From a virus (lineage: Duplodnaviria; Caudoviricetes), in the IMG/VR virus record IMGVR_UViG_3300046170_000320, positions 1,934-65,933 of that record: a stretch of 64,000 nt of DNA, one strand, 5' to 3'. Position 1 is the stretch's first letter. Every line of letters starts with the position of its first letter. A program made the translations under genes and the position numbers. The notes under the pieces were generated by a model that saw only the letters and a list, made by a program, of their open reading frames with translations, was not told the origin of the DNA and made no database searches. Shown here piece after piece: positions 1 to 64,000 of this stretch.

Positions 1-128
1 TTACCTTTCAAGTAATAAACTCTATCTTTAATTTCCCAACTTGGTTTAGTTGGTTTTGGTGCGGTTTTAACCGCTACTTCTTGAGGTGCAACCTCAACAG
101 TTTCTACTGCTTTAGCTTTTTTAGCCAT
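1..128 (-). CDS. Partial virion-module protein downstream of major capsid gene (runs off window)
   Basis: ATG at 128 with A-rich leader; reads MAKKAKAVETVEVAPQ...WEIKDRVYYLKG, open to the window edge. Confidence 0.6.
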   Translation of the reverse strand, partial: MAKKAKAVETVEVAPQEVAVKTAPKPTKPSWEIKDRVYYLKG

Positions 129-155
129 AATATAATAAAATTAAATAGTTAATAA

Positions 156-200
156 GGGTAACAGTTACCCCCGTTGTTTTAACGAGGGTAAACATTACCT
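156..200 (-). terminator. Imperfect hairpin just after capsid stop (weak terminator or mRNA stabiliser)
   Basis: ggtaa/ttacc, ttaccc/gggtaa and cgtt/aacg arms; weak U-tract. Confidence 0.5.
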
Positions 201-206
201 GTGTAA

Positions 207-1643
207 TTACACTCCTTTGAATAATACAAAGTTGTTAGCAGCTTGTGTTACTAAACATCTTTCAGATAGGAAGTTTACTTCCATAGCATCTAAAGTAGAT
301 GTAAAAGCTCCACCAGCAGAACCAGTCAACCAAGACTTCATGCGACGATCATCAGCTTGTGAAGCTCTGTATCGTACGTGCAAGAAAGGTCTACGGATGT
401 TAGTTCCTAGTACTTGATCGTAAACAGTTGAAGTTCCAGCAGGAATTAAAACACCTTCAATAGAATTCACACCGTCGATAGCTCCACGAGTAGAAGCATC
501 GTTCAAGTATTTCCAGTCTGTTTTATAGAAATCATAAGAACCTCTACGGAAACCGCTGAACCCTAGGTTCAATGCCATTTCTTCTGAGTTTTCAAATAAT
601 CCAAAAGCAGTACCACCAGCAGATCCTCCAGAGATTGCAGCTAACATGTCGTCAAAATCCAAAGCAGTTTGTCTTTGTAAGAATAACATGTTTTCTTCAA
701 TAGCTCCTTGAGTATCTAAGTTTTTCAAGATATCATCGAAAGCATCTAATCCAGCAGCAGCAGTGAAACCAACGTTTACATTACCACGTCCTTCGATAGC
801 AGCGAATAAACCTTCAGTACCTTTTCCTGTTGTAATAGCAGAAGCAGCACCTACTTTTTCACCTTCAATCATAGCCATTTCTAGGTAATCTTCAAAACGT
901 AGTCTTGTTTCAGACTCAGCTTTTAAGTACCATAAATAACCAGAAGCACCATCTTCAGTAGCAACTTCAACCCATCCAATTTGCGCCATATCAGAACCAG
1001 ATACTACGTATTGACTTTTGATGATGATTGGTGAATTAGAATGTTGTGTAAACTGAGGATCAACACTTACGTACTGAGTTCCAGTATTAGCGCCTACAGC
1101 TCCAGCTGAAATTGATCCACCTTTTTGGTACTCAGAACCGTAAACAAATACTTTTAATCCTGTAGCTGTAAAAGCAGCAAGGTTAGCAACAGTATAAGGT
1201 TGTACAGTAAGAACACCAGTTGTAGTGTTAGAATCAGTTACCAAACATTTTTCTTCAAGACCAGTGGCTGGATCTAAAACAACGATAGTAGCTCTAGGAG
1301 ATACAACGTTGAATACATCAGCAGCAGCGCCAGGATTGATGTTAATTGTAAGGTTACTTGGAAGACTACATCCATCATAAGAGATGTGTAATCTATTTTG
1401 CTCAGACCAAATTACTTGATCAGATGACATTGGCATTTCAGCGCCAACCATTCGTAAGAATCCAGATAAAGTTCTGTTTCCATAGCGCTCTACTTCTTGC
1501 TCATAAATCTCTGGTAAATACTGCTGTGCAAAAGTATCTGTATCGCCAGCTGCAGCACCGTCATTAAATTTCAAGTAGTTAGAGTTCAAAAGCTCTTGCT
1601 TTTGACTTGGCACAATAGCGCCAAATTGAGGAGTTAAACTCAT
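207..1643 (-). CDS. Major capsid protein
   Basis: 478 aa; lies after portal and scaffold; strong codon bias; EDYLEMAMIEG...GTEGLFAAIE and C-terminal FLSERCLVTQAANNFVLF fit an HK97-fold capsid protein. Confidence 0.8.
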   Translation of the reverse strand: MSLTPQFGAIVPSQKQELLNSNYLKFNDGAAAGDTDTFAQQYLPEIYEQEVERYGNRTLSGFLRMVGAEMPMSSDQVIWSEQNRLHISYDGCSLPSNLTININPGAAADVFNVVSPRATIVVLDPATGLEEKCLVTDSNTTTGVLTVQPYTVANLAAFTATGLKVFVYGSEYQKGGSISAGAVGANTGTQYVSVDPQFTQHSNSPIIIKSQYVVSGSDMAQIGWVEVATEDGASGYLWYLKAESETRLRFEDYLEMAMIEGEKVGAASAITTGKGTEGLFAAIEGRGNVNVGFTAAAGLDAFDDILKNLDTQGAIEENMLFLQRQTALDFDDMLAAISGGSAGGTAFGLFENSEEMALNLGFSGFRRGSYDFYKTDWKYLNDASTRGAIDGVNSIEGVLIPAGTSTVYDQVLGTNIRRPFLHVRYRASQADDRRMKSWLTGSAGGAFTSTLDAMEVNFLSERCLVTQAANNFVLFKGV

Positions 1644-1658
1644 AATATTAAGTTTTTA

Positions 1659-2869
1659 TTAGTTAAATTTTCTTGTTTTTATTTTTAGCTTTGTAGCGTC
1701 AGCGCCTGAAATAGCTTTAACTTTAAAACCGTTTAAAAACACATCACCTTGAGTAGTCCTAGCTTTAGTGTCACTCAAGTTTTTTGATTTGTTTACAACT
1801 TCTTTTACAGCGTCTGCTTTTCCTTGCTCATAGAAATGAGCGGCAATCTTATCTACGTTTTCAGCAGCATAAATAGCCTTGTGATAACCATTAACGTCTT
1901 GAACATTACCATTTTCGTCTAGGAACTTCCCAACGAGGTTTGTTATATTAGACTGGTTCTCTGCAACTTTATCAACATTTTGAATATTGTACTTATATTT
2001 CTTTTCACCGACATTGATATCAAAACCTTTGAAATCATCGCTAAAAAGCTTTTTTGTATTATTCTTAAACATTTGATGCTGTTGCTCAGCTTGTTCTTGC
2101 TCCTTGTTATATCTATTGAAAAAATCCATAGCTTTTTGTTGTTCCTGAGTAACGCCCGGGTCTCAACTTGATCTCGTCGTAATATTTACTCTTGGTTTCC
2201 TCTAAAAAGCTTTTGGCTTTCGCAACTTCTTCTTTAAACGCAAGTTTCTTTTTGCGTATATCCTTATCTTCGTCGATGTCCTTCATCATAGTCAAAATCT
2301 TCTAACAGAAGCTCGAACGTCTGAATTATCTAAGTAAGGTTTATTCTTTTTATAATACTCTTTCAAAAGAGTTTTATCGTCTACATTACTATAATCAGCA
2401 TTTAGACGAGTATAATCTTCTATTGTCCCACCAGTTTCTTCCATAAAGGCGACTAGCTTTTCAATATTCTCTGGCAATGGTTTGCCTAATACTTTTTCAT
2501 CTCTTATAGCTTCTTTAACTTCTGCTTCAACTTGTTTAACTTCAGCTTCTGTTACTTCTTGGATCGGAGAAAACCCTTCAGTAGTCTCGTTGGACTCTTG
2601 TACAGGTTCTCCCACCTCTGCGCTATCTCCGGATGGTTCTTCCACAGATACCTCCTTTGTTTCTCCGACTTGAATGGCATCTTTCTTCTTTTTTTATTAC
2701 TACTTTTTTAACCTCTGGTTCTAGTTCAATCAAAGGTTCTTTAGGATTAACATTTACTTTAGTTACGTTATCCTCTGTTTGGTTTAATTTTTTAGGTGTT
2801 TTCTTTTTTGTTTTTCAATTTAAACTCACCTTCCTGTTTAACAGGTTCATTTGTTTTTACTTCTGACAT
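1659..2869 (-). CDS. Scaffolding/head assembly protein (split by several indels)
   Basis: Acidic fragments 2292-2645, 2113-2295 and 1659-2129 read on across frame changes from ATG 2869; between portal and capsid. Confidence 0.6.
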
Positions 2870-2901
2870 AATATAATATAATTAAATAATTAAATAACGT
2901 T

Positions 2902-5291
2902 TTACATAAACGCGTTCATACCAGCGTCTGGCTGATTTTCAAAGTCTATTGGTAAGCCATCGTTATTTCTTTGGCTTATCATTTCACTTTGTTGCGTACC
3001 TTCCATTTTTATACGCTTGTCTTTTCTATCTTCTTTTTGTTGTTCTTTTTGAGATTGACCTTGAACTTCAAGTTGTTTCAATTGCATATCGAACTGATGC
3101 TGCATTTGCATTTTTTGTTGATCAAGCTGAGCTTGTATTTGCATTTTTTGAATCTCCATTTGAGTTCTAGCTTGTTCGTATTGAACTTTAGATCCGCTAA
3201 TAGCCTCTTGCTTTTGAACCTTCGTTCATTGCAATTTTCTCATTAGCATCTGCTTGAGACTCGGCTTGAGCTCTAATATTAGCTTGATTATTCTCTTGGT
3301 CTTTCTTAGCTTTAGCCTTACGCTTAACCTTTAATAATTGATTAGCTAATTTAAGATTTTTAATTTGTCTTAAATCTATAGCATCTTCAAGATCAATACC
3401 TCCTTGCTGCAATGCAACTTGTATATTAGCTTCTAACTGAGCTTTTTCTTCATCGTCTGGTTCTAACTCTAAGAAAATACCAAAGTCATGCAGATTTAAA
3501 TTAACAACTTCTTTCAATGTGTTAACATTGTAATTACTAATAGAGTTAGTAAGCGACTCAGCTGTTAATGGAAACTCTAGTGCATCTGCTATTTTAAGAG
3601 CTATGTTTTCTGCAACTCTAAGAGTTAAATAAGATGATGACTGCTTGAATATGTCTAGTAGCAACATTAGATGCGTTAGCGGCCATTTTTTGTAAACCTA
3701 CCAACGTGCTTTTGTCTGGCGTACTACCATCTCTAGCTTCATTAAGACCCGTTACGTCGCGTATCATTTGCAAGTAATACTGGTACGTATTTATAAGACT
3801 TTGTATCTTGCCTTGACCAGAGCTAGAGTTTAATTCTTGAATTGGTACTTTACCTCTGTTTAAGTCGCCGTCTTGAGTTAAGCTTCTACCTACAATAGAA
3901 CCAGTTTGGAAATACATATTTAATGCTTCAGCTGGGTTGTAGTTAGTGCCATTGCCAAGATCTACCTCAGCTAAGCCGTCCATATCTAAATAAACACCAT
4001 CTGGCACTATTCTAGACATTACCTGCTGTAGTTTCAAATGTGTTATTTGAATCATATCAGCAAAGCCAATACATTTGCTAACTAAGCTTTCTATTCTACC
4101 TTTGTACATTCTGGGTGCACATATAGAATAATTCATTTTAACTTTAGTAGTATCAGCATAAGGTCTTGACATGTTTTCAGCAAGTTCCCATTTAAGCATC
4201 GTATCAGTTCCTAATACTTTAGCGCCGCTGTATAAAACCTCTATTGATCTTGATACTCTTTCAAAGTTATCATTTTCAGGTGGGATTAAACGTGTCTGGC
4301 TTTTCAATAGCTTTTAACAGACCTTGATCTGTTTTCTTAATTTTAAATACTTGATTGTGATATGTCTTGTAATCAAAGTATAAAACCTGCACAGTATTTT
4401 CGTCATATCCACCCCAACCAGTTACATATTGTCTGTTACCTGGCATTTGCTGTATACGCTGTAACTCTTTTTCAGATATATTTGGAAACTCTTTTTTAAG
4501 CTCTGGTATTGTAATAGATTTTATCTCACCTACGTAATATATGTCTTCGAAGTTAGGATCTTCTGTATATGAATAAACCATATAAGCTGGGTCTACGTAA
4601 TCAATAGTAATACCGTTAGCTGTGTTAAAGTTTGTTTTAGCAGCGCGATACCACAAACGGCTAAATCCATATTAAGTCTACGCTTTGTAAGCTCATATTT
4701 GTTTTGAGCCATAACAGAAGATATAGCCTCTTCTTCAGCTATCTCTATGCTTTGCTTATATGATAACTGCATATGAAGCTCTAGCTCTTCTTCGCTTTCT
4801 GGTAGTAAATCAGGGTTTGGTACTTGGTATAAGTCAATACCTAGATTTGTTTTTAAATTATCTAAGTATTGTTTAGCTAGCATGTCTTCATATATCTTAG
4901 AAGCATACTCAGTTCTTTTCTTTATAGATTCAGGATCTTGAGCATAAGCTTTAACATCATAAGAATGTGCTGATATACCATTAACAACAATGTCTACAAA
5001 CTTAGATAAAATAGGTACAGGTTTCCAGTCTAAATTAAGATAAGACAAATCACCATTAATAGACAACTCATCTTTATATTTTTGAACAGGCTGCTCACCT
5101 CTAGCGTACAGTCTCAATGTGTTAAAGTTATTCCAATTGGTTAAATAAGCGTTACCGTTGGTTCTACCTGATTTGAACCATTCATACTCAATAGCCATAG
5201 CAACTTGACTGCCGTACTCTATGCTTGCTTTTTCAGCATCACTAACTACTTGACTTGGAAAAGCGCTATTTGAATTAGTATATATATTCAT
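2902..5291 (-). CDS. Portal protein (split into 5 ORFs by indels)
   Basis: Directly after terminase; LRLYARGEQ, KFVDIVVNG, IRDVTGLNEARDG motifs; Gln-rich coiled-coil C-terminus typical of P22-like portals. Confidence 0.8.
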
Positions 5292-7504
5292 TTAACTTAT
5301 TATTTTTGATGTAGTTCCCCTGTTGTCATATCTTTTGATACCTAAATCTACAGGTTTTAAAATTCTTTTATTTACTGGTGAATATCTGTGTTTGTTACAA
5401 GCCATTAAAGCTAGTCCAGAGCTGATAGAAGCATCGTGCTTTGTTCTATTGTTTATATTAAACTTAGCCCAGTCTTCTAATGTTCTTTGAAAATAAACAT
5501 CACCGTAACCTGTTTCTTTTAATCCAACAAAATGCTCTATATAACTTTCTATTGCAGAAGCATGAGCTTGTTTTATATCTTCACTAGAGTTTGGTATACC
5601 ACCTAGTTCTCTTTCTGTCACCGATAACTTGCTGTAAGTTCTATCAGGTCTGTTCATTGCAAATCCCCTATAACCTCTACGTTTAAAATAGTATAGAAGT
5701 CTTGGCTTGTTATTCTCTACTAATATTGGCATACCATAAAATACACATGCCATTAACACATCTTCAAAGAAATATTTCAGCTGTTTGAGGTCTTGCTATA
5801 TATTCTAAAAAGAAATGATTTGCTGGTGCGTCTTCCATTGAAAACTTGGTTAAGCCGTGCAAAGATCCTTTAGAACCTCTTTTATCTACTGTACCTGATA
5901 TATCGTAAGGGTCACATCCAAAAGCACCTATATGCTCGTTACCTGGGTAATTAATGACCATTTTTTTGATATCTTTTATTTTGCAAATGAACTGCTGGCA
6001 CCCAAGTTACTAAAAATCTACCACTGTTATTTGGTACAAATATAACTTTACTGTCTTGCTGACCGTTCTCCCATTGAAAAGAACCTTTTGTTACACTTAT
6101 AGAATTTTTAAGATCTTCATTAAAATCTATTTGCTCGTATATCTTAGTTAGATTAATAAAGACTCTTTTGATTCATCTCTAAAAGCGTGCTTAGTAGTAC
6201 GCGGAAACTGTCTATAAAATTCATTTAAAGCATCTTGATCTTGCTTTCAATCCTTCAACTTCATTGTCCCAATACTCTATTACACCTAAATCTATTTCAT
6301 CACCTTGTGGTCCTTCAACTGGTTTTTTTGGCGTGTCGAAGACAGGTAATCCATAAGAATCAATGTATCCTTCGTAATTCCACTCCATAGGTATAAACAA
6401 GCTATATAATCCAGAGCGAGTTTGTCCATTCGCATTTCGTTGAGTGACGTCCGAGTCATTGTATAATTTTTTAAAGTTATCACCACCTTTGTCTAATGAG
6501 TTACTAGTTGAACCCATCATACACTTACCAATAATTCTAGAACCTAATCTAAGACAAGTTTTTGTTACTCGCCAGTTGTTTAATATATTATTAGGTCTTT
6601 CCCACTTACCACTTTCATCGTGGACTAGTAATCTTAGTTTCTCCCCGTCGTACGAGTTGTCCCCTGTGTTCTTCCAGTCGATCGTGGTGTCGAGACCATC
6701 GAGCTCCCTGAGCGATTCGTTTGTCTCAAGCTTCTTACGGGTATACTTTGTCGCGGGTACTCTGTACGCAAGCTCTGTCTTTGGCCTGTCCATACCGTCC
6801 TGAATTGGTTTGAAAAAGAACGGGTAGTTGACTGATATTGGAACGACCTTGTCTGTAAACATCTTCTTTGCATCAGGGCCAGATTTGGACAATATTCCAA
6901 ACCGTGAATCTGACTGAATTGTTGCAGCGTTAACTGTCTCAGCTGAAGACATAAAGGAGAATCCAGATCGTCTATTCTTAAGATAGCACATTCCGTAACT
7001 ACGCTTGTCTGCTTTACAAGCTTCCCAGAATATAAAGAATAATCTGTTTGCTTCCCTAAAGTCTGGTTGCCCAACATCAATTTTGCTCCACTGCAAGTAC
7101 ATATAGTGAGTACCAGTAAGGTAAGTAGCCACATCCTTATTATAGAACCAAAAGCCTTCTTCCCTGCGGACGAACTCATTATCGATGTAATCATACCATT
7201 TTTCTTTAAAGTCTAGCGGGTATTCCTCCCAATCAAATACAGACTTTATTTTTTTTAATACTTTAGGATATTCCGTATATTCCCATTTGTTAGTTTCAAA
7301 CTTATGTACGTTGTTAGCTTTGGGTAAAGCTATTTTTAAGTTTTGTATCTCGTATATCTCCCCTATTGTACCGTCTTTACTTATTATAACGATATCGTGT
7401 TCTTTGTTGTAACCGTACTCCCATTTCTTATAACGGTTCGTACGTTTTAAAACCTTAGGTTTGATGTGATCTTTTAAGACCTTATATAACGTTTGCTCGT
7501 ACAT
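5292..7504 (-). CDS. terL: Terminase large subunit (split by indels)
   Basis: Walker A-like LKNRRSGFS, Walker B LLVHDESGK, coupling motif GSTSN; nuclease motifs FGCDPYD, LVENNK, HDASISSGLAL. Confidence 0.85.
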
Positions 7505-7782
7505 TATTTCTTAGATCTTCCTTCAGCAAACCCTTTAAAAGTTCTTTCTTCTTTAACTTCTTTAGGTTTGTCGTTTAGCATATTCTCTTCTTCTTCAATG
7601 CGGTTAAGTATTTCAAAGGCATCGAATATAGCTAGCTTTTTAGTTGCTGCTGCGTTTTTAAGTCTGTCAGCTGATATATCATCATCTGAATCAACAATAG
7701 CTTCTTTAGCTACTTTGATTAACTCCTCAACTGCTCGCTGCCCAGCTTGGATTATATTCTTCTTCGTTTCCTTGGTGTTCAT
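7504..7782 (-). CDS. Putative terminase small subunit
   Basis: 92 aa helical protein abutting the terL start; positional inference only. Confidence 0.45.
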   Translation of the reverse strand: MNTKETKKNIIQAGQRAVEELIKVAKEAIVDSDDDISADRLKNAAATKKLAIFDAFEILNRIEEEENMLNDKPKEVKEERTFKGFAEGRSKK

Positions 7783-8334
7783 ACTTAATTACAATATCAT
7801 TAGATTTCATACAGTAAAGTCTCTTTCCTTCAACTAAAAACTCCCACTCACCATTAGGCGTATAGCCAACTAGGTCTCCTGGGTTTATTTCTAGCGCTTC
7901 TAAGGACTTATTACCATATTTTAATATACCAACAAGCTTACGCTCTTTATCAAGCGTTAGAGGAATCATTACTTTTTATAGGTGTTATAAAACATCTGTC
8001 ACCAACAGTGTTCCAACCGTTTTTATTTTTATATAAATAAACCTGGTCAAGGTTGCAAAAATACAAATCATCTTCAAAATATGATCTGCTTTTCTTTTTC
8101 TTACCTTTCATATCATAAAAGGTTCTAAACACGTTTTGGTGTATAACTATTATATCACCCTTTTTAATGCCGGATTTAAAAGCTAGTGGTGTTTCAATAA
8201 CTTCAGCTAAACGGTTTACAAACTTCCAGTTCTCAATTTTAGTATTGATAACTACGTCTTTGCCACCTATTTTAACTGTGTTTTTGTATTTATTCACCAA
8301 CAGGCTTTACGATAAAATCGTACAAGCTTTTCAT
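7727..8334 (-). CDS. GroES-like protein with two tandem domains (frameshifted)
   Basis: ATG 8334 MKSLYDFIVKP; IKKGDIIV in the first half, VGDRCFITPI...INPGDLVGY...EFLVEGKRLYCMKSNDI in the second; both GroES-like. Confidence 0.55.
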
Positions 8335-8562
8335 TAATACTCTAAATCATACTCAACAGATACAGCCATGTTAGAATTAAACTTTCTTCCATGGCAATAC
8401 CTCGTTGTTTTTCTTTATGTGAATATTATAAGATCCATCAGTTTCATTGAACAAAATATAAGCTATTTCGTGACCTCCGTAAACCTGCTGACCTATAGAG
8501 TAGTGCATAGCGTCATTTTTGTAATCAGAACCTATACTGATTTTTCTTATAACTGAATCCAT
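8334..8562 (-). CDS. Small hypothetical protein (indel near 8385)
   Basis: MDSVIRKISIG...WKK continues in another frame as FNSNMAVSVEYDLEY*. Confidence 0.55.
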
Positions 8563-8796
8563 TATGCTTCTTCAGTAATTTCAGTGTATTCACCTGTTTC
8601 AAGATCAATAGAGATCTTACCGTAAGCCTCCTCTAGAACTTTCTTTTCTTTAGCTAAGCTTTCATTTACTTCTGCTACTTTGTGTAATAGAGCATGCTTC
8701 TTGTGTTTCTACAACGCCGATTTCAGATACTAAAGCATCTAACTCTTTTTTAATAGAAGTTACTTTTTCTAGTTCTTCTTGTTTAATTTTTGCCAT
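8562..8796 (-). CDS. Small coiled-coil protein, not in the ORF track (one indel)
   Basis: MAKIKQEELEKV...KHALLHKVAEVNE...YGKISIDLETGEY; follows a class II motif. Confidence 0.55.
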
Positions 8797-8823
8797 TTGA
8801 TTTAATTTAAGTTAATTTATGTT

Positions 8824-8854
8824 TATATAGTTACTCCTCTTCTTCACTATTTAC
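8824..8854 (-). promoter_or_regulatory. Class II promoter-like motif GTAA-N16-GTAACTATATA
   Basis: Same pattern and spacing at 18933, 25736, 34048 and 57921, each upstream of a start codon. Confidence 0.7.
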
Positions 8855-9193
8855 AACAGGCGGTGGCACTTCTGCGTTTCTTGGCCAACCAAAGAAAGAA
8901 TGTGCTGCTTCATCGCCTGGGTAAACCTCATTAGCACCAAAGTCAATTACTTCAGTACTCATAATGTCATAAGCCCAACCATCGTAATATACAGGTGGAG
9001 TTATTTCATGCCCGTCAGGCCCGTAAGTTCCAGGTGTCTTTACGATTTTACCGATGTTAACAACAGCTCTAGTTCCATTGATATACACCATTTGAGTTAC
9101 ACCTTCTTCTGTTACTTCTTCCCAGACGCCTTTGTCTATTAAGGTTTGTTTACCCTCTGCTTCTGTTGTAAAATTTGTTTTATAAATATACAT
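8831..9193 (-). CDS. Hypothetical protein following fibre genes
   Basis: 120 aa ORF contiguous with the fibre operon. Confidence 0.55.
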   Translation of the reverse strand: MYIYKTNFTTEAEGKQTLIDKGVWEEVTEEGVTQMVYINGTRAVVNIGKIVKTPGTYGPDGHEITPPVYYDGWAYDIMSTEVIDFGANEVYPGDEAAHSFFGWPRNAEVPPPVVNSEEEE

Positions 9194-9204
9194 TTTTTAT
9201 ATAA

Positions 9205-10404
9205 TTATGTTGTTAATTGTTGTAGTTCATCGTCTGTAAGAGCTTCGTTGAAAACATAAACGCCTTTTGTTTTGCCGTAAAAAGCATCTGAACCTTGCCC
9301 AGCGTTAAAACTTAATGTGTTTAATCCAATTAATGTAAATGTTTGTGTGTGGGTTTTAGCCTCTTGACCGTCTATCCATAACGCAATATCACCTGATTTA
9401 TATTTTAAAGCAAATTTTGAATAATTTGTAATATCGGTTAATGTCTTGGTGGAATTAACAATATTAGTACCATTAGCATTAATAAATAAATTAATTTGAT
9501 TTGATGTTGTTCTATATCTTAACATAACTCTATTGTCGCTTGTTCCGTCACTTATTGCAATACCTCTAAAGGTTAAGTCATCAGCTAAAGCAGCTATATC
9601 GCAATACAACACTCCTTCTTCTGAATTAAAGTCTTGTGCTGACCCAGAGTTATTACATAATTCTGCGTTTCGAGTTGTAGTAGAGCCATAAGTTGGGATA
9701 TACGAGGTTGCGTAGCTTCCTTGTTCAAGTTGTGCACCGTAGACAAACAAACTATTCGTACCACTTGAAGAACTACCACTTGATGCTGGATATATTCTTA
9801 CATAACTTGCAGCGGTGCTATTTACACTCATTGAAATTCTAAACCAACCATTTCCGTAATTAATAATAGATTTATCTGTTATATCACTACCAACTTCTGT
9901 TTCTATTGTACCATTAACAATATCAAAGTAAACAGTATTATTTGCTGCAAATAATCTTACAAAATTTGAACTATCTTTTTTTACAAAAGCACTAAATGTT
10001 TCATTACCAGTAAACGTTCTTGAAAGCCAAGCGTAACCACCACTTGAATTTTGTGATAATTTAGAACCACCCAAAACATTTGATGGATTAACTAAATCAT
10101 TAACAAAAGTTTTTGTCATAGCTGCACCATTCCAAGTAGTTAGATTACTTGAATAAGGCAAAAGATTAGTACTCTGTGGTTCTAATAAAAAACTAGGGGA
10201 TGTAAGTGAATCTGTGTAATCAATACGTGGTTTGTCGCCTAACACCTCTTCTATTAAGCCTTCTTTATTAACTCTAGTCGCTGCAGAATCTCTATTAAAT
10301 CTAAATGCTAATGTATCATCCGTAGGTTTTATATTATACAAAAAACCCTCTTGATATCCAACTGGAATATTTACTAAACCTGCTTTGTCGTATAAATTTG
10401 CCAT
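9205..10404 (-). CDS. Head-spike/fibre protein with LamG (ConA-like) domain
   Basis: FNRDSAATRVN, PRIDY, LLEPQSTNL, GAQLEQGSYATSYIPT, FNEALTDDEL motifs. Confidence 0.7.
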   Translation of the reverse strand: MANLYDKAGLVNIPVGYQEGFLYNIKPTDDTLAFRFNRDSAATRVNKEGLIEEVLGDKPRIDYTDSLTSPSFLLEPQSTNLLPYSSNLTTWNGAAMTKTFVNDLVNPSNVLGGSKLSQNSSGGYAWLSRTFTGNETFSAFVKKDSSNFVRLFAANNTVYFDIVNGTIETEVGSDITDKSIINYGNGWFRISMSVNSTAASYVRIYPASSGSSSSGTNSLFVYGAQLEQGSYATSYIPTYGSTTTRNAELCNNSGSAQDFNSEEGVLYCDIAALADDLTFRGIAISDGTSDNRVMLRYRTTSNQINLFINANGTNIVNSTKTLTDITNYSKFALKYKSGDIALWIDGQEAKTHTQTFTLIGLNTLSFNAGQGSDAFYGKTKGVYVFNEALTDDELQQLTT

Positions 10405-12862
10405 TAGAATAATTTTTTTAGTCTTGTTGTATAATCTCCAAACTCGTAGTAATCAGCATCTATTTGTAACATTCTGTCCTTCATTTCGTAAAATACTTCT
10501 TGCTGTGTAGTCGATGTAATTTTAGCTAGCTCTTCGTCTGTCAATGCTTCTTTAAATACTGCAACAGATCTTACGTTTCCGTAGAAATCACTTGTGCCAT
10601 TAGCCTCTTGAAATTCTAATATGTTAAGTCCTATTGGAGAATTTCCAGTAGTGTCTACTGCAATACTACTTCCGTTAACCCATAAAGCAAAGTCATTTTC
10701 TTTGTATTTAACTGCAATTTTATTATAATTTGTTATTTCACTAATGATTGTTGATTTAAACATTGAATAAGTTCCATTTGATTGAACATAAGAATATAAA
10801 TCATCAGAGTTAATTCTTAAAACCACCCTATTGTTTAATGTACCATCTGAAATTGATATTGCTCTATTTGTGTTTGTATCAGTCAAAGCAGCTATTTCCG
10901 CGTATAAAACACCCTCTGTTGAGTTTATTAAATCGCTTGAACCTGCATTGTTGCAAACTTCTGCATTTCGAGTTACGGTAGAACCTGAAGTTGGTATGTA
11001 TGAAGTTGCGTAAGATAAATCTTCATACTTGCGCTCCCCAAACTTCTATTACCTCAAAATAGTTGTGTTACTACCTCCCTAGTATCTACTGCGTAGAAAT
11101 TTGATGAAATTTCTGTTGTTGAATTTAATTCAAATCTCTGCCAATTTTCTGTAATTGTAAATGAATTATTTGTGTTTGTGTTGTGGGATAATAATTGTAA
11201 AGTACCAGTCCCACTAACAGTTTTCGCATAAATTGTTCTTGCATAATTACCAAACACCCCACCACTCTTCACAATATAAGAATTTGAACCAGTAGAAACA
11301 ACTTTTGTAGCGTTGCTGCTTCCATCAGGTGCTAAAAACCCTGTTTGTGTTGTTACTTCGTTACTACTCCAAAAGCTAAAATCTTCTGAATAAGGCAATA
11401 AATTAGTTGACTGCGGTTCTAACAACAAACTCCCAGTTCCATCTGTATAATCTATTCTTGGTATGTCTGTGTCGTCTGTTATTTCTATTAATGAAACACT
11501 GTTTAAGGTTATATCTACGTCAGCACTTGCTCTGTAAAATTTAATTGCAGTTGACCCAGTAGGGTTTATAATTCTTGTTGTTATTCCAGATGTATTAAAC
11601 GTTTCGCTTATACCATTTCCGTCTATTTTTATACTACCGCTTGTTACGAGTGCAACATCAACAGTTAATTTATATTTTTTGCCAGCAGTCATAATAAAAC
11701 TTGTTACTAACTGCGTAACTGGCGATGTGTTTAAAAACTTTAATCTTGCAGTACTACCGTCAAATACCACAAAATTATTAGCATCAGAATTATTAACCGT
11801 CCAATTCTGTCCGACCTCTTTGACTGATACGTTGTCTAATAAACAATTACTAACTGATATGGTTCTTTTTATTTTAAAAGTAGTTGAAGTTGCAACAAAA
11901 TAAATCTCGTTGAAACCATTAACAAAGTTGATTGTTGAACCCACAATTATCGACCCATCTAATCCTAAACTGCCAGTTGTAACATTTACATCACAAGTAA
12001 GTTTATAAGCCTTACCAATAGTAAGTATATTTAGTTGTCGAATACTTATATTAGCATCGGTTGATATAATTCTTGCCCCTCCTTGTTCCCAAGTTATAGT
12101 ATTTGTTGAATTAACACCATCTGCTACCCAACCACTCAAATCTGTGTCAAAAGTACCATTAGTAATTTCTTCACTACCTATCTGCTCAAAATCTCCGTTT
12201 TGTACTAACTCCCCACTTAGTATCTGTACGTTTTTTATCAGCCCGTCTTTTGTAACGCGCGTTGCTGCAGATCCTCTTGTAAAGTCAAAGTCTGCGTCTG
12301 TTACTTCTTTTACGCTTACGTTGTCTATTGAAGCATTTGTTCCACTTAATGGATTTATTCTTAAAAGACCATCAGTTGTTGGTTGCCCATAATAAGTATA
12401 AGTTCCTGTTTCAGTGAAATAATTACTAAAATTTACACCAATACCAATTCTCAAACCACCACTTGTTATTTCTGTTATTTCAAATGTAGCTTTATATGTT
12501 TTTGACGTATCTAAAACATCTTGATATATACTTCCTGTTGTTGAATTTGTTGCAGTTGCCTTACCATTAGCAATACTCCAAGAACTTCCATAACTCCAAT
12601 CACTATCAGTAGCAAAATCGCCATTAGTAATTAATTCAGGACCAAAAGTTTGAACAGGCCTTAAACTAGGATACACGCCATTACTGTATCCACAGGGCGC
12701 GTTTAAAATACTAGATTTATCATCTAGTGTGTATGGTGTTAAAAAGTTATTGAGCCTTACGTTTGCTCCAGCTCTATTTTCTACGTATTCACTTCTTCTG
12801 TCAACGCTACTTATCATATCGTTGAAAGAGCTAGAACTAATCTCTTTCGTAGTTAATCCCAT
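10404..12862 (-). CDS. Larger paralogous spike/fibre protein with CBM-like repeats and LamG (indels near 11030-11080)
   Basis: ELITNGDF...IDNVSVKEV repeats; same PRIDYTD/LLEPQSTNL/YATSYIPT modules as 9205-10404. Confidence 0.7.
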
Positions 12863-12868
12863 AGGCTA

Positions 12869-13126
12869 CTAGTAATATGCTAAAACGTCCTGTGCAGTAG
12901 AATTACCTCCTGATATAATAGCTGAAACTATTACTGGTAAGAAACTACCACTAGGTATATTTCTAAATACAACTGTATCACCTGCATCGTTGCCAACTGG
13001 TTGAACCTCTAGATCTCCACTTGTACCAATATATAAAGCAGCAGAGTTAAGCCCGCTTACGCCAGCAGCTACGTTTACTGAAACAGCTTTTACCGCATAG
13101 TCCGGTTGATTACCGTATTGTCCCAT
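12869..13126 (-). CDS. Spike base protein (RcGTA Rcc01079-like)
   Basis: ALYIGTSGDLEV...TVVFRNIPSGSFLPV pattern; immediately upstream of the spike fibre gene. Confidence 0.6.
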   Translation of the reverse strand: MGQYGNQPDYAVKAVSVNVAAGVSGLNSAALYIGTSGDLEVQPVGNDAGDTVVFRNIPSGSFLPVIVSAIISGGNSTAQDVLAYY

Positions 13127-13128
13127 AT

Positions 13129-13530
13129 TTATTTATTTTTATTTGTTATTGATTTTGCTTTTTCCCACGTGCGGCCTACAAAATACGCGCCATACACTGT
13201 AACTAAAAGAGTTTGGAATATTGGTATATACTCTTCTGATATTTTAAATTGTCCAATGTTGCCATCAAAAAATGCACATACAGTAAATATAACTGTTAAG
13301 TATATAAGTACCATTGGACGAATATTTTTAGACAAGAACGAATCAGACTGCATGTCTGACTGCCATCTTGCTGTAACTTGTTCCTGCGCTTCTTTATCTG
13401 CTTTCTCAAGTATTTCAGTTATTAGCCTTTGAGCCTCTAACTTTTCTTCCTTGGTAGTAGTTAGTTTATCAATAACATCACCAACTTCTTTGATGACATT
13501 ACCTGTTAACCATTCCCAAATTTTCTTCAT
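13129..13530 (-). CDS. Holin-like membrane protein (GTA 3TM holin type)
   Basis: RWQSDMQSDSFLSKNIRP, two hydrophobic segments, YFVGRTWEK. Confidence 0.7.
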   Translation of the reverse strand: MKKIWEWLTGNVIKEVGDVIDKLTTTKEEKLEAQRLITEILEKADKEAQEQVTARWQSDMQSDSFLSKNIRPMVLIYLTVIFTVCAFFDGNIGQFKISEEYIPIFQTLLVTVYGAYFVGRTWEKAKSITNKNK

Positions 13531-13838
13531 TATGCTTTTTTATAAGCCTCAGCTTCCCAAGGCAGGTTCTTAGCACCTTCTTGCATTTGTGCTCTTGAGT
13601 ATTTTTTACCTTTCCAGTATACGTATTTATCGTCGTAATTAAGATCACCACGCTTCATTTGATCTATATGAACCTTTTCGTGGTTTATAACGTCCTGGAT
13701 TTTATTTATTGGAACATTTTTATTTATAATAATAGTTCCATTGTTATTGGCTTTACCCATAACCCCGTCTTCCATATCTACTTGATATATTGGAGTGTTG
13801 TCTATTGTATACGGAGGATTATTAAGTTTAAAAGCCAT
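13530..13838 (-). CDS. Small zincin-like metallopeptidase
   Basis: HEKVH (HExxH) and PWEAEAY third-ligand motif. Confidence 0.65.
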   Translation of the reverse strand: MAFKLNNPPYTIDNTPIYQVDMEDGVMGKANNNGTIIINKNVPINKIQDVINHEKVHIDQMKRGDLNYDDKYVYWKGKKYSRAQMQEGAKNLPWEAEAYKKA

Positions 13839-13840
13839 AG

Positions 13841-13996
13841 TTAATTTTTATAAGGAAACATCTTATTTAATGCTCCTTTTCTAGCAGCGCAGCCGCAAGG
13901 GATGTTTAACCCCTTGCTGACTGTATCTACTACTTTTTTGATACCAGTAGCTTTAGTAAACTTTTCTATATCGTCTCCTAAACCTGTTGATTTCAT
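13841..13996 (-). CDS. 51-aa CGC-motif phage protein, not in the ORF track
   Basis: MKSTGLGDDIEKFTKATGIKKVV...PCGCAARKGALNKMFPYKN. Confidence 0.65.
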   Translation of the reverse strand: MKSTGLGDDIEKFTKATGIKKVVDTVSKGLNIPCGCAARKGALNKMFPYKN

Positions 13997-14298
13997 TAAA
14001 AACCTTTATCGTATTCTATAGAACTAATAGTATAATTGCTAGATGCTGGAACTTCAAGTACTCTACCTCCTGGTTTAGCTGTTAAAGCTTTATTTATAGC
14101 GATTATAAGAGCATCTCTTTCGTCTAGAGATCCTGTTTGCAATAACCAATAACCAGTAAGCGTTCTGCCTGGATCTCCCAACATAGCGGTAGATTTTGTA
14201 ACAATCTCAACATTAGGGGTTGCAGAGTCGACGTCGTGGACTAATATAATAGAATCAGCATTTATAAGCTGCGAGTTTATTTTTAAATATTGTGTCAT
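13996..14298 (-). CDS. Hypothetical protein, paralog A
   Basis: LKINSQLINADSI...AINKALTAKPGG shared with neighbour. Confidence 0.6.
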   Translation of the reverse strand: MTQYLKINSQLINADSIILVHDVDSATPNVEIVTKSTAMLGDPGRTLTGYWLLQTGSLDERDALIIAINKALTAKPGGRVLEVPASSNYTISSIEYDKGF

Positions 14299-14309
14299 TT
14301 TTTTTTTTT

Positions 14310-14615
14310 TTAAATGTCTTCGAAATTACCAAAGCCAACGGTGTTATATTTGAAATTTGCTTCAACAACTGAACCAGAGGGAGCTGCTATTAAAGCTTTA
14401 TTAATTTTTTGTATAGCATCTTGCGGTGCTATACCGTTCAGGATAAGAATAATTGTATTTTGGACTACTGAGCCATCGGCCAAGCCGGTTTTAAATGTGG
14501 ATGATGTTAAGTATATAAGAATCCCTATTCCCGGTATATTCTGATACTCTTCAATAGATACAATTTCATCAGCATTAATTACTAATGAGTCTGATATTTT
14601 TAGTCTTGTTGACAT
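14310..14615 (-). CDS. Hypothetical protein, paralog B
   Basis: LKISDSLVINADEI...KINKALIAAPSG. Confidence 0.6.
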   Translation of the reverse strand: MSTRLKISDSLVINADEIVSIEEYQNIPGIGILIYLTSSTFKTGLADGSVVQNTIILILNGIAPQDAIQKINKALIAAPSGSVVEANFKYNTVGFGNFEDI

Positions 14616-14669
14616 ATTTTTTTGAGTTTATGTTAATGTTTTTTTTTAGGTTTTACAGATTACTACTGT

Positions 14670-16312
14670 TTATTTATCAAAGTGTCCTTTTTGTCTGCGT
14701 AATTCGTTAAGTGCTTTCAACTTTCTTTTCATGTCAGCTATTTTTTGAGAATCGTCGCTGCTTAAGCTTCTAGGATTAGCTGAAGGACTGGCTGGAATAT
14801 CTCCAAAGTCACCTTTCTGTCTTCTAAGCTCATTATGGGCAGATAGCTTGGATTTCGTATCTTTTAGTTTTTTATCATCGTCATGATCTCCACCGTGCAT
14901 TTTAGCTGGACTATGTCCCATGTGTAAAGCAGACTTTGAGTGCTTTGACATCCATGATCCTCCACTAGCGTGTTTAGCTACTGGGTTATCATGCATTAAG
15001 TTGTATTTTTCTTGTTTGTTTGATTCCATGTTTGTTTTTTTTAGAAGCAGTGTTTAGCCGCTGGTGATTTGTGTTTTTTATCGTATTTCATATCTCCAGC
15101 AAGCTTAGAGATGTGTTTTTCATCTGCAGTCATATTAGCATCACTATAACCGTGTTTAGCATCATACTTAATATCTTGTTTTAAATAATCAATATGAGCA
15201 GCATCGTCTTTTTCTGTAGCTTTATAGTTACTAGCAGTTACTTTTGTGTGAGCGTGATCCATACAGCATCTAGCATTACCTGTGTATTTTCCGTAGTGTC
15301 CTTTTTCCATTTTTTATATTTTAACGCAACTCATACTTGTGTTACCTTTTGAGTCTGTGATTTTTTTATATTTCATACCAGTACCAAGGCCAGGTTTTCC
15401 TTCGCACTCTTCCTTAGCATTTTTTCTTGCAACATTAGCATCAAACTTTTCAGCTCCTTCCGCTATACCTTTAAACATGTTCATATATAAATCTGCAGTT
15501 GGTCTATAGTCACTAGCGCTCATACCACCTCCAACATAACCACCTTGGTTTAATGGACTAGTGTCCATATCTGGTCTTTCAAAAGACATAGATACTCTAG
15601 TATCCTCATCGTAAGATTTACTTGATTTTTTGTTTTTCAGCTTCTTAGCTTTATCTAAGAGCTTAACTACTTTTTCATCAGAGTAATTGTAACCACCAGT
15701 TTCACCACCTCTTTCAGATCTTTTCTGAGCTCTTTTAATAAGTCTGTCTGCTCTGTTTTTACCTAACTGTTTCATAGGTGAATTACCCATGTACTTTTCT
15801 GAAAACTTTGTCATTACTTGTATACTTTAGCTTTGCTAGTAATTGGTCCAGCTTCATACTTGCAAGGATATTTAGATACTTCTAAACCAGTAATACCATT
15901 GCTATTACCAACACCCATTGGGAAACCTTCTTTACTTAATGGCCCGTCCCAAATAGCATTTTCACCTACTTGTCCTGCTAAATCAGATTTTAATTGTTTT
16001 ATATCTTTCATGTTTTTATTTTTTGTATTTACAACCTTTTTTAGCTAGTGCACTTCCATACATACCTGGCATTTGCTGACCAAACATTTGGCTTGCAACT
16101 TGCTGTGTTTGCGGTGGAAATACATTATTAGCTGACTGCGCTGGCGCCACTGGCATACCTGTCATAGGATCTACAATAGGCTGCATTTGCTTAGCAGGCG
16201 AATCATAGTTCATGTTAGCTGCGCTAGATTTATTGATAGCATCGTACTTAGCCTGTTCCCAGTCGTCGATCTTACCGTTTTTGTTGATGTCTTTTACTTC
16301 GTATTTAGCCAT
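14670..16312 (-). CDS. Cluster of five small, mostly basic, low-complexity proteins (14670-15029, 15041-15310, 15314-15814, 15814-16011, 16016-16312)
   Basis: Abutting ORFs with A-rich leaders; K/H/M/G-rich; SP(A/M/L)x motifs. Confidence 0.6.
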
Positions 16313-16314
16313 AG

Positions 16315-16755
16315 CTATCTGTTTTTATCTTTGTTCACATTATAAATAGCTTTAGTCATAACCTTGTCAGTGTATGTCTCGCCATTAATTATTTTATTTC
16401 GTCTACCTGTGTTTATATCTTCTTCGCCTAGCATTATTCTGTATATTCTACTTATAAGCTGCTTGCCTTTAAAAGACACTTTATATATATGGTATTTTTG
16501 AGTGGTTCTGTTTCTATGTCTCCAGACTTTAATCCAGTCCTGCTTTAGCAGCCTGTTCCATCTTCGGTTATCCCAGCTGTAAGAATAAACACCCATCTCA
16601 AAGTCTTTCTTAGTGAAAAACTCCATACAATCAAGGTATATAAGAAGTTCTAGATCTGCATCATTTAAATCATTATTACGACAGGCCCATTTTCTTATAA
16701 TGCGATAGTGTTTCAAGAGGTTTAGTTCTCTAATGTCACTAGCGGCTAATCTCAT
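16315..16755 (-). CDS. Winged-helix (MarR-like) protein
   Basis: LNDADLELLIYL...RLLKQDWIKVW...YKVSFKGKQLI resembles a wHTH wing. Confidence 0.5.
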   Translation of the reverse strand: MRLAASDIRELNLLKHYRIIRKWACRNNDLNDADLELLIYLDCMEFFTKKDFEMGVYSYSWDNRRWNRLLKQDWIKVWRHRNRTTQKYHIYKVSFKGKQLISRIYRIMLGEEDINTGRRNKIINGETYTDKVMTKAIYNVNKDKNR

Positions 16756-17015
16756 AATACAACGACTATGTCACCTGATTTTATAACGTGATAAGATTCT
16801 TTATCAACTTCTATTTTGTGGCCAGCGTGACGATCAAAGTATATTACATCATTTGGTTTAACACCTGCTACTTCGTCTCCTGCAGAAACTACTGTAGCTT
16901 GAATATAACGTATATCGTCTCTTTGGCTTTCAGCAAGTAAGAGACCACCAGTTGTTTTGGTAGTCCCTTCTTTTGCTTTATTTATTATTAAGTTTCTACC
17001 TATTGCTTTCATCAA
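16752..17015 (-). CDS. groES: Co-chaperonin GroES
   Basis: TTGGLLL mobile loop, VVSAGDEV, VKPNDVIYF; adjacent to groEL. Confidence 0.85.
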   Translation of the reverse strand: MMKAIGRNLIINKAKEGTTKTTGGLLLAESQRDDIRYIQATVVSAGDEVAGVKPNDVIYFDRHAGHKIEVDKESYHVIKSGDIVVVL

Positions 17016-18553
17016 TTCTTAAATTATTAATTACACAATCAGTAGATAATATTGTTGTTGCTACAGAAGCTGCATTTTGAAGAGCGCTCTTGGTGACTAG
17101 TAGTGGATCTATAATACCCGACTTAATCATATTTACCATTTTTCCTGTAACCACATTATAGCCTTGTCCTTTTCTTGTTGGTGTTTCAACATCTTGAACA
17201 CCTGCGTTTTCAAGTATAGTTTCAAAAGGAGCTTTAATAGCATCTAGCAAAACTGTTTCACCTATTGACTTAGCTGTTATATTTGTTGCAGCGTTTAATA
17301 GAGCAATACCACCACCAGGAACAATCCCTTCTTTGATAGCAGCTTTAGTAGCACAGATAGCATCTTCGACTCCTATCTGTTTTTTCTTTTAATTCTATTT
17401 CTGAATTAGCACCGACTTTTACTATTGCTATTTTAGCAGATAGCATGGCTAATCTTTTTTCAAGCTTTATAAGCTTATTAGGATTTTTTTCACTAGAAAG
17501 CTTAGATTTAATTTCATCTATAACCTCTATAACCTGTTGTGGTGATTCTTCTACTTGAAGTATCGTGTCCTCGTGTGATGTAACACTTTTAACGCAACCA
17601 CCTAAATGCTCAGGCTGTATCATTTCCATGTCATCGCCTAAGTCTTCATTTATAATAGTAGCACCAGTAAGCAGTGAAAGGTCTTGTAGCATCTGTTGTT
17701 TATTAATTCCATAAGTTGGAGCATCAATAACATTTACTTTAATGTTGCCTTTCATTTTATTCATAGCTAGAGCGGATAAAACACCTTGTTCTAAATCGCC
17801 TATAATAAGCAAAGGTTTGTTGTTTTTTATTACGTACTCTAGCACAGATTGAATCTGTCTTATTGTATCAACTGGTGATTCTAGTAAAAGTACTAGTGGA
17901 TTTTCTAGTTCAGCAGTTTTAGTTGCTTGGTTGGTTACAAAGTGTGAGTTCTTAAGACCTTTGTCGTATTGAACGCCATCAACAACTTCTACATGTGTTT
18001 TACCATCAGAAGCTGTTTCCATCATAACTACACCTGTGTTATCTACAGATCTAAATGCATCTGCAATAATCTCGCCAAGCACAGGATCATTGTTTGTAGA
18101 TATCGTAGCTATTTGATCTATCATACTACCTTTTACATCTACTGTTAATGACTTTAGGTATTTAACTGTTTTTTCAACAGCTGAATTAATACCGTCTTTT
18201 AACTCTCTTGAGTTTGTTTTATCAGCTACTTTATAAGCCTCGAGCAGTATAGCATGTGCTAGTACTGTGGCTGTTGTAGTTCCATCACCTGCTTCTTGTA
18301 CAGTTTTGCGGGCCGCCTCTTTTAAAAGCGTTGCACCCATGTTTTCTACTGGGTCTCGCAGTATTATTGAATCTGCAACTGTTACACCATCTTTGGTTAT
18401 GATTGGTCTTCCAGTGTGATCTTCTAACATAACGCATTTGCCGCTAGCTCCAAGAGTGGAACTAACAGCTTGCGTTAGTTTTTCAATTCCTTTAAATACA
18501 TTAACTCTAGCGTCCTCGCCGAAGTTAAGGTTTTTGACTATTGCGTCTGACAT
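16996..18553 (-). CDS. groEL: Chaperonin GroEL (one indel near 17370)
   Basis: [61 protein letters not shown]. Confidence 0.95.
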
Positions 18554-18585
18554 ATTAGATTAGATTTAATTTAAGTGTATTGGTT

Positions 18586-18876
18586 TTATTTAAAGGTCTT
18601 AACTACTTTAGGTCCGTTTAAAAATTCAACTTTCTTTTGGTAGTGTTCAATAGTTTTATCTATTGAAGTTTCAGCGGCTTCCATTGTCTCTCGCCGCGTA
18701 ACATCCTTCCAGGTTTCTTCATTGCGAAGATCTTGGTATTCTGTTTGGTAATAACCGTTTGGTAATTGAACTATGCGCCAGTTTGCTTTATCGGCTATAT
18801 GGTTCCATAGTTTGATTCGGTTTTCATCTGGTTGTGGTTGACTAGTCCACGAATTAGTCTCGTAATAAAACGTCAT
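18586..18876 (-). CDS. Hypothetical protein, first gene of the groEL operon
   Basis: 96 aa ORF after class II motif. Confidence 0.6.
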   Translation of the reverse strand: MTFYYETNSWTSQPQPDENRIKLWNHIADKANWRIVQLPNGYYQTEYQDLRNEETWKDVTRRETMEAAETSIDKTIEHYQKKVEFLNGPKVVKTFK

Positions 18877-18932
18877 TGGTTTTGGTTTTTATGTTATTAT
18901 TTGGTTTGCACTCACCCGTGCCGGGTATACTT

Positions 18933-18963
18933 TATATACTCACTTGGTTTTAGTGATTTTTAC
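18933..18963 (-). promoter_or_regulatory. Class II promoter-like motif GTAA-N16-GTGAGTATATA
   Basis: Repeat family; followed by a small acccg/cgggt leader hairpin. Confidence 0.7.
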
Positions 18964-20900
18964 TAATGCGCTTTTGCTTGTATTACAATCCATTCAGATC
19001 CTGTTGAATAAACAGCAACGCCTTCGTATGATTTTGATATTTGAAAAAAAGTATCGCCGTCTATAGTTTCCCCGCCTGTTGCTGTAATATTTATTTTATC
19101 ATTAGCTCCAGAGTTAAGCGTTCCGTCTGTTGTGATTCTTATAACTCTATGTGTGTTTGATGAAGCAAGTGGTAAATTAAGTGTGCATGTACCATTACCT
19201 CCACTCCAACTTAGTAACACTAAATTATAGTTAGAATTAACAGTGCGGGTTGCGCCAGCAATAGCTGTTTCTAATTGAGGTGTTAGATATGCTAAACCTT
19301 CATTTCCTGAAGCTGCGGTATCATTAAAATTAATTTTAAGATCATTACCGTCTCTGTACAAGCCGCCTGTTGGAACACCTCCAGCAGTAGCATCGGTATC
19401 AGAAGCAAACTCAAGAGTTTCTTGTTGAGGTAGTATAATTCTTGGTATTTGATCAACACCGCCACCACCTCTTGTTACACCGCCCTCTGTGATTATCATA
19501 GCGTTACTTTCGTCTACAGAACCTACACTTATTACAAACTTGGTATTACCTAATCCATTAGCATAGTCTGTAGCTGGGTAATCTCCAGTATCATTCCTAA
19601 ACCCTAACACCATATTTCCATCTATACCTTCTAGATTACTACCAAGCATAAAACTATTTTGACTAGTGTTGTCAATAGGACCTGTACAGTTTTCACCAAA
19701 AGCAAATTGAGAATCTTTTCCTCTTAAAAGATGTGAATAGCCTAACGCAAAAGCATTGTTAGGAGTTTGAACATTATTATCTCCTCCAGCTATAAAGCAT
19801 GAATAACTACCAAATAATAAATTATCATATCCTAGAATTTGAGATCTAACGGAGTTTCCAAAAGGTACATTAGCCCCGTTTATTTCATTGCTTTGACCAA
19901 TAACAAAGCAGTTGTCAGCATTGTTTGTAATCTTATTGCCTTGACCTACAGCTAATGAGTTATCTGAATCACTTAGTATTTGATTATTATTACCAACAGC
20001 TAGACAGTTGTCAGAGCCAGATACAATATCATTATTACCAGCGCCAATAACCATCGATGTGTTATCAACCTGTACACCACCAGGATTATTAGATAATACA
20101 ACTCCGTTTCTAAAATAAGCTGCTGGGCTAAGGTCTGTAGGTTTTCCTACGTCTAATGTTGCTCCTGTTGGATCATTTGTTCTACCTACAGCTAGTTTAT
20201 TTTCAAATCTAAAACCACCTGATTTATAATAACCACCGCTTTGCCCACCTGTTTTAAATGCAAAACCTAAAACTGTTCCTACTTTTTGACCTGAAAAAGT
20301 TTCAACGCCAAATCTATAATCACAATTAGCTCCAGCTGGAATACCTGTCGTTATTTCTACAGAATTTCCAGGATCTTGTGTAATAACACTATCGCCTAAA
20401 ACTCCATTACCGCCGTCTGTCCATATTGGTAGTGTATTGGTTATGCCAGTTCCTGTTACTGTTCCACTGCCGGCGCTAATCCACTCGACTCCAGTTCCCG
20501 TAGAACTTAATACTTGACCAGCAGTTCCAGAAAGACCACTACTGCCTTGCAATGGACAATTAATTCTAAGATAATCTCCATTAAAACTTCCCCGGCCATC
20601 AACTATTAAATCCCCATCTATTTGCAATCTTTTAGAAATTACAAAAAACTGGTTTGTGGGATTATATGTCATAAATGAATTACCTATCTTTTGGCCATCA
20701 GGCGTAAACATAGCCATAGTATTTAGAGTTCCACCCCCTGTTATAGCATCGGTTGAAGACACAACATAAGATGCTAAATTATCTATTGTTAAACTTTTTG
20801 TCCGATTTTTATTAGGAGCTGGTTGCTCTGAATCGGTGATAACTAAAAAGTCTCCACCTGCTGGTGATGATTTTTCTGGATAACTATAAATTATTGCCAT
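18963..20900 (-). CDS. Tail fibre/spike 1
   Basis: MAIIYSYP N-terminal module, GQVLSSTGTGVEW, YadA-like beta-roll repeats. Confidence 0.7.
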   Translation of the reverse strand: MAIIYSYPEKSSPAGGDFLVITDSEQPAPNKNRTKSLTIDNLASYVVSSTDAITGGGTLNTMAMFTPDGQKIGNSFMTYNPTNQFFVISKRLQIDGDLIVDGRGSFNGDYLRINCPLQGSSGLSGTAGQVLSSTGTGVEWISAGSGTVTGTGITNTLPIWTDGGNGVLGDSVITQDPGNSVEITTGIPAGANCDYRFGVETFSGQKVGTVLGFAFKTGGQSGGYYKSGGFRFENKLAVGRTNDPTGATLDVGKPTDLSPAAYFRNGVVLSNNPGGVQVDNTSMVIGAGNNDIVSGSDNCLAVGNNNQILSDSDNSLAVGQGNKITNNADNCFVIGQSNEINGANVPFGNSVRSQILGYDNLLFGSYSCFIAGGDNNVQTPNNAFALGYSHLLRGKDSQFAFGENCTGPIDNTSQNSFMLGSNLEGIDGNMVLGFRNDTGDYPATDYANGLGNTKFVISVGSVDESNAMIITEGGVTRGGGGVDQIPRIILPQQETLEFASDTDATAGGVPTGGLYRDGNDLKINFNDTAASGNEGLAYLTPQLETAIAGATRTVNSNYNLVLLSWSGGNGTCTLNLPLASSNTHRVIRITTDGTLNSGANDKINITATGGETIDGDTFFQISKSYEGVAVYSTGSEWIVIQAKAH

Positions 20901-20911
20901 TTATTATTTTA

Positions 20912-23803
20912 TTATGTACATGAAACGTCTTGATTTGTAGGATAAGTTTGAGATATATCTATTCTATTTGCAGAGACTCTATTTGATAATGTTGTGGTTG
21001 TTATTTCCCCGTTTTTAAGAGCTCCATTAGCATCGTCTTTATAAACAATAAAATCTCCAACAGAGTATTGATTTTGTGGAATTGTTGTTGAGGTAGATCC
21101 ATTAAATACATCAGTTTTACTCATTGTAAATTCAAGGGCACTCGTATCACATGGTTTAACTACAAATCTAGGCGTTTGGCCTGGATTTGATTGACTCCAA
21201 GTACTTTCGTTTAACTCAACTCTTCTCCAATTATTTGGCTGAACACACACATATATATACCAATTAGGGTTTGTATCTCCAACATTTGGTGTTCCAAAAA
21301 CAATATCACCAGGAGTTCCAGAAGAAGTATTTGTTTCAGGCGGATTAAAGGAAATGCTTGAGTGCAAGGTACCTATGTATGAGTCTTTAAATTTAAAACT
21401 AGGAGATCCTAGATCACAAAGATTATTGCTGCCTGGGTGAATACCTGCTATACCTGTATTACCTATAACGGCAATACTTTTAAAGTGTCCTACTGCTCCA
21501 GCTCCTATAACTATTTCATCGCCAGAACTTGTTGAACTTGATATTTCAGCTTCAGCGCCTATAACAACGTTTGCATCTGATGTAGTAGTTTGACTACCAG
21601 AACCATGTCCAACGTATGTATTGCTAGTGCCGGTTGTTACTGCCTCACCAGATGAGTTTCCAATATAAACGCTTTTAAAAAAATTCTTATTAGTTGCTAT
21701 AGAAGCTCCTGCGTCTTTACCTATAGCTACAACATCTTCTCCGAGTTCCATCGTAGCTGCAGCTCCATTTCCAATTGCTATATTATTTTTTCCTTCTGTT
21801 AAGTTGAGTAAAGTATTATAGCCTACGGCGATATTATCAGATCCTTTACCTATTTTTTGACCAGCATTATAACCTAGTGCTGAATTTCTTTCACCGTCTG
21901 TTAGTGATAGTAAAGCCTGTTTTCCTAATGAAGTATTAAATACAGAACTACCCGTTGGAGCTGTAGTGTGACCTACAAGAAAATTATTATTGGTGTCTAA
22001 AACATAGGGTATGCTGCCGCCGCCGCTGCCTCCAATATATTCTTGTAATTGCTTTAAAGTACCTTTTTTAACAGCAGTATCCGTCGGGCCTGAATTGTCT
22101 TGAAACAAAAACAAGTCTGAATCCTCAAGAGTCTCTAGAGTTCCATCAGTTGCATCGTTTATAATACCTAGGTTTGAATAATCAACAGATAGTTCTATCT
22201 TTGGACCGGTTGATGCTTTGCCACTTAGACCAGAGCCACCAGTTATATAAACGTCTGTTTCATTGGTAACTGTTTGAAAGTTTAGGTTATTAGAATCAAT
22301 AGTAAAACTACTCATAGACCCACCACCTCCACTAGCTGTAGAAGCTATAGTAATTTCATTTTCTACACTAGTTCCTCTAGTTAGTGTTATATTGCTTCCT
22401 GCTATTAAAGTAACTTGTGAGTCTACTTGACCGCCTGTGTTTAGTGTTAATAAAACATTATTTACATCACCTGGCAATACAACTTGTTGAGCAGCTAATT
22501 CATAAGCGTTTCCGCTTGCGACATCACCCCAAAAAACACCTGATCCATCACTTGTTAAAACTTGTCCGTCTTCACCAGTGTTACCATCTTTATCATAAAT
22601 ACTAACAGGGACTTGAGAGCCTGGGTCTGAGGGTAAAAGATATAAGCTGCCAGGTTGAAACCCGTCTGTAGTTACAAACCTTGATTGATTAGGGTTATAT
22701 ATCAAAGTAGAGTTTACAATTTTAGATGGTTCGGCAAAAATAGGCATATAATTAATAGTACCAGAATTATCAGAGCTAACAAAACCATACTCTTGAAAAT
22801 CAATACCAATTGTTATTATATTTTGACTGGAGTTTCCAGTTACAAGTATGCCCGGGCCACTAAATATTTTCATTAATGAATCGGGACCAGACGCTGTTAT
22901 TGTTGTGTTGTTATCTTGTACATAAAATGCACTAAAATAATTAGCATTTTTTGCCATACTTGTATTTTGTATAAATGCTGTTCCATTTGAATATCTTACG
23001 CTTATACCTGGATCTTCACCAGTAACAAAAAAATCTTCAGGTTTAACGTTTCCTAAACCTACAGTATTTGCTGTGGCTAGATCTGTATCAGATTGAATAA
23101 CTATAAAATTTGATTCTTGAGAAGCGCCTACGCCTGCAGCTGTTTGGCAAATCACTGAATCACCTATTGTTAAAGGCGTAGATGCATTTCCGAAGAAATC
23201 ACCAGAAGTAGTTACAACGTATGTATCACCTACTGAAACAGCAACCCTAGCTGGATCAGTGTCTGGATATAAAACACCACCGCTGTCAATATCTCCAGTG
23301 TTAGCATTAAACCCTCCTTTAAAATTAAATGTAGAGCTTAATTGAGTGTTGACCCAAGATGTTGTAGCTAATGTATTATCATTACTTCCTGGTGGTGGAT
23401 TAACTGCAAAAGCTCTACCGTTAGCATCTCTTGCTACTAATCTATTAAGTTCAGCTGTTTCTGTTCCTTCTATAGTTAATATAGGTGAAGAAGGGTTTGT
23501 GTTATCAATAGATAAATATGTTATACTTCCATTTTGGATACTAGTTATACCATCACCTACTGTTAATTTTTTCCAGTCAGTTATAGAAGGGTTAGCAACT
23601 GGCGCTGTTAAATCTAAAAAATAAACTCCATTATTAGAAGCTGTAGTATCATTAAATACAGAAACAACCATACCTGGGTAAGCAAGAGGTAATGTTGTTA
23701 ACTCATTTTTCTCAGCTACAACTGTTCTCGCGTCTATAGGCGCTTGTTTACCTATTTCAAAATTTAAATTAAATGGATTTACATCCCCTAGTGGTCTTGA
23801 CAT
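20912..23803 (-). CDS. Tail fibre/adhesin 2
   Basis: G/S/T-rich; GQVLTSDGSGVFW; NxAxG..A YadA-like repeats; DLGSPSFKFKD. Confidence 0.7.
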   Translation of the reverse strand: MSRPLGDVNPFNLNFEIGKQAPIDARTVVAEKNELTTLPLAYPGMVVSVFNDTTASNNGVYFLDLTAPVANPSITDWKKLTVGDGITSIQNGSITYLSIDNTNPSSPILTIEGTETAELNRLVARDANGRAFAVNPPPGSNDNTLATTSWVNTQLSSTFNFKGGFNANTGDIDSGGVLYPDTDPARVAVSVGDTYVVTTSGDFFGNASTPLTIGDSVICQTAAGVGASQESNFIVIQSDTDLATANTVGLGNVKPEDFFVTGEDPGISVRYSNGTAFIQNTSMAKNANYFSAFYVQDNNTTITASGPDSLMKIFSGPGILVTGNSSQNIITIGIDFQEYGFVSSDNSGTINYMPIFAEPSKIVNSTLIYNPNQSRFVTTDGFQPGSLYLLPSDPGSQVPVSIYDKDGNTGEDGQVLTSDGSGVFWGDVASGNAYELAAQQVVLPGDVNNVLLTLNTGGQVDSQVTLIAGSNITLTRGTSVENEITIASTASGGGGSMSSFTIDSNNLNFQTVTNETDVYITGGSGLSGKASTGPKIELSVDYSNLGIINDATDGTLETLEDSDLFLFQDNSGPTDTAVKKGTLKQLQEYIGGSGGGSIPYVLDTNNNFLVGHTTAPTGSSVFNTSLGKQALLSLTDGERNSALGYNAGQKIGKGSDNIAVGYNTLLNLTEGKNNIAIGNGAAATMELGEDVVAIGKDAGASIATNKNFFKSVYIGNSSGEAVTTGTSNTYVGHGSGSQTTTSDANVVIGAEAEISSSTSSGDEIVIGAGAVGHFKSIAVIGNTGIAGIHPGSNNLCDLGSPSFKFKDSYIGTLHSSISFNPPETNTSSGTPGDIVFGTPNVGDTNPNWYIYVCVQPNNWRRVELNESTWSQSNPGQTPRFVVKPCDTSALEFTMSKTDVFNGSTSTTIPQNQYSVGDFIVYKDDANGALKNGEITTTTLSNRVSANRIDISQTYPTNQDVSCT

Positions 23804-23823
23804 TGTTTTGTTGTTTTAAAATT

Positions 23824-25476
23824 TTACCAGTTTATTCTATAGTTATTTGCATTACCTATAGGTTGTTGCTTTGTATATAAATAATAGTCAATATCACCTT
23901 GACCTGCCACTGGTTCTATAAGTATAGAAGATTGAACCCAGGTAGCGCCTGGATATTGTTGTTGCCAACCTAACGACCCTGCATCAACTTCTATAGTTAT
24001 ATCTCCACTTACCATAATTTGAGGCACCGCTATTTGGTGGGCTAAAGTTAGTGTTTCATCGTAAGGTTGATCACATTCTATATTACTCGCGTTTTGACTA
24101 GCTAATCTGTTTCTTGGTACAAGATTTCCGCTTGAATTACCTAAATATATAGGATACACACCTTCTATTTTATCATCATCGGTAACTGTTCCACCTGTAT
24201 ATTGAGGCGGTGAAGTTGCTGGTGTACCTGTTGAATCTCTAGGCACTGGTCCTGTTAAGAATGTAGTTGTTAATGTCCAATCGTTATTTCCAAACGTGAA
24301 TTGATAGCTAGGCGCCGGTGATACATCGTCTATTGTAGTTGGTGGCGTAACTGTTGGGCTATACGAAGCACCTCCAGGACCACTTATACTAGCATTGTCA
24401 ACAGGGCCAGCGTAATTTATTGGGTTTGTAGTTCCTCCAAATTGAGAAGGATTAGTCATAGATCCTCTGTTAGCGGTAGATTCTATTGTTAAAGTTTTTG
24501 TATCTCCTGCTATTGCTAGTTTAACTCCTGTTTGCATTCCAGAATAACTTACTTCTAAATTTGTAGATGGACTACTTTGTAATTCAGGTTGTACAGTTGG
24601 AAATAATAACTGATCAAACAGCGCGCTGAAAGTTTCCCCATTTAAATCTAAAACTGTTGTCCCCTCTGGTATTCCACCTACCTCTTCAAACATTGTTGTT
24701 TCATCTGTAAGAGAAGAAGAGTAAACACCGCTTCCGCCTCCACCTAATTCAACCCATGCAGTTCCATTATATATATAAGGTTTATTTTCCGATGCGTCAG
24801 TTACATATACTATAAGACCTGTAGCTATTGGAGCTGCTATTTGACCTCTTTGAGCAAGCGTCATTCTAGGTGGTAAAAACCCTTTAGTTGTAGATCTTGC
24901 TTCAAGCACTGCTGATGGATCAGCTGTTGTTGGATCTAAATTAAAAGTTGTATCGTTAACTACCGTAGATGTAGATATAATTGTATCTAAGTCATTACCT
25001 GCTTCTTGTACTACTGTTATAGCATCACCAGCTCCACCAAAAGTACCTGATGATATTTTAAATGTTGTATTTGTTTCATTATCTAATCCAACATACCATC
25101 TGTTTATAGAGTTTTGAAACTGTATAGCTGCATCTAAGCCCCCGGCCGTTTGCTCTATTTGTATCTGAGGGAAATTACCACCTGATACATGTATCTTACT
25201 ACTAGGATTTGTTGTTCCAACACCTAGATTGCCATTATTAAAATCATAAAACAGATTATCATTACCTGCAATAGATCCTGGAGTGTCCCAATATGTTACT
25301 TGACCAGCTGCACCTAGACCAGGTACACCTCCTCCGCCTGGAACTGCAGTAGATAAACTTAAAACATCACTTATGCTAACTGTTTTAGTAGGATATTCTT
25401 TAGATGAAGTATCTGATATGATCAATAAATCATCTAACTCTGGTGTAGTCGTAGGATATGAATATATTATTGCCAT
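23824..25476 (-). CDS. Tail fibre 3
   Basis: MAIIYSYP N-terminus; GNLGVGTTNP; STTKGFLPPRMT module common in Flavobacteria proteins. Confidence 0.7.
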   Translation of the reverse strand: MAIIYSYPTTTPELDDLLIISDTSSKEYPTKTVSISDVLSLSTAVPGGGGVPGLGAAGQVTYWDTPGSIAGNDNLFYDFNNGNLGVGTTNPSSKIHVSGGNFPQIQIEQTAGGLDAAIQFQNSINRWYVGLDNETNTTFKISSGTFGGAGDAITVVQEAGNDLDTIISTSTVVNDTTFNLDPTTADPSAVLEARSTTKGFLPPRMTLAQRGQIAAPIATGLIVYVTDASENKPYIYNGTAWVELGGGGSGVYSSSLTDETTMFEEVGGIPEGTTVLDLNGETFSALFDQLLFPTVQPELQSSPSTNLEVSYSGMQTGVKLAIAGDTKTLTIESTANRGSMTNPSQFGGTTNPINYAGPVDNASISGPGGASYSPTVTPPTTIDDVSPAPSYQFTFGNNDWTLTTTFLTGPVPRDSTGTPATSPPQYTGGTVTDDDKIEGVYPIYLGNSSGNLVPRNRLASQNASNIECDQPYDETLTLAHQIAVPQIMVSGDITIEVDAGSLGWQQQYPGATWVQSSILIEPVAGQGDIDYYLYTKQQPIGNANNYRINW

Positions 25477-25482
25477 ATTCTT

Positions 25483-25728
25483 TTAATTTTTTTTAACTGT
25501 GTTAGTTGTACTGTCATAGGTGTGTGTGCTTGGAGTAGTACCGGCTCTGTCGTGAGCGCGTTCACCAGCTGTCATTTGGTTTCTTTTCTGCCCCTGAGCT
25601 GTAAGTGTGCCATCTGGGTTCATATGCCCGCGTTTCTTCAGTAGTGCATAGGCAAAACCTTTATCACCTACTTGAGCTATCAGACGTTTCACCAACTGAT
25701 TACGGCCCATATGCTTCTGTGTTTCCAT
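25483..25728 (-). CDS. Small basic hypothetical protein
   Basis: First ORF of the left arm, after a class II motif. Confidence 0.55.
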   Translation of the reverse strand: METQKHMGRNQLVKRLIAQVGDKGFAYALLKKRGHMNPDGTLTAQGQKRNQMTAGERAHDRAGTTPSTHTYDSTTNTVKKN

Positions 25729-25735
25729 ATATCTA

Positions 25736-25766
25736 TATATACTTACAGATAATAGCGAAAACTTAC
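25736..25766 (-). promoter_or_regulatory. Class II promoter-like motif GTAA-N16-GTAAGTATATA
   Basis: Repeat family; at the head of the fibre operon. Confidence 0.7.
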
Positions 25767-25771
25767 AAATT

Positions 25772-25818
25772 GTGACAATAGCCCCTTACTTATATACCTT
25801 ATAAGGCTAATGTCCTAT
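25772..25818. repeat. 47-bp quasi-palindromic site, copy 1
   Basis: gtgacaatagcccc-N18-aggctaatgtcctat; second copy at 32293. Confidence 0.85.
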
Positions 25819-25952
25819 TTTGAAAATCGTTACAAATAGAGGGGTTTGGTGTTCAACTATCGTGCCAAACTGTTACAAACTACATAAAAACGAATTATTT
25901 TAGCCACCCCCGACCCTATTTTTTACATATTCTAATGAATGTTTTCAACTTT

Positions 25953-25984
25953 TACAAACAAAATACAGAATATTTTGGATAATA
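25953..25984 (+). promoter_or_regulatory. Class I motif TACAAACAAAATAC-N10-GGATAATA, copy 1
   Basis: Six exact copies in the early region. Confidence 0.8.
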
Positions 25985-26037
25985 ATAATGTAAATAAAAA
26001 CTAATAATAATAATAGTTTTAATAATAATAAAAACTT

Positions 26038-26069
26038 TACAAACAAAATACATTCTTAATTGGATAATA
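26038..26069 (+). promoter_or_regulatory. Class I motif, copy 2
   Basis: Exact boxes, 10-nt spacer; upstream of ATG 26108. Confidence 0.8.
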
Positions 26070-26107
26070 TAATAAACTAATAAATACTAATATAATACTT
26101 AAATACT

Positions 26108-26335
26108 ATGCAAAATTTACAATCAAAAAGATTTGTTGTACGCAAATCACTAATCGGAAAAAATCAAATCATTGAAGTAACTTTCAAAAATGGTAAGTCA
26201 TTCACTTACAATCATGATAAAGTATATGAAATCATGAAAGATAAATTAACTTCTATGAATTGCTTTGAAAAGTACAAGTCTTACACTTCTTCTACAAGTG
26301 TACCAGTAATTCTTCGTGACAAAGTAGTAATATAA
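26108..26335 (+). CDS. First early hypothetical protein
   Basis: 75 aa ORF after two class I motifs. Confidence 0.65.
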   Translation: MQNLQSKRFVVRKSLIGKNQIIEVTFKNGKSFTYNHDKVYEIMKDKLTSMNCFEKYKSYTSSTSVPVILRDKVVI

Positions 26336-26515
26336 TACTACTTGTCATGACATACTGTCACTTTCTGTGCAATACATACACTATAAATAATACTAATAAA
26401 TAATTACACACCTATAAATAATACTTATATGAGAAGATTCATACACACCATTGTATTCAAAATCAAGTCATTACCAATTACAGTTGGAAGATTCAGTGAC
26501 TTCTTATAATGGAAC

Positions 26516-26547
26516 TACAAACAAAATACAATATCCTTTGGATAATA
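26516..26547 (+). promoter_or_regulatory. Class I motif, copy 3
   Basis: Exact boxes; upstream of ATG 26581. Confidence 0.8.
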
Positions 26548-26580
26548 TAATAAAATACTAACTAATAAAATAATAATACT

Positions 26581-28831
26581 ATGTCAACTAAATCTTATAC
26601 ACTACTAAAAATATCACTTAGAGTTTACAAAACTCACTGGCTTGAACTTACTGATGAGCAAAAGTCTGAAGTGTTAGATATATACTATGATTTCTATTAA
26701 AATAATATAAATATGCAACATAGAAATATACCATACGAATATCGTGAGTGGACTTACGAAGGCACTAAATGTTCTGCCTTTACATGCAAGTACTTTAACT
26801 TTCACCCTTATCACATTATGTCTTTTTCTACAGAACTAGAACAAGATATGATCGCTCAGATCGATGAGTACATAGATAACCGTGAAGTATACAAAGCAAA
26901 GCGTGATATGTCTACTAAAGCAGCAGCGGACTTCTATAAAACATTAACTTTTAAAAATGATTAACTATGCAGTTTATACAAATAACTAACAATAAAGAGA
27001 TCGATATGACTTCTCTTATACTAAAACAAATACAAGGCGAGATCACACGCGATGAAGTCTTACAAGTAATAAATGATAATATAGTAAAAAATTCAGATGA
27101 GATATAATATAATATATTGGAGTAATGGCTCCTATGAACCAGAGATAATAGATGAAGCGGAAAATAGAGTAGAAGCTCTAAATCTTGTAAAAGAATACAG
27201 GATCGCTTTTAAGTGTAACAATATAAGTTTTCAAAGAATATGAAAGAAAATATAATTAAAACCATAATAATAGTAGGTGCATGTGCTACTTCCTACACAA
27301 TAAGTAATAATATAGCGCAAGAGATCGCTGCATCATCATTCGAGGCAGGTAAAGAAGCTAAATACAATGAGATCAAGCAAAGAGCTGAAGACATTAATCA
27401 ATACGGCGAAGGTTATTTCACATCACAAGATGTTGAAGAGATCTTAGAAGGTTATTATGATGATGAAGAAGGTCTCTAAATGCAAGTAATGATAGTCAAT
27501 GGTACAAGATACCTTATCAACACATCGACGCCTGATGGCGGGGATTCTGCCTGCGAGTACATATTAAAGTATTATGACCTCAATGCGATCATAGAATTTG
27601 ATAGTGCAAAAGCAGATGATTACAAACAAAATACAATAACTATTGGATAATATAATAAACAAAACTATGCAACAAATAAAATTCTTATCAAACAATCAAA
27701 TATTACTTAATAACCAACTCTATCAAGGTTATAATATCGGCGAGTTACCAAACACCTTTGGTTTTATATACAATGAAGACAAAGATCAAGACGGTATTAG
27801 CGAATGGTTTAACTACAAAGGTCTTACTTATGTCGCCAAGTAATATGAAAGAGCTGCTAATCTATGCAGAGCAGCAGAAGAAACTACGTGCAAGCGAGCA
27901 TAGGCGTAAGCACGCACATGACGGGTTATGCAGTGGACTTACAGATGTCGAGTACAATCGAGTTGTAACTAGACAGAAATCTACCTTTTCGAAAGGCTAG
28001 AAAGTTCACTCACAACCGTATGTGGCGAGATAATACAAAGAAATTTACAGTAGAACAACTTAAATTAATTAAAACACTATGACAAATTATCAAAAAGAGC
28101 AATTTCTGCTCGAAGAACAGTATGTAAAACGTCTACTTATCGATTACGGAATCAGAGAAGTAACAACACAGCGTCAAGCTAAAAATGAAACTCGTGAGTT
28201 TGAATTTCCTGTGCCTGCATATACTAAACAAAGACTTGAGTGGTATAAGCGCAAGAAATATGAATTTAAAGACTTACCACGACTACGCATTGCTTGTTTC
28301 AAAGTCAGGTTATGTACGTAAGCAAAACGGTGCAGACAGAGCATATCAACTAAATCCTACATACGAGCAAAATTATAGATGCGTATGGCAGAGACAAGAT
28401 GGTGAGATTTATATATCAAAAGGTATGACTAAAGCTCGTGCGCTTATACTTTCACCAATAACAAGATTAAACTTTATGTTAAACTATTACCTTAAAAACT
28501 ATGCAAACAATTAAACTAACAGAAAACGACTGCATTTTCGTACACTATGTACTACGCATGTACGCTCAGCAAACACCTGGGCTTGATCAAGAAGACAAAG
28601 AAGAAATACGTGAAGTCGCAGCTAAATTTAAATAATATGAGTAAAATGAAAGAAATAGATCTTATAGCGCAAGGCGTTGCAGATCACTGTAAAGAAATAA
28701 TGTATGACACTGTCGAGTGGCAGATATCAGATCAACCTGTTGACGGTGATGATTTTAACGAGTTACATAGTTATGTAATGAGTAAAGCAATCGAATACCT
28801 TTACAAACAAAATACAAACACTGTTGGATAA
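26581..28831 (+). CDS. Run of small early hypothetical genes (e.g. 26581-26700, 26713-26964, 27240-27479, 27668-27843, 28079-28514 with indel, 28501-28635, 28637-28831)
   Basis: Abutting short ORFs with A-rich leaders; no recognisable domains. Confidence 0.5.
27621..27652 (+). promoter_or_regulatory. Class I motif, copy 4
   Basis: Exact boxes; upstream of ATG 27668. Confidence 0.8.
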
Positions 28832-28833
28832 TA
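28802..28833 (+). promoter_or_regulatory. Class I motif, copy 5
   Basis: Exact boxes; overlaps the end of the upstream ORF; upstream of ATG 28861. Confidence 0.8.
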
Positions 28834-28860
28834 TATATGTAACAAATAAAATAAATAACT

Positions 28861-29049
28861 ATGTATTGTAGATGTGGTACAACCGTCCACCCTGTCCGTT
28901 TAGAACTGGGATATAAAACTTGTGTGAAGTGTTCAACAACTAAAACATACTCGTATGTCCCTATCATTGAGCACAAGACGGGCAATACAATACAAATCGT
29001 CAGCCAAGAAGTTAGCGCATCTGTGCACAGAGCTTGGCGGCGTAAATGA
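28861..29049 (+). CDS. Small C4 zinc-finger protein (TraR/DksA finger-like)
   Basis: CRCG...HPVRLELGYKTCVKCS. Confidence 0.6.
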   Translation: MYCRCGTTVHPVRLELGYKTCVKCSTTKTYSYVPIIEHKTGNTIQIVSQEVSASVHRAWRRK

Positions 29050-29077
29050 TGGAAGCACCGTAATGGTCCATCAAATA

Positions 29078-29191
29078 GCTACAAGTTAGTATCGAGTAGT
29101 AATGCGAGTGAGAATGCAAGTGAACTGGTGAGGGATCGTTATGAACTCAGGAATCTAAAAACACTCAATAGTTATTACCCTAGCTTGTAGC
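29078..29191 (+). ncRNA. Rod-like structured RNA candidate
   Basis: 12-bp closing stem gctacaagttag/ctagcttgtagc, then gtagtaat/gttattac, gagtg/cactc, tgag/ctca; G-U pairs favour the + strand. Confidence 0.55.
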
Positions 29192-29195
29192 ATAT

Positions 29196-29268
29196 GGGCG
29201 TGTAAATGGTTAGGGGTTCTGCTTTGTGCATTACCTAAACGCAGGTTCGATTCCTGCCACGTCCACTA
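29196..29268 (+). ncRNA. tRNA-like RNA resembling the tmRNA tRNA-like domain
   Basis: Acceptor GGGCGTG/CACGTCC-A with G3-U70; T arm GCAGG-TTCGATT-CCTGC; no D stem; no canonical anticodon arm. Confidence 0.7.
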
Positions 29269-29270
29269 AT

Positions 29271-29358
29271 AGAGAGATGGCAGATATGCAGTTCATGGCT
29301 TGTCCAACACAAAACGCGGGTAATCCGTAATCGAAGTGCTTCGTGGACACATCTCTCT
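29271..29358 (+). ncRNA. Multibranch structured RNA candidate
   Basis: agagagatg/catctctct, tgtcca/tggaca, inner gcgg/ccgt and cgaa/ttcg hairpins. Confidence 0.55.
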
Positions 29359-29389
29359 TATAATATTACTAATTTTAAAACAAGAACAA

Positions 29390-30804
29390 ATGCCAAATAT
29401 GAGTTATTGTCGGTTTGAAAACACCGTCACAGACATGCAAGATTGTGTAAATGCAATCGAAGAAAGAGACACAGATGAGCTCAGCAGCTATGAAGTCAAC
29501 GCTCTTTCACACTTTTTAGATCTCGCAAGAGAAATTACTAACCTCGAATATGAAATCGAAGAAATACTAGGTGAATATGACAGCTAAAGTTAGACAAATG
29601 ACAAGTAATAGCTCAGGTAATCCTGTAGCTAATCAATTCGTTATATACACTGACGAAGGAACTTACTTCCAAAGCTATGACAGCGTTATTGCTTTTAGAG
29701 ATAATAATCGTAAAATTATACTAGATAGTTACTATTGGGATTACTCACGTACTACAGGTAAATACCGCAACCAGTTTTTAGGTGAAGGTATAGCAGATAC
29801 TAGAGCTAAAATAGAATCAGGTGAGTATAAACTAGCTGATCTTCAGTAGTTACAAACAAAATACGAACACTAACGGATAATAATATAAAATAATTATGCA
29901 AAATAGACTAAATTTATGGCAAAGGCTAAAGCCTGAGTACAAAAAACAACTTAAAAAATCAAACAAGAAGTATTCTTACAAAATGGCTAGTATTAAAGAT
30001 GAACTTAAAAACACATATTGGTTTACAGATGTAAAATATGGTACTGCTTTTGATGTAATGACGCCTAACAAGCTAGACTTTCTTGGTGATGCTTTTAATG
30101 CAAATAAAAGTTATGAGTGAAGAAATAAAAGAACGAGCTAGACATAAGGCTTTTGCTAAAATTAGCTTTATAGAACTAGAAAACAAGACTTATAAACGAG
30201 ATATTAAAGCAGGTGGCGACGGTAGATTATCAGTTGATCTACTAAAAACCTGTTTAAGATCTAACGAAAGAGAATTACTAACATGGCAATACATTGCTAA
30301 ACTAATAGAAACAGATGAGTAAAACACTGAACAGACGAATTAATAGAACAAACACTAGCTGATAAAGGTTGGCTAGATGTTAATGAAGCTGATCAAGAAG
30401 ATCAAAAGAAAATGGTACTTGAGCACTATGACGTAGAATTTACAGATAGATTTAATAATAACTGCCAATACTATATATACACAGAGTCAACTAGAGATGG
30501 TTACGAGGTATGGGTTGCTACTGAAGACATGGGTAATGTATGTATATCAGAAGATGTATACTACTACGACAGTGATCTTCATGTTGCACTAGCTGATGCT
30601 ATCAAAGACGAGTTATCACCTATTTACTTAGATGATGAAGATGCTGACTTTGTTGATTATGCTATATCAGAAGTATACGAGTATTTATATGATCGTAAAC
30701 TAGAAGAAGTTGAGTCAGAGCTTGAAGATCAAGGCTATGAGTGGCCTGTTATTGAGTCAGAAAAAGACTTTGCTAACGAAGTAAATAATATATTAGATTC
30801 ATAA
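29390..30804 (+). CDS. Early hypothetical genes (29390-29587 MPNMSYCRFENT-type, 29571-29849, 29896-30120, about 30113-30322, acidic ORF ending 30804)
   Basis: Contiguous ORFs; start of the first reassigned to 29390 because 29336 lies within an RNA fold. Confidence 0.55.
29851..29882 (+). promoter_or_regulatory. Class I motif, copy 6
   Basis: Exact boxes; upstream of ATG 29896. Confidence 0.8.
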
Positions 30805-30810
30805 TACTAA

Positions 30811-31089
30811 ATGACAAACAAAGAAATAGACAAACTAGCAGAGTTAATTGCAGATAAATTAATTGCTAAACAAAAAGAATATGACGAGCAGTTCCATATA
30901 GATCTGCAGGAAACAATAAGCGATAAGCTTGGTAATGTTAGGCACGTAAGTGAAGAAGAACTTTTACTTGCAGAACTTGCTAGGCTTATGACGCTATTGT
31001 CATCATATGAGAAATCAGAGCAGTTCGAAAAAGCTGCTGTAATACACGGAAAAATTAAACACATAGAAGAAAAACTAAATAACTTATGA
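30811..31089 (+). CDS. UVR (UvrB/UvrC) motif protein
   Basis: C-terminal EQFEKAAVIHGKI. Confidence 0.5.
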   Translation: MTNKEIDKLAELIADKLIAKQKEYDEQFHIDLQETISDKLGNVRHVSEEELLLAELARLMTLLSSYEKSEQFEKAAVIHGKIKHIEEKLNNL

Positions 31090-31913
31090 TAAAACCAATG
31101 CTTGCACACAAAGTCGGTAAGAAAGAAGTCGACTGGTCTGCAAAGAATTTTATACAACCAAAGCTTGACGGCGTACGTTGTATCTTTACTAAAGACGGAG
31201 CTTACTCTCGTACTGGCAAACAATTTAAAAACGTAGCTCATCTTGAAGAAGATCTTGAAGACTTCTTTAATGATAATCCTAACTCAGTTCTTGACGGTGA
31301 GCTGTATAATCACGATCTAAAGCACGATTTTGAAAAGATCATATCTTTGGTCAGAAAACAAAAACCAACTGACGAGGATCGATTTGAAGCTGGTAATCTT
31401 GTACAATACCACGTGTATGATACTATTGCTGAAGGCGTTGACTATGAAGATCGTTACAATTGGCTAAGAATAAACTTGCCTTTTGCTAGAACTATGACAC
31501 TTATTCCCAACACTACGGTTGATTGCATGGCAGAGGCTAAAACAATGCACAGTGTACACTTGGCTCAAGGCTATGAAGGCTCTATGCTACGCACAAATGG
31601 CTTTTACGAGCAAAAACGATCTTATAATCTACAAAAGTTTAAAGACTTTCATGATACCGAAGCTACAATTATTGGCTATGAAGCAGGTAAAGGCAAGTTT
31701 ACAGGTCTTATTGGCAAGTTCTTTATGCAAGACGATGATGGCAACAAGTTTGGCTGTCCAATCGGTAAAGGTTACAACTTCAAAGATCGTAAGTTTATAC
31801 TAGATAACATACATAACTATATCGGTGAGCGTGCTACGTTTACATACTTTCAACGTACAAATGCAGGTAGTTACAGACATCCGTTATTTAAAACACTTAG
31901 AAATTATGAATAG
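31086..31913 (+). CDS. ATP-dependent DNA ligase
   Basis: QPKLDGVR (motif I), LDGEL, YEGSMLR, LQKFK, OB-fold RHP. Confidence 0.92.
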   Translation: MIKPMLAHKVGKKEVDWSAKNFIQPKLDGVRCIFTKDGAYSRTGKQFKNVAHLEEDLEDFFNDNPNSVLDGELYNHDLKHDFEKIISLVRKQKPTDEDRFEAGNLVQYHVYDTIAEGVDYEDRYNWLRINLPFARTMTLIPNTTVDCMAEAKTMHSVHLAQGYEGSMLRTNGFYEQKRSYNLQKFKDFHDTEATIIGYEAGKGKFTGLIGKFFMQDDDGNKFGCPIGKGYNFKDRKFILDNIHNYIGERATFTYFQRTNAGSYRHPLFKTLRNYE

Positions 31914-32292
31914 AGATAAGCACATATGGGAAGGTTGGACAGTCGGTGACTTTATTGATGACATAGAGCCAACTTTTAATACAATACAAAGATCTGATGG
32001 TTTCTGGGATCACAACGCTGGATTTAAATCTAAGGCAGAGCTTAAAAAATGGGTTGCATCAGAGCAACCTTATTACAAAAAGCATATACCAGAGGTATAT
32101 AATTACTTTTTACAAAAGTCAGGATTATGAGCAAGTTAATATGGAAATTATATCATCAAAACATGATAAGCGAAGAAGTAGTACAAATTTTATTAGATAA
32201 ACTATATGAGTAGAATAAAGACGTATAAGCATCTACTACAAACAGATGCATTCGGAATAAGAACCAAAATTAAAAATTTTGTTAAACCAAGG

Positions 32293-32339
32293 GTGACAAA
32301 AGCCCCTAAAGGTAGTAAAGTAAGAGGCTAATGTCCTAT
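32293..32339. repeat. 47-bp quasi-palindromic site, copy 2 (covers ATG 32331)
   Basis: gtgacaaaagcccc-N18-aggctaatgtcctat. Confidence 0.85.
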
Positions 32340-32945
32340 GATAGAAACATAAAATGGTTAAATGATAAGCATGTTATTTACAGGAGAGATCCCGTGAATG
32401 ACGTGCCTACCGTTGAAACCACATTGTATAAATACTATGAAGATGGTACGCATGAGTGTTATCACTTGTTTAACAGCAAGGCTAAGATAACTACGTACAG
32501 ATCTTTGAAGTGGCATTTTTATGTTTTATATTTTCTTAATCAAGATAAAGGTTTATTACCTACGTATGTATATGAATTTATAGCTAATAAAGAAAACGGT
32601 TTTGTAACATTTTTTATAAGTGATAGAAAACTACAAGCTATGATAGATGACGTGTTGAGAAATGGTGGTGAACCACCTGTAAACAAGAAACGTAAAATAT
32701 TATTTAAAGACTATAGCGGATTAACACCTGAACAAAAAATGAGTATTGTGGGAAAATTAATTGGAAGATCAAGACGTATAGACGAAGAAGCTATTTATCA
32801 GTGCATGCTAGATTTAAATGAGTATGGCCAAAAAATTACTATAGGTCGTATTGCTGGCCTGCTTGATTGTTCAGCTCGTACTATACAAAGAAATATGTCT
32901 GATCAACTTAAGAAAGAAAAAGATTTACTAAATAAACAATTATGA
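32331..32945 (+). CDS. C-terminal HTH DNA-binding protein (possible replication initiator or regulator)
   Basis: ITIGRIAGLLDCSARTIQRNM helix-turn-helix. Confidence 0.65.
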   Translation: MSYDRNIKWLNDKHVIYRRDPVNDVPTVETTLYKYYEDGTHECYHLFNSKAKITTYRSLKWHFYVLYFLNQDKGLLPTYVYEFIANKENGFVTFFISDRKLQAMIDDVLRNGGEPPVNKKRKILFKDYSGLTPEQKMSIVGKLIGRSRRIDEEAIYQCMLDLNEYGQKITIGRIAGLLDCSARTIQRNMSDQLKKEKDLLNKQL

Positions 32946-33181
32946 TAAAATTAAAAAACAAAGTACAAGAGTTTTTATCTTTAATACCTAAAGATAAATT
33001 ACTACATTATTTTTACGGAAGTATATTGACTTTTATATTTGCTTCACTGTTTGAAATATTTGTAGTTATTTTATTAGTATTACTGATATCTATGGTTAAA
33101 GAATTATTAGACGATAAATTTTCTATTACAGATATTATATATACTATTTTACCAGCTATATTTTTAGCTTTAATAAGTTAG
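32942..33181 (+). CDS. Small membrane protein, VanZ-like
   Basis: DKLLH motif, about 3 hydrophobic segments. Confidence 0.55.
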   Translation: MIKLKNKVQEFLSLIPKDKLLHYFYGSILTFIFASLFEIFVVILLVLLISMVKELLDDKFSITDIIYTILPAIFLALIS

Positions 33182-33281
33182 ATTATGATAAGAGAATTCA
33201 ATGAATGGATGGCGAGTATCGGTAATATATATTACGCTAATAACGAGCTAATGGAAAAAGCTTTTGATAAAATAGAACAAA

Positions 33282-34038
33282 ATGAAAAAGTATAATGTAC
33301 AGAATTACATAAGATACAAAGAAGATATTAAAAAGTCTATGCCTGATGATAAGTTTTACGACTATTATACTCGTGACGAACTTATTGTTAAGTTTCTACC
33401 TCTTGTAGAAAACCTAGCACGTAAGTTTTCAACTACGCAACAGGCATCAGGGCGTTTTAAGTATTAATGATCTTATACAAATAGGTTCTGAAGGCTTAAT
33501 TAAAGCTGTAGACAAACTTGATTGGCTACAATTATCTGAGTCTGAAGACATCGAAAAAACATTAAAGTCGTTCTTTGCAAAACGAATAAAAGGCATCATT
33601 AGAAGACGTATAGACATGGCTCGTGGCGGTATGCGTATACCAGAACATAAGCTAAATGAGATACGTAAAAATCCTAAAGACAAAAAGATGGTTGAGATAT
33701 TTTTCAACAGTATGTTTTTAAGTATCGATGCACAAGTAACTAATGACGATGAAGAAAATATGATGTATCAAATAGCAGATAAATCAGAACCATACAACAT
33801 ACAAATACTTAATATTTACTTAAAAGGTTTAATGGAAAAATACCTTGATAAAAACGAATATGAAGTATTACGTATGAGCTACGGTCTTGACTGTGACAAG
33901 CACTCTGCTAATGAAATTGCAGCTAAACTTGACATCAAAGGATCAGGCGCTTATGTGCGTGTTTCTGAGCTAAAAAAGTCTGCAGTACAAACACTAATTG
34001 ATAACGTTGATCACTCGCAAGTGCTTGACTTTGTGTAA
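33282..34038 (+). CDS. Sigma-70 family sigma factor (indel near 33451)
   Basis: RDELIVKFLPLVENLARKF, DLIQIGSEGLIKAVDK (region 2), MRIP, region 4 EYEVLRMSYGL...SANEIAAKL. Confidence 0.85.
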
Positions 34039-34047
34039 GTTAGATAT

Positions 34048-34078
34048 GTAAAACATCAAATCAATGTGTAATTATATT
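34048..34078 (+). promoter_or_regulatory. Class II promoter-like motif GTAA-N16-GTAATTATATT
   Basis: Directly after the sigma gene, before the recombination/replication operon. Confidence 0.7.
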
Positions 34079-34101
34079 AATATACCAAAACAATAAACCA
34101 T

Positions 34102-34644
34102 ATGACCATAAATGAAAAGCTGGCTACAATCCAGACAAAGTTTAAATCTAAAAAATCAAGGTTTAACTCATTCGGCAAATACTACTTCAGATCAGCCGAA
34201 GACATTCTCGAAGCAACAAAACCCTATCTATTAGAGTTAGGAGTATCAGTAACGATTAATGAAGAACTAATCGCTAGTGATCCTATGCCAATACTACAAA
34301 CTAGTGCTACAGTATCAGACGGTGATAATAACATCGTAGCTACAGCTCTAGTCGGCGTAGACTTGGCTCAAAAAGGTATGCAAGTACCTCAACAGTTCGG
34401 TTCTGCTTCGAGCTACGGTAAGAAATATGCCTTAGGCAATTTATTTCTAATCGACGACACTCAAGACAGCGACGCTGTTAATACACACGGTAAAGCACCG
34501 AAAGCAAAAAACACGTTAACCTCTACAAAAGATCCAGCTTTTTCAAAAGCTAGAGCCTATTTAAAATCAGGAGGTAAGTTAGATGCTATAAAAGCTAAAT
34601 ATGCCTTATCTAAAGAAGTTGAGGCCGAATTAAATACTCTATAA
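34102..34644 (+). CDS. erf: ERF-family ssDNA annealing protein
   Basis: NSFGKYYFRSAEDIL, GSASSYGKKYALGNLF. Confidence 0.85.
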   Translation: MTINEKLATIQTKFKSKKSRFNSFGKYYFRSAEDILEATKPYLLELGVSVTINEELIASDPMPILQTSATVSDGDNNIVATALVGVDLAQKGMQVPQQFGSASSYGKKYALGNLFLIDDTQDSDAVNTHGKAPKAKNTLTSTKDPAFSKARAYLKSGGKLDAIKAKYALSKEVEAELNTL

Positions 34645-35369
34645 TGAAAGACGTATTAAAAAAGCTAGAAAATGATGAACACTATTACGGTAAATTTGGA
34701 AAACAATACCTTAGTAATTCTGATATTTCTACGTTACTTACAAATCCTTTAGCGCTTGGTCAACCATCAAAGCAAATACCAGCTTTCTTGGTTGGCGGGT
34801 ACTTTCACACGGCTATACTCGAGCCTGAAAAACTTAAGAAGTTTAAGATCATCGAGGCTAGCACTAGAAATACTAAAGCGTATAAAGAGATATCTGGTGG
34901 TGAACTATGTTTGTTACAAAGCGAAGTTGATAAGATCGAACTAATGACTGAAAAAGTATTAGCAAACGATATGTGTAGAGATCTTATCCGCGGTATAAAC
35001 GTAGAATATGAACGACCAGGTATTGCAGAGCTTGAAGGCGAGATGTGGAAAGGTAAAGCTGACATTGTAAATCATGATGAGAAATTAATCATTGATTTAA
35101 AGACAACAGCTGATCTTAACAAATTCAAGTGGTCTGCATCTAAATACAACTACGATAGTCAAGCTTATATTTACAGTAAGCTTTTTGGTTACGAGTTTGT
35201 ATTTATTGCAATAGACAAAAATACACATCAAATAGGTATATTCGATTGCTCACCGCAGTTTTATGAGAGAGGAGCTGATAAAGTTGCAAGAGCAGCAGAA
35301 CAATACCGACTATTTTTTAAATCAGAGGATTTTGATCCTCAACAATTTTTTATTAATCAAACCCTATAA
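34644..35369 (+). CDS. PD-(D/E)XK exonuclease (RecE/ExoVIII-like)
   Basis: LSNSDI, GGYFHTAILEP, KGKADI...IIDLKTT, YDSQAYIY. Confidence 0.8.
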   Translation: MKDVLKKLENDEHYYGKFGKQYLSNSDISTLLTNPLALGQPSKQIPAFLVGGYFHTAILEPEKLKKFKIIEASTRNTKAYKEISGGELCLLQSEVDKIELMTEKVLANDMCRDLIRGINVEYERPGIAELEGEMWKGKADIVNHDEKLIIDLKTTADLNKFKWSASKYNYDSQAYIYSKLFGYEFVFIAIDKNTHQIGIFDCSPQFYERGADKVARAAEQYRLFFKSEDFDPQQFFINQTL

Positions 35370-35372
35370 ACA

Positions 35373-35552
35373 ATGGCAAGAACCAGAAAAAACCAAACTA
35401 AAGTATGCAGCGTAACAGGATTAGAAACTAGCGTAAACAATTTCTACGCTAATCAAACGCATGTTAAAGCTGTAGATAATCTGCGACGTAATAGCGGTGC
35501 TACTAAAGAGCAGATGCAACGCATGTTTAATCAATTAAATTCTTACGTATAA
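35373..35552 (+). CDS. 59-aa hypothetical protein, not in the ORF track
   Basis: MARTRKNQTKVCSVTG...; fills the operon gap, TAATG coupling. Confidence 0.6.
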   Translation: MARTRKNQTKVCSVTGLETSVNNFYANQTHVKAVDNLRRNSGATKEQMQRMFNQLNSYV

Positions 35553-35860
35553 TGGCTAGTATAATTAAAGCTAGTATTAACCTTAATGAAATACCTAAAG
35601 ATAAAATTATCGTAGGTAAAAAAGGTAAATACTTACCTATAACAATAACGCTTAATGATGAGCCGGATCAGTTCGGAAATCAAGGTCCTATTGTTGTAGC
35701 TCAATCAAAAGAAGAACGTGAAACTAAAACTGCTAAAACTTACTTAGGTAATGTACAAGTAGTTTGGACTAACGGAGATAATGTTGCAACCGCGCCACGT
35801 GATGACCAACCGCAGCAAGCAGCACCAGCTGCACAACCTGTAGATGACTTACCGTTTTAA
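35552..35860 (+). CDS. Single-stranded DNA-binding protein (Bacteroidota-phage type)
   Basis: Beta-rich body, GKKGKYL, DQFGNQG; acidic DDLPF tail. Confidence 0.65.
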   Translation: MASIIKASINLNEIPKDKIIVGKKGKYLPITITLNDEPDQFGNQGPIVVAQSKEERETKTAKTYLGNVQVVWTNGDNVATAPRDDQPQQAAPAAQPVDDLPF

Positions 35861-35938
35861 TGGACGAAGAAGATTATCTAAACGTGATTACCGACGATAA
35901 TGGTAATGTGACATTAATTGAAGATTAAATTAAATTGA

Positions 35939-37645
35939 ATGCAAACAACAGAGATCAATGGATTCTTGATTGATAATTTCAATCAACACAAGCTAGAAGA
36001 AGGAAAAAAGCAGGGTATATGTCCTGTTTGTTCGCACACTAGAAAACCCAAGAATCAAAAGGCAAAATGTGCGTCTTACGATTGGGAACGGGGTCTCGGT
36101 ACTTGTCACAATTGTAATACAACTTTTCAACTACATACTTACAAACGTAAGGGCGAAACAGTAAAGGTTTATGAAAAACCTAAGTACGCTGGTACAGCTC
36201 CTACTAGTAAAATAGTTGAATGGTTTAAAACAAGAGGTATATCTCAGAAAACCCTCACTGATTTAAAAGTCGGTGAGGGATCTGAATATATGCCACAAAC
36301 CGGTAAAACCGAGAGAGCAATAAAGTTCAATTATTTTATAGGCGGTGATTTAATAAACATTAAGTACCGCGATGGAAGAAAGAACTTTAAATTATTTAAA
36401 GGTGCTGAAAAAGTATTTTATAATATTGATAGTACTGTAGGTTATGACTCTTGTGTCATAGTTGAAGGTGAAATGGACGTACTAGCTTTACATGAAGCTG
36501 GTATTACCAATGCAATATCTGTACCAAACGGCGCTACATTAAATACTAATAACTTAGATTATCTTGACAACTGTATTGATTACTTTGACGATAAAGAAAA
36601 AGTTATATTAGCTGTAGACTCAGATGAAGCAGGTCAAGCATTACAGGCAGAGCTTATAAGACGATTAGGATCTGAAGTATGCTACATAGCTACGTTTGAT
36701 GATTGTAAAGATGCTAACGAATATTTACAAAAACATGGAAAACAAAAACTGGCAGAGCGTATTGAAGGATCAAGACCGGTACCGCTTGAAAATGTCACGA
36801 CATTTAGGGACATTGAAGACGAGGTCACAGACTTTGTTCGTAACGGGTTTAAACCTGGATATCAAATTGGTTTGGAAAATTTTGACAACATCTTCTCAAC
36901 TTATACTGGTCAGTTTATTACTGTCACTGGTATTCCGAGTAGCGGCAAGTCAGATTTTGTCGATCAAATGGTTATTGGCTATAACAAAAACTATGGCTGG
37001 AAAACGGCGTTTGCTAGTCCAGAAAATGTCCCGACTTACCTTCACGCACATAAGTTAATGCGTAAGGTTTGGCAAGGTATGCCAACAGCAGCTGATATAC
37101 ACGGTGATCGTTGGAATCAAGTAGCTGATCATTGTAATACAAACTTCTTTCATATTGATATGGAACGATACACGCTAGAGTCAGTGCTTAAAAAAGGTGC
37201 TGAACTAGTTAAACGTAAAGGTATTAAATGCCTTGTTATTGATCCATTTAATAAAGTAAGAGACGTTGACTGTAAAACAGAAGATGTCAACAGGTATACA
37301 ATGGAGTACTTAACTAAAATTGAAATGTTTGCTAAAAAGTTTGACGTTTTAGTTTTTGTAGTAGCTCACCCTACTAAAATGTATAAGGACAAAGATGGTA
37401 AGATTGAAGAGCCAACAATGTACAGTATAAAAGGTGGCGGCGAATGGTACGATGCTAGTTATCATGGTTTGTTAGTTCATAGAGATTATGAAAACAAAAC
37501 TGTTAAAGCTAAAGTTCTTAAAGTTAAGTTTCAAAACCTTGGTGAGAATCAAGCTGAAGCACATTTTAAGTGGGAGCCAAAGTCTGGTTGCTTTATACCG
37601 CACGAACCTATTAATATTGGTGACGATCCAATGCCGTGGGAATAA
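35939..37645 (+). CDS. Primase-helicase (T7 gp4/Twinkle-like)
   Basis: CPVC/CHNC zinc finger, TOPRIM VEGEMD and DSDEAG, Walker A GIPSSGKS, LVIDP, VVAHP. Confidence 0.92.
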   Translation: MQTTEINGFLIDNFNQHKLEEGKKQGICPVCSHTRKPKNQKAKCASYDWERGLGTCHNCNTTFQLHTYKRKGETVKVYEKPKYAGTAPTSKIVEWFKTRGISQKTLTDLKVGEGSEYMPQTGKTERAIKFNYFIGGDLINIKYRDGRKNFKLFKGAEKVFYNIDSTVGYDSCVIVEGEMDVLALHEAGITNAISVPNGATLNTNNLDYLDNCIDYFDDKEKVILAVDSDEAGQALQAELIRRLGSEVCYIATFDDCKDANEYLQKHGKQKLAERIEGSRPVPLENVTTFRDIEDEVTDFVRNGFKPGYQIGLENFDNIFSTYTGQFITVTGIPSSGKSDFVDQMVIGYNKNYGWKTAFASPENVPTYLHAHKLMRKVWQGMPTAADIHGDRWNQVADHCNTNFFHIDMERYTLESVLKKGAELVKRKGIKCLVIDPFNKVRDVDCKTEDVNRYTMEYLTKIEMFAKKFDVLVFVVAHPTKMYKDKDGKIEEPTMYSIKGGGEWYDASYHGLLVHRDYENKTVKAKVLKVKFQNLGENQAEAHFKWEPKSGCFIPHEPINIGDDPMPWE

Positions 37646-37900
37646 ATGGCATGGGCTAAAAAGATAAGCATGGGTACATACGTAGCGTCAGAGTTAGAAT
37701 TAGAAGCTTATAGATGGTGTATAAGAAATAAAATATATATTGCACCAAAAGCTATTAACGAAACGCGATGGTCTGTTGTTATAACAAACAACGGTAGAAC
37801 ACATGAAGATCCTAGTCATTATATTAAAGGTTTGATATGGGAGAAGATTTACGAATATTATAAATACTATTATGAAAAACACATTTCACAACGCAGATGA
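37646..37900 (+). CDS. Hypothetical protein
   Basis: 84 aa in operon. Confidence 0.5.
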   Translation: MAWAKKISMGTYVASELELEAYRWCIRNKIYIAPKAINETRWSVVITNNGRTHEDPSHYIKGLIWEKIYEYYKYYYEKHISQRR

Positions 37901-38513
37901 AGCATATGAAGCTTTACTTGACGAGGTTGTTATAAACGGTATAGAGTTTGATGGCACGCAGGCTATATTTAACTGCGGCTTTTATATAACAAACCCTGAA
38001 GACAACCACATTAAAAACAAACAGCGTAACTGGAGTTTAGAATATGCTGAAGCTGAATGGCAATGGTATTTGTCTGGTGATCCTAGCATTGATAAGCTTG
38101 GTGAGCTGTATGGTAAAATACCACCGATATGGGAGCGTATGGCTGATGCCGATCGTAACGTCAATAGTAATTACGGTTACCAGTGGAAGCGTAAAGCTCA
38201 AATAGACTATGTCTGTGCAAAGCTTAAAACAAACCCTAACACACGTCACGCAGCAATTAGTATATACGACGGTAAAGAATATGATAAATACAAGACAGAT
38301 ACGCCTTGTACTTACGCAGTTCAGTTTACAATTATAAACGATGAGCTGTGTATGTCCGTCTATATGCGTTCTAATGACATCTGGTACGGTTTCTGTAATG
38401 ATCAGTATCAATTTTCATCATTGCAAAAAATGATTGCTTACAGACTGAATTTAAAAATAGGTTGGTATTACCACCACGCGCACAACATGCACTTATATAA
38501 CGATAAATTATAA
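37872..38513 (+). CDS. Thymidylate-synthase-fold enzyme, dCMP hydroxymethylase-like
   Basis: DTPCT catalytic Cys, MRSNDIWYGFCND, NMHLY; only 213 aa. Confidence 0.75.
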   Translation: MKNTFHNADEAYEALLDEVVINGIEFDGTQAIFNCGFYITNPEDNHIKNKQRNWSLEYAEAEWQWYLSGDPSIDKLGELYGKIPPIWERMADADRNVNSNYGYQWKRKAQIDYVCAKLKTNPNTRHAAISIYDGKEYDKYKTDTPCTYAVQFTIINDELCMSVYMRSNDIWYGFCNDQYQFSSLQKMIAYRLNLKIGWYYHHAHNMHLYNDKL

Positions 38514-38515
38514 TT

Positions 38516-39304
38516 ATGTATTATTTATACCACATACCTGGTAAAAAGATCGGTGTTACACGTGATCTTAATACCAGAGTTACCCTTATGCAAGGCTATA
38601 AGGAGAATGAGTATGAAGTTCTTGAACAGTCAGACGATATAGATTATATATCAGACCGTGAAATAGAACTTCAAAAGTCTTACGGCTATAAGGTCGATAG
38701 AAAACTATATAAAAACTTATTTAAAAATATGAATATAAACGCAACACAGCAAACCTCGACTTTCCCTTGTCCAGTTAATAAATTAAAAGGACAATTACAC
38801 GATAACATAGGTCTTACTTGGCATACGGAATTTGGCCAGTTTGAAATTACCAAACGAAATATTCCGTGGATAATGGCTAACGTTAAAGAGTCAATGTATA
38901 ACAGTAATAGATGTTATGTATATAATAAAGCTTTTTACGAAGCATTTTTTAATCCTCATCACACACCGCAGACTGAGCTTAAATACGATACTAGTGTAGA
39001 TAAATTACCAACTCGTTTTGATCTTATAAGATTTTGGGCAAAAGACAGAGGCTTGTACGATAAAGGCAACCCACATACTCAGTACGTTAAACTACAAGAA
39101 GAAGCTGGAGAGTTAGCACAGGCGATACTGAAACAAGATAAACCTGAAATACAAGATGCTATAGGCGATATGGTTGTAGTACTTACAAACTTAGCACACT
39201 TAGAAGGTTTTACTATTGAAGACTGTATTGATGCAGCTTACACAGAAATAGCTATGCGTAAGGGATCAATGGTTAATGGAACATTTGTAAAAGAAACATT
39301 ATGA
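38516..39304 (+). CDS. GIY-YIG-like N-terminus fused to a MazG-like NTP pyrophosphatase
   Basis: YYLYHIPGKKIGVTRDLNTRV; KLQEEAGELA...DAIGDMVVVL...YTEIAMRKG. Confidence 0.75.
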   Translation: MYYLYHIPGKKIGVTRDLNTRVTLMQGYKENEYEVLEQSDDIDYISDREIELQKSYGYKVDRKLYKNLFKNMNINATQQTSTFPCPVNKLKGQLHDNIGLTWHTEFGQFEITKRNIPWIMANVKESMYNSNRCYVYNKAFYEAFFNPHHTPQTELKYDTSVDKLPTRFDLIRFWAKDRGLYDKGNPHTQYVKLQEEAGELAQAILKQDKPEIQDAIGDMVVVLTNLAHLEGFTIEDCIDAAYTEIAMRKGSMVNGTFVKETL

Positions 39305-39657
39305 AGATAGATACTAAAGACGAAATAGTACTAGCAGTACTTAAGAAAATGGATCAACGCAGTATAATTGGTCAAAAAAAGTATGGAGCTACAATGATGC
39401 AAGAGATCGAAGGTCAAGAAAAAGATCTTAATCGTTTCTTAGTCGACGTACAAGAAGAACTAATGGATGCTTTGCTATACATAGAAGCTGCTAAACGTTG
39501 TTTGACTGATGAGATTGAACAAGCTATGATTAATAGGAATAACATCATTGGTCAAAACGGTAATGACGGTTTACACTATGATGAAGATCATGCTTTAGAT
39601 TTAGTTTTAAACGATATGGTCAAAGACATTGAAGTAGATGAAGAGGAAACCTTATAA
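39301..39657 (+). CDS. Putative all-alpha NTP-pyrophosphatase-like protein
   Basis: RSIIGQKKYG...VQEELMDALLY. Confidence 0.5.
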   Translation: MKIDTKDEIVLAVLKKMDQRSIIGQKKYGATMMQEIEGQEKDLNRFLVDVQEELMDALLYIEAAKRCLTDEIEQAMINRNNIIGQNGNDGLHYDEDHALDLVLNDMVKDIEVDEEETL

Positions 39658-40096
39658 ACGTAAACGTAAACGCGGGCCAGTACAGTCAAAGAAAGTATCA
39701 TATGATGGTATTAACTTTGCATCTGGCCTTGAGCGTTATATGTATATGGCTTTGAAAAATGCAAAAATCAAATCTAAATACGAAGGAGAAACTTTTGTTT
39801 TATTAAATGGTTTTCATTTTGAAAACGAAGTATATGAACGATGCGCTAATGGTAAAGGTGATTACAAAAATAGAGGTTGCAAACGCATATTACCTATAAA
39901 GTATACACCTGATTTCATCGGCGATGGTTTTATTATAGAAACAAAAGGTAGAGCTAATGAATCATTTCCAATGCGTTGGAAGTTGTTTAAACAGCTAGTC
40001 ATGAGACAGTTTCCAAACACAACGTTATATAAACCACAAAATCAAAAAGAATGCGACGAGACAGTAAAAATAATCCTTTCGAAGCTAAAAGGATAG
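39638..40096 (+). CDS. T7 endonuclease I-like junction resolvase
   Basis: FASGLE...YTPDF...IIETKG. Confidence 0.75.
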   Translation: MKRKPYKRKRKRGPVQSKKVSYDGINFASGLERYMYMALKNAKIKSKYEGETFVLLNGFHFENEVYERCANGKGDYKNRGCKRILPIKYTPDFIGDGFIIETKGRANESFPMRWKLFKQLVMRQFPNTTLYKPQNQKECDETVKIILSKLKG

Positions 40097-40490
40097 CTAG
40101 ACAGAAGTATGCTGAGCGTCAGATCGATAAGTGGTGGCAATGGAGTTGGGAAGCGCGAGGCAAAGTAAAATATAAAGAACTAATAGAAATACAAGATAGA
40201 TATGGGATCAAATGTTATTGATTATGTTTTAGCTAAATATCCTAAGACATTTAAAGATAAAGAAATAATAGTAAATGAAAATGATGCTTGTTATTTTGTA
40301 TCAACAAACAAAGATGAATCACCTTTAATATTAAGTAAAAAAATATGAGCAAGCAGAAAAAACAATGGAGCCTGTCAATAGGTACTTATCCAGGCTTATT
40401 AGTCGGTATAAGATCATACGAAGAAGAAACACAGACAACACACGTTATTTATTTACCGCTAATTGACATAGCATTAGAGATATATAAGTA

Positions 40491-41459
40491 ATGGGATTAT
40501 TTGATAAAAGAATACCGTATAAACCTTTTGAGTATCCTGAGTATTACACAGAAGGTTGGTTAAAGCAAGCTCAAGCATTTTGGTTACATACTGAAATACC
40601 AATGAGTGGAGATGTTAAAGATTGGAACGAAAGATTAAATGATAAAGAAAAGAACCTGGTCGGTAATATATTGCTCGGCTTCGCGCAGACGGAGTGTGCG
40701 GTTTCTGATTACTGGACACAAAAAGTAGTAAGCTGGTTTCCAAAGTACGAGATACAGCAAATGGCTATGATGTTTGGATCACAAGAGACTATACACGCAG
40801 TAGCATACAGTTATTTAAATGAAACATTAGGATTAGAAGATTATGAAGCATTCTTACACGAACCGGCGACGGCTGAGAGATTTGATAATTTGGTTGCTTA
40901 CGACGGTGATAACGCAATTGGTATTGGTAAAAGCTTGGCTGTATTTTCAGCCTTCGCTGAAGGAGTTAGTCTGTATAGTGCTTTTGCAGTCCTTTATAGT
41001 TTTCAGCTTCGCAATTTACTTAAAGGGATCGGACAACAAATGAAATGGTCTGTTCGCGATGAGAGCTTACACAGTAAAATGGGTTGCAAGCTTTTCCGCG
41101 ATATGTGCAGAGAAAACAATCAATTACTTAATTTATGTCGAGAAGATATAGTAAAAGCTGCGGAAACCATGGTAGCACTAGAAACTAAGTATATTAACAA
41201 GATGTTTGAGATGGGTGACATTGAAGGCATATCATCAAATGATCTTACGCATTTTATAAAAAAGAGAGCAAATGAAAAACTTGTTGAACTGGGTTACGTT
41301 GACCTTGGGAACTATTTCGCGTATGACAAGGGCGCAGCGTCTAATCTTGATTGGTTCTATCATCTTACCGGCGGGGTCACTCATACTGATTTTTTCGCAA
41401 TACGGCCGACGGATTATAGCAAAGCTGGCGAAGGGGAAGACTTCGAAGATATTTGGTAA
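40491..41459 (+). CDS. nrdB: Class I ribonucleotide reductase beta subunit
   Basis: ETIHAVAY, EGVSLYSAF, RDESLH metal-ligand motifs; TDFF C-terminus. Confidence 0.92.
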   Translation: MGLFDKRIPYKPFEYPEYYTEGWLKQAQAFWLHTEIPMSGDVKDWNERLNDKEKNLVGNILLGFAQTECAVSDYWTQKVVSWFPKYEIQQMAMMFGSQETIHAVAYSYLNETLGLEDYEAFLHEPATAERFDNLVAYDGDNAIGIGKSLAVFSAFAEGVSLYSAFAVLYSFQLRNLLKGIGQQMKWSVRDESLHSKMGCKLFRDMCRENNQLLNLCREDIVKAAETMVALETKYINKMFEMGDIEGISSNDLTHFIKKRANEKLVELGYVDLGNYFAYDKGAASNLDWFYHLTGGVTHTDFFAIRPTDYSKAGEGEDFEDIW

Positions 41460-41491
41460 CATAACTAATAAAGATATAGAAAAAGACTTAT

Positions 41492-41719
41492 ATGAAGGGA
41501 AGTAAACAAAGCAGAACAGATCTGCTAGAAAAAAAGATACAAGCAGCGATTAATATAATTAAGCAATTATTAGATGAAAATGCTTATTTAAAAGATCTAT
41601 CTGTAGGTACACTGGAGACTGTAAAGTTAATGCCAGGTTATGATGAAGCAATAGAACAGTTAAAAACTAAACTAAAAGAAGATGGAGAGAAAAAGAAGAT
41701 GGAAGTACAGGCTGATTAA
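41492..41719 (+). CDS. Small coiled-coil hypothetical protein
   Basis: 75 aa ORF. Confidence 0.5.
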   Translation: MKGSKQSRTDLLEKKIQAAINIIKQLLDENAYLKDLSVGTLETVKLMPGYDEAIEQLKTKLKEDGEKKKMEVQAD

Positions 41720-41951
41720 AGCCTTACGATATACTAATAAGCTCACATCTTGGCAGAAGTTTGCGTCACGTGTTGGATACATGGGCGCAGGCTTTGTCAT
41801 AGCAGGGCAATGGACAATTGAACCTATGTTTTTTATCATAGGATTTATGTGTGTGATAGTACAAACATCATCACGTAAACAATGGAACTTAGTTGCTTTA
41901 AACGTTAATGGTTTAATAGCATGGATCATACACTTAATAAACGGAGTATAA
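41682..41951 (+). CDS. Small 3-TM membrane protein (possibly PnuC/SemiSWEET-like)
   Basis: Three short hydrophobic helices; RKQWNLVALN. Confidence 0.45.
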   Translation: MERKRRWKYRLIKALRYTNKLTSWQKFASRVGYMGAGFVIAGQWTIEPMFFIIGFMCVIVQTSSRKQWNLVALNVNGLIAWIIHLINGV

Positions 41952-41952
41952 A

Positions 41953-43674
41953 ATGTGGAACAATGAATGGAAAAAAGGAGAAGATTACCCTAAGTGGGGT
42001 GATACAGATGTATATAAAAAAACTATATCAGGCGGTTACTTACTACAAGATGAAACGCCTCGTGATGCATACATGCGAGTTGCTAAAACAGTTGCGCGTA
42101 GACTTTACAAACCTGAGATGGCCGGAACGTTCTTTGATTATATTTGGAATGGTTGGTTGTGCTTGGCTAGTCCTGTGTTATCAAATACAGGGACTGATCG
42201 CGGTTTACCTATATCTTGCTTTGGCATTGATGTTGCAGACTCGATACAGGACATAGGGCAGAAAAACCTAGAGATGATGCTACTCGCTAAGCACGGCGGT
42301 GGAGTTGGCATTGGTATTAATATGATTAGACCCGCCGGCGCTAAAATAACAGGTAATGGAACAAGTGATGGCGTTGTGCCGTTTTGTAAAATATACGACT
42401 CGACAATACTTGCCACTAATCAAGGATCTGTCAGACGAGGAGCTGCATCAGTTAATATTAATATTGATCACCCCGATTTCGATGAGTGGCTCGAAATACG
42501 TGAACCTAAAGGTGATGTCAATAGACAATCACTTAACATGCACCAGTGCGCTGTGGTTGGCGATAAATTTATGCGACGAATTGAACAAGGAGATAGAGAC
42601 GCTAGAAAACGTTGGGGAAAATTACTTCAAAAGCGTAAAGCTACTGGCGAACCTTACATCCTTTTTAAGGGGAATACAAATAAAAATAACCCACGAGCCT
42701 ACAAAGACAATGGCTTAAAGGTACATATGACAAACATATGTTCAGAGATTACATTACACACAGACGAGAATCATAGCTTTGTATGTTGCTTGTCGTCATT
42801 AAATTTAGCTAAATATGATGAATGGAAAGGTACTAACCTTATATATCACGCCACGTGGTTTCTTGATGGCGTTATGGAGGAGTTTATTCAAAGAGCCAAA
42901 GGACTTAGAGGTTTTGAAAATGCCATTCGTTCTGCTAGCAAAGGACGAGCACTCGGGCTGGGTGTCCTTGGGTGGCATACCTACCTCCAAGAAAAGGCTA
43001 TTCCTTTTGAAGGTTTACTTGCTCAGTTTGAAACTAGGAAAATATTTTCGCAAATTAAAATCGAAAGCGAGCGGGCTAGTAGAGATCTTGCTGAGGTTTA
43101 TGGTGAACCTTTGTGGTGCGTTGGCACTGGGATGCGTAATACTCACCTGCGCGCTATTGCTCCCACTGTTAGTAATTCAAAGCTTAGCGGAAACATTTCG
43201 CCGGGAATAGAACCTTGGGCTGCTAATGTATTTACAGAGCAATCAGCTAAAGGTACATTTATAAGAAAAAATCCTACACTTTTAAAATTACTTAGAAAAC
43301 TTAAAATCAATACAAATGAAACTTGGGATAAAATACTGGCAGATGGTGGTAGTGTTCAAGGTCTATCTGAGCTTGACGGGGTTGTGGTTGGACCACACGA
43401 TGTACCGGCTAAAGACGTTTTTAAAACGTTTAAAGAGATCAATCAGCTCGAACTAGTAAATCAAGCTGGTATACGACAGCAGTACATAGATCAATCTGTT
43501 AGTTTAAATCTAGCATTTCCTAGTGTAGCTACACCTAAATGGATTAATCAGGTTCATATGTCAGCATGGAAGAAAGGTATTAAGACCTTGTACTATACTA
43601 GAACTGAATCAGTACTACGCGGTGATATAGCACAACAAGCTATGAGTGAAGATTGTTTAGCTTGTGATGGCTAA
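41953..43674 (+). CDS. nrdA: Class I ribonucleotide reductase alpha subunit (compact, no ATP cone evident)
   Basis: PISCF, GGGVG, TNICSEI (NxCxE), IAPT, LYY, C-terminal CLAC. Confidence 0.93.
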   Translation: MWNNEWKKGEDYPKWGDTDVYKKTISGGYLLQDETPRDAYMRVAKTVARRLYKPEMAGTFFDYIWNGWLCLASPVLSNTGTDRGLPISCFGIDVADSIQDIGQKNLEMMLLAKHGGGVGIGINMIRPAGAKITGNGTSDGVVPFCKIYDSTILATNQGSVRRGAASVNINIDHPDFDEWLEIREPKGDVNRQSLNMHQCAVVGDKFMRRIEQGDRDARKRWGKLLQKRKATGEPYILFKGNTNKNNPRAYKDNGLKVHMTNICSEITLHTDENHSFVCCLSSLNLAKYDEWKGTNLIYHATWFLDGVMEEFIQRAKGLRGFENAIRSASKGRALGLGVLGWHTYLQEKAIPFEGLLAQFETRKIFSQIKIESERASRDLAEVYGEPLWCVGTGMRNTHLRAIAPTVSNSKLSGNISPGIEPWAANVFTEQSAKGTFIRKNPTLLKLLRKLKINTNETWDKILADGGSVQGLSELDGVVVGPHDVPAKDVFKTFKEINQLELVNQAGIRQQYIDQSVSLNLAFPSVATPKWINQVHMSAWKKGIKTLYYTRTESVLRGDIAQQAMSEDCLACDG

Positions 43675-43747
43675 AGGCTAAAAGTTATGACTTTTTTATA
43701 CATACAATAACTAATGTGTATAAAAAATTAAATAATCTATACATATT

Positions 43748-43780
43748 AAAAAAGGGCTCTCGTAATGAGGGCCCTTTCTT
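43748..43780. terminator. Bidirectional intrinsic terminator at the convergence of the arms
   Basis: aaaaaagggctctc-gtaat-gagggccc-tttctt. Confidence 0.8.
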
Positions 43781-43826
43781 GGTTACAGGAACTTTTGGGT
43801 ATGGTACGCCCAGTTATCTTTGTTCC

Positions 43827-44123
43827 TTAATTTGATTGTCCTAACGACGATATTACATTAACAGCATCATCAGCAAAATTAACAGCTAAGTTTTTACCTT
43901 TTTTAATAAATTTTTTAATAATACTAGGGTTTTTAGAAAGATTAAAACCTTGCTTTATCACAGGACCTCCACTCATTATAAAAGCTAATGTGTTATCTTC
44001 ATTTATGTTGCCTAACTGTGGATCAATTATGCTGTACCTGTCATGTGCTTCCTGGGAATTAGATTTTTTTAATCTATCCCGTGTAGCTTTTATTTCTTCT
44101 AATCTTTCAAAGTGGTGTGACAT
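43827..44123 (-). CDS. Hypothetical protein
   Basis: 98 aa, last ORF of the right arm. Confidence 0.45.
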   Translation of the reverse strand: MSHHFERLEEIKATRDRLKKSNSQEAHDRYSIIDPQLGNINEDNTLAFIMSGGPVIKQGFNLSKNPSIIKKFIKKGKNLAVNFADDAVNVISSLGQSN

Positions 44124-44124
44124 A

Positions 44125-44271
44125 TTAATTTATTTTTTTACAAACACACTCTGCAACCGCACAGTCTTTTACGTTAACAATTAATTTAGACACTAACCAG
44201 TTCCATTTACACATTAGCTTGCACCAGCAAGCCTGCATCCATAATCCTAGTTTTACTAATAATTTTCCCAT
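44125..44271 (-). CDS. 48-aa Cys/Trp-rich peptide, not in the ORF track
   Basis: MGKLLVKLGLWMQACWCKLMCKWNWLVSKLIVNVKDCAVAECVCKKIN. Confidence 0.6.
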   Translation of the reverse strand: MGKLLVKLGLWMQACWCKLMCKWNWLVSKLIVNVKDCAVAECVCKKIN

Positions 44272-44278
44272 AATTTAT

Positions 44279-44871
44279 TTATTTATACATTCTAGCCAGT
44301 TTTGAAGCTGGTACTCCATCTTTTTTTACAGATCCACCTTTTGCTATTTCCATAGTATAAGCATAATCTTTTAAAGACTTAATATCTTCAGGCTTTCTAG
44401 GCTTAACATAAGTTTTAGGTCCAGCGCCATCCGTGTCATCAATATAAAAACCTTCTTTACTTTGCTTAACATATTTATCGTAAGCAGGTTTATGAAGTTT
44501 TTGAATTGAATCTTGATATTCTTTTTTCTTTTTAGGATCTATTTTTAATGGTGATTTACCGCTAAATGATTTTTGAAATGGTGAACTCATGATTTTTTTG
44601 ATTTATTTTTTTGACAAAAGTTTCTAGCTGCTTCTACGCTGCCGAAACCCCACTTTTTTAGTGCCATTGCTTTTTTAGTTGGTTCGCCTTTAGCATTTTT
44701 CATTGCTCCAGCCATACCAGCAAATCTACAAGCAAATGACACTCTTCGCTTGTTAGTTCCTTTTGTAAGTCTTTTACCTAATTTCTTACCGGTTTCAGAT
44801 GTATACTCTGACCGCATTTTTCTATTTTGCTTTTCGTAAGCTTTTTCTTTTATTTTTACTGGTGATTTCAT
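44279..44871 (-). CDS. Two small basic proteins (44279-44590; 44587-44871)
   Basis: K-rich; second has RRVSFACRF...ALKKWG; both start with SP motifs. Confidence 0.6.
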
Positions 44872-44872
44872 A

Positions 44873-45226
44873 TTAATATGTCCAAATTACGTTTTGTGAT
44901 TTACCTTTGTCGATGTCTACATGTATAAAAGTGCTAGCAACACCTATACGATTAAAACCTACTTCTATTAATGCTGTAAGCATTTCAAATCTATCGTTAG
45001 ATCTTACGCATGCTACATCAATTGCTAAGCCTTTTAAATGCGAAGATGAATCAACACCACCGACTTTACGGTTGTGAGACTCAGTTCTGTATCCACTAGT
45101 TACATGTATAGGCTTGCCATATATCTCACGAGCTTTGTCTATCATATCCAAAAGCTCAGGATCCATAAGCTGACCACTACCTTGTATATCAGGTGAATCA
45201 AATTCTTCGTAATTAAAGTATTTCAA
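44873..45226 (-). CDS. Peptidase M15 family endolysin candidate
   Basis: SGYRTESHNRKVGG, SSHLKGLAID, FIHVD. Confidence 0.85.
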   Translation of the reverse strand: MKYFNYEEFDSPDIQGSGQLMDPELLDMIDKAREIYGKPIHVTSGYRTESHNRKVGGVDSSSHLKGLAIDVACVRSNDRFEMLTALIEVGFNRIGVASTFIHVDIDKGKSQNVIWTY

Positions 45227-45384
45227 TCTTCAGTTTCTTTTTTGATATTGATCCATTTAGAAATGGTATAGCCAATAGTTATTAGTAGTAATACAATTTT
45301 CAAACCGTCTTCTATTTGTGTAAAGGTTGTAACACCCAGCGCACCCGCGTTCATAGCGTATAGCTTCATATCTGATAAACTCAT
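45223..45384 (-). CDS. Small membrane protein (holin candidate)
   Basis: Hydrophobic LKIVLLLITIGYTI, charged tail; overlaps the endolysin start; start taken at MSLSDM. Confidence 0.5.
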   Translation of the reverse strand: MSLSDMKLYAMNAGALGVTTFTQIEDGLKIVLLLITIGYTISKWINIKKETED

Positions 45385-45385
45385 T

Positions 45386-46188
45386 TTATTCTCCACATTT
45401 TTTTGATGGATCATCTACTCTTCTCCAGTCTTCTTTTTCAAACCAGTCTCTAAGTGTAGCTCCTTTCTTACGAGCGCCTTTAACATTAGTCTTAGACGAT
45501 CTTTTATATTTACCTTTTGCGCCAGCAGATTTCTTAGAGTTAACCAGCTTCTGTCTCTCTTCTTTACTCATGCTTCGTATTTTAGAAGCAGGTAAACAAG
45601 TTTTAGTTGTACCTCCACCTTTTTGTTTATTAAGTGGAGATCTTTTTTCTTCTGCTTGGGCTAAACCTACTTTGTTACCATCTCCTCTACCAGAAACAGC
45701 AGCGGTTCTATTGCGCATTTTATTCCAAGGTTTTGAGTGCATAACTGTAGCAGCACAATGCATCATAGGTGTTTTTTGTGAATAAGCCATTACTTTTTCT
45801 TTTTACCTCCGAACTTACCAGGTCCACCAGCTTTAGTACATCTTACGCCCCAGCCTGAAGCATAAGCACTAGGCCAAACCTTAAATTTCTTTTTTGCTGC
45901 AGCTTTACATGCTGAACTTATTTTACCATAAAGTGGTGATCCCATATTTATACCTGATTTAACAACGTAAGGTCCTATTTTATCTACTTTTACTTTAGAA
46001 TAATCTTCAACAGAATGCTGTGGAAAAGTAGAAGCATCTCCTTCTTTTTTAGCAAATTGCTTTTCAAAATCATCTTCAGTAACATAATCACCTGGCTTAT
46101 AGGTTTTACTAGGTTTGTTTATCCTAATAGTATCTTTATGTTTTTTATTTTTTTGATTCGGCATTTTTCTTTTTATTTTGTAGTTCAA
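45386..46188 (-). CDS. Two small basic proteins (45386-45790; 45790-46188)
   Basis: CLPASKIRSMS / LRDWFEKEDW and KFKVWPSAYASG modules, recalled from other phage basic proteins. Confidence 0.6.
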
Positions 46189-49100
46189 TTATTTTTTTAA
46201 CTCTAGCATCTTCATAACGCAATGCTTTAATTTGTTTTTTATCAAGACCTAAATCTAATAGCATTTGTACTTGATCAGATGTTTTAGTATCTTTTTTCAT
46301 TGTATCAAACTCACGTTGTTTAATCTCTTCAGGTGTTGGATCTTTAGGTTTGTCCCAACCTCCATAGTAAGGTAAGCCAATGTCATAAGTACCCCAACCT
46401 AAGCCTAATGCAACTTTTTGCCAAGTCTCTGTTTGATTACTTAATAAACCTCTAACGTTGTTTGCTTTCTTAACAACACGATCAACAGGCACGTTTGTAA
46501 AAGCAGATATAATCTGAGCACCTGCTAAATAAGCTGGGTTGTCAAGGCTAAAGCCTTTTTCTTTCATTTCTTTTCTATTCCAGCTAAAGCTTTTTAATCC
46601 GCCTACTAGTTTTCTATATTTAGAATTAAGTGGTGGTGAAAATCCTAGAGCTTCAACTGATGCAGCTTCATACTCAGGTGTTTTCTTACCGTGCTCATCG
46701 TATAGTTTAACTATCATATTTTTAAGAGCTGAAACTGCTGTACCTGCAACACCTAAACCTTTAAGCTGTGAGTCAAGCATACCGTTTGCAACTCTAGCTA
46801 TTTTCTTATCAGCACGTGCTTTTTTCTTAGCATCTTCTTCTTCGTCTTCGCTATCACCAAATCCTATAGCAAATAAAGCTTGCTGCAGCGCGTTGAATAT
46901 TAAATTCTGTACAAAACCATAATAAGCTATTTTAGACACATGAGTTCTCCAGTCGCCGCGACCTGCAATAAGATCTTGTGCAGATCTTTTTTGTATTCTA
47001 GCATACTGCATCGGAGTATTTGCCCAAGCAAGTATTACACGACCTGCGGCTGATGCCTGCTGCATACTAATTTTAGACGGATCACTTGACTGCTGGTTTT
47101 CTTCAGCTAATGCTCTAAAGTCATCAAATGCTTTTTCTTCTGCAAGCTTTTGATCCATACCTTCTTTAATATACTTTTTTATTCTATTTCTATAAAACGT
47201 AGCACCGCCTGAAGCAATAGCAAAACTGTCAGCAAACCTTGTCATAACAAAACCCTTGCTAAGTAAGAAAGCAATAGCAGCTCTTGGTTTGTTTTTAGAA
47301 TCTTTTACTGCATCTGCTATTTCAGATTCACTTACATTAATTTTAAGACCGTTACGGCGTTGTGTTAAATAATCAGAGTTCATAAGCGACATAAAGTCTT
47401 TCCAGTATTGTTTCTGATTTGCAAACGCTTTACCTGCAGCTACAATATTATTATCACCCCAATTTATAAAGTTTACAGCAGAGATGGTCTGTAGCAATGC
47501 AGATCTTGTATTTAAGAACATTACAGCACCGACAGAGTTGTTTAGCCAGTCGAATATCTTTTCTGTTACAGGGTTGCTTCCTATTGGTCTATTAGTACCA
47601 GCTTTCATACGACGTATGCTATCTTCCATAGCTCGACGCCATCTTGTACCGTAAGCAGCTTCCATTTTATTTAAGTTCTCAGGTGAGAATATAATATCTA
47701 AGTTCTCTCTAAACTCTTGCTGAGCTTCTGCTCTACTGACCTTGTTTATACCACCAATAATATCTGTAGTTAAGTTACCACCTAACCAGTCTTTACTAGG
47801 TTCAGGATATAACTTACCTTTTTGTATTGATATTAATTGATCTGCAAACGCTTGTAATTTAGGGTCGTTCTTAATAAAGGCATTTAGCTTTCTAATGTCT
47901 GCTTTTGATAATCCAGGTATTGACATACCTTGTTGCGTCCATATGTAAGTTCTAATAGCATGCTGATATGTAAAACCACCAATACCAGTTTCTTTTCTAA
48001 ATGTTTTAGGTAAACCTGGAAATTGCTGTTTAAGTGCCATAAAGTCATTAGCTGCTGCCATTTTAGCTTGAACAACAGTGTCTTCGGCTTTCATATACGG
48101 ATCTAACAAATTTGTTTTAAGAAAAGCCATTTGAGCATCACCCTTTCTTTCCTTTGCCTAGCATCTTGTACAATAGACCTGTAAAGTCTTCTGCCGATGC
48201 AGGTATTAAGAAATTATACTTACCTTTGCTAGCACCGACTGTTTTAGCCTTTTGCAGCTGAAAACTGCTTGTATGTTTCAATTCCAGAGGAATCAAATAT
48301 CATATCATTGACTATAGTGTCAAATGTTTGCTTTTTACTAGCTCTAGCTTGTTGCACTCTTGATTTAACATCTATTTGATCTAAAACTTCTTTAACAGCT
48401 TTAACGTTTTTACTAGCATCATCTGCAAAGTAAAAGTCGTTATAACCTTCAGCTGCTTTACCAGCTATCCATCTACCTTTAGCCGCAGCTGTGCCATCGC
48501 CTAAACCTGTTATATTGCCTAAAGGTATATCAATACCCAGCGCTTTCATAAAAGCCTTTATAGGACCAGCCGCTGCTTGTGGTCTTGCTGTTAATATAAA
48601 CAAGTCTTCTGTACCACGAGTATCTGCTATTTTTTTAGCAACATTAAATAGTGGTCCTTTCTTGCCATCAATCACTTGCTCGAACTGACTAAAATCAAAT
48701 GTAGCGCCTTGGGCTTCAAGATCTGCCGCTTGCTCAGCAAACTGTGTAGCATTTATTTCTTTAGTGCCGCCTGGAACTTCTTTTAAAACCTCTGCTTTTT
48801 GAGAATCAGTAAGACTATTGAAATTTTGTTTATAGCTAGGTAGGTTTTCAAATTCTTTTTTAAACTTTCTTCTAGCTACAATATCAAGCATATCTTTATC
48901 TATGCTAGATATAGGCATATTAACGATAACTTTGCTATTAGATCTAGCTAGCGTGTCATCAAAATCAAATACTCTTATTTTTCTAACAGGTTTGTCTATT
49001 TTTCTACCTTCATTTAAAGCTTGATCAAGATTGCTTAATTCACCTACTATGTCTTGATTTGTTTTTTGTTTTTGACTAGCTCTAGCGTAACCTAGAGGTC

Positions 49101-52100
49101 CAGGCATCATTTCTGTGTTTTGCTTCTTAGCTCCTTGATAAGTTGATTTATTATTGATCATGTTTTTGACAATAATACCTTCAGGACTTAAACTCGCATC
49201 TGAAGCAGTGGAAATTATTTTAGCTTGTTTTTCGCTAAGTTCTTGAGCTATAAATTCAGCTAAATTTGTACCTGTAAAAATTCTACCTGATGGTAATCTT
49301 CGTATTCCAATAGGTATTTGAAACTGAGCATCTTTGCCTAAAAAAGTTAAAGGATTTGCAAAACTTCTGACAGACGCACCATCTGCATCTTTTTCTACTC
49401 TCATTCTTTCTGAGATAACAGCTTGCTCTAGACTAGCAGCGTTAACTTTAGCGTCAAATATAGCTTTTTCTTTAGTTATTTCACCTTTTCTAAACTTATT
49501 TAATATATTTAAAAAATTCTTATTAGCGTTAAAAAGCTCTACTAAATGCTCATTATGCATTCTTTTATTTTCAGTTTTACCTTTAGTAGTACCTTTTTCT
49601 GGTTTTATGCTAAAACTAGTAACAGGTATTAAACCCTTAAATATACCAGTTGCTCTATTTACTTGAGATTCTAATATATCTATTATTGTTGCAAAATTTT
49701 CGCTAGTAGGATCAGCTGCAAACATGTTTATTAAAGAAACATAAGTGTCAGAAACCGCTCTTTGATTCGCAATTAAAACATCATCAATATTTGTTTCTTT
49801 ATCTGGAGTTAAAAGATCTTCTACTTTAGCTCGTGTTTCGTCTAAAGTTATATCACCATTATTATATGAATCAGCTATTTTTTCAACCTTACCTCTAAAT
49901 CCTTTTTGACCCCAGTTTCTTGGAGCAAAAACATTTTCACTGCTCCCTAACTTAGTTCCAACACCTTTTAAAACATCGGCTCCAAAAGCAGCTGTTAATA
50001 ACTTACTATAGCCATCGCTAGATTTTAAACCATATGCTTTGTATGTCAATGGCTTTCCTCCTATTGTTATTCTAGTATCGCCAAAACCTACAGTATCTAT
50101 AATAGCTTGCTGCATAGACTTTGGTAAATCAGAAAAACTTTTACCTTTAGGTATCATGCCTTTGATTAAAGAAGTATAACCTTTTTTAAGTTTAGCTGCG
50201 TTAGCTACAGATGATATTTCATTTTTGCCTCCAACTCTAACATTAAATTTGCTTCTTAATTCTTTATATCTTTTTTCATTTGTAAAAAGATAATCAACAG
50301 CGTCCGTAAAATCAACACCTAGAGTTTTTGCTGTATCTTCAATAAAATTTATTTCAGCTTCAATAGCATCTGCATCGAGATTTCCAGATAAAGTTTTTTC
50401 TAAAAACTTCTTAGCTCCTTTGTTTTCTACTTCATTTACAGCTTCTTTTATTATTTTATTACTAAACCTAGCGCCTGTTCTTGTTCTAGCTACAGGATCT
50501 GGTACAGCTTGCTCAAATATCAAGTTTCTAAGAGATAAGTTAGCCAAGCCTTTTAATGCTTGAGCGTCACCTGATCTATACACAGCATCCTTACCTTTAG
50601 CTTTTTTAGCTTCAGGATTTAAAGCGTCAATTATATTTTTATAATCTTTTAAACCTTTTCTAGTGTCTCTTACGTATTTGTCTTTAGAGTTTTTAGTAAA
50701 TAAGGCTTCTAATATTTTACCAGGTATAGAAGTTGATTTACCTTCTATGTTTGCAGCTTCTGCCAGCATCGCAAAGTCAGCCTCTGCGTTTATATTTAAA
50801 AATTGTTGTAAAGCCGTAACAGCGCCTGACACAACATCGCCTTTCATTATATTTTGATTCTTCTTAGAAAACCTATTAGCTTTCAAGCCAGTAGCTTTTT
50901 CCATTAAAGCAGCAACCGCAGGTCCTATGTCTTTAATGTCTTTAAACTCTTTTATTTCACCCTTGTAAAAGTTAGCAATGTCATCTGCAATGGCCTCTTC
51001 AAACAACGCGTCTACCTCAGCCTTTGTGCTAACACCTAAATTACTTAATATTGTACTAGGATACTTCCTAGACGCCTTAGGAGTTGTTCTAGCTCTTGCT
51101 TTTTGCTTCGTAGTGGTTGTTTTTTTACTAGCAATTTGTCTAGCCTCCGAGCCGCTTGTACTTTCAGTTACAAATTTATTTGGATCAAGACCTGCTGCTG
51201 TATATATTTCAGCTGCTCTTACTCCTAACCTTCCTAGAAAAGTACTAACCTCACCTTTATCTTCGGCATATTCTTCCGCTAGTGATTTTTTTCTACCTTT
51301 AAAAGTTATATCAACCATACCAGGCGTCATCATGTCTGTCACGGCTTGAAGTATGTCATTTGAATCAACACCACTTTGCTGCGCTACATCAGGATTAAAC
51401 TTTAATAAATCTAATATTAAACCAGAGTTTTCTTCAACAATCGTAGTTGCAGCACCAATGTCTCCCTCGACAATGTTCTGCATTAACTTCTTGTTTCTTG
51501 TAGCCTTTTCAGATAGTCTAGCTTCACCTTGTTCAGTAACTTCAGTTCCTTTTATAGTTCCTGTTTTTGCAGCTACATCTGCACCTTTACCACTCTTAAT
51601 TGCTTTATTATATCCTTTAACAAAGTCTAAAGCACTTCTACCAGTTCTAAAGCTAATATTTAATTTACCGCCACTAAATATACTTTTTAATGTTCTGCCA
51701 AAATCTACAAATTTGTCAATTAAAGTAGTGTTTTCTACTATTTGATCATTAGATAAACCTTCACTAGTTAAAGTAAAAACTTCTTCGTAGTACTGCTCTT
51801 CGCTTATATCGCCGTCTCTAAACTGTTTATTAGCTTGATTAAGTCTATTTGCTACTACAGCATCTAGTTCTATGCCATCACTATTTAATAAAGCTTCTAG
51901 CTTTTTACCAGCTTTTATTTTAGCGGCACTGTTATTTACAAATATTTTATCTAACAAAGCATGTAAAACTTCGTGCTGAGCTGTAGTTGCTACATTATCT
52001 TGTAAAGCAGAAACTTCGTTTAATATAACTTGAGTAGTTCCATCACCCATTCTAGATATAAAACCATAACTTTGGTCTTCGGCAGGCAATATATTTCCTT

Positions 52101-54456
52101 TTTCATCTCTATCTAAACCTACAACTTCACCTCCATTAGCTTCAATTGCTTCAACAGATGATATAAGATCTTCTGTACCTTTAACAATTTCAAGTCCAAC
52201 ACCTTTAAGACCTTCAGCGAAAGCTTCAGCGCCTTTAATGTTTTTTAAAGTTCGATCTTGCGTAACTAAACTGTTTAATTCTGCGTCTATTTCTTTAAGT
52301 CTAGCAGACTCTGCTTTTGTTAAACTAGAGTTATCAACTTCCTTTATTTTATTTTTAAGATTTTTTTGTTCTATTAACAGGTCAGCAAACTCTGTTTTAT
52401 TAGTAGTAACCTCTAGGGCATTTAAAACATTGGAAGCACCTTGTACATTTCTAGCTTTTTCTTTTATAGAATTAGCTTGGGCTTCTGTTATGTCGCCAGC
52501 GCTTAGCTGTTGATCAACTCTAGCATTAATAGCCTGTAAAGACCCTTTTACTTTTAAAAGATCCATTTGAACAGGCGTTATGCCTTGTGTGCCGTCTCCT
52601 ACGTCTAGACCGTCAAAAGCCTCGTTAATACTAACTAGATTATTTTTAGTTAAAATATTATCTATTTTTCTATTAGTAATACCGCTTTTGACATTGCCAA
52701 CGGCTTGAGATATGTTAACAGGCGAAGTATATAAACCACCACCACCAACTCCAAGTAAGAAAGCATCTGGAACTCCTTCAAAAGGATCTTTACCTTTTAT
52801 TAAGTTTTGAGTTATTTGAGTTGCAACTTCTTCAATACCTTCACCTAATGTACCAGCTATAGCACCATATTTTTTTATAGCTGTTTCGTACATATCTATT
52901 AATCCTTTTTTAAATACTTGAATACCTTTTTCTTTACCTTCTTTAGCTATTATTGTTCTATAGCTTCTACCAATTGAACCTTTACCAACAAAACCAAAAA
53001 CTGTTTCAGCTGCACCTAAACCTAAAGAAGATGTAACTATATCAAACTCCGACATAGCAGGATTTTTTTCACGCATTTCTCTTATTTCAGGACCAGCAAA
53101 ACCAATTGTTCCAGCAGCTATAAACTGACCAGCTTTCATATAACCACCACCTAACATCATAGATATAGATACCGGAGCGCTTTCAGCCAAACCAGTACCC
53201 ATTTGCTTAAAACCTTCAAGATAATTTCCTTTAGCAAAACTATTAGCAATACCTTGTGTTTTGTAGTTTACTTTATCATAAGTTTTATTTATAGCATCTA
53301 ATTTTTCTCCTTCAGCAATGTAATAATTTAGTATTGGATTTGATAAATCACCTAATTCTTCTTTAGCAAATTTATCAGCACTTGCTTCAAATGATTTTGG
53401 TAAAATTCCTATTTTTACTAAAAGATTTTGAGGTAATGATGCTAAACCGTAAATAGAAGAAGGTACGTCTGCCATTATTTCACCAGCACTTACACTTCCT
53501 CTTCTAAGCCCACTTTCAAGTCTACCTAAATATCCCATTTCAGCAACTAGTTTTTCAGCTTCTTTTTGAGCTTCAGCGTCTTCACCTATTTCTTTTTTTA
53601 AGATTTCAACTAGTTTTTTTCTTTTTTCTAGTAAACTATCAAAATATTTTTTACCTTTTTTGCTTTTTATTACAGTTTGATTTTCTACTGTTGTTTTTTC
53701 ATTTTTAAATTCACCAGTTTCTGGATCTGGATATTGAAATAAACTTTTTTCTTTTTTAGTTACTTTTTTAGTTTCAAAATTGTTTAAAGCAGAATCAATT
53801 TCACTTATTTTAATTAATAAATTATCAGCACCTGTAGTTTCTTCAACATTATCAAAAGTTGGAAGACCGGAAACCATTTCTATTTCAGCCTGTTGACCTT
53901 GCACTTGATCCTCGTATTTTTTAAGATTTTTTAGTTGATCCTTGTCAAGATGATTTAATTTTTCAGCTATTTTAGCAGAAGCATAAGTATCTTCTTGAAG
54001 AATAAAATCTTTATCATCTTTAGATTTATAATAATAATCTAATTGACCTTCTGGATTTACTTCAAATTTATATTGATAAGGATCATTCTCAGGATTGTAA
54101 ACCTCGCTTTGTTTAGCTACTGTTTCATATTTTCTTCTAAAATCAAAAGTAGCATCCATGGCTTGCATGCTCATGCCTACTTTAAACTCTCCAAATTTAT
54201 AGTCTTGAAATGGTAATTCTCCATCTCCAGAATCTAAAGGTTCGGATACTTCTGTTTTTTCTGCTGTTACAGTCGTATCCTTCTCCGCAACAGCAGGTTC
54301 CTTTACCTCTTCTTTAGTTTCTTCAGTAGTAGTTTCTTCAACATCTTCTACAGTTTCTTCATCAGGTGTAAAGTTTTTAAGAATTTCTATAATTTGCTCA
54401 ACTTTCAAAGGAGGAAACTGAGACTGAAGTTCTATAGTTTTTTCTTCTAATGTCAT
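46145..54456 (-). CDS. Giant (about 2770 aa) internal/ejection polyvalent protein (indels near 48150 and 48245)
   Basis: 2070-aa and 661-aa ORFs linked by readable intervening sequence; EGIEEVATQ region, HEVLH, HAD motifs FDFDDT/ILTAR/FADD. Confidence 0.7.
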
Positions 54457-54461
54457 TTAAT

Positions 54462-55562
54462 TTAAGTTAATTTGTTATCTTGTAAAAACTTTTGAGCTTT
54501 AGCTTTTTTAGCTTCTTCTAAATCAAATACAGCGGCGTCTGCTTCTACTGCAGGAAGCTTGTTTGTAGTAAATTGCTTTAAGTAATTATTCATAAAATAA
54601 TCTCCGTATTTGCTTTCAAATAATTCTTTATTTTTTTGAGACAAAGGTAATACTTCTTTGTAATCCCAAGATAAATCACCTGCATTTGCATTTTGTGCCA
54701 TTTGATCATCTTCTTCAACACTTGATCCTTGACTAATAAAAACGTTCCAAGCAGCTACAACGCTTTGTTCTTGTTGCAGTAAGCCTGCGACTTCAGCATT
54801 TACAAACGGCTGTGCTTTTATTTTAATTTTATCTAAATCAAATTTAAGTACGTTTCTACCTTTACCACCGCCTATGTCTATTATTTCATAGTCAAAAGAT
54901 CCGTCTACATTTTTCATAACAAACTCTTCAGATAAAGAAGCTTCTGGTAATAAGTTACCTTCTTCATCTGCAGATCCCTCTGCTAAAACACCGCTGTCAA
55001 CTAATAGTTTTAGCATGTCTGCATTTACATCTGGAGTTTCAACTACAAGGCTAGTGTTTGATTCTAGTAAAGCACTAAGCGTATTGTTATTAATTACTAA
55101 AGGCTTTTCAAATAAAGGTCCTTCAAATACTATTTCCTGAGAACCATCTTGCATAAGATTTAAATAAACATTATATCCTTCTGTCTTAGAAAAACCGGGC
55201 TTATTGGTCATAATGCAATTAGCGACCATAAATGAATAATCGTTGTTAACATCATAGTAATTATCCTCTGTTACAGAAAGCTCGTCTACGACCTGTTGTA
55301 AGAACTCTATGGACTTCTGAGGAGCTTCATCTAGTCTCTTTACTTGCTCATGTTCGTAATTACAGCTTTCATCTAAACATTTACCTGATTGTATAGCCAT
55401 TTTTAGTTTAGCATACATCTTACCTGTATTAGCGTAAGCGTTGTCTAGTATTTTAAAAGAAGCGTCAATGTTAGCTGCAACATAATCTTCGTTGTAAGCT
55501 AGTGCGTTACTTTTATTAGCTTGTTGTATAGACAGATTATATGTTATGTTTTTATTCTCCAT
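54462..55562 (-). CDS. Acidic virion/ejection protein candidate
   Basis: 366 aa between pilot-like and giant genes. Confidence 0.5.
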   Translation of the reverse strand: MENKNITYNLSIQQANKSNALAYNEDYVAANIDASFKILDNAYANTGKMYAKLKMAIQSGKCLDESCNYEHEQVKRLDEAPQKSIEFLQQVVDELSVTEDNYYDVNNDYSFMVANCIMTNKPGFSKTEGYNVYLNLMQDGSQEIVFEGPLFEKPLVINNNTLSALLESNTSLVVETPDVNADMLKLLVDSGVLAEGSADEEGNLLPEASLSEEFVMKNVDGSFDYEIIDIGGGKGRNVLKFDLDKIKIKAQPFVNAEVAGLLQQEQSVVAAWNVFISQGSSVEEDDQMAQNANAGDLSWDYKEVLPLSQKNKELFESKYGDYFMNNYLKQFTTNKLPAVEADAAVFDLEEAKKAKAQKFLQDNKLT

Positions 55563-55566
55563 TTTA

Positions 55567-56229
55567 TTATCGGTTATTAAAATCTATACCGCCAAATAAA
55601 CTAGCCGCAGCTCCAATGCCACCGGTCAAAGCAGCTGTACTGTCTCTACTAGCAGAAGCGGCTTGACCTCTTAATGCTGATATTTGATTAGAAACTCTAT
55701 CTAACTGTTGTTGTTCTCTTTGCTCTGTCATACCAAACACAAACTGTCTACCAGCAACATCCGCTTGTTGTAGCCTTTGTTGTTCAGACATTTTCTGCTG
55801 CTGTAGTGTAGCTTCACCAGCTGCTCTTTGTCTTTCATTAGCTACTTCTTGACTTTCAATACTAGCTGCTACACCTTTTTTAGCCCGCAATGCGGCTTGA
55901 GCTAAAGCCGTGGCACCACCTGCTGAAGCACCCGTAGCTCTTATAGTATCTAAGGTGTTAGCTAAAGCGATATCAGACTCTTCTATTTGCATTTCAGCCG
56001 CTTGAGTAGCTACGCTTAAATTAGCAAAAGGATTACTAAGCATTGAACTTAAATCTTGAATTCCTACATAAGGATCTATAATAGCTTGTCTATTATTTTC
56101 TAGTTCGGTTAATTTTCTTTGTAACTTTCTAGCTTGCCTTGCAGCTCTTTTAGCAGCTCTTCTAGCCTTGCTAGAACCAATGATACCACCAGCTAAACTA
56201 GCTACGCCGCCTATTATAGCTCCTACCAT
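55567..56229 (-). CDS. DNA pilot/ejection protein candidate
   Basis: N-terminal GA-rich hydrophobic segment, Q/A coiled coil. Confidence 0.6.
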   Translation of the reverse strand: MVGAIIGGVASLAGGIIGSSKARRAAKRAARQARKLQRKLTELENNRQAIIDPYVGIQDLSSMLSNPFANLSVATQAAEMQIEESDIALANTLDTIRATGASAGGATALAQAALRAKKGVAASIESQEVANERQRAAGEATLQQQKMSEQQRLQQADVAGRQFVFGMTEQREQQQLDRVSNQISALRGQAASASRDSTAALTGGIGAAASLFGGIDFNNR

Positions 56230-56247
56230 TTTTTTATATTTTTATTA

Positions 56248-57918
56248 TTAATATCCATTATTAAAATTATATTCACTACCGACTTGAAATAACTGTTTTT
56301 CGCCTCCAAAATCAGTAGTAGAATCTGTTGACATTGTAACTACTGAATAAAAGCCTTTAATACCAGTTATGTCATTTCCAAAATGAATTTCACCCTCTAC
56401 CGGTGTACTATTATTAACTAAATTAGCATAATATTTATTTTCTTTACGATTAAAACCTGCTCTAAAAATATTACCAGTAAGAGGAGTAGGGAAAACATTG
56501 CCAAAAGAATCATAACTACCTTCTTCGTAACTTAAAACATTATTTGTAGAATCATTTGAAAAAGAATAAACACTATTAATTTCATCTTCACCTGTTGAGT
56601 CTGAAATAAAAGAATCAACTTGCCAACCGTTATAGCCTTCGTACTCTATATTTTTGAAAGTTTTAGATACGCTAGGATTTTCGTTTAAGATAAATTTTAT
56701 ACTTGAATTGTAATTTATTCCGTAAAATTTGTTTCTTGCTAAATCACTAAAATTAAGTTGCGTATTGTCGTTTAATATTTGAGCTTTATTAACTGTTATT
56801 GTATTACCGTTAATGCTTAATATAAATGTTCCAGGTTTTATTGTAGAACCGTAAACAATGTCACCTAGTCTTAAATCACCTTGAATATTATCAAGAGTAA
56901 TTAATTGACTAGTCTGAACAGGACCATTTGTCAATGCTTGAGTAATTTTGTTTTCATTATAATTATGAAGCCAAAGTCTGCCATTTTCCGTTGTGTATGT
57001 TTGGTTTCTAATTGATAATATTTGATCTGGTTTGAAACTAAAAAAGCTAGTCCAACCTTTAACCCTTTCGTCCCAAGCTAAAGTAGTAGGTTTATTATTA
57101 TTATCATTTAACGTTATATTTTTTCTAGTATTAACAAAATATTGACTTGTATACACATCCCAGCCACCTAATATTCTTCCTGGAGCTGAAGATAATTTTA
57201 TTCTGTTTAATTCATCTCTAAAATAATCTTTCATACCAGCAGAAGATATTTCATCTATACCACTTCGAGAAAGTTTTAATATAACATTTTTGTTTGAATC
57301 TGAAAAATATTTATTGTATCCATAAACAGCAAAGCTTTCTGGATTTTTAGATATTCCATATTCACCAGCATAAGGTTGAATAGCACCTATAACTAAGTTA
57401 GAAGAAGTAACAGTGCCACCGCCTTCTGCTGAATAAATAGCGTCTTTATCAATTAAAGCTCTACTTACTTTTAGCTCTTGAAATATATTTAAATTAGTAT
57501 CTTCAGCATAAAGTTTCTGTATAGATCCATTAACAGGGTCTAAACTTTTAGTTATTTCCTCTCCTACGCTAAAAACATTAGTATTGTTTATACCTGTTCT
57601 AGAATTAAATATACCAGAGTATATAAGTGTATTAACTCTTGGTGAAGCATTTGGCTCGTCTTCTACTAAATAAGCCTTAGCACCGTAATCTGTAGATGTA
57701 TTATTATAACCACCTCTAATTCTAGCTTCCTCAATAGACCAATTAGTTAAATCGTCATCATCAACAGACAAAGGAAAATTTCTAGGATAACCACCAATTT
57801 CTTGAGGTATACCTCTTGAGCCATTCCACATAGCTGTTCCATCGCTTGAATTGAAGCCGCTATTACTCTTTTTTAGAATAAAGGTATTAAAATATTTTAC
57901 TTCTATTATAGCCGCCAT
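56248..57918 (-). CDS. Tail stabilisation/nozzle protein, C-terminal-type part
   Basis: GSIQKL, GEYGISKNPESFA, GWTSFFSFKP, KTFKNIEYEG resemble crAss-like muzzle/P22 gp10-like proteins. Confidence 0.6.
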   Translation of the reverse strand: MAAIIEVKYFNTFILKKSNSGFNSSDGTAMWNGSRGIPQEIGGYPRNFPLSVDDDDLTNWSIEEARIRGGYNNTSTDYGAKAYLVEDEPNASPRVNTLIYSGIFNSRTGINNTNVFSVGEEITKSLDPVNGSIQKLYAEDTNLNIFQELKVSRALIDKDAIYSAEGGGTVTSSNLVIGAIQPYAGEYGISKNPESFAVYGYNKYFSDSNKNVILKLSRSGIDEISSAGMKDYFRDELNRIKLSSAPGRILGGWDVYTSQYFVNTRKNITLNDNNNKPTTLAWDERVKGWTSFFSFKPDQILSIRNQTYTTENGRLWLHNYNENKITQALTNGPVQTSQLITLDNIQGDLRLGDIVYGSTIKPGTFILSINGNTITVNKAQILNDNTQLNFSDLARNKFYGINYNSSIKFILNENPSVSKTFKNIEYEGYNGWQVDSFISDSTGEDEINSVYSFSNDSTNNVLSYEEGSYDSFGNVFPTPLTGNIFRAGFNRKENKYYANLVNNSTPVEGEIHFGNDITGIKGFYSVVTMSTDSTTDFGGEKQLFQVGSEYNFNNGY

Positions 57919-57920
57919 AT

Positions 57921-57951
57921 TATATTATCACTTATTTTTTTTTGTTTTAAC
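57921..57951 (-). promoter_or_regulatory. Class II promoter-like variant GTTA-N16-GTGATAATATA
   Basis: Same spacing; immediately upstream of ATG 57918. Confidence 0.5.
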
Positions 57952-57952
57952 T

Positions 57953-60900
57953 CTACGTTCCTGGTGTGCAATTTTCTTGACAAGAGCTTATAGTTCCAGA
58001 GCCGACTTGACCAGATGACACCATTTGCTGCCCGAATGAAAAAGTAGTAAATGGGTTATAAGGCGTAACGTCTTCTTGTTCTACAGGATAGCTTTCAAAA
58101 TCACAGTTTCTATTAATTACTGCTGTTTTTTGAGGAAAAGCGTTTGTAACCTGTGCACACAGCTCTTGATATGTTGCTGGTTGGTTTGGGTTAATTGGGG
58201 AATAGTAAGGGAATTGCCCAGCAATCCTCATTCTAGGAAATACAGGAGTTGTAAAAACATCACCGGCTGCATTTGGCACTGTCACCAACCATCTACCACT
58301 TGAAAAACTAATAACATCTCCAACGCTTAAACCGTGAGATTCAAATGTTGTTATTATAGCATCTGTTCCGAAATCATTACTAAAAGGTGGTCCAGCATTT
58401 GTATAATCTACAGAACTTACTCTTACTGTAGGATTATCGTTAGAATCTAATATAATAGAGTTTGGTGCAGTAGAAAAACCGCCAGAAGTTTGGTAAATTT
58501 CATCTCCATTAGCGGGGTTAGAGGTATTTCCATCTGTTGGTTGAACGAATATAGGTCCTCTTGGAACTCCAGCTATAACGTTAGGATCAAAAATACCTGA
58601 TGTTACTCCATTTGGAAAGAAAGCATTGTCACCCAACAAGTTTTCTGTTCTAAAAATATTTCCATCTAAAACTTCGGCCACAGTACAAGTGCCATCTTTA
58701 TAAACATCACCACCAACAGCCAGGTCTCTAGGCGTTATAAAATTCCAACCCCAAGCTTTTTCAACATTAATTCTATTTATTCTTACTATTGCTCTGCAAT
58801 AAGGTTGCTGAGTTTCTAGAGAATCAAAACTTCCGTTAGCATCTATCACTTTCAACCAAATAGCCCAATCCTGAAAATCTTCAAAAGCCAAGCTAGTACC
58901 TCCAGCTGTAGTAACAAAAGAAAAAGACGGTGAGGCTGGGTCAGGTTTTTCTAATGTACAAAAACTAACGCCTGAGTTTATTGAATCGCTAGTGGCTATA
59001 GTGGTATTTAAAGTAAAAGGTCCAGTTTGTCCAATATTTTCAATAGTATAGCCTGTCACAGGATCTGTATATACTTGATCAAAAACGTTTTGCTCACTAA
59101 AAGAGCCTCCAAATTCTTGTAATTGACTTGTACGCAGTTGCGCTATTATTTCAAATTGAAGTTCTTGACCTGCTAAAAATCTTTGTCCAGAAACAGCACC
59201 ATCTTCGTAAAATCTAGAACCATTTTCTGCTTCTATTATATTTATAGCTATAGTTTCTGTTTGTGATATGTCTATATTTGGCGGAGTATTACCATTTTCG
59301 CCATCATAACCAGGCGTGCTAGGACAACTTATAAAAGTAGGTATTTTATTTTTAAGCTCTATATTTTCTATAAAATATGTTACAGATTGTTGTACCGTAT
59401 TTGTTACTTTAATATTTACAACAAAGTTTCTTATAGCGGGATCTTCTAAGAAAACAAATAATTCGTTTGTTTTAATTTGATAAAAACCTGGTGTAGTTGT
59501 TTCTTCTAAAACAAAAGCAGTACTTCTATCAGCTCCCGTTTGGTCTATAATACTAGCTTCTCCTGGTACTTGTGATTCTAATGTTATTTCAAAATCATTA
59601 GGGTCAACATCTGTTCCAAAAATATCTTGAACAGTAAAACCATTACCATTTATTATGGAAGATCCTATGGCTAAATCTTCAAAAAACAAAGCATCATTAA
59701 AATCTATTATTTCAATAGCGCCTAATGTATCACTCAATATAGATGTATTTAAATCAGATATTAAACCGCTAGAAGAAGTTTCCCAAAATATATCTAGCAA
59801 ACTCTCTACTGGTTCTGTTTCATAAACAGCTAAATACTGTATTCCAACTGGATTAGTTTGCGGATTGTCAAAAAACGTAAGCGTAGTTCCTGTTTCAAAT
59901 ATACTTTGTCCCTGTGCTGATCCAACAGAAATAGGACTTCCAGGAGCTGGATTAGCCAGCTTTACAGTAGGAAGCGATGCAACTGCAACAACTGTACCTT
60001 CTGCTAAACCTCCGCCCCTAACAGACATGCCACTTACTATAGTCCCTTGTATGTCAGCCAATGTAACTGTATCTTCTTGTACCACAGGTGGCGTCGTGCC
60101 AGTTTGAGCAGGAGTTTTAGTAGTATCAACAATACCGCTTCCAGTAACAAGATTAGTGCTGTTTATTTGACCTATTTTATTTTCAGTAGTTATTCTAGCT
60201 ATTAAAGGGTTTGAAGTATAAGAGTAAAATTGTGGAAAAAAATCTGGTCTCTCGGAAACCAAAGGGCTAAAATCAAATAAATCATTTAGAGTAGATATAA
60301 CAGAAACAGTATCTGGTTTTATTCCTGGGTAATAAGGTCTATTTTCAGAAAAATTCAAAACAGCAGGATCAACATGGTTTTCTACTCTTCCAAAAATACC
60401 AACTGAACTTCTAAATTGTTTTTGCTGTGGACCAACTTCATTTAAGTCTCTTGGTATCTTATTTATATTATCATTTATAAGAACAGTGTGTGATGTTCTA
60501 CCTAACTCTAGTAAAGCGTCTTTAGGATAAGCAGCCATTACGCCAGGCAGATAAACATTGTAATATTCTTGTTCTGTTTGTTTAACAACTATCTTCCAAG
60601 AGTACCAACCTAAAGGATTATATTTTGAGCTATTTTCATCTCCATTATACAATCCAGGCCAACCAATAGAAGTATTTTTATTGCTAGGTCCAATGGGACT
60701 GTTGAAAGAAACTTTCAAGGAATCACCTGGCCAAGTAGATTGAACTATAGAGCTTGAATTATAAGCAGAGTATATGGTAGACCCCTTAAATTCCACGCCT
60801 CTAGTGGTAACAGTGTTTAAACTATTTGAAAGTATAACGCTTGATTGTCTACCATATCTATCAGAAAGAACCACACCTACTTGATAATTTCTATTTTGTT

Positions 60901-62959
60901 TTACAGAATGGTTTGGGTACTCTATAATACTAGTAGCGTCTTGAGTATTACTAGCTGGCATTAGCTCTATTATATCGCCGTTATTATAATTAACATTATT
61001 AGTCAATGTTAACGTATTAGTGAAAGAGTCATAATCTTTAACAACAGTTCCAGCCGGTATACTTGCATCTTTACTTGTTATAATAGAACCAATTATATTA
61101 CCACTATCCCATATGGTTCCAGATTCAGAACCAGAATTTATAGTTATTTTAGACGGTTCTTTTCCAGTTGGAGGAACTTGAGAATCAGCAGTTCCATTAT
61201 TTACTGAAAATTCAGCCTTAGGACTGGAGCTGACATTGTAATCTAAAAAAGCCGGAGGCGTATGTTTATTTTGAAAATTACCATAAACAACTCTATTGCT
61301 TATTATTTCTTGAGCTAAAGATCTAACTGGAGTTTTATCATACACTCTAATAAGATCTTTTTCTGGTAAAACTTTAAAAGGTTTTCTAGATTGATAATCA
61401 TATATATAAAATCTAGGATTTCCTATTGTTATTATATCACCAGCATTTAAAGTTACATTTTCACTAAGTGTTATATTTCCAGATGTAGGTATAGCTGGAT
61501 TAGTTGGTGAAAAATCAGTTACTGTTATAGCAGAACCAGTGCTACCTTCAAATGTAACTTGAGAGCCAACTAATATACCTCCTTTAATATTTTCAATAGC
61601 AAATGGACCTTGACTTGCTGTTACAGGATTCGTAACTTCGGCTTCACCTGAAGAGTTGAATATAGTTTCTATAGAAACTTGCTCTATAACTTTAACAGCC
61701 GCCTGGTTAGACTCTTTATAAAGAATATCTATAGAGTCAACTTTTAAAGCATTTTGCAAATCATAGTTATTAAATGGAAGTGGTATATAAAGTAATATTT
61801 TATTTACTTTATTTTCCATAAATTCAACTATGGTACTTTGATACGATGCTTTTTGATCATTAATTTCTTTACTCGCGTAAACATTACCAGCAACATTAGG
61901 GGTATCTAAGTCTGTTTTATTTGTAACAAAATAACCATCTTGCTTTGGTATAAAAGCAGGTTGAGTAAAAGGTGAAAATATAGAGTTTTCACCATCAACA
62001 AAATTAAATCTATAACCAAATCTTACGAACCTATCTTCTAAGTAATTAGGATCACCATTATATGATTTTTCAAAATATGGATTTGGCTCAAAAACAATTT
62101 CTAAATCATCACTAACTATTGTTATATCTTTATCTAGTTGTATGTAAGCTGGCGGTGAGACTGAGGTATCAATTTTAGTTACTTTTGTGTCATTTAAAAT
62201 AGTTGATCCAGGAGATGCAGATGACTTTAAAACAGAGTTTATATATATATTTCCAATTATATTAGAAATAGGTACATCTGTTCCAGCTGTGTAAGTTCCG
62301 GTAACGGAGTTAGCAGTACCTCCATTTGGATAAAATTTACTAGTAACATCTAGCATAGTTGTTTCATATTGTTCAGAACTAGATAATAAGCTTTGTCTGT
62401 ACAATAGTATGCTTTGATATGGATTATATGTAGATACAGATATTTGATCTTCTGTTTGATAATAAGAACTAGAACCTAAAGCCGATATTATATTTATTTT
62501 TCTAGGTTGATTTCTATTATCTGTCCAAAATAAAAAGTCTTCTAAAACATTAACACCGTATATAAAATTTGTTTTTGAAAAATTTAAAAAAGCACCTTCA
62601 ACTAACTTATTAGCTACTTTTGATACAGTATTGTAAACATATATAAAGTTAGACGCAGTCGGAGAATATCTGAAGTTAGAAGGTGAAGGATCTGTGTAGT
62701 TTGTTAAAAATAAATATATATTATTATTAATGTCATCAGAAAAATAACCTATACATGTTAAATCGCTGACGTCTTCTAAAGAACCAAAATCTACAGCTAG
62801 AGAATTTCCTAAGACATTTTCTAAAGATCCTACTCCATCTCCTTCTGATCTACTTACTTGAACATTTAAAGCGTCTCTGTAATCACCGTTTCTTAATAAT
62901 CTAGCGTCAATGTCTTTATTCATTTTAGACCCTAGAAAAGTATTTTGAGCTTTAGCCAT
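57953..62959 (-). CDS. Large tail stabilisation/nozzle protein
   Basis: MNKDIDARLL..GDYRDALN, LFWTDNRNQPRKINI, NRVVYGNF, YQVGVVLSDRYGR. Confidence 0.65.
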   Translation of the reverse strand: MAKAQNTFLGSKMNKDIDARLLRNGDYRDALNVQVSRSEGDGVGSLENVLGNSLAVDFGSLEDVSDLTCIGYFSDDINNNIYLFLTNYTDPSPSNFRYSPTASNFIYVYNTVSKVANKLVEGAFLNFSKTNFIYGVNVLEDFLFWTDNRNQPRKINIISALGSSSYYQTEDQISVSTYNPYQSILLYRQSLLSSSEQYETTMLDVTSKFYPNGGTANSVTGTYTAGTDVPISNIIGNIYINSVLKSSASPGSTILNDTKVTKIDTSVSPPAYIQLDKDITIVSDDLEIVFEPNPYFEKSYNGDPNYLEDRFVRFGYRFNFVDGENSIFSPFTQPAFIPKQDGYFVTNKTDLDTPNVAGNVYASKEINDQKASYQSTIVEFMENKVNKILLYIPLPFNNYDLQNALKVDSIDILYKESNQAAVKVIEQVSIETIFNSSGEAEVTNPVTASQGPFAIENIKGGILVGSQVTFEGSTGSAITVTDFSPTNPAIPTSGNITLSENVTLNAGDIITIGNPRFYIYDYQSRKPFKVLPEKDLIRVYDKTPVRSLAQEIISNRVVYGNFQNKHTPPAFLDYNVSSSPKAEFSVNNGTADSQVPPTGKEPSKITINSGSESGTIWDSGNIIGSIITSKDASIPAGTVVKDYDSFTNTLTLTNNVNYNNGDIIELMPASNTQDATSIIEYPNHSVKQNRNYQVGVVLSDRYGRQSSVILSNSLNTVTTRGVEFKGSTIYSAYNSSSIVQSTWPGDSLKVSFNSPIGPSNKNTSIGWPGLYNGDENSSKYNPLGWYSWKIVVKQTEQEYYNVYLPGVMAAYPKDALLELGRTSHTVLINDNINKIPRDLNEVGPQQKQFRSSVGIFGRVENHVDPAVLNFSENRPYYPGIKPDTVSVISTLNDLFDFSPLVSERPDFFPQFYSYTSNPLIARITTENKIGQINSTNLVTGSGIVDTTKTPAQTGTTPPVVQEDTVTLADIQGTIVSGMSVRGGGLAEGTVVAVASLPTVKLANPAPGSPISVGSAQGQSIFETGTTLTFFDNPQTNPVGIQYLAVYETEPVESLLDIFWETSSSGLISDLNTSILSDTLGAIEIIDFNDALFFEDLAIGSSIINGNGFTVQDIFGTDVDPNDFEITLESQVPGEASIIDQTGADRSTAFVLEETTTPGFYQIKTNELFVFLEDPAIRNFVVNIKVTNTVQQSVTYFIENIELKNKIPTFISCPSTPGYDGENGNTPPNIDISQTETIAINIIEAENGSRFYEDGAVSGQRFLAGQELQFEIIAQLRTSQLQEFGGSFSEQNVFDQVYTDPVTGYTIENIGQTGPFTLNTTIATSDSINSGVSFCTLEKPDPASPSFSFVTTAGGTSLAFEDFQDWAIWLKVIDANGSFDSLETQQPYCRAIVRINRINVEKAWGWNFITPRDLAVGGDVYKDGTCTVAEVLDGNIFRTENLLGDNAFFPNGVTSGIFDPNVIAGVPRGPIFVQPTDGNTSNPANGDEIYQTSGGFSTAPNSIILDSNDNPTVRVSSVDYTNAGPPFSNDFGTDAIITTFESHGLSVGDVISFSSGRWLVTVPNAAGDVFTTPVFPRMRIAGQFPYYSPINPNQPATYQELCAQVTNAFPQKTAVINRNCDFESYPVEQEDVTPYNPFTTFSFGQQMVSSGQVGSGTISSCQENCTPGT

Positions 62960-62965
62960 TTAATT

Positions 62966-64000
62966 TTAGTGTTTTATCCATTTAGATTTACCTCTCATAA
63001 CTTGAACTATTTCGTCAAGCTTTATATTAGATAATCTTATTTTAGCATTTCTAAGCTTAGCGCTTCTGTCTTTTTTAAATCTTTGCACTATATACTCAGG
63101 TTGATTAGCTCTTGTAGATATTATATTATACATTATAGAAGCATATAAAGCATCTTCAGCTAGCTTTGGTACTTTGCTATCGCCATCATAAGCTAGACCA
63201 TCTGATATATACTCAAGTACGATTAATTTACCTACTAAATTACTTGAAAAAGACATTTTACCTTCTCTATAATTAGGGTTAAACCAACCATTTACTTGTG
63301 CATATTGTGGTTCTATTCCGTAAAGCTGACCATATGCTATAGTGTTGTCAAAGCCATAATAGTTAGCCCAATAAGCATAATCATCTAAATTGTCAAATAT
63401 ACCTTGATTAATTATAACATCATTTGCTTTTTTCCATCTTTCTTCAGTTATAGAAGTTCCTTCTATATTTGAGCCAAAGTTGTCTTGAATTGGTAAGCCT
63501 ACGGCATCTTGAACTGGGTTTTGATATGGACTAGTCGTTAAATTGTTTGCTGGGTATATAGGTCTTTTAACGCCTAAATGATCAATATAGCAAACACTAA
63601 CATAGTTTACATAATCTTGAGGTAGTACTATATTTAAGCTTGCTGGTATTGTTAACTCTTGTGAATGTATACTTTTTAATGTATCATAACTAAACTCTTG
63701 TAAAGATCTTTTAGCAAAAAATAATACATCAGATTTGCTAGCTTTTTGTAATATTTTACCATCACCAACGTATCCAACCATAAAGTTATCTATAGCGTCG
63801 TTTAATGTTATATACTCGTATCCTCCGTAGTTGTTTTCTACGGCTTGACCAAAAGCGTCTTGAGCTCCATAGTTACCGCCACTTAAAGATTTTAATTGAA
63901 CAACTAAATAATAATTTTGATTTAAAGAATTAGTTACTTTTATAGTATTATTTTCAACAGTATAAGGATCTTCGTATTCTTGAAATGATCCAGGAAGTCC
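62966..64000 (-). CDS. Tail ring/tubular adaptor protein, 5'-truncated
   Basis: Frame stays open upstream of 63781 to the window end; LPQDYVNYV, LEYISDG. Confidence 0.6.
   Translation of the reverse strand, partial: GLPGSFQEYEDPYTVENNTIKVTNSLNQNYYLVVQLKSLSGGNYGAQDAFGQAVENNYGGYEYITLNDAIDNFMVGYVGDGKILQKASKSDVLFFAKRSLQEFSYDTLKSIHSQELTIPASLNIVLPQDYVNYVSVCYIDHLGVKRPIYPANNLTTSPYQNPVQDAVGLPIQDNFGSNIEGTSITEERWKKANDVIINQGIFDNLDDYAYWANYYGFDNTIAYGQLYGIEPQYAQVNGWFNPNYREGKMSFSSNLVGKLIVLEYISDGLAYDGDSKVPKLAEDALYASIMYNIISTRANQPEYIVQRFKKDRSAKLRNAKIRLSNIKLDEIVQVMRGKSKWIKH

Follow-up and report, generated by a model that had tools for sequence, protein, structure and literature searches.

The closest described relative of the locus reported here is the "TLD only" (CDS-less) tmRNA gene of mycobacteriophage DS6A, likewise a phage gene of about 70-80 nt that carries the tRNA-like domain (TLD) of tmRNA alone, and which is recorded in the available sections of the tmRNA Website, of Hudson, Lau and Williams 2014 (PMC4131195) and of PMC11915505. 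DS6A is the one cultured phage from which such a tag-less mini-tmRNA is in print, and the available text of the 2025 tmRNA database paper cites DS6A only. The gene described here is of the same type, a phage gene within the range of 60-110 nt that agrees with the tmRNA TLD at both ends and has only a hairpin between them, and lies in a stretch of 64,000 nt from IMG/VR virus record IMGVR_UViG_3300046170_000320 (positions 1,934 to 65,933), hereafter the window. DS6A is an actinobacteriophage, whereas the window appears to derive from an uncultured marine phage, with a terminase nearest to terminases of marine Flavobacteriia phages, and the host lineage differs. The arm of the window's element is a short stub, its CCA is not encoded, and it lies amid portable hairpin modules that can be grafted into that arm, an arrangement not mentioned in the accessible accounts of DS6A. 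No report on a TLD-only family in uncultured phages or on hairpin grafting was found in the open literature, represented mostly by abstracts.

In phage T4, RNAC and RNAD are cut, along with tRNAs, from common precursors. They are described in the accessible part of PMC3014915 as small stable RNAs of unknown role that are transcribed with tRNA-type genes in the T4 tRNA region. No sequence or Rfam relation to them was found, and the window differs in that its tRNA-type unit is a tmRNA mimic and its flanking RNAs move from locus to locus and into the tRNA-type unit itself. Plant mitochondrial t-elements are likewise tRNA-like structures between or beside cistrons, for which a role as cis-signals for cutting by RNase Z and/or RNase P is proposed in the portion of PMC1920247 available. 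They belong to another system without homology to the phage element, which keeps alanine identity and, across its family, a likeness to tmRNA, neither of which cutting would need. In the engineered "tRNA scaffold", a foreign hairpin replaces the anticodon arm and so shares in the processing and stability that the cell gives to tRNAs. This method for structured RNAs in E. coli, referred to in the accessible text of PMC3753655, is a laboratory construct, whereas the arrangement in the window is natural, uses a tmRNA-type frame and has the same cargo also unattached. In the available account of AcrIIIA1 (PMC11662646), it is host tRNA/tmRNA fragments, not phage-encoded TLDs, that are bound by protein.

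Gene context and folding of the cassette

A sequence-only reading of the window had pointed to a gap of roughly 340 nt in a gene-dense region, tiled by a hairpin, a rod, a tRNA-like RNA and a multibranch fold (units 1 to 4 in Table 1). The gap is present, comprising the 340 nt of 29050-29389 between the end of the upstream ORF and the next ATG ORF, and the window's ORF list contains within it only ORFs of 34-39 aa, none of them credible. The 62-aa ORF upstream is the conserved left neighbour of the RNA cassette; it matches no family in Pfam or PHROGs, and searches of the same collections assigned no function to the other flanking small ORFs. Among 45 ORFs compared with Pfam, there is no phage SmpB, RNA ligase or RNA-processing gene. 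Relatives of the 62-aa ORF were confirmed in viral contigs in 171 cases, 80 of which, at 79-100% identity, were fetched and are here called sister loci. Because the sister phages are such close kin, conservation among them is partly a matter of shared descent.

Table 1. Coordinates of the RNA cassette and its surroundings in the window
Feature	Position	Strand	Description
Early promoter-like motif copy	28801..28840	+	TTACAAACAAAATAC, 8-9 nt, TTGGATAATAT
Left neighbour ORF	28861..29049	+	62 aa, CxC...CxxC, putative zinc ribbon
Unit 1, hairpin	29047..29073	+	27 nt; overlaps stop codon of 62-aa ORF
Unit 2, rod	29078..29191	+	114 nt; three nested parts
Rod closing helix	29078-29089 with 29180-29191	+	Compensatory changes
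Rod core	~29090-29120 with 29155-29179	+	Invariant, with internal loops; enclosed by closing helix
Rod tip module	29121-29154	+	Carries loop motif GGUGAGGGAUCGUUAUGAACUC; enclosed by core
Unit 3, tmRNA TLD only	29196..29265	+	Assigned by R1 model, Rfam tmRNA alignment and covariation
3' trailer	29266..29270	+	CUAAU; stands where CCA would; CCA not encoded
Unit 4, multibranch fold	29271..29358	+	88 nt; 9-bp closing helix AGAGAGAUG / CAUCUCUCU
Right edge of gap, ORF	29390..29587	+	65 aa, PHROG 8760, function unknown

The repeated motif that had been noted upstream, TTACAAACAAAATA, occurs 12 times with at most 2 mismatches, as against 4.0 expected, a number reached in none of 100 shuffles. Six good, near-identical copies lie on the + strand between 25952 and 29850, each followed by (T)TGGATAAT, except that the copy at 29850 has CGGATAAT instead. 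The copy at 28801, 60 nt before the ATG of the 62-aa ORF, heads a unit that contains this ORF and the RNA cassette, and the next copy is that at 29850. The motif is a candidate early promoter. A scan of the gap for signals of the sigma-70 type returned no promoter of that type, and a scan of 28300-30000 returned no intrinsic terminator. The TLD consequently occupies, within one putative transcription unit, a position between cistrons and other RNAs such as t-element-type signals have. Sister loci present related arrangements, with true tRNA-Met genes about 5 nt behind the TLD (L278-L281) or behind unit 4 (L218, L243), and with the TLD set within tRNA arrays (L092, L103, L119, L122). These observations support the view that the gap holds a row of structured, non-coding RNAs on the + strand, within an early operon, and co-transcription of the cassette is plausible.

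Minimum-free-energy folding of 29047-29358 returned the same four units, 2-4 nt apart, that the sequence-only reading had proposed. Compared with 100 dinucleotide shuffles, the whole region folds well (-93.7 kcal/mol, z -2.67, with 1 of the 100 as good), and the reverse strand is weaker (-80.5 kcal/mol, z -1.81), leaving the + strand better by 13 kcal/mol. When each unit was compared with 200 such shuffles, the z-scores were -2.05 for the hairpin (12 shuffles as good), -2.30 for the rod (7), -3.41 for the tRNA-like unit (1) and -1.71 for the 88-nt fold (14). Folding energy by itself is only modest evidence for structured units, and the weight of the case comes from relatives. These provide comparative support for three of the four units, namely the rod, the TLD and the 88-nt fold, and the first hairpin is the one part of the proposed set that fares poorly. 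An Rfam search of 28800-29500 at E values up to 10 gave no match for the hairpin, the rod or the 88-nt fold.

A tRNA-like domain of tmRNA without the mRNA part

The central unit has an acceptor stem of 7 bp (GGGCGUG / CACGUCC) with the wobble pair G3·U70 of alanine identity, a discriminator A (A73) at 29265, a T arm (GCAGG / UUCGAUU / CCUGC) with a 5-bp stem and a 7-nt loop of the UUCGANU type, and an unpaired stand-in for the D-loop in which the D stem is absent. A 27-nt stub hairpin, seen in the fold, takes the place of helix 2 and the mRNA-like domain, and its helix leaves the elbow where helix 2 (P2) of tmRNA does. The G3·U70 acceptor, discriminator A, T arm, stemless D-loop and elbow helix are held in common with bacterial tmRNA (RF00023), whereas some 300 nt with the pseudoknots, resume codon and tag frame are missing. 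In the Rfam alignment, positions 1-19 and 346-374 of the tmRNA model fall on the two ends of 29196-29268, and 25 nt stand where the model has 326 positions. The score of 34.4 bits is below the gathering threshold of 47, which counts against the tmRNA assignment. The Rfam tRNA model (RF00005) scores 32 bits, just over its threshold of 29, in an alignment with the D stem deleted and the anticodon arm deleted or unaligned, and the unit is not a canonical cloverleaf. ARAGORN calls neither a tRNA nor a tmRNA in the window.

Membership in a wider family is indicated by R1, a covariance model built on 81 phage TLD elements, which scores the window's element at 58.2 bits (E 3e-12, the sole match in the window) and also finds the published gene of DS6A (28478-28557) at 47.8 bits. 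Among the loci fetched via the neighbour protein, R1 detects a TLD in 56 of 80, in every case on the same strand and downstream of that ORF, and elements at this same spot exceed the Rfam tmRNA threshold of 47 in L003 (64.7 bits), L004 (64.1 bits) and L006 (53.1 bits). A pattern scan of uncultured phages yielded at least 120 TLD loci; tmRNA was the best Rfam family for all 20 of a diverse set of them and reached threshold in 14, and ARAGORN called a tRNA in 3 of 120 elements and a tmRNA in none. Across 81 distinct sequences, double changes number 32 at acceptor pair 4:69 and 31 at 5:68, neither of which is ever broken, and 54, 34 and 16 at three pairs of the T stem, the second of which is broken once and the others never; the search pattern constrained neither side of these covarying pairs. 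The G3·U70 pair, on the other hand, was imposed by the pattern in the wider family, so only the window and the protein-anchored loci are informative about it. Of the 81 sequences, 96% have a middle TLD region that folds more stably than its shuffles do (mean z -1.31). By model score, alignment and covariation, the central unit is a tag-less mini-tmRNA, a tmRNA TLD without the mRNA part and not a generic tRNA mimic, and it belongs to a large phage gene family that includes the DS6A gene. The tRNA-like structured unit of the sequence-only reading thus stands, with its identity narrowed.

Two features of the window's element bear on whether it could function as a mini-tmRNA. The lack of an encoded CCA counts against such a function; in the 126 TLDs fetched, the discriminator is followed by CT in 50 cases, by CC in 32, by CA in 29 and by other dinucleotides in 15. 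In addition, its D-loop region reads UGGUUAGG as compared to UGGUUUCGAC in many family members, and SmpB binding is for this reason not to be assumed.

Searches beyond the close relatives were largely negative. With 28800-29600 as query, the sole match in cultured-phage DNA was a 55-nt coding stretch of Cronobacter phage GAP32, and the TLD alone retrieved only T-arm matches to ordinary phage tRNAs. In three cultured or named relatives chosen by terminase (39-62% identity), R1 found no TLD of this kind: its match in phi19:3 is an annotated tRNA-Cys, elemoE has no match, and MW202828 has a single match of 21 bits that Rfam reads as an aberrant tRNA. In a set of one genome per species (185,579 species), 12 genome contigs matched a 22-nt 3' end of the window's type in which one position was left free; these correspond to 6 short TLD-like elements of 72-106 nt, 4 tRNAs and 2 without a match. 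The absence of any full-length tmRNA among these 12 argues against the TLD being a functionless leftover of integration, whether a host tmRNA gene was copied as an attP-type site or left a fragment behind through imprecise excision. Such an origin would fit with tmRNA genes being common integration sites and with the ssrA fragments in prophages described in available sections of PMC9004378 and PMC11915505. Both halves of the acceptor stem are nevertheless present and covary, and no integrase occurs among the ORFs scanned, a scan outside which eight structural-region ORFs of at least 150 aa fall; we consider a leftover of this sort exceedingly improbable.

Modules flanking the tRNA-like domain

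Unit 1 resembles an insertion of 29 nt (29048-29076) flanked by a pair of AAAT repeats; the sister loci compared for this read CGTAAATAGCTAC, and L205 is without the hairpin. It occurs at 96-100% identity in 4 of the 80 sister loci (L202, L218, L234 and L276), and these copies, identical or at 96%, show no covariation. They give only a faint hint of a structured RNA.

The rod is better attested. In 8 distinct instances, 97.8% of cells are paired, and the closing helix has compensatory changes in 5 of 6 pairs, with a covariation score reached by none of 500 shuffles; the core is invariant and hence neutral on whether it pairs. This core was found in 14 viral contigs, where it lies inside a TLD arm in 4 (and in a TLD-like element in 2 more), 16 nt upstream of a TLD in 4, and alone elsewhere in 4. 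The rod lies 4 nt upstream of the TLD in the window and in 3 other contigs. The tip motif GGUGAGGGAUCGUUAUGAACUC appears in 14 distinct contexts on different helices, among them the TLD arm (L248, L292), the rod tip (the window, L326, L327) and other modules. Rod core and tip motif are accordingly portable modules, which in some sister phages stand next to the TLD as hairpins of their own and in others are grafted onto the arm of the TLD. A peptide or tag frame in the rod was considered and rejected, since tips of differing length would shift any frame.

Unit 4 follows the TLD 3' end directly in all 12 places examined (the window and 11 viral contigs, L243 and L296 being counted as the same contig). 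Its variants keep all 25 pairs without compensatory changes, and variation is concentrated outside the helices, affecting 7 of 50 paired and 25 of 39 unpaired columns (Fisher p 1.5e-6); most stems never vary and are thus neutral on whether they pair. Unit 4 is a conserved portable RNA module tied to the TLD. The sequence ACTAAT flanks the unit on both sides, at 29265-29270 and again at 29368-29373. Two contigs from RNA libraries represent forms that do not have the unit, with junctions of 29264 to 29368 and of 29270 to 29373.

Unit 4 also contains an ORF of 17 aa (MADMQ..., 29277-29330), which would make the gap partly coding if it specified a real micro-protein. The ORF is open at the same length in 7 of 9 distinct variants. 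The other two, L299 with an insertion of 1 nt and L301 with a deletion of 4 nt, have lost the frame or the stop but not the RNA helices, and the substitutions are mostly non-synonymous and located in predicted loops. A micro-protein is therefore very improbable, and the idea that unit 4 encodes a tag or peptide was given up because the frame is broken in 2 of the 9. With this the only recurring ORF, no conserved ORF spans the region, and covariation and conservation are both found in its relatives. A two-piece tmRNA with unit 4 as its coding piece was likewise considered; a permuted-tmRNA model match spans the TLD end and unit 4 at 14.6 bits, which is not significant, and the reading was dropped.

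The exchange of hairpins extends to the TLD arm itself. Among the loci fetched, one acceptor backbone, the GGGCGUG / CACGUCC of the window's type, bears 42 distinct middle segments of 35-116 nt, and of 111 distinct arm inserts, 20 are found again (over at least 24 nt, with at least 88% identity) away from any TLD recognised by the search pattern, although some of these matches may lie in TLD variants that the pattern missed. Together with the occurrence of the window's tip motif on 14 different helices, this could mean that the TLD and other tRNA-like units are mainly stable, correctly processed carriers of exchangeable cargo hairpins, in nature what the tRNA scaffold is in the laboratory. The activity would then reside in the cargo loops, which might for instance be decoys of host proteins that bind RNA in defence or regulation. 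No cargo targets are known, however, and Rfam finds no family in the flanks; moreover, the shuffling may simply result from close relatives recombining often during co-infection, at a site that tolerates it. As the main explanation of the locus, a display scaffold is in our estimation quite unlikely.

Possible processing and function

The RNA cassette itself is real. As for what it does, we infer a role as an SmpB/tmRNA decoy, as a processing signal or as a display scaffold. The reading that we consider probable is a co-transcribed small-RNA cassette in an early operon, made up of the tag-less mini-tmRNA and portable modules, with a decoy function. The operon transcript would be cut at the TLD 5' end by host RNase P, like tRNA and tmRNA precursors, and after the discriminator by RNase Z or exonucleases, followed by addition of CCA to the TLD. 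Cutting would free both flanks: the rod would stay attached to the 3' end of the upstream message, and the downstream message would carry the 88-nt fold at its 5' end. The mature TLD would then bind host SmpB, and possibly AlaRS and EF-Tu, in competition with host tmRNA, which would damp the tagging of proteins from broken mRNAs during infection; grafted hairpins would be extra cargo or partner elements. A decoy of SmpB is proposed because a molecule similar to the TLD inhibits tmRNA (Mao et al. 2009, as cited in the accessible text of PMC4131195). Release of the flanking RNAs by RNase P/Z, which is plausible, had been part of the earlier interpretation of the cassette as a polycistronic precursor, with host takeover or anti-defence as a possible role; that interpretation is partly supported.

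Public RNA-library data are of limited bearing on these steps. The four runs consist entirely of assembled contigs, without RNA ends, strand or levels, and may include DNA, and as assembled contigs they cannot show RNA ends. One contig spans 29252-29369 unprocessed, a point against the cutting proposed above, and uncovered stretches (about 29108-29209 in three runs) are uninformative. In one run, summed depth peaks at 28972-29073; the peak is built from several short contigs of related phages and is not taken as a sign of stable RNA.

The same arrangement could instead be one of processing punctuation, in which the TLD is mainly a signal for cutting by host RNase P/RNase Z, as the t-elements are described to be, and the flanks stabilise mRNAs, the rod and first hairpin at the 3' end of the upstream message and the 88-nt fold at the 5' end of the downstream one, with none acting in trans. 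The location of the units between cistrons of one unit, with neither a promoter in the gap nor a terminator in the stretch scanned, is what such signals would lead one to expect, as are the constant place of the 88-nt fold directly 3' of the TLD and the rod 4 nt upstream of it. In the more distant relative MW202828, too, a zinc-ribbon ORF is succeeded by two aberrant tRNA-like units, behind which come a hairpin and a T run. However, alanine identity is unneeded for a cut signal, and yet the window retains both G3·U70 and A73; the rod core also lies inside the TLD arm in 4 of 14 contigs, where protection of mRNA ends is impossible; and in some sister loci (L085, L238) the next promoter-like motif comes immediately after the TLD, leaving no downstream cistron to free. 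Punctuation is on this evidence rather unlikely, and the decoy cassette remains the preferred reading.

Implications for phage biology

The mini-tmRNA family, in print from DS6A, is common in uncultured phages (at least 120 loci), often within tRNA arrays. What is new at this locus lies in the flanks. The mini-tmRNA stays fixed within a hypervariable set of RNA modules, and the same conserved hairpins are found free or built into its arm. A bolder proposal, tentative and rather unlikely, is a natural RNA display system in this marine phage group, in which frames of the tmRNA or tRNA type, processed and stabilised by host tRNA machinery, have interchangeable cargos, loose or grafted. Such cargos, of which the invariant rod core and the GGUGAGGGAUCGUUAUGAACUC loop may be examples, would serve as decoys for RNA-binding proteins of the host's defence or quality control, either by reaching SmpB or the ribosome or through sheer abundance, and their rapid reshuffling among near-identical phages would represent an arms race.

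The locus thus offers a concrete handle on the role of the TLD, be it SmpB binding, marking of cut sites or presentation of cargo, and suggests natural designs for expressing structured RNAs in hosts of the marine Bacteroidota type. If the decoy reading is true, these phages would possess an RNA-only means of tuning ribosome rescue and protein tagging.

Gene setting

The window covers 64,000 of the 65,933 bases of a single IMG/VR virus record rated complete, and among its large ORFs are matches to phage virion, terminase, ligase, ERF recombinase, primase-helicase, thymidylate synthase and ribonucleotide reductase families. The terminase shares 62% identity with its counterpart in the uncultured podovirus MW202828 and 38-39% with those of Cellulophaga and Flavobacterium phages, with Tenacibaculum and Maribacter phages also among the 87 records that it matched; metagenome runs containing the stretch come from seawater and marine sediment. 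The RNA cassette considered here belongs to a block of small + strand ORFs that lies upstream of the DNA-metabolism genes and contains a promoter-like 40-nt motif in six near-identical copies. Its layout is TTACAAACAAAATAC, 8-9 nt and then TTGGATAATAT, with CGGATAATAAT instead in the copy at 29850. By our own count its spacing is not that of a standard sigma-70 -35/-10 pair, and to our knowledge the motif is unlike the Bacteroidota promoter consensus; the promoter and terminator scan covered sigma-70-type signals, and promoters of other kinds may operate in the likely hosts. The six copies are probably early promoters and, given this arrangement, 'early region' appears a fair label for the block.

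Features of the cassette and its surroundings
Feature	Position	Strand	Remark
Promoter-like 40-nt motif	25952, 26037, 26515, 27620, 28801, 29850	+	six near-identical copies
62-aa ORF, end	29049		upstream edge of gap
Unit 1, hairpin	29047-29073	+	27 nt
Unit 2, rod	29078-29191	+	closing helix, invariant core, tip
Unit 3, tRNA-like RNA	29196-29265	+	
Unit 4, multibranch fold	29271-29358	+	88 nt
17-aa ORF (MADMQ...)	29277-29330		within unit 4; open in 7 of 9 variants, broken in 2
Next ORF, start	29390		downstream edge of gap

A conserved array anchored by a tmRNA-like gene

The gap between the two ORFs holds a conserved, strand-specific, non-coding array within one operon, anchored by a gene for the tRNA-like domain (TLD) of tmRNA and flanked by portable structured modules. 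Folding of 29047-29358 returned exactly the four back-to-back units proposed in the sequence-only reading. Relative to shuffled sequence the energies are moderate (z of -2.67 overall; -2.05, -2.30, -3.41 and -1.71 for units 1 to 4; -1.81 for the opposite strand), values that by themselves are at most suggestive.

The third unit is a tag-less mini-tmRNA. ARAGORN made no call for it, and the Rfam tRNA model scores it at 32 bits (threshold 29) in an alignment that drops the D stem and leaves the anticodon arm unmatched. The best family at a relaxed Rfam threshold is tmRNA, at 34.4 bits (threshold 47), with the first 19 and last 29 model positions aligned to the two ends of the element and 25 nt in place of 326 model positions. 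The element has a 7-bp acceptor stem with G3·U70, a discriminator A, CUA at the CCA site and a D-loop region that differs from the commonest form in the family; this divergence and the below-threshold tmRNA score count against the overall reading given here. Six syntenic relatives were found among loci retrieved via the downstream 89-aa protein; three of these relatives have, at the corresponding position, an element that scores above the Rfam tmRNA threshold (64.7, 64.1 and 53.1 bits). A pattern scan for TLD ends with 30-60 nt between them found at least 120 viral loci, several within tRNA arrays among the 20 diverse ones chosen for comparison; tmRNA was the best Rfam family in all 20 and reached threshold in 14, while ARAGORN called three tRNAs and no tmRNA in the 120 loci listed.

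An alignment was made of 81 of 96 distinct sequences, the window replacing an identical locus (L002) and the 15 omitted coming mostly from the short (64-69 nt) and long (87-103 nt) extremes. Double changes number 32 and 31 at acceptor pairs 4 and 5, neither of which is ever broken, and 54, 34 and 16 at three T-stem pairs, of which the second is broken once and the others never. Both sides of these strongly covarying pairs were left free by the search pattern, which fixed G1-G3, U6-G7 and their partners, so that those positions are no proof of pairing. In 96% of the sequences the middle segment has a more stable fold than its shuffles (mean z -1.31). A covariance model built on this alignment has a single match in the window (58.2 bits) and one match in each of 56 of 80 loci retrieved independently via the upstream 62-aa protein (five being too short to judge), always downstream of that ORF and on its strand. 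The model also matches mycobacteriophage DS6A at 28478-28557 (47.8 bits), the element that Hudson, Lau and Williams list as 'TLD only' (PMC4131195). That paper cites Mao et al. 2009 for strong inhibition of tmRNA by a similar molecule, perhaps via SmpB titration, and a 2025 database paper again gives DS6A as the one phage TLD-only case (PMC11915505).

Portable modules on either side

The rod, unit 2, has a 54-nt core of two strands with internal loops, found as eight distinct instances in the first loci and on 14 viral contigs in a dedicated scan, and invariant throughout. Its closing helix varies in sequence from place to place with pairing kept: 97.8% of cells are paired, as against 27-48% in slid controls, five of six pairs show compensatory changes, and the covariation score was reached by none of 500 shuffles. 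On four of the 14 contigs the core lies inside a TLD arm, on two inside a TLD-like frame whose 3' half differs, on four in the window-like arrangement as a stand-alone hairpin 16 nt before a TLD, and on four it stands alone elsewhere. One TLD (L327) bears the rod core with the window's own tip, another locus (L326) has the window's rod adjoining a TLD of other backbone type, and the tip loop motif was found on helices unrelated in sequence, in 14 distinct contexts that include the arm of a TLD lacking the rod core (L248). The invariance of the conserved cores may reflect recent common descent.

Scanning with the first 19 nt of unit 4 found 11 viral loci; in these and the window, 12 of 12 places, the unit starts 5 nt past the TLD discriminator. 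All 25 predicted pairs are kept in nine distinct variants, and compensatory changes number zero. Variable columns are concentrated in unpaired positions (25 of 39, as against 7 of 50 paired; p 1.5e-6), a result somewhat favoured by prediction of the structure on the same alignment. The 17-aa ORF within the unit stays open in seven of the nine variants and is broken in two (table). The 6-nt repeat ACTAAT lies on both sides of unit 4, and in sister loci L003 and L007 and two RNA-library contigs the TLD end runs straight into the sequence that follows the second repeat, marking unit 4 as a presence/absence module.

The hairpin, unit 1, occurs at 96-100% identity in four of 80 sister loci. Compared with L205-type loci it is an apparent 29-nt insertion between AAAT repeats that provides the stop codon of the 62-aa ORF. 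It shows no covariation and is therefore retained as a weakly supported part of the array. In one rRNA-depleted seawater RNA library, summed short-contig depth is ~2,300-2,900 over 28972-29073, spanning the 3' end of the 62-aa ORF and the hairpin, and ~54 just upstream, a sum over several related phages and hence not a measure of expression; the contigs split at 29075-29082 into sister-phage module variants.

In the full set of loci retrieved, 42 different middle segments, 35-116 nt long, are found on the window's acceptor backbone. Of 111 distinct arm inserts, 20 turn up again outside any pattern-recognised TLD, although TLD variants missed by the pattern may account for some of them. A live alternative takes the TLD as a carrier on which hairpins are displayed. 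The same slot in sister loci holds further hairpins, tRNA genes and two other units (L003:2543-2707; also L004, L006, L160, L145, L177, L204, L217, L220 and L253): a leader module that begins AGCUAGAYGA and has a variable inner hairpin, and a second aberrant tRNA-like unit with an acceptor-like stem (AACUAG/CUAGUU), a T arm, a small hairpin and a long variable arm, called as tRNA by neither ARAGORN nor Rfam. Inserts are common to this variable arm and TLD arms. A canonical tRNA-Met (CAT) lies ~5 nt past the TLD, or behind unit 4, in L278-L281, L245, L218, L243 and L204, and tRNA-Gln lies downstream of the TLD in L206 and L264.

Short TLD-like elements whose T-arm and acceptor 3' end are exactly those of the window occur in L285, L286, L288, L289, L292 and L293, and the window's tip motif is also on genome-collection contigs L287 and L292. 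Contigs with TLD-like elements come from 'bacterial' MAGs of unrelated phyla (Aliivibrio, two Bacteroidetes, Ilumatobacteraceae), and are most simply phage contigs binned into bacterial genomes. In MW202828.1 (L311), a more distant relative, two odd tRNA-like units (523-630 and 637-697), one with a 46-nt anticodon-arm insert and the other with only 5 nt in place of that arm, directly follow an annotated 'A2L zinc ribbon' ORF and precede a hairpin and a run of T; a small zinc-ribbon ORF is thus associated with aberrant tRNA-type RNAs outside the TLD-bearing clade too.

Processing and possible function

Maturation of tRNA and tmRNA involves RNase P at the 5' end and RNase Z or exonucleases at the 3' end, on which the CCA-adding enzyme acts where CCA is not encoded. 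By this established route, processing of the TLD would divide the operon RNA in three: an upstream mRNA with the hairpin and rod at its end, the TLD, and a downstream RNA beginning with unit 4. A second live alternative holds that the TLD serves as such a processing signal, punctuating the operon. Within the overall reading, the likeliest activity of the TLD, put at somewhat short of an even chance on the DS6A-type precedent, would be competition with host tmRNA for SmpB. Competition for SmpB, punctuation and the display of hairpins are not mutually exclusive.

Follow-up and report, generated by a model that had tools for sequence, protein, structure and literature searches.

A probable tRNA-like-domain small RNA with a variable central arm in uncultivated marine phages

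According to PMC3968760, the pair G3-U70 and the discriminator A73, which are the keys for alanyl-tRNA synthetase (AlaRS), are conserved across all ssrA genes, and the D loop of tmRNA is reduced and stemless, with its elbow bound by SmpB. A phage tmRNA consisting only of the tRNA-like domain (TLD) has already been published from mycobacteriophage DS6A (Hudson et al. 2014, PMC4131195; PMC11915505), and a DS6A-like molecule is reported to inhibit tmRNA strongly in E. coli, perhaps through titration of SmpB (PMC4131195; PMC11915505, citing Mao et al. 2009). As described in PMC11915505, the tmRNA database was updated in 2025 from RefSeq viruses only and holds 79 phage sequences. Organellar tmRNAs without a CDS, including those of jakobid mitochondria (RF02544) and those of about 65 bp in the plastids of Mallomonadaceae (PMC11915505), have kept the TLD and have no tag frame. 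TLD-only tmRNAs have so far been curiosities, known from a single mycobacteriophage and from a small number of organelles.

The present analysis concerns 64,000 nt (the window; positions 1,934 to 65,933 of IMG/VR record IMGVR_UViG_3300046170_000320) of a lytic-looking phage of 65.9 kb, in whose early region a non-coding gap contains a small RNA gene at 29196..29265 on the plus strand, the strand of all features described below. The gene, delimited from its first base to the discriminator A, belongs to scaffold type S1, with evidence from RF00005, RF00023, the family model R1 and its fold, and it very probably encodes a real, selected, TLD-like RNA. An earlier note on this DNA, made from the letters alone, had described it as a "mini-tmRNA".

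The closest described system is the DS6A RNA (28478-28560), which has an entry on the tmRNA Website. Like the element, it is encoded by a phage and small (about 80 nt), has an acceptor stem of 7 bp with G3-U70 and A73, a T arm and a D loop that contains GG and lacks a stem, carries a single hairpin where tmRNA has its body, and is without a tag frame; by the description in PMC4131195, the window copy is of this TLD-only type. The DS6A RNA also ends in A-CTA and, at 43.2 bits, lies below the cut-off of the tmRNA model RF00023. However, no sequence relationship is detectable beyond the generic frame, and DS6A still resembles a GAC/GGAC-type helix base (GTCGAC CGCCG opposite CGGCG GCAC), which is missing from the window copy. 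DS6A is moreover a single actinobacteriophage case, whereas at least 99 distinct variants are found here in marine phages with probable Bacteroidota hosts, divided into the acceptor/T-stem lineages S1-S4 and equipped with a hypervariable modular arm. What is new is therefore a much larger, modular variant of the DS6A-type RNA, the TLD-only type itself being already known.

With the TLD of bacterial tmRNA (RF00023), the element has in common G3-U70, A73, the reduced GG D loop, the T arm and the position of helix H2, whereas bacterial tmRNA has an mRNA-like domain, a resume codon, a tag frame and pseudoknots, and its pair 4-69 is G-C rather than the C-G of the window copy. The organellar RNAs, whose function is presumed, resemble the element in keeping the TLD while lacking a tag frame, but they descend vertically, are often circularly permuted and have a known nuclear SmpB partner, while the element is an unpermuted viral gene with a variable arm; the Rfam scan reported no RF02544 hit in the window. 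Canonical tRNA-Ala shares G3-U70, A73, the T arm and a similar RF00023 score with the element, which is itself marginally positive on RF00005, and differs in its D stem, 7-nt anticodon loop and variable loop. A functional analogy is offered by tRNA scaffolds engineered for recombinant RNA expression (PMC3753655, PMC3401473), in which a foreign structured RNA replaces the anticodon arm and the frame supplies processing and stability; those are man-made, complete tRNAs with a D arm, whereas the present family is natural and lacks the D stem. In the main texts of openly accessible papers, no description of the marine-phage family was found.

Sequence, fold and model scores of the element

By direct reading, the acceptor stem is formed by GGGCGTG (29196..29202) and CACGTCC (29258..29264), with G3 (29198) opposite T (29262), that is, G3-U70. 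It is followed by a stemless D-like region, TAAATGGTTAG (29203..29213), which contains the conserved GG, begins with an unpaired TAAATGG, and has its D stem deleted by the tRNA model. The central arm (29209..29240), an irregular hairpin of about 32 nt with a 5-nt loop, delimited from the minimum-free-energy (MFE) fold and covariation, is the equivalent of tmRNA helix H2/P2, lying after the D loop and before the T arm. The T arm, GCAGG-TTCGATT-CCTGC, occupies 29241..29257, and the discriminator A (29265) is followed by CTA (29266-29268) and not by CCA. The features listed in the earlier note (G3-U70, A73, the T arm, the stemless TAAATGG, TTAGG/CCTAA and A-CTA) are all in place.

That note had joined the central hairpin to the T arm by AC, and TTAGG...CCTAA followed by AC can indeed be read in the letters, but the MFE fold adopts a different register, in which GUU/AAC, an AG bulge and GGGU/ACCU are followed by UGC/GCA with the 5-nt loop, no linker separates the central arm from the T stem, and the opening GUU/AAC pairs of the arm take in the final bases of the D-like region. 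The family consensus favors this register over TTAGG/CCTAA. The MFE of the element is -27.6 kcal/mol (z = -3.4; 1 of 200 shuffles was equally good), and its G+C content is 51%, compared with 35% for the genome. It is the only copy in the window found with R1 with filters off, at 65.1 bits, a score obtained by one of the model's own training sequences.

The earlier note needs one correction: at 70 nt, the element falls only about 3 nt short of a standard tRNA in length, and it possesses a central arm, although that arm is not an anticodon arm. The claim that the mRNA domain is missing was upheld: in an arm of about 32 nt there is no mRNA-like domain with resume codon and tag frame, and no space for a pseudoknot ring, the arm being a simple hairpin. 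Across the family, a frame ending in ...AA* occurs in 1 of 96 arms, which is the level of chance. The parts of the TLD present in the window copy are the acceptor stem with G3-U70 and A73, the T stem-loop, the stemless D loop, whose GG may contact the T loop, and the H2/P2 helix.

The suggested comparison with ARAGORN and Rfam gave a divided answer. ARAGORN reported no tRNA, tmRNA or tag in the window; RF00005 exceeded its cut-off of 29 with 32.0 bits (whole-window E = 0.009), in an alignment that deletes the D stem and places 12 extra nt in the anticodon loop; and RF00023 aligned end to end at 34.4 bits, below its gathering cut-off of 47. There is no tRNA cloverleaf, because both the D stem and the anticodon arm (5 bp with a 7-nt loop) are missing. 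The other S1 and S2 elements score 33-41.5 bits on RF00023, and tRNA-Ala controls from 101 Bacteroidota genomes score 31-43 bits (among the control hits checked, 4 of 4 of 76 nt were tRNA-Ala and one of 91 nt was tRNA-Ser). These controls overturned the reading that 34 bits is more tmRNA-like than tRNAs; lower controls were a phage tRNA-Met at 13.9 bits and the tRNAs of four genomes at no more than 25.5 bits. Because tRNA-Ala reaches 31-43 bits, the RF00023 score alone fails to separate the window copy from a tRNA-Ala-like RNA, and the grounds for assigning this copy are its architecture, synteny and family context.

The first 20 nt do not discriminate either (a median identity of 15/20 to tmRNA 5' ends, and 13-16/20 to tRNA-Ala), and descent of S1 from tmRNA or from tRNA would both fit these values. 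The GAC...GGAC motif, which host tmRNAs and the S3 version discussed below keep at the helix base, is absent from the window copy. For nine S1 elements with long arms, the best Rfam family is tmRNA (34.9-41.2 bits), and ARAGORN labels the 185-nt S1 element of locus L030 as tmRNA. The A-CTA tail is no obstacle, because 27 of 33 unique ARAGORN tRNAs in related phage loci carry the same C-TA trailer (N-CTA) and 19 of 30 Bacteroidota tmRNA genes likewise lack an encoded CCA.

Conservation across relatives and variation of the central arm

Relatives built on a common scaffold were found in about 100 related viral contigs, the family covariance model giving 107 hits, 99 of them distinct. An exact search with the 3' half of the element alone matched 89 viral stretches, and the 5' half GGGCGTG, for which no search had been made, lay upstream of these 3' halves in 83 of 85 unique elements, usually continuing AAATGGTTAG; the remaining two have GGACGTG or GGATGTG. 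A search with the 5' half alone, with position 3 left free, returned 35 unique elements with a T arm, in which G3 stands opposite U70 in 32 and A3-U70 in two, while one was a parsing error and none had G3-C70. Among 17 phage records chosen by ligase homology only, 15 carry a TLD element. The genes downstream of it vary between phages, which speaks for a trans-acting RNA.

Covariation across related phages, which the earlier note had put forward as a check, was found: paired cells amount to 93.7% across the 99 relatives against 80.2% in shuffles (none of 500 as high), and double changes occur in 11 of 17 pairs, in an alignment that was fitted to the model, so that these counts lean towards structure. 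The acceptor helix is 99.6% paired. Pair 3-70 is G-U in 95 relatives, A-U in two and G-C in two, while the adjacent pair 4-69 is C-G in 90, G-C in four and A-U in two; A73 is kept in 96 of 99, the GG of the D region in 95 of 99, and the T loop TTCGAnT in all 99. Compensatory changes are seen in four of the five T-stem pairs and in all five pairs at the foot of the central arm. Such conservation bears clear signs of what would be selection on the alanine identity pair G3-U70. The original proposal depended on this pair being conserved and on the homologues not proving to be normal cloverleaves; G-U is found in 95 of 99, and no cloverleaf on this scaffold exists among the 99 distinct relatives.

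These data bear directly on whether the element is a functionless decayed tRNA (or tRNA-Ala-like) pseudogene or an assembly error. The marginal RF00005 score (32 vs 29 bits), the negative ARAGORN result and an RF00023 score inside the tRNA-Ala range would suit such an origin, but an identical element is present in one independent contig, genuine tRNAs in related islands score 59-77 bits on RF00005, and the 99 relatives combine a nearly invariant frame with compensatory changes and a conserved G-U pair and GG, none showing a normal cloverleaf. Decay is already contradicted by conservation, and this explanation is extremely improbable.

In a cultured-phage collection, megablast with 28000-31000 gave no match, and sensitive blastn with the element and an S3 element matched nothing beyond generic stretches of T arm, 21-33 nt long, that lie within tRNA genes or in DNA without annotation; at the blastn sensitivity used, the family is absent from that collection.

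The frame is nearly constant and the central arm is not. Arm length ranges from 0 to 115 nt in the model-aligned set and exceeds 115 nt overall, and whole elements measure 40-185 nt. The shortest members are armless or nearly so, with 40 nt in locus L087 and 47 nt in locus L047, and they show that the scaffold alone may be a viable unit.

A sister version of 82 nt, S3, replaces S1 within the same island in eight sister-phage contigs, in one of them at exactly the spot of the window element. In all eight, S3 exceeds the RF00023 cut-off of 47, with 53.1-65.7 bits, in alignments that run from model position 1 to 374 and lack the body, 12 nt standing in for the 304-position mRNA/pseudoknot body. 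Its arm is fixed at 30 nt, has a GCAA-type loop cap and carries no cargo, and 17 of 30 Bacteroidota tmRNAs have exactly its acceptor, GGGGGTG/CACCTCC. The types are mutually exclusive in 17 records (S3 without S1 in 8 of 8, S1 or S2 without S3 in 9 of 9), and they are interleaved among close relatives, the ligase being 91% identical both in L003, which has S3, and in L004, which has S1. In L027, S3 lies behind a copy of the module that precedes the window element (M1, below; 99% identity over 112 nt). The earlier interpretation is thus partly sustained: its "mini-tmRNA" identity is supported by S3, at 53-66 bits, and by the shared architecture, whereas the window copy itself, at 34.4 bits, scores in the tRNA-Ala range. 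When bacterial genomes were scanned with a loosened S3 5' motif, 113 hits in many phyla were obtained, comprising 36 of normal tmRNA length (349-441 nt), one 130-nt candidate and 76 for which a crude parser found no 3' partner.

A paralogous scaffold, S4, is kept beside S1 in three contigs and has A1-U72, G3-C70 in two of three cases and U73, together with the same D and T loops; judged by these bases, it cannot have alanine identity.

Neighboring modules and the early region

The non-coding island is bounded upstream by an ORF of 62 aa (28861..29049), which belongs to no family and whose end (...AWRRK*) is kept in relatives, and downstream by an ORF of 65 aa (29390..29587, MPNMSYCRFENT...), also of no family, which serves as a synteny anchor, with tblastn matches of 51-100% identity in 12 distinct related contigs. 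No ORF of at least 40 aa overlaps 29090-29335 on either strand. Upstream of the element, at a distance of 5 nt, lies the free-standing module M1 (29078..29190), which is closed by GCTACAAG.../...CTTGTAGC and folds as an independent domain. M1 is nested, with an outer shell around a 33-nt core at 29121-29153, and shell and core recur separately, at 97-100% identity, as arms of S1 and S2 scaffolds and as free-standing copies in other islands, with 33 hits spread over 25 loci. A second structured module, M3 (29271..29361), closed by AGAGAGATG/CATCTCTCT, begins 5 nt downstream. Relative to L003, M3 is an insertion flanked by repeated ACTAAT; it has homologues of 89-93% identity in L002/L019 and L006/L086, and a single RNA-library contig joins 29264 to 29368 with M3 absent. 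No Rfam family was found for M1, M3 or the other modules (29100-29400 at E <= 10; 12 small island loci at E <= 0.1).

These modules lend some weight to a different explanation, namely that the element is a natural tRNA-type scaffold whose interchangeable arm hairpins are the working parts. The frame would then supply processing by RNase P and a 3' nuclease, folding and stability, the arm modules would be aptamers, decoys or antisense RNAs directed at host or defense factors, and G3-U70 would be inherited or would add protection through charging and EF-Tu binding. It would account for close relatives whose elements differ from 40 to 185 nt on a nearly invariant frame, for covariation inside the arms (AGC/GCT, GGC/GCC and GGC/GCT in L064, L043 and L046; CAACACA/TGTGTTG versus CAACATA/TATGTTG in L099 and L063), for the movement of the 33-nt core between S1 arms, S2 arms and free-standing copies, for the nesting of modules inside modules, and for the same D and T loops in the non-alanine paralogue S4. 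It explains less well why the frame is kept without cargo, both in the armless members and, in effect, in the window copy with its arm of about 32 nt, why the cargo-less S3 replaces S1 one for one, and why G3-U70, which a mere scaffold does not need, persists in 95 of 99 relatives while the adjacent pair covaries; nor does any cargo module match Rfam at E <= 0.1. It is accordingly regarded as possible but rather doubtful.

The close spacing of M1, the element and M3 within a same-strand run of early genes suggests another role, that of processing punctuation, in which an RNase P/3'-nuclease signal cuts the early polycistronic transcript, frees M1 and M3 and also separates upstream mRNAs from downstream ones. 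The genuine tRNAs of the island, which share the C-TA trailer, are compatible with this, but they could serve as such signals instead; the element is also kept where neighboring modules are different or missing and before different genes, and such a role leaves unexplained why G3-U70, A73 and the GG of the D loop have been kept, which makes it improbable.

Evidence on transcription comes from four public RNA runs, available as contigs only (no ends, strand or level), which give little or no cover over 29084-29215. Relatives of the region are present in RNA-library contigs, where DNA carry-over is possible, and in one of 1990 nt the 3' end of S3 abuts the downstream ORF. Predicted sigma-70 promoters (24 vs 24.3 expected) and terminators (2 vs 1.8) are at shuffle level, with a consensus that may not fit Bacteroidota. 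Among the 90 ORFs there is no gene for SmpB, AlaRS or a CCA enzyme. A role of the element as attP or another integration site was rejected: no integrase is found among the 90 ORFs, the acceptor stem has its two halves in place, and the S1 3' half matches 0 of 30 Bacteroidota tmRNA 3' ends.

The early location, together with the rapid turnover of variants among close relatives, is what an arms race would produce, and it raises the question of a bait or decoy for host defenses that sense or cut tRNA- or tmRNA-like RNAs, independently of ribosome rescue. Candidates would be tRNA-targeting nucleases, RNase R-linked immunity or a tmRNA-recruited factor, and a precedent described in PMC11662646 is an anti-CRISPR complex containing tRNA and tmRNA fragments. 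Anticodon nucleases would find no anticodon loop here, however, and no linked defense or anti-defense gene occurs among the 90 ORFs, so that a defense bait seems a distinctly remote prospect.

Possible function and significance

The chances are about even that the element works as a phage gene whose product is an RNA of TLD architecture, without an mRNA-like domain, that interferes with ribosome rescue or brings about tagless release. The more specific claim that it acts on the AlaRS/SmpB/trans-translation axis, which is drawn from sequence features, falls a little short of even; if it does act there, inhibition or tagless action would be likely, rather than normal rescue. Under the preferred reading, the RNA would be transcribed along with the early genes and excised in the manner of a tRNA, with RNase P cutting at the 5' end, trimming of the 3' end after A73 and addition of CCA by a host enzyme. 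Host AlaRS would recognize it through G3-U70 and A73, and host SmpB and EF-Tu would bind it. Trans-translation could not be completed by the element, because it has neither a resume codon nor a tag frame. Two outcomes may be envisaged: titration of SmpB could block tagging by host tmRNA, or stalled ribosomes could be released or occupied, and nascent (phage) proteins would escape marking for proteolysis.

The central arm would in this mechanism be a tolerant slot into which conserved hairpin modules are swapped and from which they are removed. Its hypervariability between close relatives, its internal covariation and the modules in it that recur elsewhere with 100% conservation suggest that the cargo may carry the function, either instead of the scaffold or together with it, and the pure SmpB/EF-Tu decoy put forward in the earlier note is complicated by this module-slot arm and by the non-alanine S4 scaffold. 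A tentative and rather unlikely extension is that the family constitutes a fast-evolving system of alanine-identity TLD scaffolds, in which the central arm is a plug-in slot served by a shared library of structured RNA modules. If this were true, the frame would guide the RNA to AlaRS, SmpB and EF-Tu and into the vacant A site where a ribosome has stalled; alternatively, it would simply give stability and abundance. In either case the swapped modules would add a second, variable activity. On a bolder view, a charged TLD without a template could add alanine repeatedly to stalled chains while the mRNA channel is empty, which would amount to template-free C-terminal alanine addition under phage control.

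For the phages themselves, whose hosts are probably Flavobacteriia, the new element of the picture is an uncultivated marine lineage in which such an RNA is nearly always found (15 of 17 relatives), in interchangeable versions, through which phage manipulation of ribosome rescue becomes a general, testable idea and is no longer an anecdote. The roughly 100 natural variants define what a minimal RNA competent for SmpB and AlaRS must keep, and the modular arms and free-standing modules provide a new collection of phage RNA motifs that are conserved and await explanation. Taken together, scaffold and modules form a naturally occurring parallel to the engineered tRNA scaffold.

Genomic setting and structure of the element

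The source record is a 65,933-bp IMG/VR virus, most of which is covered by the window, with a G+C content of approximately 35%. Structural, lysis, and chaperonin genes occupy the minus strand, and a plus-strand block spanning roughly 26-44 kb opens with many small ORFs without a known family and continues with genes for an ATP-dependent DNA ligase, an Erf-like annealing protein, an exonuclease, a T7-type primase/helicase, thymidylate synthase, MazG, and ribonucleotide reductase. Neither an integrase nor SmpB nor a tRNA-processing enzyme turned up in 90 ORFs, and no DNA polymerase was recognized among the ORFs scanned; the opening 1933 bases of the source record fall outside the window. The closest cultured relative of the primase/helicase is that of Cellulophaga phage phi10:1 (41.6% identity), followed by those of Tenacibaculum, Riemerella, and Flavobacterium phages; the host is likely a member of the Bacteroidota (Flavobacteriia). 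Additionally, the phage-encoded chaperonin set on the minus strand (16752-18553) comprises a Cpn10 (GroES-like) ORF at 16752-17015 and a GroEL-like sequence divided between two ORFs (17345-18553 and 16996-17250), a split that may reflect a frameshift, an error in sequencing, or a genuine break. Two long minus-strand ORFs were also observed, one of 2070 aa (48244-54456) without a PHROG or Pfam match and one of 1668 aa (57953-62959) whose sole match, to a virion structural protein family, is confined to its N-terminus.

The element (29196-29265, plus strand) lies in a 340-nt ORF-free gap, flanked upstream by a 62-aa ORF (end, 29049) and downstream by a 65-aa ORF (start, 29390). The features that the earlier note had described at 29196-29268 were all present on direct reading of the sequence, namely a paired acceptor stem GGGCGTG/CACGTCC with U70 facing G3, a stemless D-like region 3' of it, a single irregular hairpin in the center, a perfect T arm (GCAGG-TTCGATT-CCTGC), and a discriminator A with CTA immediately after it. 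With z = -3.4, the stability of the fold is significant. The element was not accepted by ARAGORN and barely passed the Rfam tRNA model RF00005 (32.0 bits against a cut-off of 29), in an alignment that requires deletion of the D stem and insertion of 12 nt in the "anticodon loop". The family covariance model, run with filters off, detected no second copy in the window.

Conservation and lineages of the frame

Seventeen related viral contigs were chosen by their ligase protein, the RNA playing no part in the selection. In most of them a non-coding island occupies the same or a nearby position, and 15 carry an RNA of the S1, S2, or S3 type, these being lineages of the frame formed by the acceptor and T stems; of the two without it, one is 80% complete and cut at the island, and the other is complete. 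Exact searching with the 3' half alone recovered 89 viral stretches, in which the 5' half GGGCGTG, outside the query, stood upstream in 83 of 85 unique elements, usually continuing as AAATGGTTAG. The converse search, using the 5' half with position 3 free, yielded 35 unique T-arm-bearing elements, of which 32 pair G3 with U70, two have A3-U70, one is a parsing error, and none has G3-C70.

A covariance model built from 34 members gave 107 matches (99 distinct) from 100 sources. Because the model itself shaped the family alignment and pattern searches with one half fixed supplied most members, the near-invariance of the frame (D-loop GG in 95/99, T loop TTCGAnT in 99/99, A73 in 96/99) is partly built in, and the covariation stems from the arm, the single central helix between the D-like region and the T arm, and from minor lineages. 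Pairing reached 93.7% of alignment cells against 80.2% in shuffles, two-sided changes occurred in 11 of 17 pairs, and all slid controls dropped to 32-53% paired. Covariation across related phages, a check named in advance, revealed compensatory pairs in both frame and arm.

The lineages differ at pair 4-69, which is C-G in S1, the window's type (GGGCGTG...GCAGG/CCTGC-CACGTCC), A-U in S2 (GGGAGTG...GGCGG/CCGCC-CACTTCC), and G-C in S3 (GGGGGTG...GACAG/CTGTC-CACCTCC), and their T stems differ through compensatory changes. G1-C72, G2-C71, G3-U70, and A73 are common to all three, with A3-U70 in two S1 variants as the exceptions. A G3-U70 wobble retained beside a covarying 4-69 pair is what selection on an AlaRS identity element would be expected to leave. 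A paralogous scaffold, S4 (AGGCGTG...CACGCCT-T), has the D and T loops of S1 together with A1-U72, U73, and, in two of three copies, G3-C70; this frame cannot have alanine identity. Its copies, all on the minus strand (L092:2376-2466, L109:12695-12788, and L115:105-198, in three related contigs), invariably adjoin an S1 copy (3/3).

Other tRNA-like genes were noted in related loci. A "type B" frame (L003 ~4080-4168, L007 ~190-295, L006 and others), absent from the window, has an acceptor-like stem AACTAG/CTAGTT without G3-U70, carries a variable insert, and ends in ...GGTTCGAATCCTCACTAGTTACAAA. Among loci L002-L127, tRNA-Met(CAT) accounts for 23 of 33 unique ARAGORN tRNAs, and C-TA directly follows the discriminator in 27 of 33 tRNA genes; N73-CTA looks like a common 3' processing context or cassette boundary.

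Modular arms and flanking RNAs

The arm came as a surprise. Whole elements range from 40 to 185 nt in length, short examples being those of L087 (40 nt, armless) and L047 (47 nt), and the window's arm is among the shortest of the family. Covariation was found in all five pairs at the base of the arm, and the inner sub-hairpins form textbook compensatory series. Arms are assemblies of discrete recurring modules, often 100% identical, which occur in the arms of both S1 and S2 elements, nested in one another, and free-standing in islands; nine loci with four frame variants have arms identical to one another. Upstream of the window's element, the nested structured module M1 (29078-29190) constitutes the arm of L114, and the arm cores of L008 (S1) and L015 (S2) consist of its 33-nt core (29121-29153), with the shell also seen around other cores. 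In other phages, shell and core are each found independently of the other, 97-100% identical (33 matches in 25 loci), in S1/S2 arms or free. M3 (29271-29361), which separates the element from the following ORF, is a 91-nt hairpin-closed module with repeated ACTAAT at its edges; it is an insertion relative to L003, has homologues in two other contigs (89-93% identity), and is missing from one RNA-library contig, where 29264 joins 29368; in these comparisons it behaves like a movable cassette. None of the arm or island modules, M1 included, matched an Rfam family, and no credible tag frame was found in any family arm.

The main rival explanation regards the frame as chiefly a processing and stability scaffold, with the modules as the active parts. 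That there is more to these RNAs than the frame is argued by the S4 paralogue and by the conservation of the modules. Armless members and S3, which lacks cargo, speak for a function of the frame itself; both readings may be true.

Relation to tmRNA and proposed action

The link to tmRNA is provided by S3, an 82-nt RNA in eight contigs that aligns end to end with the Rfam tmRNA model RF00023 (53.1-65.7 bits, cut-off 47), 12 nt standing in for 304 model positions. Its arm is a 30-nt regular hairpin with a GCAA-type cap and compensatory variants (GTAGTAA/TTACTAC, GTAGTAG/CTACTTC, GTGATAG/CTATTAC), and its acceptor GGGGGTG/CACCTCC is the commonest among Bacteroidota tmRNAs (17/30), whose genes do not encode CCA in 19 of 30 cases and in two end in A-CTA. 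Given the score, the compensatory changes, and the acceptor type, S3 is a bona fide tRNA-like-domain-only (TLD-only) tmRNA of the Bacteroidota type. S1/S2 are absent from all eight S3 records, and a tmRNA-model scan of nine S1/S2 records found S3 in none; S3 and S1 substitute for each other. The two are interleaved among phages with ligases 80-91% identical to that of the window, and in L027 S3 stands behind the module that lies upstream of the window's S1 (99% identical over 112 nt).

The window's copy scores 34.4 bits on the tmRNA model (cut-off 47), and other S1/S2 elements score 33-41.5 bits. In a control of 101 Bacteroidota genomes, many 76-nt loci reached 31-43 bits; all four fetched were tRNA-Ala genes, and one 91-nt locus was tRNA-Ser, so a reading of the S1 score as well above tRNAs was rejected. 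Since the published TLD-only tmRNA of mycobacteriophage DS6A likewise falls below the cut-off (43.2 bits), the score neither proves nor excludes a tmRNA ancestry of S1, and a crude test of 5' 20-nt identity did not assign S1 to either tmRNA or tRNA-Ala. The architecture sets S1 apart from tRNA: it has one helix of free length, without a D stem, 7-nt anticodon loop, or variable loop. For long-armed S1, the best Rfam family in the tRNA clan is tmRNA, and ARAGORN classed the 185-nt L030 S1 as tmRNA, reporting a tag that is surely spurious. Separately, a Chloroflexota MAG contig (L172) has a tmRNA-like 5' end with a matching T arm, acceptor 3' strand, and ACCA 130 nt downstream, which may represent either a short tmRNA or an artefact of the parser.

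Published work describes G3-U70 and A73 as specifying alanylation, the stemless D loop of tmRNA as touching the T loop at an elbow bound by SmpB, processing of tmRNA by RNase P and 3' nucleases, and inhibition of E. coli tmRNA by a TLD-only molecule, "perhaps by titrating SmpB" (PMC3968760, PMC4131195, PMC11915505). By analogy with these tmRNA and AlaRS features, the RNA would be excised in the same way as the genuine tRNAs of its island with a C-TA trailer (27/33), receive CCA, be charged with alanine, and bind SmpB and EF-Tu. Relatives of the region are present in RNA-library contigs, which show no ends and may reflect DNA carry-over.

A phage TLD-only tmRNA, in DS6A, and CDS-less organellar tmRNAs are in print (PMC4131195, PMC11915505), so this kind of RNA is already known; the latest tmRNA census is described as restricted to RefSeq viruses (PMC11915505). 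Full-text literature searches returned nothing on the marine-phage family, its alternative frames, or the modular arm, which are the new aspects here. The family bears on trans-translation, on tRNA mimicry, and on the small RNAs of phages. The proposal is that early in infection an RNA of this type, because it has no template, would block or short-circuit trans-translation, with the outcome that unfinished phage proteins would escape tagging or ribosomes would be freed without tagging.
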